Positions 1 through 58,499 of a DNA stretch of 58,499 bases are shown one piece after another. The position numbers were made by a program, and so were the translations under genes. Numbering within the stretch: position 1 is the first letter of the stretch; the number at the start of each line of letters is the position of its first letter. The notes beneath the pieces are model-generated. The model did not search any database. It was not told where the DNA came from and saw only the letters and a list, made by a program, of their open reading frames with translations. The stretch covers positions 1 to 58,499 of IMG/VR virus record IMGVR_UViG_3300022744_000032. One strand, given 5' to 3'. This DNA comes from a virus. Its lineage: Duplodnaviria; Caudoviricetes.

Positions 1-271
1 CGGTAAACGCCACGGTCAGTTGTGGAACCGTCACGCCGTCCATACTGACTGTGGTAATCGTTTCGCGTTTTGCGGTATCAGTAATATCCAGGACCCCACC
101 AACCGGTTGCCGGTGGCCGTAGATAACAAACCCTTCGGTCGCAACAAAGGTTTTATCCGCGGGAACAACAGTCACCTGGTGTTGCCAGTCATCAGAATTG
201 TGCGGAATCTGGTGGACGGTGCCGTCCCCTACGACCGCTAAAACTGCTTTTGAGTGCATGGAAACGGTCAT
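1..271 (-). CDS. Hypothetical protein, truncated at left window edge
   Basis: ATG at 271 opens a frame (MTVSMHSKAVLAVVGDG...) that stays open to position 1; not in the ORF track because it has no stop. Confidence 0.65.
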   Translation of the reverse strand, partial: MTVSMHSKAVLAVVGDGTVHQIPHNSDDWQHQVTVVPADKTFVATEGFVIYGHRQPVGGVLDITDTAKRETITTVSMDGVTVPQLTVAFT

Positions 272-294
272 AGCGATACCCTTCTATCGTCTGG

Positions 295-311
295 TATAGG
301 TGTTACCTATA
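295..311. promoter_or_regulatory. 17-bp palindromic operator
   Basis: TATAGG-TGTTA-CCTATA; one of 11 copies in the window. Confidence 0.75.
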
Positions 312-3300
312 TTACTGCCTAACGCCAGCGGTTTCCAGTCCCTTGTATACACCTTCGCGTAGTGCAGGAACTTGTGAAAACACCGGTGTGTTATGGAGGA
401 TCGCACCTGTTGTGTCCCCCGTTTTCAGATCTTGCACCGTTGTATACGCATGTGACGCAACGGGGCCCATCTCAAACGCGATATTCGACACTGTCGGATG
501 TAGTGCGCCTTTGATGAAAGGCAAACTGGTGATGCCTGCACGATCGAGGAGCGTAGAGGCGATACGCTCCGGGTCCCCGTAATTGGCCGCAACCACGCCC
601 TTGTCGCCGAGTGAACGGATACGTTGTCGGATTTCTTCCTGAAGGGCGGCCAGCGCCATAAGTGCCATAACAGGGGCCGCCAGCCACATCGCACTGGACG
701 CTGCGGCCTGCGACATACTGCCGTTCGCTGCCTGCCGACGAATTTCCCGGTACACGCCCATGTTCACACGTTTGTGCGCAGTCATGTTGAACCCTTTCAA
801 CTGCATCAACATCGCACCGTGTGGGGTGCGTGCAAACCCAGGGGCATCTGCAGCAGTTGGATTCACCACAGTCTCTTGCACAAACCGCGAGATAGCATGG
901 CTAACAAACGCCGCGTCTTCACCTGGCGAAGTCACCCAGGTTTTTTGCCCGCCTGCATCCCAGTTCAGGATGTGGTCCGCAGTAATTTTCGGATGTAACT
1001 CATGCAGGAATTTCTGATTCTCCGCCACATTACGGCCAGCTTTTATTTCACGCGCGGTGTGCAACAGAAAATCCCGCGCAGTAGCAGTGGAAACCACGCG
1101 CCAGAATTGTGCAACCGATTCATTACCTGTCCACTCGAGCACCTTCGGCAGGTACTTCGAGATTGGGCCATTGAAAGAATCTACGCTACCAGCAAAAATA
1201 CTACCCATCGCGGCTTGCATACCAGAATGGATCGTCCCCATGGATTCCGCAAAAGACACCATTTCTTCACGCGTTTTGCCGTGCAACGCGTTGACGACAG
1301 TTTTTGCATAATCTTTTGCTGCTACTGCACCACGTGTGCGTAGAAGCACCGCTGCGCCTTCTGTCATTCCTGCAAGCCCGCCAAACATCAACGAATCCAT
1401 ACCTGCCAATGCACGGACTTCCGTTGCTACTTTGCCCCAGGTTGAGGATAAATCAGCTGGCGTAAGCCCCAGGGAATTCTGCAGAAGAGCATACGCCCTT
1501 GCGTTTTCCGCCGCAGCTTCTTCTTTTGACAGTTTACCCGCGGCCACCAGTTTGTCGAGGTGCCTTTCGTGTGCAACCAGTTCACGATCGATATCCGGTT
1601 TCAGCTTCTCGTATTCAACGCGCGTAGTGACCTTCCGCGTGTATGCAAGTAGATCCTGGATCGGGTTCTTGTTCAGGTACCCTTCTTTTGTCATCGCTGC
1701 CAACAACACAGGATCCGTGATTTTCCGCGCTTTAAGAAAACCGTGCGGCATCATCATACTGCCATCATTGGTGCTCTCGGCGAGAAACTCTTCCGTCAAT
1801 CGCTGCGCATCTGCTGCCTTCCATCCATGCCGGCGGAGGATACGCGTAAAGGCTTCTGGATTTTCCCCCATTTTGGTGGTGTTCCATACACGGGGGAAAT
1901 AATTCTTCTCATAGTGAACATCAGGGAATAAAGGCTTCATGTATTGGTACACATGATCCAGGTATTCACCAAGATTTGCCGCAAGTTTTACCTGCTGCGG
2001 GGTATATCCTTCTACTGCATCGCCTCGGTGGCCAGCAGCCAGCAATTCGAACGCTTTTGCTGTATCCATAGGGATTTCATCTTTCGTGCGTCCCTTTAGC
2101 GCATCTTTCAGTGCGTAATCCAGGTGCGCATTCCACTTCATGGTTTGCGCAGTTGCCGCAGAATGATAAGGAATTTTCCCCGTGTGTTTGCCGAGCGAGT
2201 CGGTGTAAGTTTGCTGCTCGACCAGTTCACCAAGGGGCTCCCACATCGCACGGAGTTTGCTGCCGTCGCTGAACGCCCAGCGGGTTGCTTTCCAGCTCGC
2301 AGGGTCCATGCTGTGTTCAAGAATTTTGGCAAAGAAACCAGGGCCAGAAGAGGGTTCCGGCGCAGCTGGTATTTCTTTGGCGACTGCAGCGCGTTCGCGC
2401 GGTTTTGCAACAGCGACGTTAGGCTCCAGTTTCGGGTCGATTTTCGATTTGTCCCACCAAACTGAGCTGCTATCTTTCGCAACTACCCGCTCCAGAAACC
2501 GGCTGACAGTCTCGTTAACCTGTTGGTTATTTTTTGTCGCGTCGTCTTTCTCACTCCAGATGCGATGAATCTCCGTTGCAATATCACGGAACTTCGACGC
2601 AAGGGCCGAGAAGAGACGATCAGCAATTCCTTTTCGTAAAGGCATAGGGCCTTCAGCCGACAAAACAGGATCTTTTGTATGGATCAGTGCTCGCACATGT
2701 GCGGCGGTTTTTGCACCGAACCATTTGCGAAACGTCACTGGATCAATGGATGATTTTTTTGTTTCTTCCTTGTATGCCCTTTCAAGGTGGCGACGGTACA
2801 GCTGCGCCCTCCCCGGCCCGAACGCGGTCTCATCTGTATGCAAATACTGGTCAAAGATCTGCCGACCAATAGCCTCCGCGATACGGACCTGACGGGATGC
2901 CCTGCCCATAACCCCTTCTTGTAGAGGTGGGACAGTAATTGTCATTCGCCCATCGACTACTTGTACAACGGGGTCCATGTGGGCAAACCGCAGCTGGTTT
3001 GCTTCTTTTTCATGTAGGTGGCTAAGGTCGCCCAGCGCGGGCTTTTCTTCCAGCGCGATTCCTTCCAGCCCAAGGTGATCAAAATGTTTCGCGAGCCCCG
3101 CTGTAAATGCGACATCCAGATCGTTCACTCCGGGGGCGCGCGTAGTGACCTCCATCTGGTGGTGGCTATTAGCTACAGGCGCAGAAAGAGGGTGTACACG
3201 CTCTGCTAACGGCACACCGTTGCGCACAACATGATGTACGACTGTTCCCCCCGCCGCGGCACGATTACGGTCTGCTAGAGCATCTTCCCGGTCACGGGTT

Positions 3301-5714
3301 GAAATATGATGTCCCTGCGCATCCTGGATGGCATCATCCTGCATGGTATTCGTCTGGTGCTGCGCCATCTGGTCAGCAGCTTCGACCGGATCAATTTCCG
3401 TCTCGACGCGGTAAGGATCGAAATCATGCTCTGTGTGCTCATATCCATCCTCACTAGGGGCGTGGCGTCGCGCGCCTGCACGTTCTTTTAGCGCTGCACC
3501 AACGGATTGGCGCTCACTGTTTTTGGAGGAAAGGCGGCCGAAATAGTGGATAAGTTCCGGGCGTAGCCCCACCGGTTTGCCTGTTTTTGGATGAGTACGG
3601 TACGCGGAAGATACGTCATAACCGGCCTGGGCCGCACTAGAAAGCCCTTGTTCCAGCCCGCGGAGGCGAAACTCGGTGGTACTGGTTTCATCTGCAAGCC
3701 CCTCGGCACCAAGAATGTCCATACCCATGGTGGTCAGATCCATGAGCGACATCGGTGCAGGGTTCCCGGCTTTATCTTTCGCCCACAGGATTGTGTTGTG
3801 CTGCTCGCTGTTCTTTTTGTGATGCGCGTCCAGCTCTGCGGGCAGCTTGCCCCGCGTACCACCACGCGGTTCGTGCCGCCCCGTTTCTGGATTGATCTGG
3901 GAATACCGCGCCAGGTTGTCCGCACGCTTTTGTCCATTTTCCCGCGCTTTCTGCAGCCCAACCTGAACACGTTCGACCGTAGACATCCGGACGTTTTTAT
4001 CCGCCGGAGAGGGTTTATCTGTGTAAGGGACAGGCGACAGTTCATCCGGTAAACGATCCTGTATCGCCATCGCATATTTTGGCTCACCAGTAAGGGGGTC
4101 TTTCACCACTTCAGTGCTGTACTGGTTCACCGGATCGCGGTTAAACGCCGCGTGTGCATCCGCAATGCGCTCGACCCGTGCGGGGTCCGTGTCCCCTGCT
4201 ACAACAGTCGAATGTACGCCTTGGTCTTCGAACAAAACTACATTTTCCCGTGCCAGTGCAGTGCCTTTGTACTGCCCGCCAAGGCGGCGCGCGGCTTCCA
4301 CATCACGGGTTTCGCGGGCAGCTTTCTCGGCCAGCGCACCGAGGTGTTGCAAAATTGGGGCTTTCTCTTCAGGCGTACCGTGTTCAATGGTGTGTAATAC
4401 CTGCGCACGGATGTGTTCCGGCAGCCCGTTGATGGCCAGGCGCATATCCGCTGCTGTTACTTTTACCGGCGACTGTGGAGCTGTCTCGAGCGTTTTTGCT
4501 CCTTCGCCCATTACTGCAGCACGAACAGGGGGCGTCACTACCGCCGTGGCGGGGACCCGCTGTATTTGAACTGCATTTGTTCCATCGTCAACAAGGCGAC
4601 CTTCTGGTTCCTGCGCCGGCACAAGGGGGTGCTCCTCTTCCACGACACTGGTGTGCGCCGATTCAGGCGGAGTATAGGCATTACCTGTTTTTGCGGGCAC
4701 AAGATTATCGATCGTTTTGCCTGCCTGTTGCGCCGCGCGGGCGTAGGCCGGGAACTGGTGCCGGATCGCTTCGCCCGACGCCATGACACCGCTGAGGAGC
4801 CCGCCACGAACCATACTGTCCAGGATCTGGGACTTGTTCTCGTCAGAGAACAAGTCACTGCCCGGTTTGTTCGCGTGGGTAAACGCCTGGTCCACGAAAG
4901 TCTGCGCAGTACCGGTCAGTGCTCCAAGTGCGGCCGTGGATACGCCCTCTTTCAGGACGGCCTTGCCGAACTGGGTGCCAAGGCCAAGGAGCCCCATATC
5001 TGCACCGTGTGCAGCCAAAACGTGCGGAAGTTCATGAGGAGGCACCCCCAGTCGACGGGACAATCCAAGTACGCGCAGCGGCGCAGCAGTGTCCAGTACA
5101 CCTTTGATCGCGCCAGCGAACAACGCCTGATTCCCGTTTGGATCTTCAATGCCCTGCTGATCAAAATTCTCGGTGGTCTCGCCAATATGCGGGATAACAC
5201 TGGCCCCGATCGCGCCGGCAACCGCCGCGCGCTGTGCTGCCTGTTCTTCCAGCGCATGCGCCTTGATCAGGGCTTCATCCGCCTGCATATCAGTACCGAT
5301 CGCCTTGCGGTAATTCTGGTAATTGGCGTACCCCTTCTCCCCTAGACTGCGGCGGAGTGCTTTCCCCGCCCGTGCCCGCGCGAGACGGGACGCGCCACCC
5401 ATGCCGAGAATCTGCGCCGCTAATGCAGGAGCTGCTTCACCGAGAGTTTCCAGTGCGTAGGTACCAAAGTCTGCGAGGCTGTCTACATCATCCCAGTCCC
5501 GTATCTCCGGGGGATGTTCCACCATCTGCTGGATATGGTGTGCGACGCCACGTTTTCCCCATTTCTCGAGCGCATCGACCCCGGTTACTTTACCGATAGT
5601 CTGGGCGAAACCGTCCAGGGACGCTGCCAAGGCATGGCCGCCGCGCGCGAGCGCGTTACCGAAAGTAGAACCGTCATCAGCCGGGGCTTGCGCAGGCACT
5701 TGTGGGTTCAGCAC
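312..5714 (-). CDS. Large internal virion / DNA ejection protein (1800 aa)
   Basis: Very long Ala-rich helical ORF at the end of a podovirus-like internal-protein block; no catalytic motif recognised. Confidence 0.65.
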   Translation of the reverse strand: MLNPQVPAQAPADDGSTFGNALARGGHALAASLDGFAQTIGKVTGVDALEKWGKRGVAHHIQQMVEHPPEIRDWDDVDSLADFGTYALETLGEAAPALAAQILGMGGASRLARARAGKALRRSLGEKGYANYQNYRKAIGTDMQADEALIKAHALEEQAAQRAAVAGAIGASVIPHIGETTENFDQQGIEDPNGNQALFAGAIKGVLDTAAPLRVLGLSRRLGVPPHELPHVLAAHGADMGLLGLGTQFGKAVLKEGVSTAALGALTGTAQTFVDQAFTHANKPGSDLFSDENKSQILDSMVRGGLLSGVMASGEAIRHQFPAYARAAQQAGKTIDNLVPAKTGNAYTPPESAHTSVVEEEHPLVPAQEPEGRLVDDGTNAVQIQRVPATAVVTPPVRAAVMGEGAKTLETAPQSPVKVTAADMRLAINGLPEHIRAQVLHTIEHGTPEEKAPILQHLGALAEKAARETRDVEAARRLGGQYKGTALARENVVLFEDQGVHSTVVAGDTDPARVERIADAHAAFNRDPVNQYSTEVVKDPLTGEPKYAMAIQDRLPDELSPVPYTDKPSPADKNVRMSTVERVQVGLQKARENGQKRADNLARYSQINPETGRHEPRGGTRGKLPAELDAHHKKNSEQHNTILWAKDKAGNPAPMSLMDLTTMGMDILGAEGLADETSTTEFRLRGLEQGLSSAAQAGYDVSSAYRTHPKTGKPVGLRPELIHYFGRLSSKNSERQSVGAALKERAGARRHAPSEDGYEHTEHDFDPYRVETEIDPVEAADQMAQHQTNTMQDDAIQDAQGHHISTRDREDALADRNRAAAGGTVVHHVVRNGVPLAERVHPLSAPVANSHHQMEVTTRAPGVNDLDVAFTAGLAKHFDHLGLEGIALEEKPALGDLSHLHEKEANQLRFAHMDPVVQVVDGRMTITVPPLQEGVMGRASRQVRIAEAIGRQIFDQYLHTDETAFGPGRAQLYRRHLERAYKEETKKSSIDPVTFRKWFGAKTAAHVRALIHTKDPVLSAEGPMPLRKGIADRLFSALASKFRDIATEIHRIWSEKDDATKNNQQVNETVSRFLERVVAKDSSSVWWDKSKIDPKLEPNVAVAKPRERAAVAKEIPAAPEPSSGPGFFAKILEHSMDPASWKATRWAFSDGSKLRAMWEPLGELVEQQTYTDSLGKHTGKIPYHSAATAQTMKWNAHLDYALKDALKGRTKDEIPMDTAKAFELLAAGHRGDAVEGYTPQQVKLAANLGEYLDHVYQYMKPLFPDVHYEKNYFPRVWNTTKMGENPEAFTRILRRHGWKAADAQRLTEEFLAESTNDGSMMMPHGFLKARKITDPVLLAAMTKEGYLNKNPIQDLLAYTRKVTTRVEYEKLKPDIDRELVAHERHLDKLVAAGKLSKEEAAAENARAYALLQNSLGLTPADLSSTWGKVATEVRALAGMDSLMFGGLAGMTEGAAVLLRTRGAVAAKDYAKTVVNALHGKTREEMVSFAESMGTIHSGMQAAMGSIFAGSVDSFNGPISKYLPKVLEWTGNESVAQFWRVVSTATARDFLLHTAREIKAGRNVAENQKFLHELHPKITADHILNWDAGGQKTWVTSPGEDAAFVSHAISRFVQETVVNPTAADAPGFARTPHGAMLMQLKGFNMTAHKRVNMGVYREIRRQAANGSMSQAAASSAMWLAAPVMALMALAALQEEIRQRIRSLGDKGVVAANYGDPERIASTLLDRAGITSLPFIKGALHPTVSNIAFEMGPVASHAYTTVQDLKTGDTTGAILHNTPVFSQVPALREGVYKGLETAGVRQ

Positions 5715-5717
5715 AGC

Positions 5718-7067
5718 TTACTTACTCCATGGAGTCGGGTTCGTCAAAGGCGCGCTGACCCAATCCAATGTCTTGCCCAAGCCAGTATCCCCATACTTAC
5801 GGAGGTTCGGCTTATAAATATCATTGGGGTCAGCCGTGCCTTCCATTGCCTGCGCCAGCGCAGTGAGGCGATCATGGTTCACCGTGCCAGTATAAACCCC
5901 TTTATCATCGGCAGCACCGACCATGTGCACCAAATGCCCCACCAGCGTTTTTGCATATTCTGCTTTCTGCTGGTCGTTCAGATCTGCGATGGAATTCGCT
6001 GTTGCCGGAACCAGCCCATGCGCCTTGTATGTATTAAAAACGTCCTGGTTCCTGGCGTAGTTTGCAAAAGTTTCTTTCAACCTGTCGCTGGTCGCGGTAC
6101 GTACATCAGGTGCCGCCGCACCTTGCGCTTTGGCCGCAGCTTCCTTAGCCTGCATCTCCGTGCGAGGGACAACGACATTGGCATATTGCAGTGATGGTTG
6201 GAGAAAACTCCGTTCAGGAGCGTCAGTCAATTCGGGGTGGGAATTCAGGAACGCATCCACAGAACTACCGACAAGGCCGCTGACCTTATCCGCGTGTTCC
6301 GCTTGTAATTTCTTTTGTGCGTCCTGGAACGACTGTTCTTCTGATACATCTTGACGAGCGATACTATTCGTCGCATGCGCGGTTTGCGTCCTCGCTGCGG
6401 TGAGCCGCGCATCAAATACAGGATCTGTTTTACCATCAGGTGTCTTTGGGACATCCCCCATCATCGCCGCCACTTCAGGGTCGCGCAAAGTTTCGCGTTT
6501 ATCCCCGCGCTCCTGGAGGTTTACCCCGCGGGCCTGTAACCCATAGGATTTATCAAACTGTGCTGCTTGCTGCGCGCGTGTTTCCCGCCCCTCAGACTGT
6601 GTCAGCGCCATTTGCGCCCGCGCAAGCTCTGCGGCCTGCGACCTGTCGAGCCCGTGTTCGCTTAAATCTTCCGTGTGGAACTTCCCAGCCTGTTCCAACT
6701 GCGCGCCCTGCAGACCCAGTGATTTATTCTGGTAGTCGACTGTATTCTGCATTTCTTTTTCACGGAGAGCACGGTCTTGTGCGCGATTCATCTGATCGAT
6801 GAGAAGATTGGTCCGCGCCTGCATCAACCCGACGGCGGGGCTAAGATCAATCTGCGCAACTGGCATTTTCGTACTCCCGGCAGCAACGCCGCCTGATTGG
6901 TATAGTGTTCCCCCGACCAACGTGTTGGTCGAGCCGTCAGAACCGTATGCGGTACTTCCAGTCCGGACGTAGGATTTTCCATCCGAACAATACATGGCCC
7001 CTTTTACAAGGGTACAGTCGTCTGCAATAGCGACGCTGCAAAACAATAAAACTAGCCACTTCCACAT
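5718..7067 (-). CDS. Putative internal virion protein; second in-frame start at 6866
   Basis: Gln/Ala-rich coiled-coil ORF; RBS CAGGAG before ATG 7067 and GGGAG before ATG 6866. Confidence 0.6.
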   Translation of the reverse strand: MWKWLVLLFCSVAIADDCTLVKGAMYCSDGKSYVRTGSTAYGSDGSTNTLVGGTLYQSGGVAAGSTKMPVAQIDLSPAVGLMQARTNLLIDQMNRAQDRALREKEMQNTVDYQNKSLGLQGAQLEQAGKFHTEDLSEHGLDRSQAAELARAQMALTQSEGRETRAQQAAQFDKSYGLQARGVNLQERGDKRETLRDPEVAAMMGDVPKTPDGKTDPVFDARLTAARTQTAHATNSIARQDVSEEQSFQDAQKKLQAEHADKVSGLVGSSVDAFLNSHPELTDAPERSFLQPSLQYANVVVPRTEMQAKEAAAKAQGAAAPDVRTATSDRLKETFANYARNQDVFNTYKAHGLVPATANSIADLNDQQKAEYAKTLVGHLVHMVGAADDKGVYTGTVNHDRLTALAQAMEGTADPNDIYKPNLRKYGDTGLGKTLDWVSAPLTNPTPWSK

Positions 7068-7097
7068 ACCTGATCTCCTGTCGGGCGTGGAACAATA

Positions 7098-7709
7098 TTA
7101 CATCGCGATGGCTATTGTCGCTATCGTTGTTCCAATCGCTAGTCCAGTTTGTTGCTTCGACGCAGTATCGGCAGCAGCAGCTTGCTTATTCGACATATTC
7201 CGCTGCGTTTCTGCGTTCGCGGACGCTACGAGATTATCCTGCGCACCAGTGGCCAACCCATTCGTGGTATTGATCAACTGCGACCGCAAAGATTGGTTGC
7301 GCTGGTACTGCTGCGCATACGCATTGTTCATGGTGTTGGTGTCGTAAGTAGCCTGGTTCAACCCCGCCGCGCGCTGCATTTCTTGAGTCGCAACTTTATC
7401 CTGCCCAGGCACACCGCCGTACCGCGCGAGGTCGCGGTTTGTTCGTGCTACTGCGTTTTGTTGTTCAGTCGGATCCCCAATTTGGGCAGCGGCCGTATTC
7501 ACCACATCATTGCTGTGCAGTGACTTTACTGCATCAGAAAGTACCGGCACGTAGTTCTGATTAAAATCCTGCCGTTGCTCCTGCTGGAGCGCGGCCAACT
7601 GCACAGAGGCCGGGTTCGCAGATGAACTACCTCCGCCACCGCCTGATATCTTGTCCATCACCATATGGTGGTGGTCGAAGGGGTTTGTAAATGCACCGAC
7701 CAAACTCAT
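7098..7709 (-). CDS. Putative internal virion (ejection) protein
   Basis: Gln/Ala/Asn-rich, hydrophobic C-terminus; synteny. Confidence 0.6.
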   Translation of the reverse strand: MSLVGAFTNPFDHHHMVMDKISGGGGGSSSANPASVQLAALQQEQRQDFNQNYVPVLSDAVKSLHSNDVVNTAAAQIGDPTEQQNAVARTNRDLARYGGVPGQDKVATQEMQRAAGLNQATYDTNTMNNAYAQQYQRNQSLRSQLINTTNGLATGAQDNLVASANAETQRNMSNKQAAAADTASKQQTGLAIGTTIATIAIAM

Positions 7710-8539
7710 AACTGCCGCCCCCCATAAGGGTTGTATCTATTATTAGGGGACATCGCGATGCCATCTGCAAAACCAGTGCGCGTATTATCCGCCGCTGCCG
7801 CAAGCCCCAGCTTCGGCGCGTCATACGCTGGGGTGCTCGGCGTGGTAGTGTTGCCAGGCACTCCGGGGAGTCCTTTTAACATGTAGTGGTAGGCCGCCGC
7901 CCCGCCGAGTGCTTGCGCGGCGGAACCAATGTTGTTGCGGAAATTCAACAAGCTCTGTAATCGCATCCCCTGTTTTTGCTGCGCAAGTTGCGCCTGGTTT
8001 GACATCAGGGCTTTGTTCGCTACATCCGCGGTGGCTGTTTTTTTCATGCCCTCGTCGATGACTTTCGCGCGGTCCGCATCCATAGACTGCTGCCCTGCTT
8101 CGGCAGCGGATACAGCCGCGGCTGCCCGTGCAGCAGAAGTGGTGTCCGCATTCTGGGAAAGTTGCATCTGTGATCGGGTTGAGCCGATATCGACGCCACT
8201 TTCTGACATCGCCTGGCGCAGCCCTTCATTGGCACTGGTTTCGCCCTGGGCTATGTCAGCGTCAGTGCGCGACCGGTTGAAGTTGGTTCGGTCATCCTGG
8301 CTGGTCTTTGTGAGATCCGCACGGTCTTCCGCCTCAAGGGGTTTGCCGATTGTCTTCCAGAGTTTCAGCTGGTCTGCAGCGGCCTCGTCGTTAGCAATCT
8401 CTGCTGCGGTTGCTTGCTGCTTCGGCGCACTGCCTTTGAAAAAGCGAACGCCGCCCTTCCGGTACCCGGAGTGCTCGAAAGTATCTATCAGGGTGCCGTA
8501 GTCTAGGCAGCCAGGTTCTTGCCCATACATACATACCAC
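7706..8539 (-). CDS. Putative internal virion (ejection) protein; start uncertain
   Basis: Ala/Gln-rich with KGSAPK motif typical of podovirus internal proteins; synteny. Confidence 0.6.
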   Translation of the reverse strand: MVCMYGQEPGCLDYGTLIDTFEHSGYRKGGVRFFKGSAPKQQATAAEIANDEAAADQLKLWKTIGKPLEAEDRADLTKTSQDDRTNFNRSRTDADIAQGETSANEGLRQAMSESGVDIGSTRSQMQLSQNADTTSAARAAAAVSAAEAGQQSMDADRAKVIDEGMKKTATADVANKALMSNQAQLAQQKQGMRLQSLLNFRNNIGSAAQALGGAAAYHYMLKGLPGVPGNTTTPSTPAYDAPKLGLAAAADNTRTGFADGIAMSPNNRYNPYGGRQL

Positions 8540-8934
8540 CTCTCGTAACCGTGTTGTTTACAGGCGCGCTCTGCCCCGTTCCGCCCGTGGAGCATGATGT
8601 GTGTGCACCCACGTTTTTTGGCCCAGGTTTCCAATGTCCCCTCGTTACTCATCGCAGCGAGCCATTCCTCCCGTGGTAGTGTCGCCCCGAAATAAATCAG
8701 CTCCAGCATTGTTTTGCGCGGGTACTTAACAACCTGCGTGACTGCAGCACCGACAACAGTCTGTTCCCCCGCCAGCGCCCACAACTGCCATGCCCCTTCG
8801 CGGCAGAACTGCTCGACATCAACGATGTCATTCTCCCCCTGCGTAGTCTCCAGTGCGTCCTGGATGAATGGCGCACAGTATTTCCATGCGTCAGGAACGT
8901 CGGCGACTGGTACAAATAACAAGGTCGCGGCCAT
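8503..8934 (-). CDS. Podovirus morphogenesis protein, probably GNAT-like fold
   Basis: WQLW...GAAVTQVVKYPRK...WAKKRGC...GR pattern common upstream of internal virion genes. Confidence 0.55.
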   Translation of the reverse strand: MAATLLFVPVADVPDAWKYCAPFIQDALETTQGENDIVDVEQFCREGAWQLWALAGEQTVVGAAVTQVVKYPRKTMLELIYFGATLPREEWLAAMSNEGTLETWAKKRGCTHIMLHGRNGAERACKQHGYERWYVCMGKNLAA

Positions 8935-9545
8935 CAGTTGTGGTACCGCGCAACAGAGGATTTGAATACATTGTCCCGCGCCGCTTCGGCTTTCGCTGCC
9001 TGTACACCCATGGCGTACATCTGCCCCATCGCACCAGCGAGTTGCGGGTTGAACCAGGCAGTTCCATTCGCAGCGTACAGATCAGCCATCACCCCATACT
9101 GGAGTGTCTCGTAATACCGGCTGAATATGGCCGTTGGCATACTGACCGCGTTGTACACAGGCTTCAGTGCCACGAACCCAGTCAGGGTATTCATTACAGG
9201 GGTCTGGAACACCAGCATGTTAGGTGGCGTCAGATATACTCCTTGGCGGCCGCGCATATTCAATGCTGCGTCCCGATAGGAGGTAAACGGGATGTCTTCC
9301 CCGTTAATCTTGACGAGCTGCAACTGACTGATCTCGGTATCCGCCGGCAGTGTGACCGTCCCAACCAAAAGGGCCGCATCAAACGTAACCTGTCCTGTCA
9401 GATCGTACTCGAACGCCTTGGTTTCCTTGCAGAAATCCCGCGCCACACGGCGTGCTGAACGCGAGAACGACATCATCGTAACCGCCGGTATTTGCGCGCG
9501 TACATCAGGGAGCATAGCAGTGAATGCAGTAACAGCAAGTGTCAT
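8934..9545 (-). CDS. Head-tail adaptor / tail tubular A-like protein
   Basis: ARDFCKET and AWFNPQLA motifs; position downstream of MCP. Confidence 0.6.
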   Translation of the reverse strand: MTLAVTAFTAMLPDVRAQIPAVTMMSFSRSARRVARDFCKETKAFEYDLTGQVTFDAALLVGTVTLPADTEISQLQLVKINGEDIPFTSYRDAALNMRGRQGVYLTPPNMLVFQTPVMNTLTGFVALKPVYNAVSMPTAIFSRYYETLQYGVMADLYAANGTAWFNPQLAGAMGQMYAMGVQAAKAEAARDNVFKSSVARYHN

Positions 9546-10171
9546 GGTAAGCCCCCCTGCACCTGCATGAATTCGGCCAGTTTTTGCTGGAAGCTCGCCA
9601 GATACGTGCCCGCCAGTTCTGCATTCGCGCTATTGTCTGCATCCACCGCGAACGCGCGGGACACGACGAAATCGACGAAAAGCGGGAGGTGGACTTCTGT
9701 AAACATTGCCAGGCTGCCGTTCAACGTAGTAGGGAGTACAGGAAGCGTGACGTAGTCCATCAGAACATATCCCGTCGCAGAAGGCGCGGGATACAGGTAA
9801 TACTTCAGCCGGTCCGCGCCCATCCGCGCCCAGTGGTACTGGGTCGCTGCAGGGGTGGACATCCATGTCGGATCTTCCAGAAACAGGGCGTTTTCATCCA
9901 CTTCGGTGACGACGGCGGACAAAATTCCCGAGTTATTACACACCCCGAGAATATGCAGCAGGGTGACAATCGTTCCAGGTAATGACTGAACAGCCGTTGC
10001 TGTGGTCGCCACAGGGCCGCGCTCGGACGCAATACCGGGGGCAGCATTCACGAGCTGGATATGTGCCTCGTGAATCCACCCGAATAGCATGTCATCCGTC
10101 CAGCGGTCGCCGCCGGCGTCATTGATCAAGCGCCGGACGTTGGTAACAATGGTTTGTACCCCCAGCGCCAC
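9542..10171 (-). CDS. Head-tail adaptor protein
   Basis: VRRLINDAGGDRWTD, YLYPAP and DFVVSRAFAVD motifs. Confidence 0.65.
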   Translation of the reverse strand: MALGVQTIVTNVRRLINDAGGDRWTDDMLFGWIHEAHIQLVNAAPGIASERGPVATTATAVQSLPGTIVTLLHILGVCNNSGILSAVVTEVDENALFLEDPTWMSTPAATQYHWARMGADRLKYYLYPAPSATGYVLMDYVTLPVLPTTLNGSLAMFTEVHLPLFVDFVVSRAFAVDADNSANAELAGTYLASFQQKLAEFMQVQGGLP

Positions 10172-10177
10172 AGATGA

Positions 10178-10405
10178 TTACTCGGCAACAGCGGTGTTTT
10201 TGCCTTTCTTGTCAGCCACTGCGGGTTCAACTGTTTCGGCGATTTCCTCGACGATACCCTGCCCCTGCAACAGCCCCTGGAGGGCAATGTGCTCGGGAAG
10301 TGTCTGTGGGATATCCGCATCCAACCACTGGCGCATGCCGCCATCTGGGATCAGGATAGAAAAACCTTGGCCACGGGCCACGATAGTACGCATTTTATCG
10401 GACAT
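10178..10405 (-). CDS. Small hypothetical virion-module protein
   Basis: ORF directly after MCP terminator, co-oriented. Confidence 0.6.
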   Translation of the reverse strand: MSDKMRTIVARGQGFSILIPDGGMRQWLDADIPQTLPEHIALQGLLQGQGIVEEIAETVEPAVADKKGKNTAVAE

Positions 10406-10424
10406 AAAAGAATTCCTACGGGTT

Positions 10425-10450
10425 AGAAGAAACGGGGGCCGAAGCCCCCG
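10425..10450 (-). terminator. Rho-independent terminator after MCP
   Basis: - strand CGGGGGC-TTCG-GCCCCCG followed by TTTCTTCT. Confidence 0.75.
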
Positions 10451-10456
10451 CCGCTA

Positions 10457-11656
10457 TCAGACTGCAACGTCGCAGGTGATCAAACCGAAGTCTTCGTTCG
10501 GAGTGCCGGACTCGTAGATGGTACGGAACACCGGTTTTTTGAAACCGATGATCTTGCCCACTGCGATACCAACCTGGTTGTCGTAGTCCCATACTTGCTC
10601 GTCCCAGTTCGGCATGCCGAGGTCAGCGTAGGCCAGCGCTTGTGCACCGCACAGCAGGAGACGTTCGCCGTCGACATTCGAGCCGTGGGCACCCCATTTA
10701 CGGCCGGGGTAGCCTTGCTCACCAGAACCAGCAGTGTTTGCAGCACCAAGAGTGTTGAACACATAACGTGACTCAACAACACGGACACCATTCACCAACA
10801 CGCCGCCTCGGCCAGAAGCCAACTGGCCTTTGTCGCCCATACCGGTTTGCAGCGCACGGCTGTTAGCCAGGAAGTCCGCATCCATACGCAGGCGAGCCAT
10901 TGAGCGCGGACCAACGAACAGGACATACTCTTCGTCCAGACCACCCTGTGGTTTTACGCCACGGATGTACTTCTCTTTCGCCAACATTTTCAGCGCCACG
11001 ATAGTCGCGTAGCTGATAGTGTCGCCAGAAACCATAGAGGCTACGGCAGTAGGAGCCAGCGATTTCGTGCTGTTTACCCAGCGGAAGCCACGGTTGGCGG
11101 AAGGCGCGGTTACGTCGCTGGCGAAAGACAGGTCGTACAAGGACATGCCCGTAGCAGCTGTACGTGCCCATGCACCGGCGGAGTAGCTGAAACCTGTACG
11201 GATCGCGCCGTTCAGTTTCAAGCGATAGTCCATACCAGACATAGTCAGGAACGCAGCCTGGTCAGTACGGTCTGCCAACCAGTAGGCCAGCACGTCGCGT
11301 GATTGCTCACGGAAGTTGATAACCATTTTCTGGTCGTTCATGCGGCCGGACAGGCGGTTTGCGTTACGCAACTGGTCGATCTGGATTGTCTGGAACGAGC
11401 CAATCAACGCTTCTTCAGAGTCCCACAACTGGGTATCGCCAGCTGCACCGTCATTCACCAGATCAGAAACCAGGTGGATCTGGGCTTTAGCGCCTTTTTC
11501 AGTTTTGGAGAACTCGGTTACACGCTGAACGATAGAGTTGGCGTCTTTGCCAACATATTGTTCAACGAAGCTCGCATTACGAGCCATTTTGATGGTTTGG
11601 CGTGCCCAGGTAAGTTTCTCTGGCTGGGTCAACGCGGCAAAAGTAGTTAATGCCAT
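10457..11656 (-). CDS. Major capsid protein, N4 gp56-like family
   Basis: MALTTFAAL...IDQLRNANR..GRMNDQK..INFREQSRDVLAYWLADR...DYDNQVGI...DFGLITCD; RBS GAGG before ATG 11656. Confidence 0.9.
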   Translation of the reverse strand: MALTTFAALTQPEKLTWARQTIKMARNASFVEQYVGKDANSIVQRVTEFSKTEKGAKAQIHLVSDLVNDGAAGDTQLWDSEEALIGSFQTIQIDQLRNANRLSGRMNDQKMVINFREQSRDVLAYWLADRTDQAAFLTMSGMDYRLKLNGAIRTGFSYSAGAWARTAATGMSLYDLSFASDVTAPSANRGFRWVNSTKSLAPTAVASMVSGDTISYATIVALKMLAKEKYIRGVKPQGGLDEEYVLFVGPRSMARLRMDADFLANSRALQTGMGDKGQLASGRGGVLVNGVRVVESRYVFNTLGAANTAGSGEQGYPGRKWGAHGSNVDGERLLLCGAQALAYADLGMPNWDEQVWDYDNQVGIAVGKIIGFKKPVFRTIYESGTPNEDFGLITCDVAV

Positions 11657-11736
11657 GGTGTGATACCTCACAAATAAGTCACTGTTCGCGACGGATGTCG
11701 CTGCCTAGTTCCCAGGGTGTCGTGAGGGGCACGAAA

Positions 11737-11753
11737 TATAGGTGTTACCTGTA
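11737..11753. promoter_or_regulatory. 17-bp operator in MCP leader
   Basis: TATAGG-TGTTA-CCTGTA. Confidence 0.7.
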
Positions 11754-11794
11754 AATCTTGTGCCGGAATTCGTCCGGACGGCGGATATGTACAC

Positions 11795-11831
11795 ATTCTA
11801 TCCAGTCCCGTGAGTATAGGCAATACCTATA
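11795..11831 (-). promoter_or_regulatory. Sigma70-like MCP promoter overlapped by operator
   Basis: -35 TTGCCT (11823-11818), 17 bp spacer, -10 TAGAAT (11800-11795); operator TATAGG-CAATA-CCTATA 11815-11831. Confidence 0.7.
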
Positions 11832-11854
11832 CTCACGAGCAGGATTATTTTCTA

Positions 11855-12895
11855 TCAACCCAGTGCAAAGTCCCCACGGAGACGCTGGATTGTGCTGTCT
11901 GGCAGCGCGTAGAACTCCTCGTCACTCATGGTGGTTACGTCCAGCACTTGCGACGGTGCAATTTCTGCGCGAGCAGGAACGGCCGCCGGTTGCTGCAACA
12001 CCTTGTTGACGCGGGCCTGTTGCTCGCGTTGGCGTGCTTCGACTACAGGAGAGCGAAGGTCGACCGGAGCAGGTTTCGCCGCGGGCGCTGGTGTCGCTGT
12101 CGCCTGTAATACATCCGGGCGATACAACTGCAGCGTGACCGTAGCCGCTTTCCGGAGCGCCTCAGAGGGATTGAACCCTTTCGCGATCAGAATCCGGTGC
12201 ATTTCCAGCACTTCAGCGGTCAGGTTGGCGTCATACGTTTCCGCCTGGGCGTCCAGAATAGGAAACTCTGCCTCCAGTTCCGTCACAGTGTCTTGAAGCG
12301 CGGCCGCTTGCTGCTCCTGTGCCATTTCAGCCTTGATCTGCTGCATGACCCGCTTCGCCGTAAATTCCTGCGTCGCACGCATGTCTGCCTGGCGGATCGC
12401 AGCCAGGATTTCGGCCGCTTTTTCGTGCTGTCCATCCAGGATAGCATCGTGGTACAGCTGGATCTGCTCAACCGGTACCGCTTCGGCACGCAAGGTTTCT
12501 TCCATCCCTTGCTGGGTAGCCGCCATAAGCCGGCGTTCCAGTTCTGCCGCGCGTTCGTCCGCTTGGCGGCGGCGCTGGATTTCCTGATCCAGACGACTTT
12601 TCGGGATCATGTACTCCTTCTTCGCCGGTTTTGCGGCTTCAGCTTCTGCAGCGGCTTTTGCCACAGCTTCAGCCTCGGCAGCAGCGGCAGCCTCTGCGGC
12701 AGCGGCAGCTTCAACCTCGGCAGCTGCCTGGGCAGCAAGGGCTTCTTCGTCTTCGTCGTAATTCGGGGAAATCGACATTTCATCGATCATGCGACCTTGG
12801 CCACTCATCACGGCGTCGGCGTCCAGCCCGCCCAGTTCGTCCAGATCAAGTTCCAGTTGTTCTTCGTAGCTCGGTGTTGCTGCAGTACCTGTCAT
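11855..12895 (-). CDS. Capsid scaffolding protein
   Basis: Acidic Ala-rich coiled coil, IPKSRLD motif, C-terminal MSDEEFYALP...LRGD; lies between portal and MCP. Confidence 0.8.
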   Translation of the reverse strand: MTGTAATPSYEEQLELDLDELGGLDADAVMSGQGRMIDEMSISPNYDEDEEALAAQAAAEVEAAAAAEAAAAAEAEAVAKAAAEAEAAKPAKKEYMIPKSRLDQEIQRRRQADERAAELERRLMAATQQGMEETLRAEAVPVEQIQLYHDAILDGQHEKAAEILAAIRQADMRATQEFTAKRVMQQIKAEMAQEQQAAALQDTVTELEAEFPILDAQAETYDANLTAEVLEMHRILIAKGFNPSEALRKAATVTLQLYRPDVLQATATPAPAAKPAPVDLRSPVVEARQREQQARVNKVLQQPAAVPARAEIAPSQVLDVTTMSDEEFYALPDSTIQRLRGDFALG

Positions 12896-12896
12896 A

Positions 12897-15257
12897 TCAT
12901 TGCTCCTCCGCGACTGGACCTGCGGCAGGCGGCGCAGTCAGTGCGGAAAGGTTAACGTCATGTGCCTGCTGTTGTTCCTGTGCATGCTGTGCTGCGTGGG
13001 TATCAAACACCTGCGCGCTTATTTCGTGGGCGTGTTGCTGCCGCAGGGCTTCTGCATCATGGGCCGCCTCTGTGACCAGGGCATGCAACTCCGCCGTCTG
13101 CTTGGAGTGCTCCATGTGGAGCTTGTCCTGCGCGGTCAGGTGCAGTTTCCTGATGTCATGGTCCTGTTTGTTTTCCTGGAGCGCAGCGCGTGTTTGTGCC
13201 TGGATCGTAGCCTGGTCAAGACGCGTGGCGGAGTTCAACTGCGCCAGGTTATGCCGCAAGTCGTTCGTATCGCGGTTCATCTGCACATCAGCTTCGATCT
13301 GCGACTGCGCTGCTTCCGCCATGACTTCTGCGGCGTTCGCTTTCGCCACATTGAGCTGTGCTTCGGTCTGCAGCTTCTGCACCAGCGCGTTGAGTTGCTC
13401 CAGCTGCAACTGCATCTGCTGCATCTGCATTTGCGCCTGGATTTGCTGCGCTTGCTGTTGTTCCGGCGTCAACTCTCCACGGCCGGCGTCCTGCGCGACT
13501 TCTTTCGCAATCTGGGCGCGGTCCTCGAGGCCGGACAGGGCGACCAGGCGTTCTGGACGAATCTGGACACCGGACTGCATCATGGCGGCAGCTTCGATGA
13601 ACTGTTCCGCGCGGAACGTGGTACGCGATGGCACCATTGTGATGACCGCGTCGTACTCGCCACAACTGAGGTTGTTCACCACTTCGCCGGCGGCATTGAT
13701 TTCGTTGACGATGACTTCTTGTGGCTGGTCCTTGTCCACGGTCATGTACACGATCTGTTCCTGCGTACAAAAGTCCTGGATAACTTCTATAACCTTGCGC
13801 ATCAGGAGTTTGCGGCTGTACGCCAGGTTCTCCATGATCACCTGGTTCTGGTTTGATGTTTTGTCGTGCAGCGCCTGCAGCGGATTCCCCGTCATGGTTT
13901 TTGCTGGGTCTGGCGTCTGCTGGCTCGGGTCCACTCCGCCAATGCGGATGATATTGCCCAGCGCTTTCTGTTCTGCCCGGTCGAGCGCGGCCGGGATCTG
14001 GTTGGGCTGGATTTTCTCCGGCGCACCTTTCGTTTTGTTGTACTCGAGCACTACACCAGTTTGCGCGCCATGCGCTTTCAACTCGTCCGTGGTCATGTTC
14101 GTCAACGAGCCTGCAGGTACCATCCAGCCACTGTTCGCGGTGGTGTTAATCACGTGCAGTTCCTGCGACGCAATTTTATTCAACTGCTCCTGCGGGCTGA
14201 CCAGGTTATCGACCAGGCCGAAGGGCTTTCCGCGACGGAAATAGGGGAAATAAGGACGTTTCGTGAACGTACGATACGGCGACCAGGCATCGTGCAACAC
14301 GATGATCCCTGTGGTCACTGTCCACCGAATGCGGTTCTCGACCGAGCGGTGCAAGATACACTGGTTCTGCGTCGCAAATGCTTGCGCGCGAGCCGCGTCC
14401 CACCCTTCAGGTACACGGCGTTTGTCCCCGGTCAGCGGGTCGACGAAGGTCAGTACCTCACAGCGGACTTTGTACTCCCGCTCCAGTACACGGTAGCGTT
14501 TGCGGAGCGCTTTCGACGACTCTTCTTCACTGCCGGCGTAACTGGTGTACATCGTGGTGCCGCCGAACGTGTTGTAGGCGTACGTCAACGCGTCCTGCCC
14601 GAACTCCCCTGTTTCACAGAGGGACATCAGGGTGCTGACCTGCTCCGCGGACAGGTTGAAGTCTGTCCGGAGGTCATTCAACGATGCCCACCAGGTGCGG
14701 CCGACATATCCCCAGGTTGTCGGGTCATATTTCTTCCCGTCCGTGTCGATGATCACTTCCAACGGATCGATTGCCTGAACGCGCACGGTACCGCGGAGGC
14801 TTGTGTCGTACTCCATACGAACGTCCCACCAGCCACGGCGCTGGATCAGGCCATCTGATACGACCTGGCTTTCCTCGTGGTCGAAGTCATTGATACGGGC
14901 AATGTCCAGCCACATTTTCGAGAGCACAGCAGACAAGGACTCCGTGCCCCCGCGAGCGGCTTCGAAGGCAACACTGGCGCGTTTTGCAGCATGGTCGCCA
15001 AGCACTGCATCGACAATCGACAAAATCATATTGATTGTCAGCGCTGGACGCCCTTCTGCCGCCAGTTTCGCTGCATCTGTCGATTCCCACTGGTCGCCGA
15101 TGTAGAATTTTTCCAACCGGATCGCGTCATTCACATAGGTCGTGTGTGAGTTCCGGACCCGTGTCCACCATGCCCACTGGTCCTGGACAATCTGGTGCTC
15201 GTCACGAGCGTCAAGATCCTCGGCAATCGGGGGGAGCATCAGGGATAGGTCGCTCAT
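12897..15257 (-). CDS. Portal protein
   Basis: FYIGDQW...GRPALTINMI; PFGLVDNLVSPQEQLNK; long Gln-rich C-terminal coil; follows TerL. Confidence 0.9.
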   Translation of the reverse strand: MSDLSLMLPPIAEDLDARDEHQIVQDQWAWWTRVRNSHTTYVNDAIRLEKFYIGDQWESTDAAKLAAEGRPALTINMILSIVDAVLGDHAAKRASVAFEAARGGTESLSAVLSKMWLDIARINDFDHEESQVVSDGLIQRRGWWDVRMEYDTSLRGTVRVQAIDPLEVIIDTDGKKYDPTTWGYVGRTWWASLNDLRTDFNLSAEQVSTLMSLCETGEFGQDALTYAYNTFGGTTMYTSYAGSEEESSKALRKRYRVLEREYKVRCEVLTFVDPLTGDKRRVPEGWDAARAQAFATQNQCILHRSVENRIRWTVTTGIIVLHDAWSPYRTFTKRPYFPYFRRGKPFGLVDNLVSPQEQLNKIASQELHVINTTANSGWMVPAGSLTNMTTDELKAHGAQTGVVLEYNKTKGAPEKIQPNQIPAALDRAEQKALGNIIRIGGVDPSQQTPDPAKTMTGNPLQALHDKTSNQNQVIMENLAYSRKLLMRKVIEVIQDFCTQEQIVYMTVDKDQPQEVIVNEINAAGEVVNNLSCGEYDAVITMVPSRTTFRAEQFIEAAAMMQSGVQIRPERLVALSGLEDRAQIAKEVAQDAGRGELTPEQQQAQQIQAQMQMQQMQLQLEQLNALVQKLQTEAQLNVAKANAAEVMAEAAQSQIEADVQMNRDTNDLRHNLAQLNSATRLDQATIQAQTRAALQENKQDHDIRKLHLTAQDKLHMEHSKQTAELHALVTEAAHDAEALRQQHAHEISAQVFDTHAAQHAQEQQQAHDVNLSALTAPPAAGPVAEEQ

Positions 15258-15265
15258 TCGTTACC

Positions 15266-17851
15266 TCAAGCACTCATGGCGGTTTTGCCGCCTTCAATTA
15301 CAAACAATTTGTCCCGCCAGGAGGCTTTCGCCTTCTGTGGGCGCTCGCGGTAGCCAACCATGTCCATGATCATCTGCCCCAACCAGGCCATGGCATCCAC
15401 CTGGTCATCGTTCGTGCCACCTGCCAGGAAGCGCAGCATCTCGTCCATCAACTCGTGGACCCACGGGGCTTTATCCGGGTGGGGGAGAAGGACACGTCCT
15501 TGTCGCATCAGTCCTTGTATGGGGCGCGCACGCGCTGCCTTGTCCTGCCTGCCCGGGGGCAACTGCAGGATGTGCATGTCGTACAGGCGTTTCTTGTCGA
15601 TGGATTTCTGCATGAACGGGCCGATGGATTTCTCGATCTGGCCAGCTTCGATACCAACGATGTCCATGATCGGCCGCCATTTCATGAAGGCGTCGCAGAT
15701 GTTTTCCATGGTTTCCATGGCATCGAACTTGCCCCGGACACGGTCGAGGATGTAGATGTCATCATGCTCGTCCACGCCTGCGGTCATGCCGACGGTGTAG
15801 TTCGACAAATCGTTCGTGGTGACGGCCAAGTCCCATGCCTGGTAGCCGATCAATTTACTGGTATCAACCACATCCGGGTCGTAGAACTTGAACATTTCAC
15901 GGGTAAAGTACATCCCGGTTTCAGGGGTCGGGTTCTGCTGGAACAGGGCCGACCATTTCCGTTCACCGAGCACTTTCCGTATCCGCGCGAGGGATTTCTC
16001 GTCATACCGGTCAGGGTGAAGTGCCTCGCCTTTCTTCCGGTTCGGCTCGTCCTGGGTGGCCAGGGCAGGAAACTCGATCAGCTGCCATTTGTCCCCGCCA
16101 TTTTTCTGCTCCGCCAGTAGACGGCCACCGAGGTCATCTTCATGCCAGCGGGTCATGATCAGGATCACGCCGCCGCCGGGGGCGAGACGCGTATAAGCGT
16201 CAGAGGTGTACCAGTCCCACGCCGCTTCGCGTTGTGTCGGGCTGTCTGCATCTTCCTGACTACGGACCGGGTCATCGATCATGAGGATGTGGGCACCACG
16301 GCCGGCGATACCGGAGCCGACACCTGCGGCAAAGTACGCGCCGCCCTGCGCGGTGAACCATTCTTCTGCGGCCTGTGAATCCGGGTCCAGACGCGTGTCG
16401 AAAATCTGGTGATAGTCACTGTCCCGAAGGAGTGCCCGATTACGACGGCTGAAGCCCATCGCCAGGCCCGTGGTGTGGGACGCAGCGATCACTTCATGTT
16501 GCGGGTACTTGCCCAGGTGCCAGGCAGGAAACCGGCGTGACGCGATCTCGGAATTGTGGGTAGGGATCAGTGTCTTCCCCGCCAGGTACAGCCCGTCTTC
16601 CGAATCAACCTGGATACACTTCCCCTGAAGCCCCTGTGGTGCATAGGTTATACCTATAATCCCGCGCATGCGCTGTTTTGCAAAACGCGTAATTTGCTTC
16701 CTCGGCAGGACAGTCGGTAAAGGGAGCGTCGGTTGAAAACCGATGTAGTAACAGGTTTTTTTACCTACGACCCCGGATGTCGATGTTGTTGGTGCCGCCG
16801 CGGATACATGCGGGGCGAAGCCCAGACCGGTCAGTACCTCCACAATGTCATCGACCAGGCGTTTGTTCGCAGCGACAATCCTTACCCGGCCCGTTTTCTT
16901 ACAAACGTGCCCGTCGGTATCGACGAGCCCTGCAATCAATGCGAGCCGCTGAATAACCGAGCCCAATTTATACTCAGTAGGGATGTGTTTATTCCCCGCT
17001 ACACCAAGCGCCTTTAACTCTACCCACATCCGGCCGCTGTTATTCGGCTTCGGCCCGGCAAAACTGGTAGTAACCACACCGGTGCCTTTGTGTATCTGCT
17101 GGCTTGATATCGGATACCCCAAGGCTTCAATGGCCCGCACGACTGCCTTATCGCCCGTGCAGTGGGTGATCGCAGGTTTCTTCGACGTACCATCACCGAG
17201 CCAGGCCCCAAGGACATACGGCGGCATAGTGAACTCTTGCGCGGGAAATTTCAGACTAGAAACTTGCTGGAGCTGGTACATACAGCGGCCGCCGGGCGTA
17301 AGATCGAGCTGCTTCCTATACTTCGTGGTGCGGGTGAAATACGCAGTTTCGGCGGTTATCCACTGCTGCGCCGAACGGTGGTATACCGTCCACTCGTGGT
17401 TTTCATGACAATGGATCACACTGCCGTCTGAAAACTCAACCCGCATGTTCGCAGGTGCTTTGGCCGATGTCGCCAGCACCTTCACCGGGTGCCCGTGGGG
17501 GTGGAATACCATGTCCCCCACTTCCAGATCCCCGTGGTTTTTCCACCCGGTTGTGGTCAACACGGGTGTGTTGTCGGCCAGAAGTTTCCCGTGGCGCGGA
17601 GGCACACAGATCATGAGCCGGGGGGATTTTTTATCGGCCACGTCCTGGGAAAACTGTTCCAGGACCTCGCAGATCTGCTTATGCACCCAGCCCGCCTGAT
17701 AATTCGGGTTAAACCGCTGCACGAACGGCAGCAAGTGGCGTCGACACAGTTCCCGTGAGGCGAGTTCGGCCATCGCCCCGCGTGCGGCCGCGTTCGGCAT
17801 CGCAGTCGGCAGGTCGAGGGAAAACTCTGTCTCTTCCGGGAACAGGTCCAC
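15266..17851 (-). CDS. terL: Terminase large subunit, intein-containing
   Basis: Walker A PPRHGK|S split by intein, Walker B LMIDDP, coupling motif IMTRWHEDD, nuclease AWDLA and DDQVDA. Confidence 0.95.
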   Translation of the reverse strand: MDLFPEETEFSLDLPTAMPNAAARGAMAELASRELCRRHLLPFVQRFNPNYQAGWVHKQICEVLEQFSQDVADKKSPRLMICVPPRHGKLLADNTPVLTTTGWKNHGDLEVGDMVFHPHGHPVKVLATSAKAPANMRVEFSDGSVIHCHENHEWTVYHRSAQQWITAETAYFTRTTKYRKQLDLTPGGRCMYQLQQVSSLKFPAQEFTMPPYVLGAWLGDGTSKKPAITHCTGDKAVVRAIEALGYPISSQQIHKGTGVVTTSFAGPKPNNSGRMWVELKALGVAGNKHIPTEYKLGSVIQRLALIAGLVDTDGHVCKKTGRVRIVAANKRLVDDIVEVLTGLGFAPHVSAAAPTTSTSGVVGKKTCYYIGFQPTLPLPTVLPRKQITRFAKQRMRGIIGITYAPQGLQGKCIQVDSEDGLYLAGKTLIPTHNSEIASRRFPAWHLGKYPQHEVIAASHTTGLAMGFSRRNRALLRDSDYHQIFDTRLDPDSQAAEEWFTAQGGAYFAAGVGSGIAGRGAHILMIDDPVRSQEDADSPTQREAAWDWYTSDAYTRLAPGGGVILIMTRWHEDDLGGRLLAEQKNGGDKWQLIEFPALATQDEPNRKKGEALHPDRYDEKSLARIRKVLGERKWSALFQQNPTPETGMYFTREMFKFYDPDVVDTSKLIGYQAWDLAVTTNDLSNYTVGMTAGVDEHDDIYILDRVRGKFDAMETMENICDAFMKWRPIMDIVGIEAGQIEKSIGPFMQKSIDKKRLYDMHILQLPPGRQDKAARARPIQGLMRQGRVLLPHPDKAPWVHELMDEMLRFLAGGTNDDQVDAMAWLGQMIMDMVGYRERPQKAKASWRDKLFVIEGGKTAMSA
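16553..17584 (-). mobile_element. Class 3 intein with LAGLIDADG homing endonuclease (344 aa)
   Basis: Starts LLADNTPV (no N-terminal Cys/Ser), block B HEW, block F KCIQVD, ends PTHN|S; LGAWLGDG and IAGLVDTDG motifs. Confidence 0.9.
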
Positions 17852-17853
17852 TG

Positions 17854-18240
17854 TTACGCGTACTCGTGGTGGTCGTCGGACTCGTCTTGTTTCTTATCCA
17901 AATGTGGTTCGACGCGGGCGTACTGGCGACGGGTCAAAGTGTAATGTTTCCGCCCCATGTGCCCTTCTTCGCCCTCACCGAACTGCTTCAGGTGTTCCAT
18001 CACAGCAGGGTCGCCAGTGGAAACCCGATAGCCATTCTGGACCGGCTCGACAAGGGTGTGTTCGCGGGCTTCTTCTGCGGCGACGCCTGCAGCGCCTACG
18101 CCGGCAGTGGCAGCAGCCGCTTTGGCGACAGGTTTGGCTTTCTCGCCGAATGCCTTCGCGTGCGCTTTCGCCGCGATCAGTTTCGCTTCAGCTACCGAGA
18201 TCAGTTTTCCGGCAGCGCCGGCAGGAGAGCCCATGCCCAT
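17854..18240 (-). CDS. Hypothetical protein, paralog family A
   Basis: Ala-rich N-terminus; C-terminal domain VEPVQNGYRV...LKQFG...YTLT..QYAR. Confidence 0.7.
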   Translation of the reverse strand: MGMGSPAGAAGKLISVAEAKLIAAKAHAKAFGEKAKPVAKAAAATAGVGAAGVAAEEAREHTLVEPVQNGYRVSTGDPAVMEHLKQFGEGEEGHMGRKHYTLTRRQYARVEPHLDKKQDESDDHHEYA

Positions 18241-18713
18241 TACTTCATCCCCCCGACAGCTTGCTGCGCGCGGGCGAACTCGCCCGCGTTCAACGTGAAT
18301 GTGGCCGATCCGTCGTCGTTTACGTCCGGATTCGGCTGGAACTGGGCCAGGATCTGGGCCAGTTTCTGGTTTTTGGTATGGATACGGACCAGCCCACGGC
18401 CCACGGGCTCGATCTGCGTCTCCTGCTGCATCATCGCCTGCTCGTTGGAGTTGATATTGGCGTTATTCGAGTGGACCACGGCCCCGTCCATCAGCATCGC
18501 ACCGGCGGTGCCTGCGCCAGCGGCGACGCCTGCGTTCCGGTTCACGATGTCTTTTGCAGCAACGCCCAGTCCGGCCGCTTTCTGTGCCACAGGACTCGCG
18601 GCAATCCGTTCTGCCCCAGCAATACCGGCGTTTACCACCTTCCCTGCTGCCGGTTTCGCTGCCAACATCGCGATTTTTTCCGCGATTCCTGCCCCAATAC
18701 TCGCTGCGCCCAT
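18240..18713 (-). CDS. Hypothetical protein, paralog family A
   Basis: Gly/Ala-rich N-terminus; IEPVGRGLVRI...LAQFQ...FTLN..EFAR. Confidence 0.7.
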   Translation of the reverse strand: MGAASIGAGIAEKIAMLAAKPAAGKVVNAGIAGAERIAASPVAQKAAGLGVAAKDIVNRNAGVAAGAGTAGAMLMDGAVVHSNNANINSNEQAMMQQETQIEPVGRGLVRIHTKNQKLAQILAQFQPNPDVNDDGSATFTLNAGEFARAQQAVGGMK

Positions 18714-18747
18714 GTTCTATACCCCTGAGAAAAGTGGAAAGTGCCGC

Positions 18748-19623
18748 TTACGCGCGTGGTGTCGCCATAATTGTGGCCTGGGTGCAGACCAACCAGTCAG
18801 TAGCCGTCGCCAGCTGCGCGGTGTAGGTAATCGTCTGCGCTGCGGTCGTGTCCACGCCCATCGCCGTCGGAGCAGCAGTGCTGCCCGCGCCCCATGACGC
18901 ACCGGGGCGGGTTAACTGGGCAGTTTCCGCGCCCGCGTTCGCAAAACCCCCTTCCAGGCGCTGCGCCGCAACCGATTCCAGCGCGAGGCTGGCAAAAACG
19001 GTACTGCCCAGTTTCGCTTTTACGGTTTTCGCCCCTTCGGTATTCGCTGTCTCGAACTGCCCGATCGCTGTCACGGTGCCATTCGGCCCCAGCAGGTGAT
19101 CAGGGAGCGCGGTGATACCCAGTACCACCTCGGTTGTCACGCCTGCGCCGCCCGGTACATCGCCCTCGAACGCGACAAGGTCGTCCGCCGCCGGGCGAAC
19201 AGGTATCACGCCAGCTGCCGGCGTGTATGTGTTGTTCGACACCACCGCCGCGGTCGTGGAGGAGAAATCCGTCCAGTAAAAACCGGCCTCCTGCCCGTCC
19301 ACGATCGTGTCCGTGTCGTAGTAATAGAACCCGTCAATCGCGCGGGACAGTGCCGTACCGAACACAATCGCCCCGTCAACGGTGCCGGTGAACGACGGCG
19401 CGATCCCGATCGCGAGGGTGTACTGCCCGAGGACTACATCCCCGGCAACCGGGAGATACCGCGTCGCTGTTGCACGGAACAGGGCGTTGCCCAGGTCGGC
19501 GAACGTGAGGTGGTTCCCTTCGCACAGGGCGGCGGAGGGGCGCTCGGCCCACAAATACTCGGCGAACCGTGCGGTGTGTCCGTCAAAGTGGTGGCTAACC
19601 TGTACTGGAGAAGTCATGTTCAT
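18748..19623 (-). CDS. Putative virion structural protein
   Basis: 291 aa Thr/Ala/Gly-rich beta-type composition; coupled to TerS. Confidence 0.5.
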   Translation of the reverse strand: MNMTSPVQVSHHFDGHTARFAEYLWAERPSAALCEGNHLTFADLGNALFRATATRYLPVAGDVVLGQYTLAIGIAPSFTGTVDGAIVFGTALSRAIDGFYYYDTDTIVDGQEAGFYWTDFSSTTAAVVSNNTYTPAAGVIPVRPAADDLVAFEGDVPGGAGVTTEVVLGITALPDHLLGPNGTVTAIGQFETANTEGAKTVKAKLGSTVFASLALESVAAQRLEGGFANAGAETAQLTRPGASWGAGSTAAPTAMGVDTTAAQTITYTAQLATATDWLVCTQATIMATPRA

Positions 19624-20111
19624 GCCTCTTGCTGATGCGCTATGCGCAATAATTCATCTGTTGACATGCGTTCGAACCGTTTCTGGCCATTAACCTGCAC
19701 ATCGCCATTGATCTGGGTGTTATTCGTGATATTTGTGCCTTTCTGTGAGTCTGATTTGTACAACCCGTGTAGTTTCCCCAGCTCCCGTGCTGCGGCTATC
19801 TCTTCAGTAGCCGTCGCCGCCTTACGGTGCGCTTCCATGAGCATGACCGTAACCGTCGCCCGCGTGATATGCACCGCTTCGTCATACATGTCCCTCATCT
19901 GCTCCATCAACCGCTGTACTTTCAGCAGTCCCTGGAAATTACGGGCTGTATCCGGGTCCATCCCGGCGTATCTGGCGGCCTGCAACAGACCAAAACCATG
20001 GCACCGGAGGGTGATAAACCGCTCCTGCTGCGGGGTGAAGTCCAGTTCCGCCATCACTGCGGCGTTGTGGACGTGGTCGAAGTCCCCTTCCGGGATCTCT
20101 TCGGGGGACAT
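19620..20111 (-). CDS. terS: Terminase small subunit
   Basis: FTPQQERF...QAARYAG HTH; AARELGKLHGLY motif. Confidence 0.8.
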   Translation of the reverse strand: MSPEEIPEGDFDHVHNAAVMAELDFTPQQERFITLRCHGFGLLQAARYAGMDPDTARNFQGLLKVQRLMEQMRDMYDEAVHITRATVTVMLMEAHRKAATATEEIAAARELGKLHGLYKSDSQKGTNITNNTQINGDVQVNGQKRFERMSTDELLRIAHQQEA

Positions 20112-20608
20112 TACCCCTCCAGTCCATGCTCCTGGACCAGACGCTGGTATTCCCGCGCCCCCAGGGTGTAGGTTTTCCGCCCGTCGCTGGCAAAACCACT
20201 GCCGAACGCCGCCAGGAGTGGATCCAGGTGGCGTGCGATGGGGTCGTGCTGGTCGAATGACACCCGGACGTGGCCGGATGGCAGCTGTTCGATGTTCAAC
20301 GAGCTGGGCGGCGCACCGTCGTTGTCCACAGCACCGGCCGTGTCCACGTCACCATCGCCACCATCCCCGCCCAGAAGGCGGTCCACGCCATTCATCAGGG
20401 CCATGCCCGCGGCAGTTTCCACGCCGAACCGGGTGAGTTTGCTGTTCTTGATCTTTTTCGCGCCCCGGACCACTTTCCGGAGCATGCCGGGGGCTTCCGC
20501 TACCGTGGCCGCGTTGCCGATCGCCTCCAGGGGGATCGCAATCTCTGGCTGCCCGGCTACTGCAGCGGCTGCGCCACCGACTTTTGCGGCCTTACTCCAG
20601 AAACCCAT
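20111..20608 (-). CDS. Hypothetical protein, paralog family A
   Basis: IEQLPSGHVRV...LAAFG...YTLG..EYQR. Confidence 0.7.
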   Translation of the reverse strand: MGFWSKAAKVGGAAAAVAGQPEIAIPLEAIGNAATVAEAPGMLRKVVRGAKKIKNSKLTRFGVETAAGMALMNGVDRLLGGDGGDGDVDTAGAVDNDGAPPSSLNIEQLPSGHVRVSFDQHDPIARHLDPLLAAFGSGFASDGRKTYTLGAREYQRLVQEHGLEG

Positions 20609-21042
20609 TACTTCGCTCCTGCAGCGGCAGCGTCTTCGGCCGCCTTTGCGGCGCGCGCAGCACGGGCCGCGGTCAGCGCTTCCTTGAACCGCTCGTTCAG
20701 GGCACCGCGGGCGGGCAACGCCAGGACAGGCAGATTGTTGTCAGTGGTTTCGTGCGCGCCGAACTGGCGCAGGAGAGCGGCATCTTCGTGGTCAGGGCTT
20801 GCGTAATACACGGCACCTTGCCCGTTGCTGATCGGGACTTCGCGGAAGGTGGCAGCTACCTGCGCCGCCTTGGCTGCATCGCCCTGCGCCTTGAGCGCAT
20901 CCAGGTCCAGGGTCGTGGCGGGAGCTGCAGCTGTGGCTACTGCAGCCGGGGCTGCGCCATTGACCGCTTCATCGACCTTGTCCATGAGGCTTTTCTTCGC
21001 GGCCAGTGCGGCGGCGGCATTCTCGATCGTCGGATCGGCCAT
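20608..21042 (-). CDS. Hypothetical protein, divergent member of paralog family A
   Basis: First gene of late arm; EVPISNGQGAV...LRQFG. Confidence 0.65.
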   Translation of the reverse strand: MADPTIENAAAALAAKKSLMDKVDEAVNGAAPAAVATAAAPATTLDLDALKAQGDAAKAAQVAATFREVPISNGQGAVYYASPDHEDAALLRQFGAHETTDNNLPVLALPARGALNERFKEALTAARAARAAKAAEDAAAAGAK

Positions 21043-21057
21043 GGAAATTCCCCACAG

Positions 21058-21100
21058 TATAGGTGATACCTATTTTATGCAGGGTTGGCGGGGAATGCAA
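21058..21100 (-). promoter_or_regulatory. Sigma70-like late promoter overlapped by operator
   Basis: -35 TTGCAT (21100-21095), 17 bp spacer, -10 TAAAAT (21077-21072); operator TATAGG-TGATA-CCTATT 21058-21074. Confidence 0.7.
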
Positions 21101-21106
21101 CTGGTG

Positions 21107-21312
21107 CATGTCCAGGAAGAGGGTCCATGTCCAAGAAGAGGGTCCATGTCCATGTCCATGTCCATGTCCATGTCCATGTCCATGTCCATGTCCAGGAAGA
21201 TGGCCCATGTCCAGGAAGATGGTCCATGTCCAGGAAGATGGTCCATGTCCAGGAAGATGGTCCATGTCCAGGAAGATGGTCCATGTCCAGGAAGATGGTC
21301 CATGTCCATGTC
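21107..21312. repeat. Composite tandem repeat: eight 19-mers (CATGTCCAGGAAGATGGTC) plus extra CATGTC hexamers
   Basis: Two 19-mers, 7 extra hexamers, six 19-mers, 2 hexamers; read directly. Confidence 0.95.
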
Positions 21313-21515
21313 AAATGTAGGGTTATTTCCTTATGAAAAAAATTTCATAAATTTTTGTGTGAGTTGTGGTTGTGCACTTCGTAGCCGTAGCGGCAGTGAC
21401 AATGGACGAAGGGCAACAACCTATGTCATGGATCAGGAATTTGAACCTAGTCTTTTAGGATCCATATAGGGGGTTTTTATTTTTAGACAATATCGTCTAT
21501 CACAGGAGAAATAAC

Positions 21516-21785
21516 ATGGCTACTCTTCACATGATCGTTATCATTTTCGTTGTCGTTACCCACATCGTTGGCACGCTGGCTGGTATCAGCCTTATGCAAC
21601 TGCAAGGCAACAAACCGCGGAAATGGATGGCCATCGCAAACCCACTGTGTCTCGCTGGCTATGTGGCCCTCAGCTACCACTGGCTGGCAGCAGGGATCGT
21701 GATCTCGATCCTGTCCATTATCGGCCTCCTCGGCACTGACGCAGTAATCAATGCGGTCAAAGCAATGAACGCCGCCAAGGCATGA
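21516..21785 (+). CDS. Early membrane protein
   Basis: RBS CAGGAG; hydrophobic segments. Confidence 0.7.
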   Translation: MATLHMIVIIFVVVTHIVGTLAGISLMQLQGNKPRKWMAIANPLCLAGYVALSYHWLAAGIVISILSIIGLLGTDAVINAVKAMNAAKA

Positions 21786-21844
21786 CCAACTGCCCCCGCA
21801 TAGGGGGCTTTTGTCCATGGACCATTATCCATGAGGCAACCACC

Positions 21845-22129
21845 ATGAACCGTCAACGCAAAGTCGAATCCTATTATTTCACCACCAAATCCGTGCAAGC
21901 ATCCGACGGGAACCAGTACATGCACACGGTCCTTGTCAACAAGCACAACCCGGCGGAAGCCTGGATGCACTTGTTCGGCGGCGACGCCGAGGACATGGAC
22001 AGGCTCCAGAATGCTATCAAGGCGCGCGGGTGGTTCAACACGAAATGCGGCTGGAAACAGCTGCGCGTGCCCTTGATGGCAGTACCCACTACTACCCCAC
22101 AGGGTGAGCAACTATCGTTAAACCTGTAG
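21845..22129 (+). CDS. Early hypothetical protein
   Basis: RBS GAGG before ATG 21845. Confidence 0.7.
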   Translation: MNRQRKVESYYFTTKSVQASDGNQYMHTVLVNKHNPAEAWMHLFGGDAEDMDRLQNAIKARGWFNTKCGWKQLRVPLMAVPTTTPQGEQLSLNL

Positions 22130-22201
22130 CCACACAGAGCGATATCCAAGGCCCCTGATAGGGGGTTCTTGGTCATGGTCAATTAACCACGGAGAATTGC
22201 C

Positions 22202-22492
22202 ATGATTATTATCCCTATCATTCATACGGTTTTTATTATCGTGCTCATGTTCAGTGTCAAGTCCGAGAAACACGGTCGGTGGCTCTTGCGCTGGGCCATG
22301 AACAACATGATCACGTTCGAGGTCCTTGTCGGGCTATTCCTCGCATCAACACTCGGCGCGTTTGGCGGCGTGTTAGGCGTCTCGGAAGCGTCCATTGTCA
22401 TGGGCATGCTCTTCATCGCGAACCGCATCATCGGATACGGCTATCGCAACATCGAAACACTGAAACAGGAATGGAACAATGCCCCCGACTAG
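22202..22492 (+). CDS. Early membrane protein
   Basis: RBS GGAG; hydrophobic segments. Confidence 0.7.
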   Translation: MIIIPIIHTVFIIVLMFSVKSEKHGRWLLRWAMNNMITFEVLVGLFLASTLGAFGGVLGVSEASIVMGMLFIANRIIGYGYRNIETLKQEWNNAPD

Positions 22493-22599
22493 GGGGCTCT
22501 TGTCCATGGACATGAACATGTTCCACGACCACAACCCCGCACCCCGTAGGCGCCGAAACGACGGCGGAAATAGGTAGTTTCGAAACGATTTTACACTTT

Positions 22600-22830
22600 C
22601 GTATCGTAATACATCTGTTACCCTACTTTTTTCAACAAAAACAACGCGGTAACGGTAACAGATAAAACACCTCCCTACACATGAGACATGGATAAGGATA
22701 TGCACCCTTACCTCAGATAAAAAAATATATCTCTCTCCTATAAGAGTATGCATTTTTATCTGTTATCTGTTACCGCCTTTAGAATCAATCACTTACCGGT
22801 AACAGATGTTTTCATCTGTTACCCAATTTG
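22600..22830. other. Candidate replication origin (iteron-like 10-mers plus IHF site)
   Basis: ATCTGTTACC at 22613, 22765, 22814; inverted GGTAACAGAT at 22654, 22798; AATCAATCACTTA (22783-22795) fits the IHF consensus; AT-rich non-coding. Confidence 0.55.
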
Positions 22831-22992
22831 CTTGCTCTCCAGGTAAGGAACCACTAACGCACTAAAATAGGGCATTTTCTGCGGCAAATACGTAGCCGTA
22901 CGGTGTCCCAATACCCCTACAGTGTAGTAGGACATTGCAGTGCAATAGGGGGCTTTTATTTATGGTCAATTCCGGCCATTCAGGAGATTTTT

Positions 22993-23082
22993 ATGCCAAT
23001 CGACATCAACGTGGTCATCGACCAGATCGAAGAAAACGGCCCAGAATCCGTGGAACATTACCTCGACGAGGTCGAGATCTAG
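22993..23082 (+). CDS. 29-aa acidic early peptide
   Basis: MPIDINVVIDQIEENGPESVEHYLDEVEI; RBS CAGGAG; flanked by two TAGGGGG elements. Confidence 0.65.
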   Translation: MPIDINVVIDQIEENGPESVEHYLDEVEI

Positions 23083-23139
23083 CACCACACCAAGGCCCCC
23101 GAATAGGGGGTTTTTGGTCATGTCATTCACATAGGAGAT

Positions 23140-23523
23140 ATGACCGTGGGCCTTTCACTTTCACTCCGTATCGACGCTATTACCACTAACTACGAAGAGC
23201 CGCTGGCGAGCGACCCGTTCTGGCAAGAAGATCAACGCCTCGACAACGTGTATGGAACAACATCGCGTATCCGGAATCTGATAACCCACTTAACTGGTTC
23301 CGTCTTTCGCCCGAATGTCCACATCGCCAGCAGCGATGACACTGGCGAGTTCATTTTCGAGGATATCCACACAGGAATTGCCGCCCTAAAAGAGCTGCAA
23401 TACTTCCCGATGCTGGAAGCAATCATCCCGCTACTTCGTTATTACGAGCGCCTGAATCTTATTGATTCGGCGAACAGTGATTACTACACCACTAGATACC
23501 GCCTTGTTGTTTGTTACCACTAA
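23140..23523 (+). CDS. Early hypothetical protein
   Basis: RBS TAGGAG; bounded by TAGGGGG elements. Confidence 0.65.
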   Translation: MTVGLSLSLRIDAITTNYEEPLASDPFWQEDQRLDNVYGTTSRIRNLITHLTGSVFRPNVHIASSDDTGEFIFEDIHTGIAALKELQYFPMLEAIIPLLRYYERLNLIDSANSDYYTTRYRLVVCYH

Positions 23524-23577
23524 CCCCTTAGGGGGTTTTTGGTCATGGGCAATGTCGCCTATCACAGGAGAACCATC

Positions 23578-24483
23578 ATGCAAACTATCCATATCAATCA
23601 CATCCTTGACGCTGCTGTCGAGAACCTCGACGGCTATCCGAAAACCAGCATGGCCTACGCCATCCTGAGCTTCGGCGTGAGCCAGGCAATGTTCCCGCTG
23701 GTCAAAGGCTGGAGCGCACGCAACACAGACGATGAACAGCGTTCGTACCAAGGTATCGCACTCGCCGCGTGGGCCGCCATGGAACTGCCGGTCGCACAAC
23801 GCCGTGAAAGCATCCTGAACGCGATCACGAACTATCTGGAGTACAGCAAACGCCCTGCCGTGGATGGAGCCAAAATCGGCGACGCGTGTGACTGGGCACT
23901 GGCCGGTACCCAGCAGAGCATCTTCGGTGACACGACACAGGACGTGATCCATGTCAATAACAACCGCGAGCAAGCCGTTGAGAAACGCATCGTGGAAAAC
24001 GCCGCCGCGTGGACACACCAGATCCTGATGGCCATCGAGGGGCAGATGACCGCCCATACCGATGCACCACTGGGACTGGAGCCACAAACGCTGAAAAACC
24101 TGTGCGAGCGTCTGTACAACAAGGCACGGATACTGACCGTGGACGCGCAGGCGTTCATTGTCCGTACTCACCAGCGGGTGAACACGGGCAAGGTCATGCC
24201 CAGCAAGGCCCACGGCATGCTGGAAAATATCGCAACCGCGAAACTCACCCTGGGTGCGCTGGAAACGATTGGCAAGACCATGGACGCGGAGTATGCCCGG
24301 CTTGAGGAAATCCTCGAGCGCCAAGGTAACGACGACAGTGCACTGGCTGAACAGGGTGCACAGGCGTTCCGCGACAGCGTGGACATGGAGCAATTCATTG
24401 AAACGCACGCGTTGAATGGTGACGCGATCGGGAAAAACTACGTGACCGGTCGCCCACGTCCTGAACAGATCGTGCAGCATTAA
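23578..24483 (+). CDS. Early hypothetical protein (301 aa, helical)
   Basis: RBS CAGGAG before ATG 23578. Confidence 0.75.
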   Translation: MQTIHINHILDAAVENLDGYPKTSMAYAILSFGVSQAMFPLVKGWSARNTDDEQRSYQGIALAAWAAMELPVAQRRESILNAITNYLEYSKRPAVDGAKIGDACDWALAGTQQSIFGDTTQDVIHVNNNREQAVEKRIVENAAAWTHQILMAIEGQMTAHTDAPLGLEPQTLKNLCERLYNKARILTVDAQAFIVRTHQRVNTGKVMPSKAHGMLENIATAKLTLGALETIGKTMDAEYARLEEILERQGNDDSALAEQGAQAFRDSVDMEQFIETHALNGDAIGKNYVTGRPRPEQIVQH

Positions 24484-24556
24484 CCTCCAACCGAGCAGCG
24501 CCCCTGAATAGGGGGCGTTTGCTCATGGTCACTTTCGACCATACAGGAGATATATT

Positions 24557-24778
24557 ATGAAACATTTCGTGAAATTCAGATTGGCACTGGCAGCTGCCTT
24601 GTTAGGGCGCACTGCCGCCATGGCAGTCGTGGTCCGTGTCAATGGCGAGATCATTGCCGTGACGTTTACCTCGTCCGTGTGGCACGCCGCGTCCGTCAGT
24701 GCAGCGACGGAACTGTACGGCACCAAAGACCCGGACATGAACCCGGACAAGCAACCGTCAGACACGCTAGCTGCGTGA
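24557..24778 (+). CDS. Early hypothetical protein
   Basis: RBS CAGGAG. Confidence 0.65.
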   Translation: MKHFVKFRLALAAALLGRTAAMAVVVRVNGEIIAVTFTSSVWHAASVSAATELYGTKDPDMNPDKQPSDTLAA

Positions 24779-24791
24779 GGAGGACACAGCG

Positions 24792-24992
24792 ATGTTCGAC
24801 ACAAGCTGGAAAGGCACCCTATACCGGATCCTGCTCGGAATGGCGCTGTTTTTCATCATCCCGATCACCCTGAAACTGACCGCGTACTTGCTTGGCGGCA
24901 TGGCCGCGGTCGTGATCACGGGCGGGATACTAATCGGTGGCATCTACGCCATGATGCCGCGTACTGAAACTGACACGAGGAAACCATCATGA
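24792..24992 (+). CDS. Small membrane protein
   Basis: RBS GAGGAGG; two hydrophobic segments. Confidence 0.65.
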   Translation: MFDTSWKGTLYRILLGMALFFIIPITLKLTAYLLGGMAAVVITGGILIGGIYAMMPRTETDTRKPS

Positions 24993-25321
24993 AACATCCA
25001 ACTTATACGCCGGCAACATTGAAAGAGTCCATGGTCAGTGACACGAGCGGGCTTGTGGCCGCAAGTCTCCTGATCGGCGCGGTGCTCTTCCCCGAGGTGG
25101 CCATGGGGACGATCCTCGGACTCGGCATGGCGCAGGCCACTCGTAGTACCTACCGTCTGGCGCGCGCAGGCATCACGTTGTATAAACTGAACAAACAACC
25201 GGCTGAACGCCATGAGGTGGACCATGAAACTGACCATGACATCAACCCTGTTATTGTGCCTGCTATCCCTCGCCGCCGGGGAACAACTCGGCGAACAAAA
25301 GAAACAGCAGCAATTCACTGA
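24989..25321 (+). CDS. Hypothetical membrane protein
   Basis: ATGA coupling to upstream gene. Confidence 0.6.
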   Translation: MKHPTYTPATLKESMVSDTSGLVAASLLIGAVLFPEVAMGTILGLGMAQATRSTYRLARAGITLYKLNKQPAERHEVDHETDHDINPVIVPAIPRRRGTTRRTKETAAIH

Positions 25322-25649
25322 CCAGCTCATGGACACGGCCCATAACACGGCCGCGGAAGTATTCAACAAACAGCTGGCCGCGCAACTGGCTACGGCCAGT
25401 GGATACCGCGTGGTTGTCCAGAGGGATAGGCAGTCTGGTGACATGGTCACGTACGTGAAACCCTACACGCTATCGCACGTGGAAACCAGGGACAAAACGC
25501 CACAAGTCAGTCTGGAGCAGCATGAGATGGTGTGCTACTCCGCTGCGGTGGACAGCGACCTGACCCGTGCCGCATTGGCTGCCTACAAGGAAACGTACGG
25601 AGATAAACCCCCGACACCGAAACAGCCGGTAACACCTTCTTCACTCTGA
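25224..25649 (+). CDS. Hypothetical exported protein
   Basis: RBS GAGGTG; N-terminal signal-like stretch. Confidence 0.6.
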   Translation: MKLTMTSTLLLCLLSLAAGEQLGEQKKQQQFTDQLMDTAHNTAAEVFNKQLAAQLATASGYRVVVQRDRQSGDMVTYVKPYTLSHVETRDKTPQVSLEQHEMVCYSAAVDSDLTRAALAAYKETYGDKPPTPKQPVTPSSL

Positions 25650-25687
25650 CCGAAACCCCCCGCTTGGGGGGTATTCGTCATTTTCCA

Positions 25688-25717
25688 TTGACAAGGAATA
25701 TAGGCACTGCCTATTAT
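25688..25717 (+). promoter_or_regulatory. Sigma70-like promoter overlapped by operator; reads toward the cassette array
   Basis: TTGACA, 18 bp spacer, TATTAT; operator TATAGG-CACTG-CCTATT 25699-25715. Confidence 0.7.
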
Positions 25718-25745
25718 CCGCGCACATTCACAGGAGACCCATCCC

Positions 25746-25958
25746 ATGTCAGAAAATGAATTCTGGTTAAAACTCTGGCTAGCCTGCATCGCGGGCCTTG
25801 TCGCAATCGTTGTCATTATTTCAACATATCAGTATTACGACGACCATCTCGTTGTCCAGATGGTAGAACATGGCGCAGATCCACTAAAAACACGCTGCAT
25901 TATGGGTAACATAACTACTAACATGTTACCCATATGCACCCTTATCGCGACCCATTGA
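25746..25958 (+). CDS. Small membrane protein
   Basis: RBS CAGGAG; TM segment and GADPLKTRC motif. Confidence 0.65.
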   Translation: MSENEFWLKLWLACIAGLVAIVVIISTYQYYDDHLVVQMVEHGADPLKTRCIMGNITTNMLPICTLIATH

Positions 25959-25959
25959 C

Positions 25960-26160
25960 ATGGACACTACCCTGAGGCTATGCAGGAACTGTAAATACTG
26001 GGGACGCGACTACAAAGGCGTCTGCGACTTTCCAGAAGAAACAAACATCAAAAATTCCGAACACGCATTTATTCGCATCACTGTACTCGATGATTCTGAT
26101 TTGAATATTTTTCTTCATACCGGACCAGACTTCGGCTGCGTTAAATTCCAGGAGAAATAG
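25960..26160 (+). CDS. Small Cys-rich phage protein
   Basis: CRNCKYW...GVC...TGPDFGCVKF. Confidence 0.65.
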   Translation: MDTTLRLCRNCKYWGRDYKGVCDFPEETNIKNSEHAFIRITVLDDSDLNIFLHTGPDFGCVKFQEK

Positions 26161-26161
26161 T

Positions 26162-26377
26162 ATGAGCATGTACGACATTGAAATTAAAACCGAAAAGCTT
26201 GAAGAAGTATTGAAAACGCTGGCAGACGAAACTGGCGGCAGGTGCTTGGAGACTTCCGTTTTCGTCGGTGCTATACACGGTAAGCCAATACGCTTGACTG
26301 TAATGACAGCGGAAGAAGCAGAGGATTCACACGAATATGACGAAACAGACACTAGATACAACTGCATTGACGCATAA
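26162..26377 (+). CDS. Acidic hypothetical protein (probable cassette remnant)
   Basis: Stop TAA lies in the attC R' box at 26372-26378. Confidence 0.65.
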   Translation: MSMYDIEIKTEKLEEVLKTLADETGGRCLETSVFVGAIHGKPIRLTVMTAEEAEDSHEYDETDTRYNCIDA

Positions 26378-26427
26378 CACCGGAATTCAGCGGCGGCGAA
26401 GCCGTCCGCTGGAATGACTTGTTATGC
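26372..26427 (-). repeat. attC site 1
   Basis: - strand GCATAAC-AAGTC-ATTCCAGC...GCTGAAT-TCCGGT-GTTATGC. Confidence 0.85.
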
Positions 26428-26446
26428 GTAATGTATTGGGGTTTTT

Positions 26447-26719
26447 ATGATCGTTGGCGTAGCGGTAAAGTTTGGAGATAGCATAGAAGTGCGATTGCCG
26501 AAACCAAACCGGCATTGCCACTGCTTTTGGTATTTTGCTGAAGTAACAGGACTGGAAACTCCGCCAGCAGGATTAAAGACTGGCGGAGAAAATCAAGGCT
26601 TTTATACGCACACAGGGCGATACCTTAACAGGAAGCAGGCTTTGAAGTATGTGAAGAGAATCAAGCAGCCTGTTATTGGAAAGCCAAGAGCACATTTATT
26701 CAGTGAGGATTTGTGGTGA
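26447..26719 (+). CDS. Cassette ORF, phage-type hypothetical
   Basis: RHCH...QGFYTHTGRYLNRKQA...LFSEDLW pattern. Confidence 0.75.
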   Translation: MIVGVAVKFGDSIEVRLPKPNRHCHCFWYFAEVTGLETPPAGLKTGGENQGFYTHTGRYLNRKQALKYVKRIKQPVIGKPRAHLFSEDLW

Positions 26720-26823
26720 TGTACGGCGACGACGCTTGGAAAGTTTTAGAGATTATCAGCTATATAGTTGGAGTGCTTGCGCTGATTGGAATATATGCAC
26801 TTGGCAAATGGTTATTTACATGA
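26719..26823 (+). CDS. Cassette ORF, 34-aa single-TM peptide
   Basis: MYGDDAWKVLEIISYIVGVLALIGIYALGKWLFT; TGATG coupling. Confidence 0.55.
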   Translation: MYGDDAWKVLEIISYIVGVLALIGIYALGKWLFT

Positions 26824-26824
26824 C

Positions 26825-26900
26825 GCATAACACAGAGGCAAGCCGCTGGCGAAGCCAGTCGAGCGAATGAAATGAGCGGCGCTTGGCCGACTTGTTATGT
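26825..26900 (-). repeat. attC site 2
   Basis: ACATAAC-AAGTC-GGCCAAGC...GCTTGCC-TCTGT-GTTATGC. Confidence 0.85.
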
Positions 26901-26928
26901 ACAAACACAAAAGTTGAGAGGTTTTGAA

Positions 26929-27279
26929 ATGATCACACAACACACACCGGAGCCGTGGCCAGAGTTTAAGAAAGTGCTAAACCAGCGTTTTGGCGAGCCG
27001 CCACAGATGATGCTTGACGAAATAGACTACATCCGCGCCCGTGCCTGCGTGAACGCATGCGCAGGATTGAGCACCGAGAATCTGGAGAATAACATTCTGC
27101 TAAAGGATGGGCTGCATAGCCTCAATCAGCGCATAAGAGACGCGGAACAAAAGCATGCAGAGCTGCTTAAAGCTGTCGAGCTTGCGTATTCGGCACTCGG
27201 GTTGCCCGCTGCACGTGGATATATGGAGGCGCAGCACATACTGGAAACGGCAATTTGCGCGGCGAAAGAAAGTACATAA
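26929..27279 (+). CDS. Cassette ORF, HTPEPW...ACVNACAG phage protein
   Basis: RBS GAGAGG; stop in attC R' box. Confidence 0.75.
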   Translation: MITQHTPEPWPEFKKVLNQRFGEPPQMMLDEIDYIRARACVNACAGLSTENLENNILLKDGLHSLNQRIRDAEQKHAELLKAVELAYSALGLPAARGYMEAQHILETAICAAKEST

Positions 27280-27327
27280 CCCAGAGCTAACCGGCGCGAA
27301 GCGTCCGAGTTGAGCGCGTTGTTATAC
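27274..27327 (-). repeat. attC site 3
   Basis: GTATAAC-AACGC-GCTCAACT...GGTTAGC-TCTGG-GTTATGT. Confidence 0.85.
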
Positions 27328-27353
27328 GGCATTTTAACCAAGAGGAAAACAAG

Positions 27354-27614
27354 ATGGCAAAGTTTAGAAAGAAACCTGTAGTAATCGAAGCGGTGAAATT
27401 TACCGGAATCAATGAAAGGCTGCACGATGAGCTAAACGAGTTTGTTGGCGCAGAACTTGAGGTGCGCGAATACAATAACTTGCTGTGTCTGGTCATCCCA
27501 ACACTAGAAGGCGAGCATATTGCAACACCAGGAGACTGGATAATTAAGGGCGTGAAAGGCGAGTGCTACCCATGCAAGCCTGACATATTCGCAGCGACAT
27601 ACGATGCCGTATAA
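27354..27614 (+). CDS. Cassette ORF, conserved phage protein
   Basis: FRKKPVVIEA...TLEG...PGDWIIKGVKGECYPCKPDIF. Confidence 0.8.
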   Translation: MAKFRKKPVVIEAVKFTGINERLHDELNEFVGAELEVREYNNLLCLVIPTLEGEHIATPGDWIIKGVKGECYPCKPDIFAATYDAV

Positions 27615-27666
27615 CACTGGAGTTCAAGCGACGCCGTAGGCGGTCGCGTGCAACGACTTGTTATGC
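27609..27666 (-). repeat. attC site 4
   Basis: GCATAAC-AAGTC-GTTGCACG...CTTGAAC-TCCAGT-GTTATAC. Confidence 0.85.
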
Positions 27667-27694
27667 GTAAACATTTTAACGAGAGGAAACAAAT

Positions 27695-27880
27695 ATGACA
27701 CAGCAAGAGTTTGATACAACAAAATGGAAATGCGGAATGAAGGCCGTATATAAAGGAGAAGTATATCCTGTGGCATCGTGTGATTTTGAGGAGCGCCTTG
27801 TTGGACTTTACGGTGTTGCTCTTGGAACAGATGATCATACATGGGTGCGTTGCGAGAATGTGGCGATAGTTGACGCATAA
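27695..27880 (+). CDS. Cassette ORF, hypothetical
   Basis: RBS GAGG; stop in attC R' box. Confidence 0.7.
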   Translation: MTQQEFDTTKWKCGMKAVYKGEVYPVASCDFEERLVGLYGVALGTDDHTWVRCENVAIVDA

Positions 27881-27958
27881 CGACTGAGCTTAGGGGCAGG
27901 CCGACCAACGGGAGGGCTGTCCAGTGGCGAAGCCACGGCCTAGAGCGACTTGTTATGC
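27875..27958 (-). repeat. attC site 5
   Basis: GCATAAC-AAGTC-GCTCTAGG...CCTAAGC-TCAGTC-GTTATGC. Confidence 0.85.
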
Positions 27959-27989
27959 AACACAGAATTTAACTACTAAGGTGAAACAC

Positions 27990-28292
27990 ATGTCAGACCT
28001 ACAGAAAATACCAGAGCCTATTGCGCACATGTTTCCGAGTGATATTGAGAGATTCCGCGAGTCTGAAACATTCGCACAGGCGTATTCTATAGAAGTTGGA
28101 AACCCAAATGAAACCAGCGTGGAACTTTGTTTGCAGAGCGATTTAATTTCCGCTGCTCAGAATAGCCACAAGTTTTTGATGGCACTAAAAGAGGTGCGTA
28201 ATGATGTTGACATGATGATGCGCGGAAGATTTGTGAATCTTGAAGACGTAATTAAAGAGCTTGACGCTGCTATTTCACAGACTGGTGCATAA
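27990..28292 (+). CDS. Cassette ORF, hypothetical
   Basis: RBS AAGGTG; stop in attC R' box. Confidence 0.7.
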   Translation: MSDLQKIPEPIAHMFPSDIERFRESETFAQAYSIEVGNPNETSVELCLQSDLISAAQNSHKFLMALKEVRNDVDMMMRGRFVNLEDVIKELDAAISQTGA

Positions 28293-28334
28293 CCCAGAGC
28301 TAACCGGCTTGTCCGGTTGAGCGAGTTGTTATGC
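28287..28334 (-). repeat. attC site 6 (short, 48 bp)
   Basis: GCATAAC-AACTC-GCTCAACC...GGTTAGC-TCTGG-GTTATGC. Confidence 0.8.
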
Positions 28335-28355
28335 GTTAATAACTACGGAGGATTT

Positions 28356-28499
28356 ATGGAATTTTTTAATTGGCTTAAATGGTTTTTGTACGAATGTAGA
28401 GTGTGTAGGCACGAAGCCGGAGAGTGGAAACATTGCGAGTCTGGTATGAGAAAGATTAGACACTGCAAAAAGTGCGGCAAATGTCTTGATTTAATATGA
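28356..28499 (+). CDS. Cassette ORF, small Cys/His-rich protein
   Basis: CRVCRH...CKKCGK; RBS GGAGG. Confidence 0.65.
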   Translation: MEFFNWLKWFLYECRVCRHEAGEWKHCESGMRKIRHCKKCGKCLDLI

Positions 28500-28500
28500 C

Positions 28501-28575
28501 GCATAACACCGGAGGTAAGCCGTGAACGAGCGAAGCGAAGTCCAGCCGCAGGCGACCTTGATGCGGTTGTTATAC
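28501..28575 (-). repeat. attC site 7
   Basis: GTATAAC-AACCG-CATCAAGG...GCTTACC-TCCGGT-GTTATGC. Confidence 0.75.
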
Positions 28576-28602
28576 GGCCACTAATTACAGGGGATTTACA
28601 CA

Positions 28603-28875
28603 ATGAAAGACGCACCACTTAACGCTCGGATTGAAGATGGTGAACTGGTTATTTCCATCGGTATTGACACTCTATGCCATGCGGTAGAAGTTGGACGAAG
28701 CTACGGAATGGGTGAAATCACGATACACAACAGGGACGTTTTTATTAAAGAGATACTGACTGAGCTTAACGACGAAAGCGAAGACGGCTCGACTATGATT
28801 CACCGGATGCTTGACGATGCTGCATCACAGGCCATCGAAAACGGCGCAGAAGGCGCGGACTACGATGCCGTATAA
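28603..28875 (+). CDS. Cassette ORF, acidic phage protein
   Basis: ELVISIGIDTL...ESEDGST..HRMLDDA; stop in GTT core. Confidence 0.75.
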   Translation: MKDAPLNARIEDGELVISIGIDTLCHAVEVGRSYGMGEITIHNRDVFIKEILTELNDESEDGSTMIHRMLDDAASQAIENGAEGADYDAV

Positions 28876-28926
28876 CACCAATTGGGCACCACTTTTGGTG
28901 TATAAAACCCTGCTGACGTATAAAAC
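28870..28926 (-). other. attI-like site at the head of the array
   Basis: Core GTTATAC without attC arms; degenerate L box TGCCCAA 5 bp away; direct repeats GTTTTATAC at 28900-28908 and 28918-28926. Confidence 0.5.
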
Positions 28927-28995
28927 ACCGTGCATCAGTAGGTAAATTAAACAGATAGAAATTGTGGTGCAAATAAATGCACCAAAGGAGGCGGT

Positions 28996-29193
28996 ATGAA
29001 AGACAATACACCAGCGTTTCCATACCAAGTTAGTACGCAATCAGGCATGGACTTGCGCGATTACTTTGCAGCAAAGGCGATGCACTCTTTACTTATCGCG
29101 CATGCTAATAGCAGCGGATGGAGCAAAGATGCTGTTGCATCACAATCATACAAAATGGCAGACGCAATGATTGCAGAGAGGAACAAGCCATGA
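28996..29193 (+). CDS. Conserved small phage protein
   Basis: PAFP...GMDLRDYFAAKAM...YKMADAMIAER. Confidence 0.8.
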   Translation: MKDNTPAFPYQVSTQSGMDLRDYFAAKAMHSLLIAHANSSGWSKDAVASQSYKMADAMIAERNKP

Positions 29194-29603
29194 CACAGCA
29201 CACACCAGAGCCGTGGCACACAGTAGACCATAGTTGGGAATACACTGGCATATATCCGTCAGTTGGTTCACGCATTGCAGTTTGCGAGATTAACCAATCA
29301 TGCACAGAAGATAATCAGGATGAATATGAGTCTATCAATGACGCAAACGCCGCCCGCATAGTCGCCTGCGTGAATGCGTGTGCTGGTGTTGGCAATGAAA
29401 CGCTAGAAAAAATCGCATCAGGTGAAATGGACGGATCAGAAATTTTCGAGCTTGCGAAAGTTAAGCAACAGCGCGACGAGCTGCAAAAAGAGTTACTGTC
29501 ACTAGTGCGTGACATTCAATGCAGCAGTGCTAGGCAGTTTATAACCGCAGAGCGACTGAAGAAGGCTGAAACCATTGCCAAGGCGCAGGAGGCACAGTCA
29601 TGA
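29190..29603 (+). CDS. HTPEPW...ACVNACAG phage protein (paralog of 26929-27279)
   Basis: Shared motifs; ATGA coupling. Confidence 0.75.
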   Translation: MTQHTPEPWHTVDHSWEYTGIYPSVGSRIAVCEINQSCTEDNQDEYESINDANAARIVACVNACAGVGNETLEKIASGEMDGSEIFELAKVKQQRDELQKELLSLVRDIQCSSARQFITAERLKKAETIAKAQEAQS

Positions 29604-29821
29604 GTTATCAGCTTACGCGCGAAGGTAACGCAATTTTTCCTGCAACCGCAACAATACGCGCAGTAATACGAGGAAACAGCATGTCAATATGCGCCAAATG
29701 CAGGCATTTGTCAGATCAGTGCACTGGGGTTTCTAAAATAACTTCTGGCAGACCGCGTATTCAGTGTGTTACCAGTTGCGATGGGTTTGAATTAGTTGAA
29801 TCTAAGGAGGTGCAGCCATGA
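29600..29821 (+). CDS. Small Cys-rich hypothetical protein
   Basis: ATGA coupling at both ends. Confidence 0.6.
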   Translation: MSYQLTREGNAIFPATATIRAVIRGNSMSICAKCRHLSDQCTGVSKITSGRPRIQCVTSCDGFELVESKEVQP

Positions 29822-30024
29822 GCGAACTGCAAGAGGTTAGAGCCTACGTAGAAGAAAAGTATCCGAGGGCTTGTGTGACTATCTTCCTAACCGCTGATAA
29901 GGAAGATATCACTAACGAGGAAGATCTGCTTAAAAAAGACTGGCACGTCAGTTATTATAGATCAGAAGTAGTAGACAAATATCCTGACTATACTGCTGTG
30001 CTGGCATTAGTAGAATTTTGGTAA
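29818..30024 (+). CDS. Hypothetical protein
   Basis: RBS AAGGAGG. Confidence 0.65.
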   Translation: MSELQEVRAYVEEKYPRACVTIFLTADKEDITNEEDLLKKDWHVSYYRSEVVDKYPDYTAVLALVEFW

Positions 30025-30110
30025 AGAGAAGCAGCCATGAACGATATACAGTCAATATGTTTAGCAGTTATAGTTGCAGTAGCTTGGGTAGTCTTTTTGT
30101 TGAGGTGTTT

Positions 30111-30371
30111 ATGAGTAAAAAACTACAAGTTTGGACATGTAAAATTGTTATCGAAGCAGATGAGCTACCAAATGGGTTCAATTACCCTCCTAGAATGGCC
30201 GCAGAAAAAGCAATAGCGTCTGCTGGATTTAATGTGCTGATGAATAGCTCTGGCTGGGGCGGTTCTCTGGATGAATTGGATGTTATGTATTTGCAGAGTA
30301 ATGGTTACAAGATAGGTAGCGACGTTTACATAGCAGGATTGGTCGATATTTCTGAAGATGTGAGGCATTGA
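30111..30371 (+). CDS. Hypothetical protein
   Basis: RBS GAGGTG; WTCKI...PPRMAA...SSGWGG. Confidence 0.65.
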   Translation: MSKKLQVWTCKIVIEADELPNGFNYPPRMAAEKAIASAGFNVLMNSSGWGGSLDELDVMYLQSNGYKIGSDVYIAGLVDISEDVRH

Positions 30372-30373
30372 AT

Positions 30374-30682
30374 ATGAGCGAACAAGACGAACAGATCAGG
30401 AAGAAGTTTGAGCAAGCTTTTACAGTTCCAGAAGGTGTACGCTGGTGCAATCATCAAGAAATGTATACCGCCATTGATAAGTTTAGCGAAGACGATGGAA
30501 GAAATACCGTCCTTCAAAACGCAAAGCATAAAGCATACAAAGCAGGCCGCGAGAGTGTTGTCGTGGAGTTGCCTGCTGCAGAGAAGCAGACGTCACCGTA
30601 CACATGTTATGAAAACGGGTGGAACGATATGCGGCAAGAGACTATTGAAGCAATCAAAGCAGCAGGAGGCAGAATCAAGTAA
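30374..30682 (+). CDS. Hypothetical phage protein
   Basis: AGRESVVVELP...AIKAAGG pattern. Confidence 0.65.
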   Translation: MSEQDEQIRKKFEQAFTVPEGVRWCNHQEMYTAIDKFSEDDGRNTVLQNAKHKAYKAGRESVVVELPAAEKQTSPYTCYENGWNDMRQETIEAIKAAGGRIK

Positions 30683-30757
30683 ACAGAACACAGCCCCCTA
30701 CGTGCAGGGGCCCAAATCCTGCCCCTGGTCAGCCACATAGGGGGCTGTTTTCTGTTT
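30681..30757 (+). terminator. Long stem-loop (terminator or processing site)
   Basis: AAACAGAACACAGCCCCCTACGTG pairs with CACATAGGGGGCTGTTTTCTGTTT around an inner CAGGGGC/GCCCCTG hairpin. Confidence 0.55.
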
Positions 30758-30764
30758 ATTTTCC

Positions 30765-30794
30765 TTGACAATGGACATAGGCATTACCTATATT
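30765..30794 (+). promoter_or_regulatory. Sigma70-like promoter overlapped by operator
   Basis: TTGACA, 18 bp spacer, TATATT; operator CATAGG-CATTA-CCTATA 30776-30792. Confidence 0.7.
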
Positions 30795-30820
30795 ACCGCC
30801 CACGTACAGGAGCGCACCAA

Positions 30821-31375
30821 ATGATCGCGAAAGAAAGCGAAGCAGCAAAAGGCAATTTCACCCAACGCTGTTTACTTGCACTGGGAAGTCTTTGCGCCAA
30901 CGCGCCCTCCTCCACCTTTTTTACCTGCTCTGACATCATCACGCGCCTGATCGGGAACGAGGACTGTGACCAGGAAACATTCTTTTGCCTGGTTAATGCT
31001 TGTAATGCGTCACTTAGCCAACGCTACACACGCAAACACGACGGTTTGTTCCGGACCACGAAAAAAATCACTCCGAAATTGTCACGTTTTCCTACAGCGA
31101 AAGCTGCACTCGGATACCGACTGGGTATACCTGTTGAATCCCCGATAATCAATCCGGATACACTGGCTTCTGCACGTGCTGCATGTGCGAATCCCACGAC
31201 AAGCGCCGATATTCATCAGTTCATCCAGAACGCATCCGTGCCCCAACTCACAGATTTGATTCTGGAAATCACTGACGCGATCGTGAACAAGCACCACAGC
31301 ATAATGAATGAGGCAGCAACAGCACGATCAAAATTGAAAGTATTACGCGACGCTGTCGCAGAGGTGGACGCATGA
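30821..31375 (+). CDS. Hypothetical protein
   Basis: RBS CAGGAG; first gene after promoter. Confidence 0.65.
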   Translation: MIAKESEAAKGNFTQRCLLALGSLCANAPSSTFFTCSDIITRLIGNEDCDQETFFCLVNACNASLSQRYTRKHDGLFRTTKKITPKLSRFPTAKAALGYRLGIPVESPIINPDTLASARAACANPTTSADIHQFIQNASVPQLTDLILEITDAIVNKHHSIMNEAATARSKLKVLRDAVAEVDA

Positions 31376-31466
31376 TCCTGTTCCCTTCACAACTCATTTT
31401 TCTGATTGAAGTTATTAACGCTGTACAAAAATACCACGCACAACAAACTGTTGAGGAACAGCCACA

Positions 31467-31829
31467 ATGAAAACATTTCTTGTTATTTATGTTGCTACTT
31501 TTTTACTGCTACTCACAGCGTGCAGTAAAGCACCTGAACCACCCCCGATAGCGGAAGCGACACCGCCACAAATCATTTATGAACAGATTCCACAGCCTGT
31601 GCAACAGCAACCGCAAATAGTCTATGCACAACAACCACAACAACCTGTGGTGGTGCAACAAAGTAGTCACGATGGCCTGCTCACTGGCATGGTCATCGGG
31701 CACATGATGAGCGGCGGCTCCAGTGGCGGGAGTAGTAACCGCACCACCGTGAACAAAACCGTGGTCGTGAACAAGACTTACTCACGACCGTCTTCATCAC
31801 GATCGTATTCCAGCTCACGCAGGAAGTAA
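31467..31829 (+). CDS. Lipoprotein
   Basis: Lipobox LTAC; Gln/Pro linker; GLLTGMVIGHMMSGG; Ser/Arg tail. Confidence 0.75.
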   Translation: MKTFLVIYVATFLLLLTACSKAPEPPPIAEATPPQIIYEQIPQPVQQQPQIVYAQQPQQPVVVQQSSHDGLLTGMVIGHMMSGGSSGGSSNRTTVNKTVVVNKTYSRPSSSRSYSSSRRK

Positions 31830-31832
31830 TGT

Positions 31833-32039
31833 ATGTACCGCGTCACTACCAGTGCCCGCCGCATAAACGGTACGACCCTGTTCATGTTCACTGTGTATTT
31901 CGAAGAGACACCTGTTGCGATTTCTGAAGCAATTTATGGATCAAAAGGACTGGCAGAACAACATGCACAACAATTCATTGACCTGAACAAGCATGCACGC
32001 GGATACCAACAAATCACACTCAGAGGCACGCCAGCATGA
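31833..32039 (+). CDS. Hypothetical protein
   Basis: Co-oriented ORF. Confidence 0.55.
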   Translation: MYRVTTSARRINGTTLFMFTVYFEETPVAISEAIYGSKGLAEQHAQQFIDLNKHARGYQQITLRGTPA

Positions 32040-32067
32040 ACGTCGTACCTTTTTTTATTCTTTCGAT

Positions 32068-32084
32068 AATAGGTATGGCCTATA
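32068..32084. promoter_or_regulatory. 17-bp operator
   Basis: AATAGG-TATGG-CCTATA. Confidence 0.6.
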
Positions 32085-32184
32085 TCGGGCATGAACCGTA
32101 CCACGACAAGATCCTGGGCACGGTCCTGTACTGGTGGAGTCTGGCCATGATCATCTGGGGTACTAACAAACACAGGAGAAAGTC

Positions 32185-32505
32185 ATGAGTTTACCCGACG
32201 TAATCAATGTCATTTGCACTGTCACGCACAACAACAGTGTGCTTGGAAAAATCACAGTTCCTGTTGATATCAAACAGATCACTGACGAGTACGACAGCCT
32301 GGAAGAGGTTGATTCTGCGAATGTCCTGGATGATATCGCGACCAACGTCCTGGTTGAAATGGAACCTGAACAGGAAGAAATCGTGGACAACTGGCTTGCT
32401 GCCCATGCGCAAGTACAAGAACTCCAGCGTGAAAACAAACCCTACACACCGCTTAATGATGTCGAAGAGGGCCAGTTTATTTCCAGCGCAGAGATGTTCC
32501 TGTAA
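32185..32505 (+). CDS. Acidic hypothetical protein
   Basis: RBS CAGGAG; Asp/Glu-rich. Confidence 0.7.
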   Translation: MSLPDVINVICTVTHNNSVLGKITVPVDIKQITDEYDSLEEVDSANVLDDIATNVLVEMEPEQEEIVDNWLAAHAQVQELQRENKPYTPLNDVEEGQFISSAEMFL

Positions 32506-32774
32506 TGGTTTACGTACCAGACAAAGAAAAGAAACGTGAACAAGCGCGGGAATGGTGGCGCAAATACGGTCGCAGCCGGAATGAAAACGGAGAACGTTCC
32601 ATTTTTGATCCAGGCGAAGACCAGGAATTATTTTTCAAACGCGACATTTTACTACGCGTGAAATCATTAAAGGACACCGCCCATGCCGCAATCTTTTGCC
32701 GAGATGTTGAAACAGAGCCCCGAGATGCAAACGCAACTACGGGAAGCGTACGAAAAAGCGCTCGCAAAAAATGA
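32505..32774 (+). CDS. Hypothetical protein
   Basis: TAATG coupling. Confidence 0.55.
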   Translation: MVYVPDKEKKREQAREWWRKYGRSRNENGERSIFDPGEDQELFFKRDILLRVKSLKDTAHAAIFCRDVETEPRDANATTGSVRKSARKK

Positions 32775-33120
32775 AGACATATTTACTTGGCAATCACTGC
32801 CCTTTTTCACAGGGTATGTGCGATATCTTCTGGAGTATTGTGAAACGGAAAAAACTCCATGACCCCCGATACCCATTCTCAGCGCTGGTATTACAGATAC
32901 TTTTTTATTCAAATTCGTCAATTCTGACGACACTGATTCGTCTCCGCAGCACAACGAATCAGGCCCACCCGCTGCACAACCCGGAGCGTCTCAAATGAAC
33001 GAGAACGATATCCAGGCGCTTGACGCATTATTGGCTCATGCTGACCGACACAATTCTTTCGTCGGCATGGTTATTATTGCGGATGGTGCTTGCCCTCAAC
33101 CCACTCCACAGGAGTTCGAC

Positions 33121-33330
33121 ATGTCACAACCTCTCGTAGAAAGCAAAACACTGGTCCAAGGCGTTGATGTTGCCAAAGCCAGCAAAGACCAACTGATCGA
33201 TATGCTGAAACGTCTTGAAAAAGAAGAGACCGATCTGGCTGCGATCCGCACCGAAAGCACAAGCATCCAGGCACGTATCGCTGAAATCGGCGCTGCACGT
33301 ACCGCGGTAGCTCGCGCGCTCGACGCGTAA
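33121..33330 (+). CDS. Small coiled-coil protein
   Basis: RBS CAGGAG before ATG 33121. Confidence 0.65.
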   Translation: MSQPLVESKTLVQGVDVAKASKDQLIDMLKRLEKEETDLAAIRTESTSIQARIAEIGAARTAVARALDA

Positions 33331-33345
33331 TCCCTGAAGTAAACG

Positions 33346-33380
33346 AAAGCAGGCGCACTAACAACGCACCTGCTTTTTTC
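33346..33380 (+). terminator. Putative rho-independent terminator
   Basis: AAAGCAGG...CCTGCTTT stem followed by T-run. Confidence 0.55.
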
Positions 33381-33413
33381 TCACAACCTTGTTCACAAAT
33401 AGGAAAATGAACC

Positions 33414-33695
33414 ATGATCAATGTAAAAGTAGTGAAAGTTCCAGGCAATGCTACTGACCAGACCCTGAACGATGGCGCAACCGCTGCCGACGCCTTGCGT
33501 GTTGCCGGCCTGTCCCGCGCCAGCAACGAAGAGTTGCGTATCAACGGCCAGGTCCAGGCTGACACAACTGTGTTGCGCGACGGCGATCGCGTCATGCTGG
33601 TGCAGGGCGCAAAAGGCAATGCAGCCAAAAAACCGGCGGCAAAACCGGTAAAGAAACCTGCTTCAAAGCCAGCGAAAAAACCGGCCAAGAAGTAA
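33414..33695 (+). CDS. Ubiquitin-like (beta-grasp, ThiS/MoaD-like) protein with Lys/Ala/Pro-rich C-terminal extension
   Basis: INVKVVKVPG...GATAADAL...LRINGQ...LRDGDRVMLV-QGAKG|N pattern; upstream of E1, JAB and E2. Confidence 0.85.
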   Translation: MINVKVVKVPGNATDQTLNDGATAADALRVAGLSRASNEELRINGQVQADTTVLRDGDRVMLVQGAKGNAAKKPAAKPVKKPASKPAKKPAKK

Positions 33696-33701
33696 TCTGA
33701 A

Positions 33702-34141
33702 TTATCCTTCTCCAGGATGTGTATACATCAGTACGGGTGCCAACACATACCGTAATTCATGTCTATCGAGTGCTACACATATATTTTCCTGCTCGACAGG
33801 AATCTCGTGAACATAGATTGGACAGTAAGTCGGGTCTCGCGGCGCAGGAACATGCAATAACATCCTGGAGGGGGATAACTTTTTTGTTGGCTCAAGTCAG
33901 CGCCCGACGGCCGGCTGCTATGAGGTTCCCTGCTTTGACAGGCAACCGTCAAACGTCGCGAATCTGGGTTCCAGGTATCCATCGGGCGCTGACTTGAGCC
34001 AACAGAGATAATAAAAAGAAACACTATTTGGGTACTGCTACGCATACGCGTCTTGAGCGCCTATCGACGAACATACCAAAAAACCCAGTAGGGGCACTGC
34101 GCCCCGTTGATCGGGGGAGTAATAGTGTTTCCTTTTACTAT
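33702..34141 (+). ncRNA. Candidate structured RNA array: three tandem domains closed by long stems
   Basis: Stems 33702-33720/33860-33878, 33885-33907/33982-34004, 34012-34028/34121-34137. Confidence 0.6.
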
Positions 34142-34168
34142 TTCCCTCAACATTTACAGGAAAAATGT

Positions 34169-34867
34169 ATGTCAGACATTTCGTTAATCCGGCACCAGGC
34201 TATTTTTGATCCGAGCCTTCATCGTATACCCGTAACCATCATCGGTTGTGGTGCGACGGGTTCACGGATTTTTGCAGCACTTGTCGAACTGGGCGTGACC
34301 AATATCACGTGCTATGACTTCGATATTGTCGAGGCGCACAACCTGGCAAACCAGATTTTTGTTCACGCCGATATCGGAAAACCAAAAGTCGCAGGATTAG
34401 TTTCCTGGTACGCTGCGAAAACTGGAACAGCTCCGCCAAAAACAATGACATTTGTCCAGGAGAAAGTCGTTCATACCACAGAGATAGACATCGAAGGACA
34501 CATTGTATTTCTGCTCACAGATTCCATGGCATCCCGACGTGAATTATTCGAATGTTTCCTGTACCACGGACACGAAAAACCCCCATTGGCTGTGATCGAA
34601 ACACGCATGGCATCAACCCACGGCAATGTCATGTGGTATCGCCCGGAAGATGAAAAACAAACCAACGCGTGGGAAGCCACATTGTCTGACGATGAATCTA
34701 CCGAATTGAGCCCTTGCGGACAACCCATGTCCGTAGGTACGACCGCGTCCATTATCGCCAACCTCGCGGTGTGGCAATTCATCCTGCTTCATGTAAACCC
34801 GGAAGCAGCGAATAGCAAAGTCGATATTTACCTTAAACCCCTCATGGTAATCACAGGAGATTTATGA
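34169..34867 (+). CDS. E1-like ThiF-family adenylyltransferase
   Basis: IGCGATGS nucleotide-binding loop, DFDIVEAHNLANQ, IGKPKV, TDS, candidate catalytic SPCG; no CxxC zinc pairs. Confidence 0.92.
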   Translation: MSDISLIRHQAIFDPSLHRIPVTIIGCGATGSRIFAALVELGVTNITCYDFDIVEAHNLANQIFVHADIGKPKVAGLVSWYAAKTGTAPPKTMTFVQEKVVHTTEIDIEGHIVFLLTDSMASRRELFECFLYHGHEKPPLAVIETRMASTHGNVMWYRPEDEKQTNAWEATLSDDESTELSPCGQPMSVGTTASIIANLAVWQFILLHVNPEAANSKVDIYLKPLMVITGDL

Positions 34868-35787
34868 GCAAGAAAAAGAACCGTGTCATTACCTTGCCCT
34901 CACTCAAACGCCAGGAGAAACCGGCAATGCAACAACAAAGTGTACTCGCCCCCCCACCAAAAAAATGGGATTTTTCCGCAACTGATACAACAACGGCGAA
35001 TCTCGTAACGCCACTACGGACAAAAGCATCACTGGTCGCGCCCCGCGTATTTTACGCACCAACCGTGTTATCGGCGATTTACTATCTGGTGGATAAGTGC
35101 CCTCAGGAAATCGGCTGGCTAGGAACTGTGCAAGTAATGGGCAATGATTACTACATTGACCAGATCTATGTCCCGCAACAAATTGTATCGGGCACAGAAA
35201 CTGACATCTCCCCCGAAGCTATGGCGGCATTAGCGATCGAGATCATGGACGCGGGCAAAGACCCCGGTGCGCTGTACTACTGGGGCCACTCCCACGTAAA
35301 CATGGGGGTAACACCATCCGGACAGGATGAAACCCAGATCAATATGTACCTGGATAACTGCCCGGTATTTATCAGGGGGATTTATAACAAATCCCGAAAA
35401 CAAAAAGTGGATGTATTTGACACACGTGCCGGGATGGTATTCCAGAATGTAAACGCCGGCGTACACTACCCGATGAACAATGAAACAAAAGCACGCCTTG
35501 ACGCATTGATCACGAACAACGTCAAAACCCGGACGTACCAGACAACAACTTCCTGGAGTAAACCGGACCGCGATGCACAAGGAAACATCATTATTCCTCC
35601 CGTCGAAAGTTGTTATTCCTACAACACGATTGATGATGAATATGTATTCCCGCGCGGTATCCGGATTCGTTCGATCGATATTCCAGCTGATAAATTGCTG
35701 GAACTGGATGCGTTACTTGCTACCAAATTCAACGGGTACGGCGGCTATCGTCGTAATACAGGCAATTATCCTTCTGTAGGAGATTAA
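34864..35787 (+). CDS. JAB/JAMM metallo-isopeptidase
   Basis: EIGWLG...HSHVNMGVTPSGQD fits E...HxH-x7-S-x2-D. Confidence 0.9.
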   Translation: MSKKKNRVITLPSLKRQEKPAMQQQSVLAPPPKKWDFSATDTTTANLVTPLRTKASLVAPRVFYAPTVLSAIYYLVDKCPQEIGWLGTVQVMGNDYYIDQIYVPQQIVSGTETDISPEAMAALAIEIMDAGKDPGALYYWGHSHVNMGVTPSGQDETQINMYLDNCPVFIRGIYNKSRKQKVDVFDTRAGMVFQNVNAGVHYPMNNETKARLDALITNNVKTRTYQTTTSWSKPDRDAQGNIIIPPVESCYSYNTIDDEYVFPRGIRIRSIDIPADKLLELDALLATKFNGYGGYRRNTGNYPSVGD

Positions 35788-35788
35788 T

Positions 35789-37939
35789 ATGCGTCGCAAA
35801 AAATTCCGTAATAGTCGACCACTACACATGATGGACACATTCCCAGTACCTTCTGCTATATTGCGTAGCGGGCCATTGTCTTTACCTGCTCCTTTATATA
35901 AAGGAAAATACTCTGTAGATATGCAAAATGCAGTAATTGCACAACAAAATTCAGAACGCGCCCTTATTACCATAGAGGAGGGTATTAATACATATTCTGA
36001 AGAGATCGACCAACAGCAAGAATTGGCGAATACCCCTATCCCACAAAATCTTCCTGAAGTTTTTGTTGACATACTAGCGAGCAACCAACGTAGAGCGCAC
36101 ACTAGCATAATGCATCTTGAAGCTCGCCGCCTAGATGGTAAAAACTCACGTATAAATGCCATCGCCGAGATAGATCTGGCGATAAAAAACCAGAGTTACT
36201 TCAGTCCAAAATGTAAAGTTATTACCTCGAGAGATATTGTGCGAACCATCCGCCAACACCCGATGGTAAGCAAAACAGCAAAGATCCGGTTTTATGATAA
36301 CTATGTTATTTTCCGCACGATACCTATTTTATTGCAACCAAACAGCAACCCATATAAATGGATAAATAACGGAGGACCAGTTGTTGTTAAACTAGCCCCG
36401 ATGATTATCAGGGTCCATACAAAAACCATGGAAATCCGCATCCAGGCAGCGGAACACGGTGGATGGCGATCTAATTCACACTGGGACTACGCACCACACC
36501 CCCATGTTTTGAACAACGGAAAACCTTGTTTTGGTGATTTCGGACCGCCGATCGCAGAAACAATCGCTGAAGGAGATTTCGCCCTTATGCTGGATGTGCT
36601 TTACGCTTTTCTGCGTACTGCAGACAGCGGTGATTCCGCAGGAAAACACTGGCCTATGTTTCTTTTACCTGCTAACTGGCAACGAGATTCCAGGATGTTC
36701 AGCAGCACGGAACGACTTACACATGAATCCGTTTTGATAAATGGCACCGAATATACCCTCCAAGTGGATGATAATGGTGCGGTTACATATACCCCCTGGG
36801 AATGGAGGATTCCGCAGAATATACTCCCTGGCGTATTTCCTGAACGTCCTTTTCTTAAATTCTGGGATGGCACCAGTCTAATAGAAACCGGGGATATCGT
36901 TATACTCAATGGCACATACCCTCGGTGTGTTGCAGTTGATAACAAGGGAACAATTTTTTATGCAGAACAAAACGATCACCCTGCGATAACTCCGCGCAGT
37001 CAATGGAAGGCCATCGACGGCAATATCAGGGTGTCATCACTTATTAATATGGCAAACAAAAAAGAGATTTGTGCACGATATATTAATGATGTTTGGCGTC
37101 GACTACACGAAACAGAAAAACTGCGTGCTACAGCCCAGCAGCGCTGGAACCAATGGTTCCATACAACTCCACAACGGCCCAGCTGGAACCCCGGGCTTGT
37201 AGAGGTACATAGCGTAGGAAATTCCCTCCTGGTGATGAAGGTATTGAAAAGCATTTCTGTGCGTACCCAAGGACCGGGTTCGCGCCTTTTGCATAAATTG
37301 CCGGGCGAAACACTTCGTTTGGCGCACGACTATGATTGGTCAAAATTTCATGTTGAACAAACAGTAGAACCGGTACTTTTGCCTCCGACCACTGAACCTC
37401 CTGCAACTGAACTCCATGTAATAGTAGGACAGGAACCCTATAGCCTACGCGCATGGAATGGAACATCCCCCCTGCAAGCAAATGATGTTGTCTGTTGGCG
37501 AACCAATCCTACAATAGAGGGGTTCTGTGTAATAGCACCCCCGGGAGAGGAGGACCGTACTAATAGTGTACGAATTCTGCGTGACGGCACACTCCCGTGG
37601 GGGATTGCCCTAACAGCAGCGGCCCCCCGCGATGGCTTCATCACTCCACCACAAGAACTCCTGGAAGAATATTGGCACCAAGTAACCTTGCAGGCTCTGA
37701 TGGCAAATAACGCGGCCCAACGCCGCGAGGCTACCGACGCCACTCAAGAACCAGCACCGCAACCTGAAGAAAACCTTATCAGCCGAGCGCAGGCACGCAT
37801 GGATGCCGCACAAGCGCATTTAGTGTACTTAACTGCTTTGCGAGATAATGGCGGGGAACCGGTTATTATTACCCCTATGGATGTGGACATTTTAGGCCGG
37901 GGCGGCATTCCAGCACCCGAATGGTGTGAGGTGTGGTAA
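35789..37939 (+). CDS. Large protein with coiled coil, E2/UBC-like domain and long unknown C-terminal region
   Basis: HPHVLNNGKPCFG (Cys247) resembles the E2 HP[NH]...C active-site loop; operonic with E1, JAB and Ubl. Confidence 0.7.
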   Translation: MRRKKFRNSRPLHMMDTFPVPSAILRSGPLSLPAPLYKGKYSVDMQNAVIAQQNSERALITIEEGINTYSEEIDQQQELANTPIPQNLPEVFVDILASNQRRAHTSIMHLEARRLDGKNSRINAIAEIDLAIKNQSYFSPKCKVITSRDIVRTIRQHPMVSKTAKIRFYDNYVIFRTIPILLQPNSNPYKWINNGGPVVVKLAPMIIRVHTKTMEIRIQAAEHGGWRSNSHWDYAPHPHVLNNGKPCFGDFGPPIAETIAEGDFALMLDVLYAFLRTADSGDSAGKHWPMFLLPANWQRDSRMFSSTERLTHESVLINGTEYTLQVDDNGAVTYTPWEWRIPQNILPGVFPERPFLKFWDGTSLIETGDIVILNGTYPRCVAVDNKGTIFYAEQNDHPAITPRSQWKAIDGNIRVSSLINMANKKEICARYINDVWRRLHETEKLRATAQQRWNQWFHTTPQRPSWNPGLVEVHSVGNSLLVMKVLKSISVRTQGPGSRLLHKLPGETLRLAHDYDWSKFHVEQTVEPVLLPPTTEPPATELHVIVGQEPYSLRAWNGTSPLQANDVVCWRTNPTIEGFCVIAPPGEEDRTNSVRILRDGTLPWGIALTAAAPRDGFITPPQELLEEYWHQVTLQALMANNAAQRREATDATQEPAPQPEENLISRAQARMDAAQAHLVYLTALRDNGGEPVIITPMDVDILGRGGIPAPEWCEVW

Positions 37940-38121
37940 TGACAATCCAGGAACAGATTGCAATATTTTTCCGGAACGGCGGAGTGGGGGTTTGGTACCC
38001 CCCACACTGCTCCGCTATCCTACCTAAGCCGCCCTCTCCTACCGACAAAGAACAAAAAATCGTCCGCCCCGCTTACGTTACTGCGACCAAAGTGGAAGAC
38101 ATACTTACTTTGATCCTTTGA
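37939..38121 (+). CDS. Small hypothetical protein
   Basis: TAATG coupling to E2-like gene. Confidence 0.5.
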   Translation: MTIQEQIAIFFRNGGVGVWYPPHCSAILPKPPSPTDKEQKIVRPAYVTATKVEDILTLIL

Positions 38122-38123
38122 AA

Positions 38124-38140
38124 TATAGGTACTACCTGTT
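38124..38140. promoter_or_regulatory. 17-bp operator upstream of DNA polymerase
   Basis: TATAGG-TACTA-CCTGTT. Confidence 0.65.
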
Positions 38141-38190
38141 TTTCACTGAATCCGGTACACTTCTTTCTCATTGGACACAGGAGCCCGCGC

Positions 38191-40119
38191 ATGGCGGTCA
38201 TCACGCTTGATTTCGAGACCTTCTTCCGAACTGGGTACTCCCTCAGTTCTCTATCTTACGAAGAATATATTTTCCACCCTGAATTTTACGTACACAGCGT
38301 CGGGGTCAAGATCAACGACGAAACTACCCGCTATTACGCTGACAATGAAGTCCGTCCTGCCCTGCGCGAACTGTTTTTCCCCGGAAATCCGCACACATTG
38401 ATCTGCCACAACCTGATGTTCGATGGCGCAATCCTGTCCTGGTATTACGGCCTGGCAGCAAAAACGTACTGGTGCACACAGTGCATGAGTCGCGGACTCT
38501 GGCCCCAGGAGCGTACCAGTCTCGAACAACTTGCCATACGTTTATGGCCCGATAATTTATCCATGCGTAAAGGCAAGGAACTGGAAAATTTCCGTGGTGT
38601 AAAACAGCTGACCCCTGAACAGCACATAACTATGGGAGATTACTGTATCCAGGACGTGGACCTGACCTTCGCTGCAGCACGTGTCCTGGTTCCACGTATT
38701 CCGGACACAGAACTGGAAGCAATCCACTTCACGCTGTCCCGATTTTTACATCCTGTTGTTCGCGTTGACCATGCACGCCTTGTGAAATTTCTCGATGAAC
38801 ACCGGACCGAGCAAGAACGCATCATTCTGGCGGCCGGAATCTCCCCGGACTACGAGACCTCTCGCGCTATTCTGGCGAGTAATCTGAAATTCGCCGCCTG
38901 GCTCGAAAAAACCCACGGATTGGTGATTCCGAAAGTATTATCCCCGACCGCCAAAAACCCGGATAACGAGAAATTACCGCTATCAAAAGCGGACAAAGAA
39001 TTCATTGAACTGCAACTCGACCATCCTGAACTGAAACATGTCTGGATCGCCCGCATGATGGCGACCAGTAACATCGCCGAAACCCGCGCGATGCGATTGA
39101 TCGGGCACTCGTCTGTGTTTCCGAATCACCAGCTGGCCATCCCGAAACAATACTACGGGGCACACACAGGTCGCTGGTCTGGCTGCAACAAGATCAACAT
39201 GGAAAACCTCCAAGCAGGGTCACAACACCGCCTGGCGCTTATAGCACCGCCTGGCTACCGGATCGGCGTCGTGGATCTGGCCAATATCGAAGGCCGCGTT
39301 ATGGCGTGGTTCGCACAGCAACTGGACGTGTGTCAGGCATTCGCCGATAACGTCGACCTTTACGACCGGATGGCCACCGCGGTGTATGGATATGAAGTTC
39401 GCCGTAATCACGAAGTTATCGATCATGAAACCGGTAAAAAAATCAAGCCACATGCAAAAGAAGGGTTTGTTGGCAAGACGATGATCCTCGGCCTCGGCTA
39501 CGGCATGGGCGCGAAAAAGCTCCGCCACACCTTTCTTGTTGGCGGCCGCGGAGGAGAACACATGTTCTTTTCCCTCGCGGAGTGTGAACACTTTGTCCGT
39601 GTATATCGCAACGCAAATGATCGATTCGCGGCTTGCTGGGCATACGCCCAGAAAATGCTGTACCACATGACCTCCAAAGGCGAAGACCCAATCGTATGGC
39701 GCTGCCTTAAAGTCGGGTATCGATGGATAAAACTCCCCAACAATATGTACCTGAGTTATCCGAAACTGGAACGCGTGGAAGATGATCGTGGCAACATCCA
39801 GTACCAATACTGGAACGGTAAACACATGACCAGTATTCACGGCGCGAAATTGATCGAAAACATTATCCAGGCACTCAGCCGGATTATTCTGAATGACGCA
39901 CGTCGTGCTGTCACAGAACACCTTGCGCAGTACAACGATCCAAACCAGTGCGTACTGATGACCGTACACGATGAAATCGTTGCAATTCTTTCTGAAGAAA
40001 CAGTAGAAACAGACATGGACTTCATCCATGCCGCCATGAAACAAACACCAACATGGGCGGCGGATGGGCTGCTCGTATTAAACACAGCCGGGGGGCACGA
40101 TGTCTGCTACAGCAAATGA
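38191..40119 (+). CDS. Family A DNA polymerase with 3'-5' exonuclease
   Basis: Exo DFET/HNLMFD/YCIQD; motif A DLANIEGR, motif B KTMILGLGYG, motif C VHDE. Confidence 0.93.
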   Translation: MAVITLDFETFFRTGYSLSSLSYEEYIFHPEFYVHSVGVKINDETTRYYADNEVRPALRELFFPGNPHTLICHNLMFDGAILSWYYGLAAKTYWCTQCMSRGLWPQERTSLEQLAIRLWPDNLSMRKGKELENFRGVKQLTPEQHITMGDYCIQDVDLTFAAARVLVPRIPDTELEAIHFTLSRFLHPVVRVDHARLVKFLDEHRTEQERIILAAGISPDYETSRAILASNLKFAAWLEKTHGLVIPKVLSPTAKNPDNEKLPLSKADKEFIELQLDHPELKHVWIARMMATSNIAETRAMRLIGHSSVFPNHQLAIPKQYYGAHTGRWSGCNKINMENLQAGSQHRLALIAPPGYRIGVVDLANIEGRVMAWFAQQLDVCQAFADNVDLYDRMATAVYGYEVRRNHEVIDHETGKKIKPHAKEGFVGKTMILGLGYGMGAKKLRHTFLVGGRGGEHMFFSLAECEHFVRVYRNANDRFAACWAYAQKMLYHMTSKGEDPIVWRCLKVGYRWIKLPNNMYLSYPKLERVEDDRGNIQYQYWNGKHMTSIHGAKLIENIIQALSRIILNDARRAVTEHLAQYNDPNQCVLMTVHDEIVAILSEETVETDMDFIHAAMKQTPTWAADGLLVLNTAGGHDVCYSK

Positions 40120-40324
40120 TGTAAAACACCTTTTTATCCACCGCGGGGAAAACCAGTCGATGTTGATCAAAGTCGCCGACGTAGAATTCACAATCGGTGT
40201 ATCCAGCTTCAATATCAACCGGCGTAATGTTACGTTAAGCATCCGTGCGCCGAAATCTGTCAGTGTAACCCGCACTGAAACGCTCCTTTCTAACCAGGCA
40301 AACGGTGGAGCCCATGGCGAATGA
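40100..40324 (+). CDS. CsrA/RsmA-like protein (divergent)
   Basis: VTLSIRAPKSVSVTRTE resembles CsrA VRIGVNAPKEVSVHREE. Confidence 0.6.
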   Translation: MSATANDVKHLFIHRGENQSMLIKVADVEFTIGVSSFNINRRNVTLSIRAPKSVSVTRTETLLSNQANGGAHGE

Positions 40325-42776
40325 AATCCTCACGACATTTTTATCCGCAGCAAAACCCATTCGTAAAGCATTCACCCCAGACGGTGTTACCCCCTACCCT
40401 CTGGTAAAAAGTTTTACATCGCACCGCATAACATACCCGGCCACCCTTGCCGGCATGAAAGCACGCTTGAAAGACCAGCAACGCCATGCGGTACACGGAA
40501 ATTGTTTACTTCGGGGTAATACAACACGCGATTTGAAAAACGAATCCCGTAGCGGACAAGTAGACCCTCTGGCGTTGAACAATACCCTGGTCCTGGATAT
40601 TGATGCAATCCGGATTCCTCGCGGGGATGTATTATCCATCCGGGAAATGCACCGTCTGGCGCGAAAAATAATCCGGATGCTTCCTGCTTTTTTCCATGAC
40701 ACATCCTGTATCTGTAGCGCGTCATCCAGCATGGGCATGAAGCCGGGGCAAGTCAGTATGCACCTGGAATTCTGGTTGAGTACCGCGAAAGATCCTCGCT
40801 GGCATAAAGACTTACTACGCTGGTTGAACCTGGAAATTCCGCTATTCGATGAACAACTCGAATTGTCTGCTACAGGAACAACTTTCCGCTGGAAACTGGA
40901 CGCAGCCATGTCCAGCAACGCACAAATCCGATACATCGCCGTGCCTGAATTCCTTGGCGGAGTAGAAAATCCGCTCCCTGATATTCATGCACGCCATTTT
41001 TTGGTGATCGGAAAAAATTGCCTGATCGATCCATCCAAAATCGACCTACCAAAAAATGTAGACCAGCTGGTCACTCGCCGGGTAAATGCTGCCCGTGCGA
41101 CCGCAGGACTGCCAAGCAAAAAAGAGAACCTGGCGATGATCGGTCGCGAAGGCTCCCGTATTGCCGTTGTCACAAACCCTGATCACCTGGAAATGACCTA
41201 CGTACGTGACACAGATACATTCGTGTATTACAACGTCAACGGCGGTGATTCAAACGCGTACTACGTAAAAAAATATGAGCCGTATATTGTCCACAACTTC
41301 AAGGGCGAGCCTCCGTTTATTTTTGAAGCGGCAAGTCCGGAAACATACCGCCAGCATCTCGAACGCTGGGTTTTTTCGGAGGACCCCGAAGGAAAAAAGC
41401 CCGTACTTCCACCCGTGCCCATCGTGTTCAGGGAACCAGCAACGGACACCTATTTCAATGGCTTCATCGAACCTGGTACGGGGAAAGCCGTTGATTTGTA
41501 TTCTGTCCGCTCGACAAAGGCAATGGAAGATTTCATGGCGCAAAATGGTGGCACGATTCCAGACCCGATTCCTGAAATAAAACTGATTTTTGCACCACAA
41601 GAAAATTTCCGGTATGACGTAACCCAACGCCGGTTAAATACTTATTACCCACCAGATCTGGACCTTCAAATCCTTGAACGATTTTCCTGGCGTAATAGTC
41701 CGCAACATATGATGTATCACTGTCCTGCGACAACACTCCTGATCACACACGTGCTCGGGGGGGATACAGCAGCAGCCATGCACTTTTTTAACTGGCTCGC
41801 TATTGCATACCAGTTAAAAATAAAACACTCGACATGCTGGGTATGGCAAGGATGTCAAGGTACTGGCAAAGGTATCTTGTTTTCGCATGTACTGGCCCCT
41901 CTGTTCGGCCAGCAATTTTGCAAAAGTTCCACCATTGAAGTGCTAGAGGAACAATACAACGGATTCCTGGAAGATGCCCTACTGGTTATGTTTGATGAAT
42001 TCCGGCTGGATACATCGAAGCAAGCGGATAAATTGTACAACCGTGTCAAGAACCTGATCAGTGAAAAAGTGTTAGCCATACGACACATGTACCGCGGGGT
42101 TGCTCACCGGAATGTGTATTTCAACTGCATTTTCGCCTCGAATGACCGCGACGTGATCCGTGTACCACGCGATGATCGGCGCATGAATGTTGGGTCCCGC
42201 CAGGAAGTTCCACTTCGGAATGTCGTGGATGTCCCAACGCTGTTGATCGATTTAGGGCATGAAGTATCCAAGTTTGCTAGTGCGTTAATGGCCATGGACA
42301 CTGACCAGAGTATTGCTGCAGTTCCCTTCATAAATAACGCCCGCGCAGAATTACAAGAACTGTCCGAATCAACAATCGATGGATTTTGTATCGCAATAGA
42401 AAATGGTGATCTGGATTATTTCCTCCAGGTCCTGCTTCGTGACCAGGGCAGTATCCAGGATAATATCCTGGGAGCGGCCCGTACTGTCATGCGCGACTGG
42501 CTCCGACGTATCAGTTTTACTGCAACCGACGAACAAGAACAATTTTTCTGCACTATCGAAGAGTTACGTATCCTGTATAGTGCTATCTTAAAACCAGAAA
42601 ATAGTACGGTAAAATTTGGCCGGATTATGTCACTCCATGGAATAAAAAGCTTCCTCCGTAAACACAAAGGTGTGACAGAACGGGGACAATATATTACTTG
42701 GCAAGACCTCGACGCTACTCGGCTACAAGAACTACGTAACCGGTTCATGCCGGAAACTCTTCGCTCCGTATCATAG
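40314..42776 (+). CDS. Primase-helicase (SF3-type C-terminal helicase)
   Basis: N-terminal LDID...MHL primase-polymerase-like motifs; Walker A GCQGTGKG, Walker B VMFDE, FASN, DDRR. Confidence 0.85.
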   Translation: MANEILTTFLSAAKPIRKAFTPDGVTPYPLVKSFTSHRITYPATLAGMKARLKDQQRHAVHGNCLLRGNTTRDLKNESRSGQVDPLALNNTLVLDIDAIRIPRGDVLSIREMHRLARKIIRMLPAFFHDTSCICSASSSMGMKPGQVSMHLEFWLSTAKDPRWHKDLLRWLNLEIPLFDEQLELSATGTTFRWKLDAAMSSNAQIRYIAVPEFLGGVENPLPDIHARHFLVIGKNCLIDPSKIDLPKNVDQLVTRRVNAARATAGLPSKKENLAMIGREGSRIAVVTNPDHLEMTYVRDTDTFVYYNVNGGDSNAYYVKKYEPYIVHNFKGEPPFIFEAASPETYRQHLERWVFSEDPEGKKPVLPPVPIVFREPATDTYFNGFIEPGTGKAVDLYSVRSTKAMEDFMAQNGGTIPDPIPEIKLIFAPQENFRYDVTQRRLNTYYPPDLDLQILERFSWRNSPQHMMYHCPATTLLITHVLGGDTAAAMHFFNWLAIAYQLKIKHSTCWVWQGCQGTGKGILFSHVLAPLFGQQFCKSSTIEVLEEQYNGFLEDALLVMFDEFRLDTSKQADKLYNRVKNLISEKVLAIRHMYRGVAHRNVYFNCIFASNDRDVIRVPRDDRRMNVGSRQEVPLRNVVDVPTLLIDLGHEVSKFASALMAMDTDQSIAAVPFINNARAELQELSESTIDGFCIAIENGDLDYFLQVLLRDQGSIQDNILGAARTVMRDWLRRISFTATDEQEQFFCTIEELRILYSAILKPENSTVKFGRIMSLHGIKSFLRKHKGVTERGQYITWQDLDATRLQELRNRFMPETLRSVS

Positions 42777-42788
42777 GTACTACCTATA
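42772..42788. promoter_or_regulatory. 17-bp operator
   Basis: CATAGG-TACTA-CCTATA spanning stop/start junction. Confidence 0.7.
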
Positions 42789-43552
42789 TGACGTACACTC
42801 CTCCAGGGCCGGTATTCCAACCCGGCGTAAAATTGTCGATCCAGGATATCGCCCCGGATGCACAAAGTGGACTCGTAAAATCGTGGAGTTATTCCACGTT
42901 GAAAAAATTCGAGCAATGCCCCTATGCCGTATTTTTGTCCAAAGTTAAAAAGATACCTACGGAACAAGGCGAAGCCGCCGCTCGCGGGGAACGGATTCAC
43001 TTGCTGGGTGAACAATTCATCAAAGGTGAGTTAGAGGAATTCCCGGAAGAATTCAAACGCTACCGCGCGGGGCTCGAAAACCTGCGCGACCAATTCAATA
43101 TAGGCATGGCACGTGCCGAAGACGAATGGGCATTTACGTCAACCCTCACTCCCACGCTATGGACTGCCCCAGATGCCTGGTGCCGCATGAAACTGGACGC
43201 GCTGGAATTCAACGACGACACCTGCGTCACGGTTACAGATTTCAAGACCGGCCGTAAATTCGGCAACGAAATGGCACACGGACAGCAGTTACAGCTGTAT
43301 GCGATCGCAACATGTTGGACCTACCCCCAAGTCGAATACATCAAAACGCAGTGCTGGTATCTGGACCGGGACGAAGGCCCACTTAAACAAGAATACACCC
43401 GGACAGAAGCTCTCAGTTTTCAACCCCGGTGGACACAACGCGCGTTGAATTTAACCACGACCGTGAAATTTCCCCCGCAGCCTTCAAAAAATAATTGCCG
43501 GTGGTGTGATTTCGCTAAAAACGAAACATGCGAATGGAGATATCGACAATGA
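42788..43552 (+). CDS. PD-(D/E)XK (Cas4/RecB-like) exonuclease
   Basis: WSYSTLKKFEQCP, KLD...DFKTG, QLQLYA, CRWCDF...C. Confidence 0.88.
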   Translation: MTYTPPGPVFQPGVKLSIQDIAPDAQSGLVKSWSYSTLKKFEQCPYAVFLSKVKKIPTEQGEAAARGERIHLLGEQFIKGELEEFPEEFKRYRAGLENLRDQFNIGMARAEDEWAFTSTLTPTLWTAPDAWCRMKLDALEFNDDTCVTVTDFKTGRKFGNEMAHGQQLQLYAIATCWTYPQVEYIKTQCWYLDRDEGPLKQEYTRTEALSFQPRWTQRALNLTTTVKFPPQPSKNNCRWCDFAKNETCEWRYRQ

Positions 43553-43604
43553 TCTGGCTGGTTGAGTTACGCCTACACCTTGTTGAATTCCAACAGGAGT
43601 AAAT

Positions 43605-43751
43605 ATGGAAACTATCTACATCACTTGTGAAAACGGCGTCGTCACCGGAGTGTACACAACTACTCCACGGCACGATGTTGATGTCCAGGTTATTAACCTC
43701 GACACCACGCCCTCTGCAGTAGTTCCTGAAAGCGCATACCAACTTTATTGA
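43605..43751 (+). CDS. Small hypothetical protein (48 aa)
   Basis: RBS CAGGAG; METIYITCENGVVTGVY... Confidence 0.55.
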   Translation: METIYITCENGVVTGVYTTTPRHDVDVQVINLDTTPSAVVPESAYQLY

Positions 43752-43758
43752 GGATTTT

Positions 43759-44169
43759 ATGAGCAGTTTCATGTGCAGTGACAAACATATCGCAACCATT
43801 GTTAATTGGAGCGATGAACGCGAATTTTGTGGGTATAACAAACAACCCCGTGATTTCAGCCAGAAAGCAGTTACATGTCAGGAAATGGAACGCCTGAATC
43901 TCGAAGCACTGCATGTACGGTATCGAGATGAAATGGCACTTCCGAAACCCCTTGATGAATGGATCAAAATTCTACGGGGCCTACCCAATACCGCCCGTCC
44001 TGGCAGCGCTGCAGCGATGGCAAAACTTATCGGCTGCTTTCTCTACCAATGTGATGAAAGCCAGGCAATTCGCGAAAGCATTACGTTTACCACAATGCAA
44101 GGCGTAGAAAAAACCGCACTTATTCAAGCTGCGGGTATGAAATACGACGACGCTCCCTGGAGTATTTAA
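43759..44169 (+). CDS. Hypothetical protein
   Basis: MSSFMCSDKHI...NLEALHVRY...CFLYQCDE...APW pattern. Confidence 0.7.
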   Translation: MSSFMCSDKHIATIVNWSDEREFCGYNKQPRDFSQKAVTCQEMERLNLEALHVRYRDEMALPKPLDEWIKILRGLPNTARPGSAAAMAKLIGCFLYQCDESQAIRESITFTTMQGVEKTALIQAAGMKYDDAPWSI

Positions 44170-44170
44170 T

Positions 44171-44353
44171 ATGGACTATGGCTGGGTACGACAAGCAGAG
44201 ACACTGGCACTACTGAACGAATGCAAACTCGCTTTGTATGAAATCAAAAACACACGGTTACGTGCAACAGCCAGTAAAGATACCTACGAACTGGTAAAGA
44301 AAATCGAAAATTTCCTGGAGAAAAAAGATGTCAACGTACCGCCAGAATCTTGA
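44171..44353 (+). CDS. Small hypothetical protein
   Basis: RBS GGAG; co-oriented. Confidence 0.55.
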   Translation: MDYGWVRQAETLALLNECKLALYEIKNTRLRATASKDTYELVKKIENFLEKKDVNVPPES

Positions 44354-44513
44354 AAAACTGTTTTGCGCGCGCATGCCACTGGATCGCCTGGTCAGTGCAA
44401 AAGAGAACAATATTGATGCGCTCGAAATGCTCACGCAACTGGTTAATGCCTCTGTTGAAAACCAGGCATTGAAAACTGAAGTCGAAAAACTAAAGGCGGC
44501 GTCCAATGGATAG
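44328..44513 (+). CDS. Small hypothetical protein
   Basis: RBS GGAG; overlaps neighbours. Confidence 0.55.
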   Translation: MSTYRQNLEKLFCARMPLDRLVSAKENNIDALEMLTQLVNASVENQALKTEVEKLKAASNG

Positions 44514-45909
44514 TATCAACACTAAACCTTTGTTCGAATCGCAGCAACGATTCATCAATTTCGCGTTGAGCCATACCAGCGGGTATCGAATTTTCAACAC
44601 CAGTGACCCCGGTACTGGAAAAACACGGGCGTCGCTCGAAGCCTGGCACCAATCCCCCAATCGAAAACGACTGCTGGTAGTTGCCCCGCTTTCAATCTTG
44701 CGCCCCGCCTGGGGGCAGGATATCGAGACCTACTTCCCTGGAGTAGGTTTCCGGATCGCGCACGGTTCGTCCGAAGAACGATTAGCGGCGTTTACTTCCT
44801 GCGCTGATGTTGTTCTGATCAACCACGACGGCGTGAAATGGATCCAGGCCGCAGTAAATGACAAGAAACTGGACCTGAAAGATTTCAGTCACCTGATCAT
44901 CGATGAATTCACGGCGTTCAAGCACCGGGAAACGCAACGCGGACACAGTGCATTACATCTATCCTCGCGAATTGAGAACATGATCCTATTGGGTGGTACC
45001 CCAAACAGTAATGAAGTCACTGACATCTGGTTCCCTGCGTATCTATTAGATCGCGGCATGCGACTAGGAGATAGTTTTTTCCGATTCCGCATGCAGGTCG
45101 CAAACAGCAAACAAGTCGGCCCGAAACCCAACATGGTGAAATGGGTTGAACGCGTTGGCGCGCGGGAATGGATTGCTGACAAACTTCGCGACATCACTTT
45201 TCGCGTAACACTCGAAGAATGCCTGGATATGCCTGAGCACATCGTTAATACGATGTACATCGATATGCCGATGCCCGTCATGAAGCATTACCAGGCGATG
45301 GAGAAATTCTCTATCACGGAATTTGATGGGTACATGGTCGATGCTGTGCACGCCGGTGCGCGAGCGAAAAAATTACTCCAGATTTTATCCGGCGCAGTGT
45401 ACCGCCCTGATGGAGAAATCCAGAAGGTATTCAACGACCGGTATGAACTGGTCCTGGATCTGGTTGAACAACGCGAACATTGTGTTGTTGCGTTTAACTG
45501 GAAGCACGAACGCGATGGGCTCCTCGCAGAGGCAAAACGCCGCGGGTTACGGTACGGCGTCATTGACGGTGACACGCCCCCGGATATGCGAAATACAATT
45601 ACCACCCAATTCCAGGCGGGCGAATTGGATGTAATTTTCGCACACCCACAAAGCGCGGCGCATGGTTTTACCTGGACCCGTGGCACGACAACGATCTGGT
45701 GCAGTCCTACGTACAACGCTGAACATTATCAACAATTCAACCGCCGCATTTACCGTGCAGGCCAGACACAACGAACAGAAACCATCCGTATTGCAGCGCG
45801 GGATACCTGTGAAGAAGCTGTATACAACACGCTCGACGGAAAAATGACCAGCATGCAAGATTTACTTGCATTGATGTGCGACATGACACGCTTACGGGAG
45901 GCAGGATAA
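44506..45909 (+). CDS. SNF2-like superfamily II helicase
   Basis: DPGTGKT, LVVAP, IIDEF, LGGTP, QFNRRIYRAGQ. Confidence 0.9.
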   Translation: MDSINTKPLFESQQRFINFALSHTSGYRIFNTSDPGTGKTRASLEAWHQSPNRKRLLVVAPLSILRPAWGQDIETYFPGVGFRIAHGSSEERLAAFTSCADVVLINHDGVKWIQAAVNDKKLDLKDFSHLIIDEFTAFKHRETQRGHSALHLSSRIENMILLGGTPNSNEVTDIWFPAYLLDRGMRLGDSFFRFRMQVANSKQVGPKPNMVKWVERVGAREWIADKLRDITFRVTLEECLDMPEHIVNTMYIDMPMPVMKHYQAMEKFSITEFDGYMVDAVHAGARAKKLLQILSGAVYRPDGEIQKVFNDRYELVLDLVEQREHCVVAFNWKHERDGLLAEAKRRGLRYGVIDGDTPPDMRNTITTQFQAGELDVIFAHPQSAAHGFTWTRGTTTIWCSPTYNAEHYQQFNRRIYRAGQTQRTETIRIAARDTCEEAVYNTLDGKMTSMQDLLALMCDMTRLREAG

Positions 45910-46102
45910 TGCCACTTTTTGGAGGATTTTTGCCCGCACTTTATTTCAAACGCTGCTATTTTGATCGGCACGGCAGATTATTTTTACCTGTCAATCGTCA
46001 TGCCCCTGCTCCTTCCACTGCAGTTGAATCAGGGTCCGCCCTGTGCTTCGAATGGCTGGGGCATGGGGTTATCGTTTTAATCACAGATATCCGGGAGCTA
46101 GT

Positions 46103-46477
46103 ATGAATTTAACTGCATTATCACTGGAGCTGGATAATATCCGGCAACAAAAGAAGGAGGTAAATGCTACGCTAAAAACGCTCACAGACCGTGAAGATGT
46201 TTTACTCCGCGACATTCACCGGCAAATGGAAGATATCGGGGCAGATAACCTGACTATTTCCGGGCTGAAATTCGCTCGTGTAGAAGAAACTACAGCAACA
46301 CCAGATCCTGATTTTTGGCAGGATATATTTAACTGGATTGCTTCGACCGAAAACTGGCAGTTGATACGTAAGCAACTCAACGTAACTTCTGTCCGTGAGC
46401 TGGCTGATATTGGCCAGCAAATCCCGCATGTCACCATCGGCAAAACTGAAAAACTGAAAGTAACGAATATCGCGTAG
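46103..46477 (+). CDS. Conserved phage coiled-coil protein of the replication module
   Basis: RBS GGGAG; typical neighbour of SNF2/SSB genes. Confidence 0.7.
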   Translation: MNLTALSLELDNIRQQKKEVNATLKTLTDREDVLLRDIHRQMEDIGADNLTISGLKFARVEETTATPDPDFWQDIFNWIASTENWQLIRKQLNVTSVRELADIGQQIPHVTIGKTEKLKVTNIA

Positions 46478-46533
46478 TTGCATTTTTGCAAAACCCGCGG
46501 TAATCTCGCTGCACAGTATAGGTATTGCCTATT
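46478..46533 (+). promoter_or_regulatory. Sigma70-like promoter followed by operator
   Basis: TTGCAT, 17 bp spacer, TAATCT; operator TATAGG-TATTG-CCTATT 46517-46533. Confidence 0.65.
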
Positions 46534-46573
46534 GGATCGACAGACACTAACCAGCAAAAAAGGTACATTAACC

Positions 46574-47284
46574 ATGGCTAAAGAACCCGCTTCACCGACC
46601 AATGAAATGGTCGTATTCAGTTTTGGTGACAAAGCTGATGTTGCCCCTCCTTCTCACTTGATCGCCGACGCCCCGCAAGGCAATGATTCTGTTTCCGCAG
46701 ATGACATGGCGATGCCGCGCATCAAATTGATGCAACCACTATCCCCTGAAGTGGACGGCGAAAAAGTAAAGGCCGGCATGTTCCTGAACACGATCTCCGG
46801 GCGTGCGTACAACGAACTGATCGTGGTCAATCTGCACTTCCATCGCTCGTTTGCAGTGTACAAAAAACGCGATCTCGGCGGCGGTTTCGTCGGTTCTGCT
46901 GAAACAGAAGCAGCTGCCCAGGAACTGGTTGCAGGCAATCCAGGCAACGCATCGGATTACGAGATCCAGGAAACTGCGCGCCACACACTGGTCGTGCTGG
47001 ATCCTGTTACAGGCGAACCGACAGAAACAGTAGCCCTGTTCTTGTCGAGCAAATCTGCCCTGTACAGTTCTCGTGCATGGAATACGGAAATCCAGACTGT
47101 CGGCGCGAAAACTGATCGTTTCGCAATGGCATGGAAACTGTCTTCCGAGAAGGTTTCCAACTCAAAAGGTTCCTGGTACAACATCAATACCGAGTTCCTT
47201 GGCTGGGCCCCGCAAGCGCTGCATGCGGAAATGAAAAAGTTGTTCGCCGCGATCAATGGCGCACAAATTGCCGAAGCTGCGTAA
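46574..47284 (+). CDS. Putative ssDNA-binding protein
   Basis: DMAMPRIKLMQPLSPEV...NSKGSWY pattern; own promoter and terminator. Confidence 0.6.
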   Translation: MAKEPASPTNEMVVFSFGDKADVAPPSHLIADAPQGNDSVSADDMAMPRIKLMQPLSPEVDGEKVKAGMFLNTISGRAYNELIVVNLHFHRSFAVYKKRDLGGGFVGSAETEAAAQELVAGNPGNASDYEIQETARHTLVVLDPVTGEPTETVALFLSSKSALYSSRAWNTEIQTVGAKTDRFAMAWKLSSEKVSNSKGSWYNINTEFLGWAPQALHAEMKKLFAAINGAQIAEAA

Positions 47285-47291
47285 AAGAATC

Positions 47292-47317
47292 GCCGCCCCA
47301 CAAGGGCGGCTATTTTT
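47292..47317 (+). terminator. Rho-independent terminator
   Basis: GCCGCCC-CACAA-GGGCGGC-TATTTTT. Confidence 0.75.
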
Positions 47318-47914
47318 ATGAACGAACACACTTTTATCAACAGTATTCATTCGAAACTCCCCCCGGCAGTGTATCGGTGGAAGATTAACGACACGAACCA
47401 ATTAGGGGTGAGTGACGCATTTTATTCTGGCCCACATGGCCACATTTTTTGTGAGTATAAGTGGCTTCCTGCGCTACCGAAACGCCCGGATACCCCTGTG
47501 AAAATTGACCTATCACAAATACAACTGCACTGGTTACGGGGAAGACACATTGACAATATAGGTGTCGCCGTTATTCTGGCAACCCCTGCTGGAGTTTTTA
47601 TTCTCCAGAACTGTGAATGGGAACGCATCTGGCGGACCCACGAAGTACAATCACGGTTACGCCCGCGTGCTGACCTTATTGATTGGATCAGCGCCTACTG
47701 CTTAGGAGCAGAGTATGGCCAAGAGAGAACTGAACCCCGCCGAAATTCGCGCCGCCACAAGATTGCGGAATTTATATTTACGCCACAACAAGGCCACGGG
47801 CGTGACACAAGTCGAATTGGCCGAAAAAGTGCTGGGCATCAAACAAGCAACACTGAACCAGTACCTGAACGGAGTAATTCCGATCGGATTAGAGATCCTG
47901 TTGCAGTTTGCTGA
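47318..47914 (+). CDS. VRR-NUC-like nuclease / resolvase
   Basis: GVSDAF...FCEYK...LSQIQLHWL. Confidence 0.7.
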   Translation: MNEHTFINSIHSKLPPAVYRWKINDTNQLGVSDAFYSGPHGHIFCEYKWLPALPKRPDTPVKIDLSQIQLHWLRGRHIDNIGVAVILATPAGVFILQNCEWERIWRTHEVQSRLRPRADLIDWISAYCLGAEYGQERTEPRRNSRRHKIAEFIFTPQQGHGRDTSRIGRKSAGHQTSNTEPVPERSNSDRIRDPVAVC

Positions 47915-48353
47915 CATTTTTAATGTTCTGCCTGAAGATATTTACCCGGAAAAAATTACAAACATCCGACCGATACTGCAACGACTACAGGAAAAAATTA
48001 TACCGGTTATGGGCACATTATCTGGAAACCAATCTGATGTACCGCAAATCGCGGTGATGAACCTGAATCTCCCGCAACACTGTTACGCAGTCAGTGTTGA
48101 TACCGAGGAGTACAGTGAAGTAGCGCCACGTGGGACATTTTTACTGGTCAATCCTATGGGACTCTTACGCCCTGGTGCACGCGTAGTATTTTGTTTCGTA
48201 AAAGAAGCGATCACACACTACGTGCGACTGGTAGAAATTACAGCTGACCATTTGCACTACACCGATATGTGTACAGGAAAAAAACACAAGCAGCCGCTCA
48301 CCAACATCTGCAAACTCCATGCAGTGTGCGGGGAGCAATACCCGCCTATCTAG
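47715..48353 (+). CDS. XRE/CI-like repressor with degenerate S24-like C-terminal domain
   Basis: TQVELAEKVLGIKQATLNQYLNG HTH; PRGTFLLVNP. Confidence 0.8.
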   Translation: MAKRELNPAEIRAATRLRNLYLRHNKATGVTQVELAEKVLGIKQATLNQYLNGVIPIGLEILLQFADIFNVLPEDIYPEKITNIRPILQRLQEKIIPVMGTLSGNQSDVPQIAVMNLNLPQHCYAVSVDTEEYSEVAPRGTFLLVNPMGLLRPGARVVFCFVKEAITHYVRLVEITADHLHYTDMCTGKKHKQPLTNICKLHAVCGEQYPPI

Positions 48354-48372
48354 GCGTTTTTATCCACTCGAT

Positions 48373-48389
48373 TATAGGTATGCCCTATG
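48373..48389. promoter_or_regulatory. 17-bp operator
   Basis: TATAGG-TATGC-CCTATG overlapping next start codon. Confidence 0.6.
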
Positions 48390-48782
48390 CTTAAAACGAT
48401 AACTCGACCGCAGTTACTTACCCTGGCAAAGATCACATTCGGTGCGTGCATCGTCATCATGGAAGCAAAAAACCGCGATTACGCCGGCGGTGGTAGTGAT
48501 CCGCTCGCCAATTTCCGTGCAAGTGAAACACTCGGCGTTCCTCCTGAAATTGGCCTACTCATGCGCTGCATGGATAAATTCAAACGTATCCAGGCATTCG
48601 TCAATACAGGCACACTGTCTGTGAAAAACGAACCAGTTGAAGATGCAATCCGGGACGTGATCAATTACATGATCCTGCTCCTGGCTATGGTCGAAGAACG
48701 TAAATTTGCCGCAGCAAAACCTGTGAAGGAAGCGCGAAATGGCAAGAAAGTTCCGCCCGGTTCTACCAAGTCAAAACGCTAA
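48387..48782 (+). CDS. DUF1599/Nmad1-like all-alpha nucleotide-metabolism protein
   Basis: KNRDYA...ANF...DKFKRI...EDAIRDVINY. Confidence 0.7.
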   Translation: MLKTITRPQLLTLAKITFGACIVIMEAKNRDYAGGGSDPLANFRASETLGVPPEIGLLMRCMDKFKRIQAFVNTGTLSVKNEPVEDAIRDVINYMILLLAMVEERKFAAAKPVKEARNGKKVPPGSTKSKR

Positions 48783-49110
48783 AGTACAAAAGCTGGAGGA
48801 ACTCGCCAGGGCACTTGCTTCTGACGAGTACGCCCCGGAAAGTGATCCTCAATGGAATCACTGGCTTTCGTACTATACAGCGAGCTATGGGGACAGCATT
48901 CCGATCGCTGTGGTGATCAGGCTGTCCCCCGAGCTACGAATCCCCCGAATTCGACAACACTCGAAAATAGGAAACCTTGCCCATGTCCCAGTCGCCCAAT
49001 ATCTCGCCTACCGTCTTCGACAATCCCATGATCCCACTCGAGATCGCCCTATGGGACGCAAAGACGATAGCCACTTATTTAAGGCGCGACTCCGTGAAAT
49101 CGGTCCTTGA
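48739..49110 (+). CDS. Hypothetical protein
   Basis: RBS AAGGA; overlaps neighbours. Confidence 0.45.
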   Translation: MARKFRPVLPSQNAKVQKLEELARALASDEYAPESDPQWNHWLSYYTASYGDSIPIAVVIRLSPELRIPRIRQHSKIGNLAHVPVAQYLAYRLRQSHDPTRDRPMGRKDDSHLFKARLREIGP

Positions 49111-49234
49111 AACTGTCGTTGTCGTACCGGGGTTCCCACGCCCTGTCAGAATCCCCACAACCCGTGGGCCAGGGCAGCCTCGGTGGAAAGCGGTAGAAGT
49201 CATCGCTTACGTTGAGAGTTTCCAAGTACAGTGA
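48983..49234 (+). CDS. Excisionase / AlpA-like protein
   Basis: LWDAKTIATYL...PGFPRPVRI...PRWKAVEV. Confidence 0.75.
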   Translation: MSQSPNISPTVFDNPMIPLEIALWDAKTIATYLRRDSVKSVLETVVVVPGFPRPVRIPTTRGPGQPRWKAVEVIAYVESFQVQ

Positions 49235-49243
49235 GGATACACA

Positions 49244-49606
49244 ATGCGTGAATTAACTGAACACAAAGTAAATCCGGCCAATGACATTCTCCAGGTAATG
49301 GTTGTGGACGAACCCGGCGCAGGCAATGCTTGTCATGCGTACGACATCTCCGGCGGAGAAGCCATACCTACGCATATCCGGTTCCAGAACGGCCCTATCA
49401 ATGTCGGCGGGAATGGCGTAAACGGTATTACCAATGAGGCGCTACTTGCTATTGTGGCGGACCGTCTACGTGGCTTCCAAAGTGGGCCATTTGCGTGTAA
49501 GGCCAACGCCTGCGCGCTTACCCACATTGAAGAAGCGCTGCACTGGTTGCAACAACGTACGCTAGAACGTATGCGCCGCGGTGTTGAAGGAACACATACT
49601 GTTTAA
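49244..49606 (+). CDS. tad1: Tad1-family anti-defence signal sponge
   Basis: PGAGNACHAY...IRFQNG...DRLRGFQSGPFACKANACALTHIEEALHW...R..RGVEGT. Confidence 0.8.
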   Translation: MRELTEHKVNPANDILQVMVVDEPGAGNACHAYDISGGEAIPTHIRFQNGPINVGGNGVNGITNEALLAIVADRLRGFQSGPFACKANACALTHIEEALHWLQQRTLERMRRGVEGTHTV

Positions 49607-49689
49607 CAGCAGGCGACCCAGCTGCATGGGCCGGGGGTTAATCGCCACGCTGCACGCCTGAGCCTTACAGGGGTAAAGAAAGGCACCCA

Positions 49690-50664
49690 TTAAAGTTTTT
49701 TCGCCAACTCTGATGCCGGCTCCTGGTAATAGACCATGAGCATTTTCAGATCCGTGTGGCCTGTCATGCGGGCCAATTCCATCACCCCCAGTTTTTTTGA
49801 TAACCGACTTGTTGCCTCCCGCCGTGTGTCATGAAAATGAATATCTGCGATCCCGCACCGAGCTTTTGCCTTTCGAAACGTCACATCCAGTATTGTCGGT
49901 TTGAGCTGGAATACCGTCTCCCCCCAAGGTTGGAGTAATTCCAGCAAACCTACCGCCCGCATGGACAGCGGCACATCCCTTGAAAATCCATTCTTGGTCA
50001 TGGACAAGTGCACCGTCCGCGCCCCTAGATCCACATCTTTGGGTGAAATTCCACAAATTTCCCCCGCCCGCATCGCCGTTTCGATAGCAAATAACATAGC
50101 CACTGCCACGCGTTGTTTTACTTTTTCCGGTGGGGTTTCATCAAACCCCAACGCGAGGCACAGCTGCTCAATTTCGCTATCCGCAATCCGCCGTGTCCGT
50201 GCCCGTGGTGCTGGCGGCCGGCGAACATCCCGTGCAACATTTACATCAATCCATCTCCACTCCCGGCGGGCAATTTCCAGTGCATGCCCAACCAGCCCCA
50301 TTTCCCGTCTCACCGAAGCAGCCCCCACTTCTTGCGCCCGTACATCTTTCCACGCCGCGAGCACGTCCACTGTCAGGGCAGGGAGTTTTATCGCAGCAAT
50401 CGGGTATGTACATAGCCGCTGGAGCCGGATTGTCTCTGTCCGTGCCCCACGTTTTGCTGGCACAACCTCCGCCATGTATCGCCGTAGGACATCACCGAGT
50501 GTACAATCCGCCACGCGTTGCGCGCGGGTTTGCTGTAGCACGGCTTCTTGCTGTTGCGCCCAGGCACGGGCTTCGGTCTTTGACGGGAATGTAGCGGAAG
50601 CACGTTGTCCATTGACATGAACCTCGGCCCGCCACGATGCACCACGTTTCCTGTACGTAGCCAT
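49690..50664 (-). CDS. int: Tyrosine integrase
   Basis: AMRAGEI, TKNG, HFHDTRREA, TGH, YY catalytic set. Confidence 0.93.
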   Translation of the reverse strand: MATYRKRGASWRAEVHVNGQRASATFPSKTEARAWAQQQEAVLQQTRAQRVADCTLGDVLRRYMAEVVPAKRGARTETIRLQRLCTYPIAAIKLPALTVDVLAAWKDVRAQEVGAASVRREMGLVGHALEIARREWRWIDVNVARDVRRPPAPRARTRRIADSEIEQLCLALGFDETPPEKVKQRVAVAMLFAIETAMRAGEICGISPKDVDLGARTVHLSMTKNGFSRDVPLSMRAVGLLELLQPWGETVFQLKPTILDVTFRKAKARCGIADIHFHDTRREATSRLSKKLGVMELARMTGHTDLKMLMVYYQEPASELAKKL

Positions 50665-50881
50665 TGGCGTAATCCTGGCGTAGAGAGCAAGCGGCAGTAT
50701 ACGCCAACTGACGACAGAGAGTAGGAAATAAAAGGAGTAACGTCCTTGTTTTTACAGCAAAAAACGGTACTTAGTGGAACATAGTGATTATTGGTGGTAG
50801 CGCGAGTAGAGTCTCTCCTTTCGCACCAATACAACCTGAGATATCAACAAGATGGAAAGATTTGGCGTAAATATAGCGTAA
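50664..50881. other. attP: tRNA 3'-end core with arm-type repeats
   Basis: Core GAGTCTCTCCTTTCGCACCA 50809-50828 (tRNA-Leu-like 3' end); TGGCGTA-type repeats at 50664, 50675, 50700 (inverted), 50862, 50873. Confidence 0.75.
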
Positions 50882-51127
50882 ATCCATTGCTCCAGCCGCC
50901 ACCGTCATCGCGCCGGTTATTGTCGCCACTGCATCCTGCAGCGATACATCCCCGCCAGTGATATAGTCATACCCTTCTTTCACGGCTCCTGTTATCAGCG
51001 CTGCTAATAGCGCCACAACAGAACTCCCTGTAAGACCATGGACCAGGACAAACACCAGGACACCAGCAATGAAATGCAAACACTTATCGTGTGGCAGTAA
51101 TTGCGAGATGCGTTTTTCCAGTCTCAT
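50771..51127 (-). CDS. Small membrane protein (DKxLHF motif)
   Basis: DKCLHFIAG...KEGYD...DAVAT; 3' end crosses attP core. Confidence 0.65.
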   Translation of the reverse strand: MRLEKRISQLLPHDKCLHFIAGVLVFVLVHGLTGSSVVALLAALITGAVKEGYDYITGGDVSLQDAVATITGAMTVAAGAMDLRYIYAKSFHLVDISGCIGAKGETLLALPPIITMFH

Positions 51128-51375
51128 AGATGCGCCCTCGCGTACATGAAGCCCAAAAATATCAATCCACCGATTGTCGAGAATACTGGATCCAATTTCG
51201 ATGGATCATTCTTATAGTAAACGTCATTTGCATAGGTCACGCCACCCGCGAACAGCGAAAACACAACACCGAACGCGCCGATCCAGTGGTAAAAAAACAG
51301 CGCCGCGAGTAGGCCAAGAAGCGTGATGCCGTAGCCAGCGAGTGCGTGTGTGATTTTGTCCGGCCTGATTACCAT
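51124..51375 (-). CDS. Small membrane protein
   Basis: PDKITHALAG; about 3 TM segments. Confidence 0.6.
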   Translation of the reverse strand: MVIRPDKITHALAGYGITLLGLLAALFFYHWIGAFGVVFSLFAGGVTYANDVYYKNDPSKLDPVFSTIGGLIFLGFMYARAHL

Positions 51376-51611
51376 TGGTGCTTACTCACAAGGATGATGA
51401 TTGTCCCGAGCACCGAGCCAGCTACCGCATACATCGCGTCACTGTAGACAGGCGCGCAAAACCGGATTTTGTCGCTCGCTATTTTCAATAACGCACAAAG
51501 AACTGGCGGAAGCACTGAATAAGCGCCGATCAGGTGCCAACTGAAAAAAACCATAAGCGCCGCAATGGCGAGCATTCCAATTTGATAGTTGTCTTTGCTG
51601 TGCTGCTTCAT
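51369..51611 (-). CDS. Small membrane protein
   Basis: Hydrophobic, coupled. Confidence 0.6.
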   Translation of the reverse strand: MKQHSKDNYQIGMLAIAALMVFFSWHLIGAYSVLPPVLCALLKIASDKIRFCAPVYSDAMYAVAGSVLGTIIILVSKHQW

Positions 51612-51769
51612 GGCGATTCAACCTGTGCGTTCATTGCGTCCAGCTCTTCTTGCGTGCAAACAATGCACCCACCGTTGCCATCAAAATTTCGGACGGCAAC
51701 AACATGGTCAGGATTTTCCGCCATGAATACACGAAATTCATCATTTTCACTGGCAAATGTTTTCATCAT
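51608..51769 (-). CDS. Small tail-fiber-associated protein
   Basis: ATGA coupling to tail fiber stop; RBS GGAG. Confidence 0.55.
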   Translation of the reverse strand: MMKTFASENDEFRVFMAENPDHVVAVRNFDGNGGCIVCTQEELDAMNAQVESP

Positions 51770-53868
51770 CTTCTCCAAGTGACCTGCGTAAAGTTGGCTT
51801 TCACTGCAGCCCATCCAGCACTAGCAGCCAGCGTGACCGCCGCCTTAAACAAGTTCGATGAAATCGTGTTGATAACACCGTTTCCTGTCAGCGAAGTGTT
51901 TGTGCCGACATAGTACGTTGTTGACGAAAGCATCTGGATGGATGCGTTCACGCCGTTGAACCCACCGTTGTTTGTTGGCGCCACGTTGGCTACCGCCGCC
52001 AGTCCGTTGTATTCAAACGTTATTGTTTTCGCGTTTGAGTTTGCGCCATTCACGCGATATTGATAACCGCGTACAACCGTGTTTCCCTGTTGCAGCGCCC
52101 ACGCTGGAATTGCTGTCGAATCCCCGATGTATGTTTTCGAGTTATTTGTCGCGCAGTTCCCACTGGTCGTTCCACTCGATGTATCGGTGCAGGTAAACGT
52201 ATTCGCATCGACGTATGTGAAATTAGTGAACCATCCTGTTACGCAACTTCCTGTGCTGATCGAAATGTAGATTCGACTGCCATTCATGTCAGCCGGTATG
52301 CCGTGCGATGTTTTTGTCACGGTTACCGTTGTGCCAGACCGTGCGTAAGTTGCAGACGCACCTTCAAAAATAATGTCCCAAACATCTGAGGCAACGTCCT
52401 GAATAATGAAAACCTGTGTGGGGTTCCACGCGCTGCCGCTGTAAATAACAGGGGTGCCGTGTGGCCCCATATCTGTACACAGCGCGATGGCGTTGGTCGG
52501 CACAGACGATAGTGCAGTCAGGTTCGTCCATGTGTCTGTCGCGTAATAGACAAGCCCCGCAGCGGATAGCTTTCCCTTGATGTAGCTGTAAAGATTAAGC
52601 ATCGACAGAAACTTGCCGACGCTCGATGCCGCACTGTCTGCAATGATTACGCCGTCAGCATCAACTGGCGTTGTCTTGGCTGTTGCGCCTGCAATCAGCG
52701 AACCCAGCCAAGTGAGTGTAATGGCTGCTTGTGCGCGTGCATTGGTGAACCACTGGTTTGTCGGGGTTCCACTTTCTGCAATATCGTCGGTATTCAGTAC
52801 GACAGTGCCGGTCTTGCTATTTACGCTGCTTACCGCATCGGTGTTGTCGATCTTTGTCCACGATGTTCCATAGCTGAGAAGCCAGTCGCCAATCTTCCAG
52901 TCTGTAATGCCACCCTCGCTGGTTGATCCAGCAACCTGCACCATGAAGTAATAACCTTCATTTGCACTAGACGCAGCGGGGACAGGATTGCCGTTCAGTG
53001 ATGAGTCGGCGCTGGTTATGATATTCGTGGTTGCGTTCCATGTTCCCTTGAACTTCAGCGCGCCGAGAATTGAATCTGGAAGCTGACTGGTGGGAATTTT
53101 TGCATCAGACCCGAGCGAGGCATAACCATTTGCCTGGGCTTTGTTCGCCGAATTCTCGGGTGTATATCCAAGTGCTGCCTGTTTTGCATCCCACGCAGTT
53201 GCTTGTGCATCAGTGTGCATCCGATGTGTCGAGTCTTGCGGAATGTCGCTTGTGGTCAAGCTCAACAGGGACAGAAGGCCAGCACGATCTGCCAACGCAA
53301 TAATCGAGCGGCCATAGCTTGTCAGCGTCGCCAATGCTTTCGCGCCAGCACCTGTAAAGTAGGACACCTTGTCAGCTGCACCGGTGAGCCCAGCTTCAGC
53401 ACTAAGGTTCGCGTTATAGTCTTGTTTCGCATCCAGTGCACTTTGGAGGTCTGTTTGATCTTCAAGCACGCCACTGAGACCGCCCCATACCATCCGGTCA
53501 CTATCGATGGGAGTCCCATTGGCTGTATACGGCACCCACCCACGGTCGGAGTATTCGACTGATTCACCCGGGCCAAGGCGACGACGATATAGCCGCGCGG
53601 CTGTTGTTCCGTCGTCGTGCAACGCAGTGATAACACACGCAACGGACGCGTGCGTGTTCATGACAATGATGCTTTTCACTTGGCGTAAATCGCCAGTAGC
53701 GGGCGAATCAACGATGGTCGTGGTCGTTGCCGTTGTAATGGACGTGTTCTTACTGCCAGGGCTCGCCCCAGAGGTGTTGTAATCGATCCAGTTTGATTGC
53801 GTTGTAATCGTTGACGCAGAATCGGTGGTCAACAACAAGCTGGATAAAACATCAGAGAGCAGCAACAT
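51766..53868 (-). CDS. Tail fiber / spike protein
   Basis: QTDLQSALDAKQ, NGYASLGSDAKIP, FKGTWNA, VSSVNSKTGTVVL fiber motifs; Thr/Ser-rich. Confidence 0.8.
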   Translation of the reverse strand: MLLLSDVLSSLLLTTDSASTITTQSNWIDYNTSGASPGSKNTSITTATTTTIVDSPATGDLRQVKSIIVMNTHASVACVITALHDDGTTAARLYRRRLGPGESVEYSDRGWVPYTANGTPIDSDRMVWGGLSGVLEDQTDLQSALDAKQDYNANLSAEAGLTGAADKVSYFTGAGAKALATLTSYGRSIIALADRAGLLSLLSLTTSDIPQDSTHRMHTDAQATAWDAKQAALGYTPENSANKAQANGYASLGSDAKIPTSQLPDSILGALKFKGTWNATTNIITSADSSLNGNPVPAASSANEGYYFMVQVAGSTSEGGITDWKIGDWLLSYGTSWTKIDNTDAVSSVNSKTGTVVLNTDDIAESGTPTNQWFTNARAQAAITLTWLGSLIAGATAKTTPVDADGVIIADSAASSVGKFLSMLNLYSYIKGKLSAAGLVYYATDTWTNLTALSSVPTNAIALCTDMGPHGTPVIYSGSAWNPTQVFIIQDVASDVWDIIFEGASATYARSGTTVTVTKTSHGIPADMNGSRIYISISTGSCVTGWFTNFTYVDANTFTCTDTSSGTTSGNCATNNSKTYIGDSTAIPAWALQQGNTVVRGYQYRVNGANSNAKTITFEYNGLAAVANVAPTNNGGFNGVNASIQMLSSTTYYVGTNTSLTGNGVINTISSNLFKAAVTLAASAGWAAVKANFTQVTWRR

Positions 53869-53869
53869 A

Positions 53870-54202
53870 TCAAATTTCCAGTAGGATTAACGCCATTGAC
53901 TGCGCACGGGTGAAGGCATCCAGCGGGGGTGTAGGCGTACTCGTCGACCCCCCCGATTGCGTTTGGGTTGCAACAACAGGCGCGTACCCCCCAGCCCCTG
54001 CACTCCCCGAATGAAACCCAGGACGTGCGGTAACAAGTCCTGCAGTAACAAGGTCATCAAACGTGACAGCTTTCTGTCCTTGTTTCCCCGATTGCCCGGA
54101 AAGTGCCCGAATCTGGATAACCAGGCTTTGCAGCATATTCCGGAGCGCTGGGTCCGCGACCGATGCGGGTACATCTGCAAGGGGGGGAAGCACATTTGCC
54201 AT
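53870..54202 (-). CDS. Small tail-associated protein
   Basis: KAVTFDDLVTAGL motif; coupled to upstream tail gene. Confidence 0.6.
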   Translation of the reverse strand: MANVLPPLADVPASVADPALRNMLQSLVIQIRALSGQSGKQGQKAVTFDDLVTAGLVTARPGFHSGSAGAGGYAPVVATQTQSGGSTSTPTPPLDAFTRAQSMALILLEI

Positions 54203-57200
54203 CAGCCACCTCCTTTTTTCGCGCCAAGTTCAGAGACCGAATCCCCGAACATGACAAGGTCAAATGGGGAGGTGCCAGACACTTCCACCTCAAAGTCCAC
54301 CGCACGGTAGCCAGCAGGCAGTCTTACCAGTTGTGGGGTTCCCGCCGGGATACTTTTCGTCGCGCGTAATTGCCCGTCCCCATACAGTTTTACTGTAGGC
54401 GTTCCTTCTGCTTCGATATACACCGCGGAAGGGCACATCGCGCGGGGCGAGACATCAATCCCTGATTTCCAGCGGTATGTCAGGTCGCTTCCTTTTTCCC
54501 AGGCAGATATAGGAACCGAAGAGGTTTCCAGCACACTGTAAGGCGCAGGTGGGGCAACAGAGAGCATGTAATCATCGTTATTGCGCGCAACCCCCCGTGT
54601 GATCCGGAGTTTCCGTAAATACCCTTCGTCACTATAAACGTAGGTAGGATTATCCGCGGCACAACCGATGTTAAGCCCCCCTGCACCAGTAGGCGGGTAC
54701 TGAGTCCCAGCCATATCATTTGCAGTCAAATCCCAGTTTTCGACGTGCCCATTCCACCCATACTGATAGGTGCCTGGAACATTTTCGATAGATGCCGCCG
54801 CCACCACCCAATCGGGGTGATAAAGAGGTTCCGGGTGGTAGATAGTAAACCGTACATGGATCCAATCACCGTAATTCCATGTTCCCGCTCCAGGGAGGGG
54901 GCACGCAAAGGACTTCGACCATCCTTGTGTGAAAAGTTTTAGGTCGCCTTGCTCAAAGAACAGCAAAAACGCGTGAAAACGGTGCCCATCATCGAGAAGG
55001 GGCAAGGAATCAAAAACAAAAAAATTGTGTGGGCTAGACGGTAAAAGTACCTCTACATCGATCGTAAAGTCGTCCATGCCCAGTGAGAAGGATTCATCTG
55101 TCGCCGCCGCGAGATATCCAGTCCCCGCCGCAGGGATTCGCAACGCGTTATACCCGCCGTTTTGATGCGCAGAAGAAATAGCGGCATCGCCGTGGCAAGT
55201 AAAGAGCCGCCCCGACACCGCACAGTGCATGGTCGTGGTACCTGCGGGCAAATTCATATCCAGATCTAAAACTACCTGGTTACGATAGGGGTCAGTAGGC
55301 GGTGTTGTATCCGCACCATCCTGCTTTATATAGACCGTTCCATCCCCCTCGTGATCTACAAAAACGTTGGTAAAAAATTCAGTGCAGGTTGTCAGTGCAT
55401 TCACGCCGTTGCGTGGGTCAAAGATAAATGTTTTTCGCTCTGTCCCATTGTCGTAGCAGCCGATATAGCGCCCTTCAATCTGGAATGCAACGATTGTGTC
55501 TGGGAAGAAAAGAGACTTCCACTGCGCCCACGACATCAACTTCTCGGTGAGGTTAATAACCCCGCTTGGATCAATGGACATGAGTCCTTCATTCGAAGCG
55601 TAGAACGTCGTGCCTCCCATATCCACCGCGCTGCGGGCAGATACACATCCGTACCGTTCACTCAACGCAACCTGCGCCATCGCACTAGGGTGCGCGCCCA
55701 TGACGAGCACCGGCGCTGCAGTCGTTAGTACAATAATCCCGTCCTTCATCGGTTGGATATCGACAATCGGGTGCTTCACGTTGATACGGTAATCCGCCGG
55801 CCACGCATGGGGGAGGAATGGCTCACTGAAGCAAATCGTACGATCCGCGTAGCCAACAAAAGTGTTCCGCCCCATGTGGATAATCTTTTGCATATCCACT
55901 GTGTACAGATCGGGCTCGAGGACTGTATTTGGGGGGCCTATCCAGGTAAACGATGGACAAACTTCTTGCAGGTCGCTATCGATAACCCCATCCGTGCACG
56001 TGGTTGTTGTGATGGGCTGATCCATACAAAACTGGAATGCAGTTTCTTGTGTGCCCGTATTACTCCGGTAAATCCGGATTTTTCCGCCTTCCAGCTGCGG
56101 GTATTCAGGCGGGTATTCCCCCGAAAATGTCAGGGTTGCTTCTCCTACTGCCGTGACAGTATTAACCGAGATCACATCCCCGACGTCCGACTGGAGATTC
56201 CCTTCCTTGATAGTAAAAGTGACCCCACTCGCCGTGAATGGCTTGAATGAGTAAGCGTAATGATCGACAGTACCTGACGCACTGCCCACGACTTGCCACA
56301 CAGAGGGGCCAATCTGAGCTACATGGATGCTGTTCCCTATAACAGAGAACGTGTACACCCCAGTGTAATGCGCGTCACCGAAGTAGATCTCTACGCCAGA
56401 TACCTCTCCGGGAGAGTGACAAATACCTTTCACCCCAAGCCACGTGAATACAGTCTCGCCGGGGGCTTTATATTCAGGAAAATATTTCTGCTTGTGTGTG
56501 TCAGTCTCAAACTCGATCTTCCAGTCACCGACCAGTGCGGCTCCGGTTGCCCGGATATACTGTGGTCCGCGAGAGTCAATCGGACCATCGTCCAGTAAAA
56601 GATCAACTACTTTCGGCCCTGCCGCGGCGATACGGAAAATATCCCCTTTTGCAGGACGTACCCACCCCGCGCCGGACGGTACATCCAGTTTGAATGTGAT
56701 GATGTTGTTCGAGTACACTGCTCCAACAGTCGCGTTTGGCTGCGCCCCTGAAACCCCACCAACAACAGAATAAACCCCGCGCCCCGACGTCAGTGTATGT
56801 GTTGCGGAGGTCCCCGCCCCAGTGAACACCAGTGTGAACGCATCCCCGAGGGCGTAATCACCTGGAGTGATCCGGAAACCCAGATAGTCTCCGGGGTAGG
56901 AAACATTTACTGTCGCATCATCAACTGCACCATGTACGTCACCAGTGACGGAAAAAACCGCAGAGGTACCGGCCGTCGTACACACCAGTGTCCAGATTTC
57001 TGCCACGGTATCTTCTGTGGGTACGATGGATGTTACCGTCCCGGTCCCGTGGTTGCCTCCTTCCGTTTCGATACAAGTGATATCCCACATCTCTGTGATC
57101 TGGGTCGCTGTAGGGTAAACAAATGCGACCTCTGAAATACGGATATTCCCGATGTTATTACCGCTTGTTTCTATATCAGTTGACGCAGCGGTTACTGCTG

Positions 57201-57873
57201 TCGCTGTCCAGATCTCTTCCGGCGCGCCCTTCACAATAATCGGATGCCAGAATGTAGCGTCCCCGACATTGTCAAAACCTTTGACGATCTTCGCGGCGTC
57301 GATCAGGTCAGACGCCGTATTCGAAGCCCGCAGATGCGCCACGGGGCGGGTGGGAGAAGAAGGGGGGCCTTCGTACCCGAACCGGTCAACATACGAGTAG
57401 ATGTAACTGACGTATTCAATATTGAGGTCTGACGTGCCCTCTGGAATTGCCGGGACATCAACCACAGGCTGTGTAGTCGGCGCAGGAATCCCCAGGGGAT
57501 ACACCTCCATGCCGGACTCCACCACCGCCCGGAGCGTGGGGTAAGAAACACCATCGACTACTGCGCGCCGGGCTTCTGCAACACGTTTATATGGGTCATT
57601 CAACGCAGGGATTTTAACGCGGGAACAGTCTTGCCCTACATCCCATAGCCACCCATTCCCTGCGCCTTCGTATCGATAGAAGGAGTCCATCCCTGTCGTG
57701 CCAAGAAGACGGGTACCTTGTTCATCAGTAACTGCAGCCAGCCCTTTTAGTGGAACAAGGCTGCCACTTTCAAGACGGACATTTTCCGCGACCTGCGCGA
57801 AGGAATCGCCAAGTTTTCGCGGAGAAATGAGCGGGGCAATGCCGCCGAAAGTAGAGTGAACGATGGCTGTCAT
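54202..57873 (-). CDS. Tail tubular B / stabilisation-like protein with inserted domains
   Basis: FGGIAP...AQVAEN; GYEGPPS; FSEPFLPHAWP; GCVSARS; YRWKSG; RLPAGY; LamG-like insert. Confidence 0.75.
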   Translation of the reverse strand: MTAIVHSTFGGIAPLISPRKLGDSFAQVAENVRLESGSLVPLKGLAAVTDEQGTRLLGTTGMDSFYRYEGAGNGWLWDVGQDCSRVKIPALNDPYKRVAEARRAVVDGVSYPTLRAVVESGMEVYPLGIPAPTTQPVVDVPAIPEGTSDLNIEYVSYIYSYVDRFGYEGPPSSPTRPVAHLRASNTASDLIDAAKIVKGFDNVGDATFWHPIIVKGAPEEIWTATAVTAASTDIETSGNNIGNIRISEVAFVYPTATQITEMWDITCIETEGGNHGTGTVTSIVPTEDTVAEIWTLVCTTAGTSAVFSVTGDVHGAVDDATVNVSYPGDYLGFRITPGDYALGDAFTLVFTGAGTSATHTLTSGRGVYSVVGGVSGAQPNATVGAVYSNNIITFKLDVPSGAGWVRPAKGDIFRIAAAGPKVVDLLLDDGPIDSRGPQYIRATGAALVGDWKIEFETDTHKQKYFPEYKAPGETVFTWLGVKGICHSPGEVSGVEIYFGDAHYTGVYTFSVIGNSIHVAQIGPSVWQVVGSASGTVDHYAYSFKPFTASGVTFTIKEGNLQSDVGDVISVNTVTAVGEATLTFSGEYPPEYPQLEGGKIRIYRSNTGTQETAFQFCMDQPITTTTCTDGVIDSDLQEVCPSFTWIGPPNTVLEPDLYTVDMQKIIHMGRNTFVGYADRTICFSEPFLPHAWPADYRINVKHPIVDIQPMKDGIIVLTTAAPVLVMGAHPSAMAQVALSERYGCVSARSAVDMGGTTFYASNEGLMSIDPSGVINLTEKLMSWAQWKSLFFPDTIVAFQIEGRYIGCYDNGTERKTFIFDPRNGVNALTTCTEFFTNVFVDHEGDGTVYIKQDGADTTPPTDPYRNQVVLDLDMNLPAGTTTMHCAVSGRLFTCHGDAAISSAHQNGGYNALRIPAAGTGYLAAATDESFSLGMDDFTIDVEVLLPSSPHNFFVFDSLPLLDDGHRFHAFLLFFEQGDLKLFTQGWSKSFACPLPGAGTWNYGDWIHVRFTIYHPEPLYHPDWVVAAASIENVPGTYQYGWNGHVENWDLTANDMAGTQYPPTGAGGLNIGCAADNPTYVYSDEGYLRKLRITRGVARNNDDYMLSVAPPAPYSVLETSSVPISAWEKGSDLTYRWKSGIDVSPRAMCPSAVYIEAEGTPTVKLYGDGQLRATKSIPAGTPQLVRLPAGYRAVDFEVEVSGTSPFDLVMFGDSVSELGAKKGGG

Positions 57874-58170
57874 TTAGCCGCTAACCCCGAAAATTTTTTC
57901 GCCCAGGTGTTTAAGCGACGCACCGAGCCCCGCGCCCAGTCCGGTACCGCCGAGAAGAAGCAGTGCGATACGGCCGGCGATCTTTGCATCACGTTCTGCA
58001 CGAGCAACTTGTGCAGTCTGAAGCGCCAATGTCAGTGAATCGAATTTCGTATTCAGGTTATCCAACTTGCTGTTGGTCTCTTCCTTGTGGGACAGCAATT
58101 CCCGCGTAAGATTTTCATACCGCGCGTTCAGTGTTCCCAGTTTTTCACTTACCTCATCAATTCCCGGCAT
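57874..58170 (-). CDS. Coiled-coil plus TM protein (holin-like candidate)
   Basis: Follows endolysin; C-terminal hydrophobic segment. Confidence 0.5.
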   Translation of the reverse strand: MPGIDEVSEKLGTLNARYENLTRELLSHKEETNSKLDNLNTKFDSLTLALQTAQVARAERDAKIAGRIALLLLGGTGLGAGLGASLKHLGEKIFGVSG

Positions 58171-58499
58171 TGAGTACCACCCTGTTTTTTAACCAACCGA
58201 ATACGAAGTCTTCATCTGCTTCCTGGTTTTCCGCCAACTCAATGTACCGGGCCCCTTGTAGCGCGTTCAACGCGGTGAGCAATACTGCTTCCCCGCCTTT
58301 GTTGCTGTAGTAAGTAAGATAGAGTTTCAGCGCCCCGAGCGTGCCAGGCCCTACCCCGCCATCGACAGCGAGATTTGCGAATAATTTTTTCCGTTGGTTC
58401 AGGACATTCAGCGCACGCTGGAGAAATTTCCCCGCAACACCCGGCCCCATATTGACGCCGGTATCGACCAGCTCAAGCGCGATTGCGGGAGACAACTCC
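58157..58499 (-). CDS. Endolysin, GH108 family with peptidoglycan-binding domain (N-terminus off window)
   Basis: DTGVNMGPG...FLQRALN...VDGGVGPGTL...FVFGWLKNRV. Confidence 0.88.
   Translation of the reverse strand, partial: ELSPAIALELVDTGVNMGPGVAGKFLQRALNVLNQRKKLFANLAVDGGVGPGTLGALKLYLTYYSNKGGEAVLLTALNALQGARYIELAENQEADEDFVFGWLKNRVVLNAGN

Follow-up and report, generated by a model that had tools for sequence, protein, structure and literature searches.

An attC Array among Small Phage Genes

The window analyzed here is the whole of a 58,499-base viral record rated 93% complete by CheckV. Seven imperfect-palindrome sites and one lone box lie at 26372-28876, interleaved with small ORFs (table 1), and each site has two arms enclosing a loop, with a left box NNATAAC about 5 nt before the first arm and a right box GTTATNN 5–6 nt after the second. 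The ORFs at 26162-26377 and 27695-27880 have no match in family searches, and the covariance models described below detect no attC to the left of the former.

Table 1. Features of the array and its surroundings (bit scores from covariance models R1–R3, see text)
Feature	Position	Strand	Details
Hairpin, then T-rich tail	25647-25680		Just upstream of the promoter candidate
Sigma-70-like promoter candidate	25688-25717	+	TTGACA-18-TATTAT, 11/12; upstream of the small-gene block; consensus match only
Backbone ORF, 71 aa	26162-26377	+	TAA inside the first box; distal border of the array
attC site 1, 56 nt	26372-26427	-	R3 59.0 bits, E = 8×10−12
Cassette with two overlapping ORFs	26447-26823	+	26447-26719 (90 aa, phrog_839); 26713-26823 (36 aa, hydrophobic)
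attC site 2, 76 nt	26825-26900	-	R3 28.4 bits, E = 3×10−4
Cassette ORF, 116 aa	26929-27279	+	TAA in box; paralogue of the non-cassette ORF 29190-29603 (BLASTP E = 2×10−9)
attC site 3, 54 nt	27274-27327	-	R3 41.1 bits
Cassette ORF, 86 aa, phrog_419 family	27354-27614	+	PHROG E = 3×10−33
attC site 4, 58 nt	27609-27666	-	R3 42.7 bits
Cassette ORF, 61 aa	27695-27880	+	
attC site 5, 84 nt, branched loop	27875-27958	-	R3 42.2 bits; fold z −3.2
Cassette ORF, 100 aa	27990-28292	+	
attC site 6, 48 nt	28287-28334	-	R3 45.1 bits; fold z −4.2
Cassette ORF, 47 aa, Cys-rich	28356-28499	+	Weak zinc-ribbon match
attC site 7, 75 nt, degenerate	28501-28575	-	R1 19.9 bits, R2 18.5 bits, R3 no match; fold z −0.35
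Cassette ORF, 90 aa	28603-28875	+	phrog_31817 and related families
Lone R'-type box without hairpin	28866-28876	-	attI- or attG-like array end

The record was searched on both strands with three covariance models. R3 was built from only 77 attC sites beside intI in bacterial genomes, in an alignment guided by R2, and R1 from 16 phage sites only; R1 and R2 include sites of the window, so that their window scores are partly circular. R3 finds six of the seven sites (28.4–59.0 bits), all on the minus strand, and nothing else in the 58.5-kb record, missing only site 7; R1 and R2 each recover all seven, and site 2 scores 38 bits with R1 though it lies outside the training set of that model. At E ≤ 1 all three models match only these sites in the 58,499 bases; beyond that threshold these sites recur weakly on the plus strand, and two further matches have E = 7.5–8.2. 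The minus strand outscores the plus strand by 7–53 bits at every site (67.9 versus 14.8 bits with R2 at site 1, which has a DNA fold z of −4.4). In the reciprocal search, R1 gave 35 matches in 66 integron loci (928 kb), every one on the attC top strand and upstream of intI, including the aadA1 attC of R100, and 2 matches in 456 kb of other phage DNA. The earlier note had read seven canonical attC sites on the minus strand and had proposed a covariance-model check on both strands; its reading is borne out.

The structure of the sites agrees with these scores. In the joint alignment, 86% of cells are paired, compared with 25–38% when the partners are slid, and two-sided (compensatory) changes are seen in all eight pairs of the L helix. 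The extra base on the 5' arm of the minus-strand reading is present in all seven window sites (24/28 sites overall), and the spacers are 5 nt on one side and 5–6 nt on the other in six sites, 6 and 7 nt in site 7. The outer-box consensus of attC is RYYYAAC for R'' and GTTRRRY for R'; the NNATAAC/GTTATNN boxes of all seven sites each depart from it at one position (A for Y, T for R). The L boxes of site 3 are identical to those of an attC adjoining an IntI1-like gene in a Dechloromonas MAG (L150), and those of site 7 pair poorly (5/7). The sites of the array belong to the attC family. A CALIN, in the definition of IntegronFinder, is a group of at least two neighbouring attC on the same strand that have no IntI near them. 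With seven sites within 2.2 kb, all on the minus strand, and no IntI candidate in the 58.5-kb record, the array is a CALIN.

Cassette Ends and Gene Orientation

Complementary cassette ends such as GTTATGT/ACATAAC had been noticed earlier, and all of the pairs then quoted are present. When each right box is compared with the reverse complement of the next left box, runs of 9, 9, 12, 9, 8, 9 and 10 nt are found, whereas with its own left box the runs are just 9, 6, 5, 5, 7 and 7 nt. Box variants thus match across the gene in all seven cassettes, which is, as far as sequence can tell, the signature of a cassette that was once circular; no excised-circle junction was seen. The array contains eight left and seven right boxes, and over 10 nt the lone box is the reverse complement of the right box at site 7. 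Because the attC top strand corresponds to the minus strand of the window, the array consists of seven attC plus a lone R' box, an ending also found in four other viral arrays. On the minus strand an attI search found two 9-nt direct repeats 18 nt apart, the second 32 nt from the lone box (the repeats in attI1 of R100 are 19 and 32 nt apart); comparable repeats are absent from the ends of the four other viral arrays.

As stated in the earlier note, the genes lie opposite to the attC sites: every ORF with a ribosome-binding site and a PHROG match is on the plus strand. All genes are therefore antisense to attC, and the recombinogenic bottom strand is the coding strand. The antisense arrangement holds for 6/6 intervals in the window and 40/46 intervals in nine viral arrays, whereas in real integrons the same crude measure gives 38/41 sense intervals. 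In a canonical cassette the ORF is promoterless, is on the attC top strand and is followed by attC; in this array the linked attC lies upstream of its gene in gene direction, and a cassette runs from the hairpin through ribosome-binding site and ORF to a stop codon that lies within the crossover box or just ahead of it. The TAA falls within the box at six of the eight ORF ends (26377, 27279, 27614, 27880, 28292 and 28875), in line with what had been noticed for most ORFs, and the other two end in TGA just 5' of it (26823 and 28499). This mirror-image design is common to the record and about a dozen other viral contigs and is not shared by real integrons. We did not find systematic inversion in print; an antisense case is possible among the 17 phage CALINs in the supplementary tables of PMC9892861, a source consulted in part.

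Recombinases, Promoter and Gene Content

No IntI had been seen in the window, and TIGR02249 likewise gave no candidate in the 58.5-kb record. Its only tyrosine recombinase (49690-50664) lies 21 kb from the array and is a generic phage integrase (43.7 bits against a cut-off of 220; 27% identity to IntI1 over 52 aa), so the phage may be temperate; no intI adjoins the array, as one does in a complete integron. Among five other array-bearing records, four are without a tyrosine recombinase, two of which are rated 100% complete. A promoter had been placed at 25688. Its match to the consensus stands, but such matches in the region are no more numerous than in shuffled sequence. The phage-type look of the small genes is upheld by matches of cassette genes to phage families (PHROG) and by a backbone paralogue of one of them; the cassette genes are also co-oriented with the flanking phage genes.

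Units Shared between Contigs

Unrelated contigs and metagenomes have gene units in common, and the breakpoints fall at the boxes, which supports the exchangeable units proposed earlier. The unit 27354-27614 shows 0 differences in contigs from X2 and X5, metagenomes of other studies, and the identity stops at 27615, at the boxes. Similarly, L007 and L008 share one unit of 98% identity bounded by boxes, and the identity of L016 with L022 runs as far as the TAAC of the box. In 3/3 comparisons this TAAC is where the right-hand breakpoint falls. It is also evident that the hairpin bodies to the left and to the right of an identical unit are not the same in L007 as in L008, nor in the window as in X8 and X5. 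Two to three comparisons of this kind require either crossovers at both boxes or short-homology recombination. A simple picture of host IntI does not predict them; bottom-strand IntI crossovers alone would keep one body linked to the gene. We did not find exchange breakpoints at both boxes in print. A single joint that skips from 26426 to 28502 (X2) is weak, being one short contig of 90% likeness. No close relative of the phage was found, and attC are absent altogether from the two isolates nearest to it in terminase.

Comparison with Known Systems

Integrons are known as bacterial devices, and their cassettes carry antibiotic resistance and, in recent papers, anti-phage defence. The bacterial integrons compared here (IntI1 and IntI1-like; In2 of R100; Thauera, Dechloromonas and Methyloversatilis loci) share with the array the same site architecture, near-identical inner boxes, the layout of n attC + 1, complementary cassette ends and stop codons often inside the box. 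Unlike them, the array lacks intI and a Pc promoter and has no clear attI, its genes are antisense, its cassettes are small (214–453 bp) and its content is of phage type.

As far as the consulted parts of the source go, phage attC clusters did not appear in print until 2023, when they were likened to bacterial arrays (Qi et al. 2023, PMC9892861). In the virulent phages TJE1 (Tetrasphaera), PH101 (Pseudoalteromonas) and P12002L (Polaribacter), attC occur without IntI and with small genes of unknown function between them, as here, and IntI1 recombined five of six phage attC sites, other than those of this array, into attI1 (PMC9892861). Our models recover exactly the three published TJE1 sites. 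These are on the same strand as the genes, overlapping orf1-3 at their 3' ends, which is the canonical sense layout, in contrast to the antisense layout and seven cassettes here. Evidence of unit sharing between contigs or metagenomes also sets this array apart from the phage CALINs as presented in the consulted parts of PMC9892861.

Two further systems bear on the lone box and the strand. GWT sites in double-stranded DNA serve IntI as insertion points for cassettes, whose orientation is determined by the strand (10.1101/2022.09.11.507474). Such attG insertion resembles the array in its lone G/TT site without a hairpin; it is known, in the consulted parts of that source, from E. coli chromosomes and not from phage DNA, and here seven cassettes lie at one site. 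Later loss of attC by replication slippage is possible according to the same source, and would fit the attC-free small genes just downstream of the array, including the cassette-gene paralogue. In an inverted chromosomal integron of Vibrio cholerae, with the attC bottom strand on the lagging-strand template, excision rises from <7×10−5 to 3×10−2 (Richard et al. 2024, PMC13108822). This shows that it matters which strand bears the attC bottom strand, but in V. cholerae the whole array with its genes is inverted relative to replication, whereas here only the genes are inverted relative to attC.

Origin and Exchange of the Cassettes

We consider it likely that the array is a CALIN of seven small cassettes in a probably temperate phage, transcribed by the phage and served by host IntI in trans together with a second route of exchange. 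The cassettes would have been inserted successively at a GTT-type site that derives from the stop-codon region of a phage gene whose end is at 26377; seven attC and a lone box are the layout expected from successive insertion at one such site. A suitable recombinase is not encoded by the phage or by most other array-bearing viral records, and a host integron integrase acting on the folded plus strand may excise and insert the cassettes, while the block would be transcribed by the phage itself, perhaps from the candidate promoter. Some exchanges would break at the other box by the second route, for which rare top-strand events or short-homology recombination are possible.

An unlikely alternative for the exchange is that homologous or microhomology recombination between co-infecting phages shuffles the units, with the 10–16-nt boxes as linkers and the attC-derived hairpins as mere homology patches. 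Breakpoints at both boxes, with differing hairpin bodies on each side, would follow readily from it. Site 7 resembles a hybrid in which two sites were joined within the loop, and its inner arms mismatch each other, as if each were half of a different site; ORF 28603-28875 and the unrelated ORF 27354-27614 end in the same 16 nt; and a PD-(D/E)XK nuclease is encoded at 42788-43552. However, homology alone leaves unexplained the asymmetric attC features kept in six of the seven sites (extra base, spacers and compensated L boxes), and it gives no reason for array ends with a lone box. Nor does it account for right-hand breakpoints that fall at TAAC, the canonical place of cleavage, in all three comparisons, and the boxes are very short for homologous recombination.

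The hairpins could also be mainly RNA elements of a polycistronic transcript, either RNase III-like processing sites or mRNA stabilisers, with attC likeness secondary. The early genes of T7 have RNase III processing hairpins between them, and as in T7 there is one sense-strand hairpin with an internal loop per pair of small genes, in a block behind a promoter-like site; attC are moreover thought to be weak terminators (PMC9892861). Yet none of the hairpins is followed by a T run, and a scan of Rfam release 15 (4227 families) gave nothing at gathering thresholds. An RNA role predicts neither boxes that are complementary across the gene instead of inside the hairpin, nor strand-specific matches to real attC, nor the exchange of units at boxes, and the T7 sites lack RYYYAAC/GTTRRRY boxes, cross-gene complementarity and attC likeness. 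Such a role is very improbable as the main explanation, but RNA and attC roles could coexist. We give the slimmest chance to a piece of a bacterial chromosomal integron that was captured, as in Vibrio anguillarum phages, or misassembled. Such captures are already in print (PMC9892861), the phage integrase would suit a temperate phage, and the L boxes shared with the Dechloromonas MAG integron point the same way. Against it stand the antisense layout in 6/6 intervals, the phage families and backbone paralogue of the cassette genes, their co-orientation with the flanking phage genes, and the recurrence of the design in viral records that are complete, one of which has terminal repeats. Run X1, though possibly the source sample, holds 99% of the words of the stretch, which also counts against this origin.

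Returning to phage cassettes mobilised by host IntI, the consistent mirror-image design, absent from real integrons, points to a separate cassette economy on the phage side that uses the host integrase, and suggests a phage-owned pool of swappable cassettes that is maintained and traded. This would let phages swap small early genes singly, also between unrelated phages, and the genes swapped are plausibly for host takeover or counter-defence. It would also offer a handle on how strand choice and orientation tune cassette turnover and on how genes first acquire attC sites.

We put forward tentatively, as possible but doubtful, the broader idea that freshwater and wastewater phages keep a reversed cassette pool that is shuffled at high rates and in which cassettes are born in place. 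In a reversed cassette the gene would follow the hairpin, and crossover would take place exactly at the stop codon. Since the bottom strand is the coding strand, genes oriented with the replication fork would place it on the lagging-strand template; in that case the shuffling of phage arrays would reach the high rates of the artificially inverted bacterial integron. Phage genes could turn into cassettes in place, and, if so, the arrays would be a place to watch cassette birth, an open question for integrons. A candidate is the phrog_419-family gene, whose native Val-stop ending would supply the crossover box and whose upstream box would be a 12-nt reverse copy of the coding end. Among 80 viral loci of this family, the gene stands alone in about 75 and is flanked by attC in about 5.

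Covariance models place the sites in the attC family

Seven sites of 48–84 nt each are found within 26372–28575, each between two small ORFs on the plus strand. Each consists of a left box (NNATAAC), about 5 nt, an arm, a loop, a second arm, 5–6 nt and a right box (GTTATNN), and an eighth, lone left box terminates the last ORF (see the table). An earlier note had read these sites as attC on the minus strand. A covariance model built from 77 bacterial sites of intI-bearing loci and from no others (R3) agrees, as it detects six of the seven sites at 28.4–59.0 bits, all on the minus strand; it misses site 7 and gives no further match in the window at E ≤ 1. We also built a model from 16 short phage sites only (R1; 4 from the window and 12 obtained by box-pattern search from eight viral contigs) and applied it to plasmid R100 and to 65 of 80 genome loci encoding IntI1 or proteins 73–100% identical to it, all turned so that intI lies on the plus strand. 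R1 gives 35 matches at E ≤ 1, including the attC of aadA1 in R100, and all 35 are on the minus strand upstream of intI, the strand and side on which the cassette array lies; 456 kb of unrelated phage DNA yield 2 matches at E ≤ 0.1. With a mixed phage and bacterial model (R2) and filters off, the minus strand scores higher than the plus strand at every site. Rfam returns nothing at gathering thresholds, and a filters-off scan of 21000–34000 finds no attC remnants around the array.

The extra base is located in the 5' arm of the minus-strand reading in all seven window sites and in 24 of the 28 sites examined (simple pairing search). In an alignment of 56 sites from phages and bacteria together, 86% of the cells pair, compared with 25–38% when the partners are slid, and all eight pairs of the inner helix show two-sided changes; the structure had been used in fitting this alignment. 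A direct comparison shows that the inner boxes of the window sites are common to real attC sites, and the L boxes of sites 3 and 6 are those of an attC adjoining an IntI1-like gene in a Dechloromonas MAG. From these sequence comparisons we conclude that the window sites are of the attC family, with the top strand corresponding to the minus strand of the window. Folding of the single-stranded DNA is far better than that of shuffles for sites 1, 5 and 6 (z = −4.4, −3.2 and −4.2) and moderately better for sites 2–4 (z = −1.5 to −2.0), whereas site 7, with inner arms that do not match each other, folds no better (z = −0.35).

Features of the window (R2 scores in bits, minus/plus strand)
Feature	Coordinates	Strand	Remark
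Large ORF	312–5714	−	1800 aa
Major head protein, portal, large terminase	10457–17851	−	terminase 15266–17851
Best sigma-70-like match	25688–25717		11/12
Backbone ORF	26162–26377
attC site 1	from 26372	−	67.9/14.8
attC site 2	from 26825	−	40.1/11.2
Cassette ORF	26929–27279	+
attC site 3	from 27274	−	55.6/8.1
Cassette ORF	27354–27614	+
attC site 4	from 27609	−	53.8/12.2
attC site 5	from 27875	−	50.6/10.2
attC site 6	from 28287	−	55.2/14.9
attC site 7	from 28501	−	18.5/11.1
Cassette ORF	28603–28875	+
Lone left box	28866–28876
Two direct repeats	28899–28926		9 nt each
ORF outside the array	28996–29193
Paralogue outside the array	29190–29603
DNA polymerase, primase, helicase	38191–45909	+
HTH protein	47715–48353	+
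Tyrosine recombinase (generic phage integrase)	49690–50664	−
Large ORF	54202–57873	−	1223 aa

Cassette ends and array layout

All the box variants quoted for the complementary cassette ends in the earlier note are present. Across the intervening ORF, each right box agrees with the following left box, read as its reverse complement, over 9, 9, 12, 9, 8, 9 and 10 nt, versus just 9, 6, 5, 5, 7 and 7 nt for the partner box of its own site. Most ORFs were said to stop within the box, and the box TAA is indeed used by 6 of the 8 ORF ends, the other two having a TGA immediately 5' of the box; each ORF is preceded by a Shine–Dalgarno sequence of its own. Two unrelated cassette ORFs end in the same 16 nt (27600–27615 and 28861–28876, Tyr-Asp-Ala-Val-stop). 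This tail is the native C-terminus of the phrog_419 family and is present in its free-standing homologues; ORF 28603–28875 apparently gained the tail along with the box.

On the minus strand, the lone R' box is followed by seven units, each of an antisense ORF and an attC, and beyond the R' of the last attC the sequence enters the backbone ORF at its end. With eight boxes of R' type and seven of R'' type, the array has the n + 1 layout of an integron, and reading it on the plus strand would require a truncated last site. Four other viral arrays have a lone-box end of the same kind. The implied empty site joins the stop-codon region of ORF 26162–26377 to the sequence at 28877, giving G|TT on the minus strand; IntI is reported to insert cassettes at GWT sites in double-stranded DNA, the strand setting the orientation (10.1101/2022.09.11.507474).

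To the right of the lone box are two direct repeats, which are box-like with two extra A's. Read on the minus strand, they are 18 nt apart and the nearer one is 32 nt from the box, much as the integrase-binding repeats of attI1 in R100 (19 and 32 nt). However, comparable repeats are absent from the ends of the four other viral arrays, and because the geometry does not recur there we take an attI-like site as no more than a possible reading of the attI1-like spacing. Alternatively, the repeats could belong to a promoter that serves the next gene.

Cassette genes run antisense to their attC sites

We confirmed the observation of an antisense attC array. The earlier note had put all cassette ORFs on the plus strand and called them phage-type. 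The plus-strand ORFs encode 57–121 aa and those on the minus strand at most 53 aa; three of the plus-strand ORFs have PHROG matches (E = 4e-10 to 3e-33), and cassette ORF 26929–27279 is paralogous (E = 2e-9) to 29190–29603, which lies just outside the array and has no attC. Because ORF lengths, PHROG matches and the backbone paralogue all put coding on the plus strand, every gene is antisense to its attC, as that note had stated.

Orientation was further counted from the longer ORF in each interval between adjacent attC matches. Of 41 distinct intervals in real integrons, 38 are sense, whereas the nine viral arrays have 46 intervals, 40 of them antisense: 6/6 in the window, and in the other viral loci 8/8 (L002), 7/7 (L005), 4/4 (L001), 4/4 (L003), 7/10 (L007), 2/3 (L006), 1/2 (L004) and 1/2 (L008). 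In loci carrying a homologue of ORF 27354–27614, with the homologue on the plus strand, all 20 R3 matches are on the minus strand (10 in L055, 6 in L081, 2 in L059 and 1 each in L016 and L022). Inversion is therefore a recurrent design in these viral contigs, which do not sample viruses at random: they were retrieved through the site type or the gene family of the window itself, and several have adjacent sample numbers. The complete viral records behind L003 and L007 each have two separate attC arrays, which in the former are on opposite strands.

attC clusters have been described in phages before: Qi et al. (2023; PMC9892861) report 17 clusters without an integrase (CALINs) from a screen of 10,705 phage genomes, some of them in virulent phages, and recombination of 5 of 6 phage attC sites by IntI1. 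The CALIN published for Tetrasphaera phage TJE1 was recovered exactly, with its 3 sites and none besides in 49 kb. In contrast to the window, TJE1 is sense, with its sites on the gene strand and overlapping the ends of orf1–3. In a search limited to one literature library, the paper of Qi et al. (2023) was the only relevant one on antisense or inverted phage arrays, and no description was found of arrays with genes systematically antisense to attC, nor of exchange units with a box as boundary on either side.

The first eight viral loci compared contain no match to any cassette ORF; the sole match there is to the non-cassette ORF 28996–29193. In IMG/VR, homologues of ORF 28603–28875 come from one short contig, and Pfam gives only sub-threshold matches to the cassette ORFs. 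In the protein atlas, the product of ORF 27354–27614 is entered as a hypothetical protein of viruses; PGDYG is a weak lead there (26% share). Its family is mostly free-standing, an attC flanking or adjoining the homologue in about 5 of 80 loci with both R2 and R3. The block at 26–31 kb differs from its flanks in its low G+C content (0.45–0.49) and positive GC skew. The small genes without attC that lie downstream of the array may be former cassettes, an idea drawn only from the one paralogue pair and the shared composition.

Shared units have breakpoints at the boxes

Two different viral contigs, L007 and L008, have one unit of 494 nt in common (98% identity). On the upstream side the identity begins with the spacer and right box of the site there; downstream it ends right after the left box, and the hairpin bodies differ on either side. 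Between 5 and 8% of the words of 25600–29400 occur in 16 runs of 9 other studies of freshwater and wastewater (the probable source run excluded), shares that, like the uncovered parts of the stretch, are uninformative on habitat beyond the four runs, from four studies, that were compared at the contig level. The part common to these four is the unit 27354–27614: X2 shows no difference from the window over 27309–27615, X5 none over 27318–27615, X8 none over 27347–27577 and X10 four over 27330–27626. The X2 contig continues past 27615 into a different attC-like body, and X8 has a different body before 27319. Similarly, viral contigs L016 and L022 are 98% identical across an attC and the homologue of ORF 27354–27614 and diverge directly after the box TAAC. 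Thus, the right-hand breakpoint is at the canonical cleavage place in all three comparisons.

The left-hand breakpoint is at the right box in L007/L008, X8 and X5. Crossovers by IntI on the bottom strand alone do not predict these left-hand breakpoints, because after such crossovers the gene stays joined to one of the hairpin bodies. Two explanations are possible: the sites, which are nearly symmetric, are sometimes cut on the top strand, an event reported to be about 1000 times rarer at known sites (PMC13108822), or short-homology recombination takes place as well. At the sequence level, the arm mismatch of site 7 and the identical last 16 nt of two ORFs point to recombination inside or next to the sites.

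Two other candidate events were rejected. A joint of 26426 to 28502 in one X2 contig is too weak for an excision (a side of 40, 90% likeness), and summed depths of 200–1100 over sites 3 and 6 indicate only that hairpins of this kind abound in those samples. L016 and L022, otherwise 90–98% identical, also differ by 547 nt; this is not a cassette gain but an inserted gene of homing type (L022 1536–2082, adjoining an attC array), with HNH-like Cys/His motifs recognized by eye. At about 3280–3300, L022 has a left box, 5 nt and a right box with the hairpin body absent, as expected if a folded attC had been deleted by replication slippage.

Recombinase, transcription and a possible reason for the inversion

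The earlier note saw in the array shuffleable accessory genes, transcribed from the phage's own promoter and mobilised by a host IntI or another recombinase. Its identification of the array is sound, whereas we infer what moves and transcribes the cassettes. As it stated, IntI is missing, and none is encoded in the record. The record's integrase has its best NCBIfam match at 43.7 bits against a cut-off of 220, and shares 27% identity with IntI1 over 52 aa. Among five other array-bearing viral records, with 4–14 attC each, four lack a tyrosine recombinase; of these four, two have an estimated completeness of 100%, and one of the two has terminal repeats. Because the record has no IntI and only a generic integrase, and four of the five other records lack a tyrosine recombinase, the economical reading is that the recombinase is supplied by the host. 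Since integron integrases are SOS-induced, prophage induction and IntI expression could coincide.

The best sigma-70-like match of the region is behind a terminator-like hairpin, and the region has no excess of such matches over shuffles. No T run follows any of the attC hairpins.

If the replication fork moves in the direction of the genes, their coding strand would be the lagging-strand template. In Vibrio cholerae, having the attC bottom strand on the lagging-strand template is reported to raise excision from <7e-5 to 3e-2 (PMC13108822). The plus-strand GC skew of the block is compatible with the lagging-template idea but no proof of it. Inversion would also silence phage cassettes in a host integron and host cassettes in the phage.

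The phage and its relatives

The window corresponds to an entire IMG/VR virus record of 58,499 bases, which is linear, with an estimated completeness of 93%. It encodes a PD-(D/E)XK nuclease, and judging from its gene content the phage may be temperate, because a tyrosine recombinase and an HTH protein are encoded. A megablast search of 25700–29000 against 50,697 phage records gives zero matches, and IMG/VR contains no relative of the neighbouring 716-aa protein. Judged by the terminase, the closest isolates are Aeromonas phage phiA008 (48%) and Pseudomonas phage KPP25 (42%), and attC is missing from both. Two ORFs on the minus strand are very large, and the 1223-aa one has no Pfam match. The large terminase is also unusually long (861 aa), with terminase-family matches in two separate stretches, and the nearest phages cover 54–57% of it in two pieces; it may contain an insertion or an extra N-terminal domain.

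Follow-up and report, generated by a model that had tools for sequence, protein, structure and literature searches.

The locus considered here raises a simple question: why does a phage operon, whose enzyme genes follow one another without a spacer, carry a 473-nt non-coding gap directly after its Ubl gene, and what is the role of the three long inverted repeats that fill it? The operon lies on a 58,499-bp IMG/VR virus record, with a completeness rating of 93%, which constitutes the whole stretch of DNA analysed and is referred to below as the window. Its genes and the gap, together with a hairpin that precedes them, are as follows.

33346-33382, + strand: terminator-like hairpin followed by T6; 14 pairs, ending about 30 nt before the Ubl start
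33414-33695, + strand: Ubl gene, 93 aa; beta-grasp core, then a 24-aa Lys/Pro/Ala-rich tail after a conserved AKGN
33696-34168, + strand: the whole non-coding spacer, 473 nt, bounded by the stop codon of Ubl (33693-33695) and the E1 ATG at 34169
34169-34867, + strand: E1, ThiF family, 232 aa (Pfam E 8.1e-20); start backed by alignment to relatives
34864-35787, + strand: JAB/JAMM-like peptidase, 40% identical to the homologue in locus L007 (E 2e-42); overlaps the E1 stop
35789-37939, + strand: putative E2-like protein, 716 aa, with an HPH..PC.GDFGP core; its homologue lies between Ubl and E1 in most relatives

A first-pass annotation of the DNA had called the two genes flanking the gap as Ubl and E1, and both assignments are now supported independently, the latter by the ThiF match listed above. 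A structural model of Ubl, built on seven homologues (pLDDT 80.7, with the first 65 residues near 90), yielded 46 matches in the PDB at E <= 0.001, with SUMO at the top and ubiquitin, MoaD and ThiS among the others, and the protein gave a weak match to Pfam ThiS (E 0.0077) that falls below the cut-off. The 24-aa tail, AAKKPAAKPVKKPASKPAKKPAKK, is encoded at 33621-33692 by short direct repeats, and the model shows it as disordered. It is reminiscent of the basic extensions found on eukaryotic ubiquitin precursors and would have to be removed before conjugation; all six Ubl homologues stop one or two residues past the AKGN motif. The JAB-like protein produced no Pfam match and carries a readable HxH-x7-S-xx-D motif. 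No match to Pfam, PHROG, NCBIfam or PADLOC was found for the 716-aa protein, which is provisionally read as E2-like from its HPH..PC.GDFGP core; it carries HPHVLNNGKPCFGDFGPP, with a His-Pro-x ... Cys spacing that we take to resemble the HPN...Cys core of E2 enzymes.

The E1 and JAB open reading frames overlap by 4 nt and the E2-like frame begins 2 nt after the JAB stop, such that the gap is the sole spacer within the Ubl-E1-JAB-E2-like operon. An AGGA sequence occurs 8 nt upstream of the E1 start. Since the JAB and E2-like genes follow E1 without a spacer, it is plausible that the gap is co-transcribed with the operon. Genes for a DNA polymerase and a primase-helicase are located downstream of the operon and, further along, the region 42788-50664 encodes a PD-(D/E)XK nuclease, a SNF2-type helicase, a Pam3 gp34-like protein, an HTH protein and a tyrosine integrase. 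A temperate lifestyle is probable.

The first-pass annotation considered that the 473-bp gap holds no credible open reading frame and we reach the same conclusion. Five frames of 30-92 aa are present and none yielded a convincing Pfam or PHROG family, the best match (E 0.0064) being under the cut-off. A gene remnant was also sought, by comparing 1801 stop-to-stop open reading frames of related loci with the gap using tblastn, and was rejected; the best result, with an antisense frame, reached E 1.8e-5 per query, which is non-significant over 1801 queries. Extension of the Ubl tail into the gap by frameshifting or readthrough was likewise rejected, with the A-rich codons of the tail being out of slippery register and the -1 frame stopping at 33698; in the 0 frame, a stop is reached 20 codons past the Ubl TAA. 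No tRNA or tmRNA was detected within the window. The region 32500-36500 was reproduced, with 0 differences, by an independent contig of sequencing run X1 (possibly the source sample). Run X2, made from a further freshwater sample of a different study, yielded a contig of 259 nt that is identical to 32855-33113, outside the gap, at a depth of 2.1; the phage, or a near twin, is present elsewhere. Both runs are of DNA, and a look-up of sequencing runs containing the phage returned none of RNA.

The inverted repeats of the gap define three modules, which are listed below together with a short T-run.

33702-33878, + strand: module 1, 177 nt; arms 33702-33720/33860-33878, 19 pairs (2 G-U on the + strand), interior 139 nt
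33879-33885, + strand: C followed by T6, directly 3' of the 3' arm of stem 1, read from the sequence
33885-34004, + strand: module 2, 120 nt; arms 33885-33910/33979-34004, an imperfect palindrome throughout
34005-34144, + strand: module 3, 140 nt; A/T-rich arms 34005-34028/34121-34144, 24 positions

Stem 2 has a core of 23 perfect pairs (33885-33907/33982-34004) that can be lengthened to 26 on its inner side, at the cost of one C-A mismatch, and by four more pairs on its outer side, two of them G-U, and module 2 is 70% self-complementary across its 120 nt. The core of stem 3 (34012-34028/34121-34137) is paired at 16 of 17 positions and, over the full 24 positions, carries three non-Watson-Crick pairs, one G-U and two A-C on the + strand. 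On that strand the contiguous duplex extends over 27 pairs for stem 2, when the G-U extension is included, and over 19 for stem 1; that of stem 3 is interrupted. The interiors of modules 1, 2 and 3 measure 139, 68 and 92 nt, respectively, and the modules are spaced by 6 nt (1 to 2) and 0 nt (2 to 3), with the first beginning 6 nt past the Ubl stop and the last ending 24 nt short of the E1 start. The earlier description of three tandem domains, each closed by a different long inverted repeat, is therefore accurate, with arms of 19, 26 and 24 nt tiling the gap, and its coordinates and pair counts for the stems (19 with two G-U, 23 perfect and 16 of 17) were reproduced. The modules show no paralogy to one another, their best mutual match being 11 nt with an E value of about 1.

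Stem 1 together with its CT6 tail looks like a terminator with a very large loop. The hairpin upstream of Ubl was listed on the - strand, at 33346-33376, by the terminator scan and its + strand T-run was read from the sequence; no promoter was called between this hairpin (33346-33382) and the Ubl start. Ubl would then have a terminator-like hairpin on either side, and read-through may be needed for its expression.

An arrangement of this kind is not expected by chance. Inverted segments were scored without gaps, using a threshold of at least 13, the score of the weakest observed stem. Among 500 dinucleotide shuffles of the gap, one such segment was found in a single shuffle and three in none. 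When 473-nt windows were moved along the phage genome, a segment reaching the threshold occurred in 16 of 581, clustered at about five places, and three were found together only in the gap. Folding of the whole gap gave energies of -180.9 kcal/mol on the + strand and -191.9 kcal/mol on the - strand, corresponding to z values of -7.78 and -9.88, and on neither strand did any of 100 shuffles fold as well. The presence of the three stems is thus a real and statistically strong observation.

The same does not extend to the sequences that the stems enclose. Folded alone, the loops of modules 1, 2 and 3 gave z values of -0.79, -0.53 and +0.49 on the + strand, a level that shuffles also reach, and of +0.72, -2.18 and -0.54 on the - strand, such that the fold signal comes from the three closing stems only. 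The inner hairpins that had been pointed out earlier within the loops are indeed present and are not significant, with shuffled sequence yielding equal structure. A motif shared by modules 1 and 3, TGCTAC(A/G)CATA, had been noted with the caution that it may be due to chance, and this caution was justified. The form TGCTAC(A/G)CAT has exactly two sites in the window, both inside the gap, and when one mismatch is allowed there are seven matches in the window against 6.9 expected.

Structured or repetitive non-coding DNA also occurs elsewhere in the phage, where other spacers fold at z values between -2.5 and -4.9. Six copies of a TAGGGGGCT(T)TT-type motif, spaced at 158-456 nt, are distributed over 21465-23122, and a motif of the same type is contained in a hairpin with 28-nt arms at 30677-30761, followed by a T-rich run; taken together, they have the look of phage terminators or regulatory hairpins belonging to one family. 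A non-coding array at the end of the structural module (21085-21335) repeats a 19-nt unit, GTCCATGTCCAGGAAGATG, roughly 9-10 times and includes runs of the hexamer GTCCAT; it is a candidate origin or packaging/regulatory site.

Whether the stems act as RNA or as DNA may be judged, in part, from their imperfections. They contain six non-Watson-Crick positions, all of transition type, which on the + strand divide into three G-U and three A-C, and the three A-C positions would be G-U on the - strand. Both of those in stem 1 are G-U on the + strand, and its energy favours that strand (-31.2 kcal/mol, compared with -26.0). Stem 2 shows little preference (-50.5 on the + strand against -54.5 kcal/mol on the - strand) and stem 3 favours the - strand (-19.1 against -23.1 kcal/mol). 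In a 921-nt context of the + strand, the pair probabilities were 0.97, 0.96 and 0.02 for stems 1, 2 and 3, respectively, compared with 0.89, 0.98 and 0.83 on the - strand. All genes neighbouring the gap lie on the + strand and a consensus scan detected no sigma-70-like promoter in or near the gap on either strand. Taken together, the stem mismatches favour neither strand, and an even split between G-U and A-C, with transitions only, is the pattern expected of strand-blind DNA palindromes. The data allow a + strand RNA function for modules 1 and 2 and are fitted equally well by such palindromes.

Sequence searches yielded neither a family nor a second copy. A search of 33300-34500 against Rfam 15 returned six matches at E <= 10, all far below the gathering scores, the best being to the plant miRNA hairpin model MIR5387 for module 2 on the - strand (31.9 bits against a gathering score of 69), which is a generic resemblance between long hairpins. 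This accords with the statement in the first-pass annotation that no RNA family could be recognised. The same region gave nothing in blastn searches against 50,697 phage records, nor did the gap against 72,556 plasmid records. No further module copies were found in the window or in four related virus records (L014 not among them), and exact 20-mers taken from all three modules were absent from IMG/VR, a search by exact words that would miss diverged copies. An 18-mer from stem 2 matched 24 contigs in a genome collection of 185,579 species, where about 17 are expected by chance, and each of these matches involved a single arm, with no second arm and no extended similarity. No antisense match of the modules to the rest of the phage was seen.

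Scans with E1 produced 5 related loci from IMG/VR and 16 from metagenome contigs, all at <=56% identity, and neither these scans nor a DNA-polymerase scan of IMG/VR yielded anything closer. The closest relative, G001, is a complete 59.5-kb phage that shares structural and replication genes with the window phage, mostly at 30-55% amino-acid identity, and from these shared genes it is a true but distant kin. Its record begins with an array (L030, 44-238) of eight copies of CTGCTACACA, seven direct and one inverted, and the likeness of this unit to the TGCTAC(A/G)CATA pair of the gap is probably a coincidence. The three-repeat gap is known from a single metagenomic phage for which no close relatives are on hand, and its value at present is that of a pointer rather than a result.

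In most of the related loci the genes are ordered Ubl-E2-like-E1-JAB. The order Ubl-E1-JAB-E2-like is found in the window and in L019, L023 and L010, with other open reading frames intervening between Ubl and E1 in L010. When loci L007-L023 are compared, the gap is seen to occupy the place that the E2-like gene has in the more common order. Provirus G003, to which L010 belongs, has a tandem pair of Ubl genes (72 and 71 aa) at 1470-1986 of that locus, with about 2 kb of small open reading frames between the pair and E1.

All seven related contigs with a readable Ubl end, representing five lineages, have 46-100 nt between Ubl and the next gene, including 60 nt in L019, which shares the gene order of the window. 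Homologous operons thus lack the gap, a finding that the first-pass annotation had named beforehand as one that would count against its main proposal, an array of small structured RNAs; a comparable gap was seen in 0 of the 7 contigs. What they do carry, in all five lineages, is a single hairpin about 6-15 nt past the Ubl stop. On the + strand the spacers fold with z values of -4.42 (L008), -4.04 (L014), -2.80 (L007), -1.82 (L019) and -1.05 (L010), and T-runs, T6 in L014 and T7 in L019, come after the hairpin, giving the form of an ordinary intrinsic terminator. Comparison of L008, L009 and L015 with L014 revealed that 4 of 15 hairpin pairs had changed on both sides and were still paired, and that one more had become G-U on the + strand. 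Such compensatory pairs, which concern the small hairpins of the relatives, effectively from two lineages, and not the three stems of the window, provide a modest indication of selection for an RNA hairpin after Ubl, in what is the sole spacer of operons whose genes are otherwise coupled.

Tentatively, we favour the possibility that, in this lineage alone, the terminator or processing spacer that follows Ubl has been enlarged by about 400 nt to give the gap, which would act in cis. The spacer would form part of the Ubl-E1-JAB-E2-like mRNA. Stem 1, with its CUUUUUU tail, could then serve both as a partial terminator and as a 3' protective hairpin for an abundant Ubl message, and the 23-27-bp duplex of stem 2 could provide a cleavage or binding site for a double-strand-specific, RNase III-type, enzyme, with processing there separating the fates of the Ubl and enzyme messages. 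As + strand RNA, module 3 is of marginal stability; it may be a passenger. Overall, one would expect a stable and abundant Ubl message, less enzyme message, and more Ubl than enzymes. We infer each of these steps, from transcription through the gap, via termination and cleavage, to the effect on the ratio of Ubl to enzymes.

Several observations led to this proposal. Stem 1 lies at the position of the relatives' hairpin and has a like T-run; the gap is the sole spacer in a coupled operon and its stems 1 and 2 are predicted to pair almost completely on the + strand; other long-stem hairpins with T-runs occur in the same direction (30677-30761 and 33346-33376); and no open reading frame, Rfam family or module copy was found in the collections searched. 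RNase III substrates require about two helical turns, some 20 bp or more, of near-continuous double-stranded RNA, and stem 2, as a predicted substrate only, has this length with its 23 perfect pairs or 27 including G-U. The 139-nt loop of stem 1 is far outside the range of usual terminators, and the base of the stem is A-U rich; it was not called by the terminator consensus scan, which allows loops of 3-8 nt only. Against an enlarged cis-acting spacer stand the two A-C positions of stem 3 and its low pairing on the + strand, the even split of mismatches, the better fold of the - strand and the interiors that fold at chance level. Moreover, a spacer of 46-100 nt suffices in the relatives, and the ancestral role would thus not require the additional 400 nt. 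A more modest option offered in the first-pass annotation, that the spacer may simply set the stoichiometry of Ubl to E1, gains some support from the hairpin found in each related lineage, the T-runs in two of them and the four compensatory pairs.

Comparable designs are known. Intercistronic hairpins and leaky terminators include the RNase III sites of phage T7 and the hairpin that follows lantibiotic precursor-peptide genes. Like these, the gap comes directly after the gene for a small, stoichiometrically consumed product and before those for enzymes, and the relatives carry such small hairpins; it differs in that intercistronic hairpins are local and extend over tens of nucleotides, whereas the three gap stems enclose loops of 68-139 nt and together take up 473 nt. 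The RNase III processing stems that flank 16S and 23S rRNA in rrn operons provide a second likeness, with long-range repeats of about two helical turns, large loops and a tandem arrangement in one transcript, but there the enclosed rRNA is functional, structured and conserved, and the interiors of the gap modules are unconserved and unstructured beyond chance. The gap is most likely to be likened to the intercistronic structured spacers, a known kind, and not to a new RNA family.

The strand-blind pattern of mismatches, 6 of 6 being transitions split 3:3 between the strands, leads to a different explanation, namely that the modules are palindromic insertions at the DNA level, MITE-like or foldback elements of a size similar to the Correia elements (CREE), which either landed in the post-Ubl spacer or grew from it. 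Such elements would be of a selfish or neutral nature, with any effect through RNA arising incidentally. We regard this explanation, the main rival, as unlikely, if worth serious attention. The unstructured interiors, the restriction to one lineage and the abutting of the modules, with 0-6 nt between them, would all be accommodated. In a published account of MITEs, they are defined by terminal inverted repeats of at least 10-15 bp and an overall length of 50-800 bp, and modules of 120-177 bp with arms of 19-26 bp fit this definition; the same account reports MITEs in only 0.01% of viral genomes (PMC11602168). The modules have the inverted repeats and non-coding size of MITEs but not the target-site duplication, taken as 2-10 bp flanking the element, since the flanks read CTGAA|..|CTTTT, TTTTT|..|GAGAT and CAACA|..|CCTCA. 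Nor did they show the multiple copies of a MITE, in searches that, for the large collections, used exact words; no second copy came from the window, the four related records, phage and plasmid blastn or the IMG/VR 20-mers, and the 24 genome matches to the stem 2 18-mer are single-arm and at chance level. In addition, with arms that are mutually unrelated, three separate families lying side by side would be required. If mobile DNA were nevertheless the explanation, the locus would offer a rare example of a single phage spacer in which several MITE-like elements are stacked.

CREE, or NEMIS, of Neisseria are instructive in this respect. They carry 26-bp inverted repeats around a 50-100-bp core, 104-157 bp overall, dimensions that the modules fit; they often lie within transcribed intergenic regions, with one copy inside a prophage, and their stem in the mRNA binds RNase III and is cleaved or protected, with a change in the expression of neighbouring genes (PMC2649163). 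They form a single multi-copy family, described only from Neisseria, whose repeat and core are conserved and which has a target duplication (PMC2649163). Taken as an analogy, CREE combine both leading readings of the gap, palindromic insertion and cis-acting RNA. The gap modules, by comparison, are three unrelated, single-copy sequences without target duplication in a freshwater phage, and since tests for copy number and target duplication gave neither, they work like CREE at best and are not members of that family.

It is improbable that the gap yields three discrete, stable small RNAs, cut out at the closing stems, much as RNase III does with rRNA precursors, and acting in trans or as scaffolds or substrates for Ubl, the proposal closest to that of the first-pass annotation. 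Closing stems of about two helical turns and the tight tiling of the gap are in keeping with it, and the polybasic tail of the Ubl precursor could conceivably bind nucleic acid. The bacterial Y RNAs, located between rsr and rtcB, also offer a precedent for tandem non-coding RNAs embedded in an operon. However, the modules have no Rfam match, their interiors do not fold beyond the level of shuffles, pairing of stem 3 on the + strand is weak, antisense matches to the rest of the phage are lacking, and nothing comparable exists in the seven related contigs with a readable Ubl end or elsewhere in the four related records. An array of small structured RNAs, as originally envisaged, is therefore left unsupported by the Rfam search, the loops at chance level, the pair probability of 0.02 for stem 3 on the + strand and the relatives without a gap. 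A specific version, whereby the stems would release up to three RNAs of 120-180 nt that work with the Ubl system, for example by binding the polybasic precursor tail or by timing maturation by JAB, is very doubtful; if true, it would mark the first case in which RNA forms part of a Ubl conjugation pathway, prokaryotic or viral.

Inverted repeats of 19-26 bp flanking segments of 68-139 bp also match the typical geometry of invertons, and the tyrosine recombinase encoded at 49690-50664 might in principle flip such segments and thereby gate expression of E1, JAB and the E2-like protein. We consider this highly unlikely: no sigma-70-like promoter occurs in the gap on either strand, the three repeat pairs lack a common core, and the recombinase gene lies 16 kb off and looks like that of the phage's integrase. 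One orientation was present in two assemblies, although contigs cannot show minor forms. Least probable of all is a DNA site for replication or protein binding (an origin, primosome loading site or operator) next to the replication module, a proposal that draws on the location of the gap, with the genes for DNA polymerase and primase-helicase 4 kb downstream, and on the resemblance of the two TGCTAC(A/G)CATA copies to the CTGCTACACA iterons of G001, and that conflicts with the window's own strong iteron array elsewhere (21085-21335), the chance-level frequency of the two-copy motif when one mismatch is allowed, the absence of an IHF consensus from the gap and the relatives with nothing at this position.

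If the gap does act in cis as an enlarged post-Ubl spacer, it would represent an extreme form of a common design, in which a structured spacer keeps a consumed small protein above the level of its enzymes, and it would imply that the family of phage Ubl-E1-JAB-E2-like operons regulates the dosage of Ubl at the RNA level. The conserved small hairpin of the relatives would then constitute the more general, and the more testable, part of this claim.
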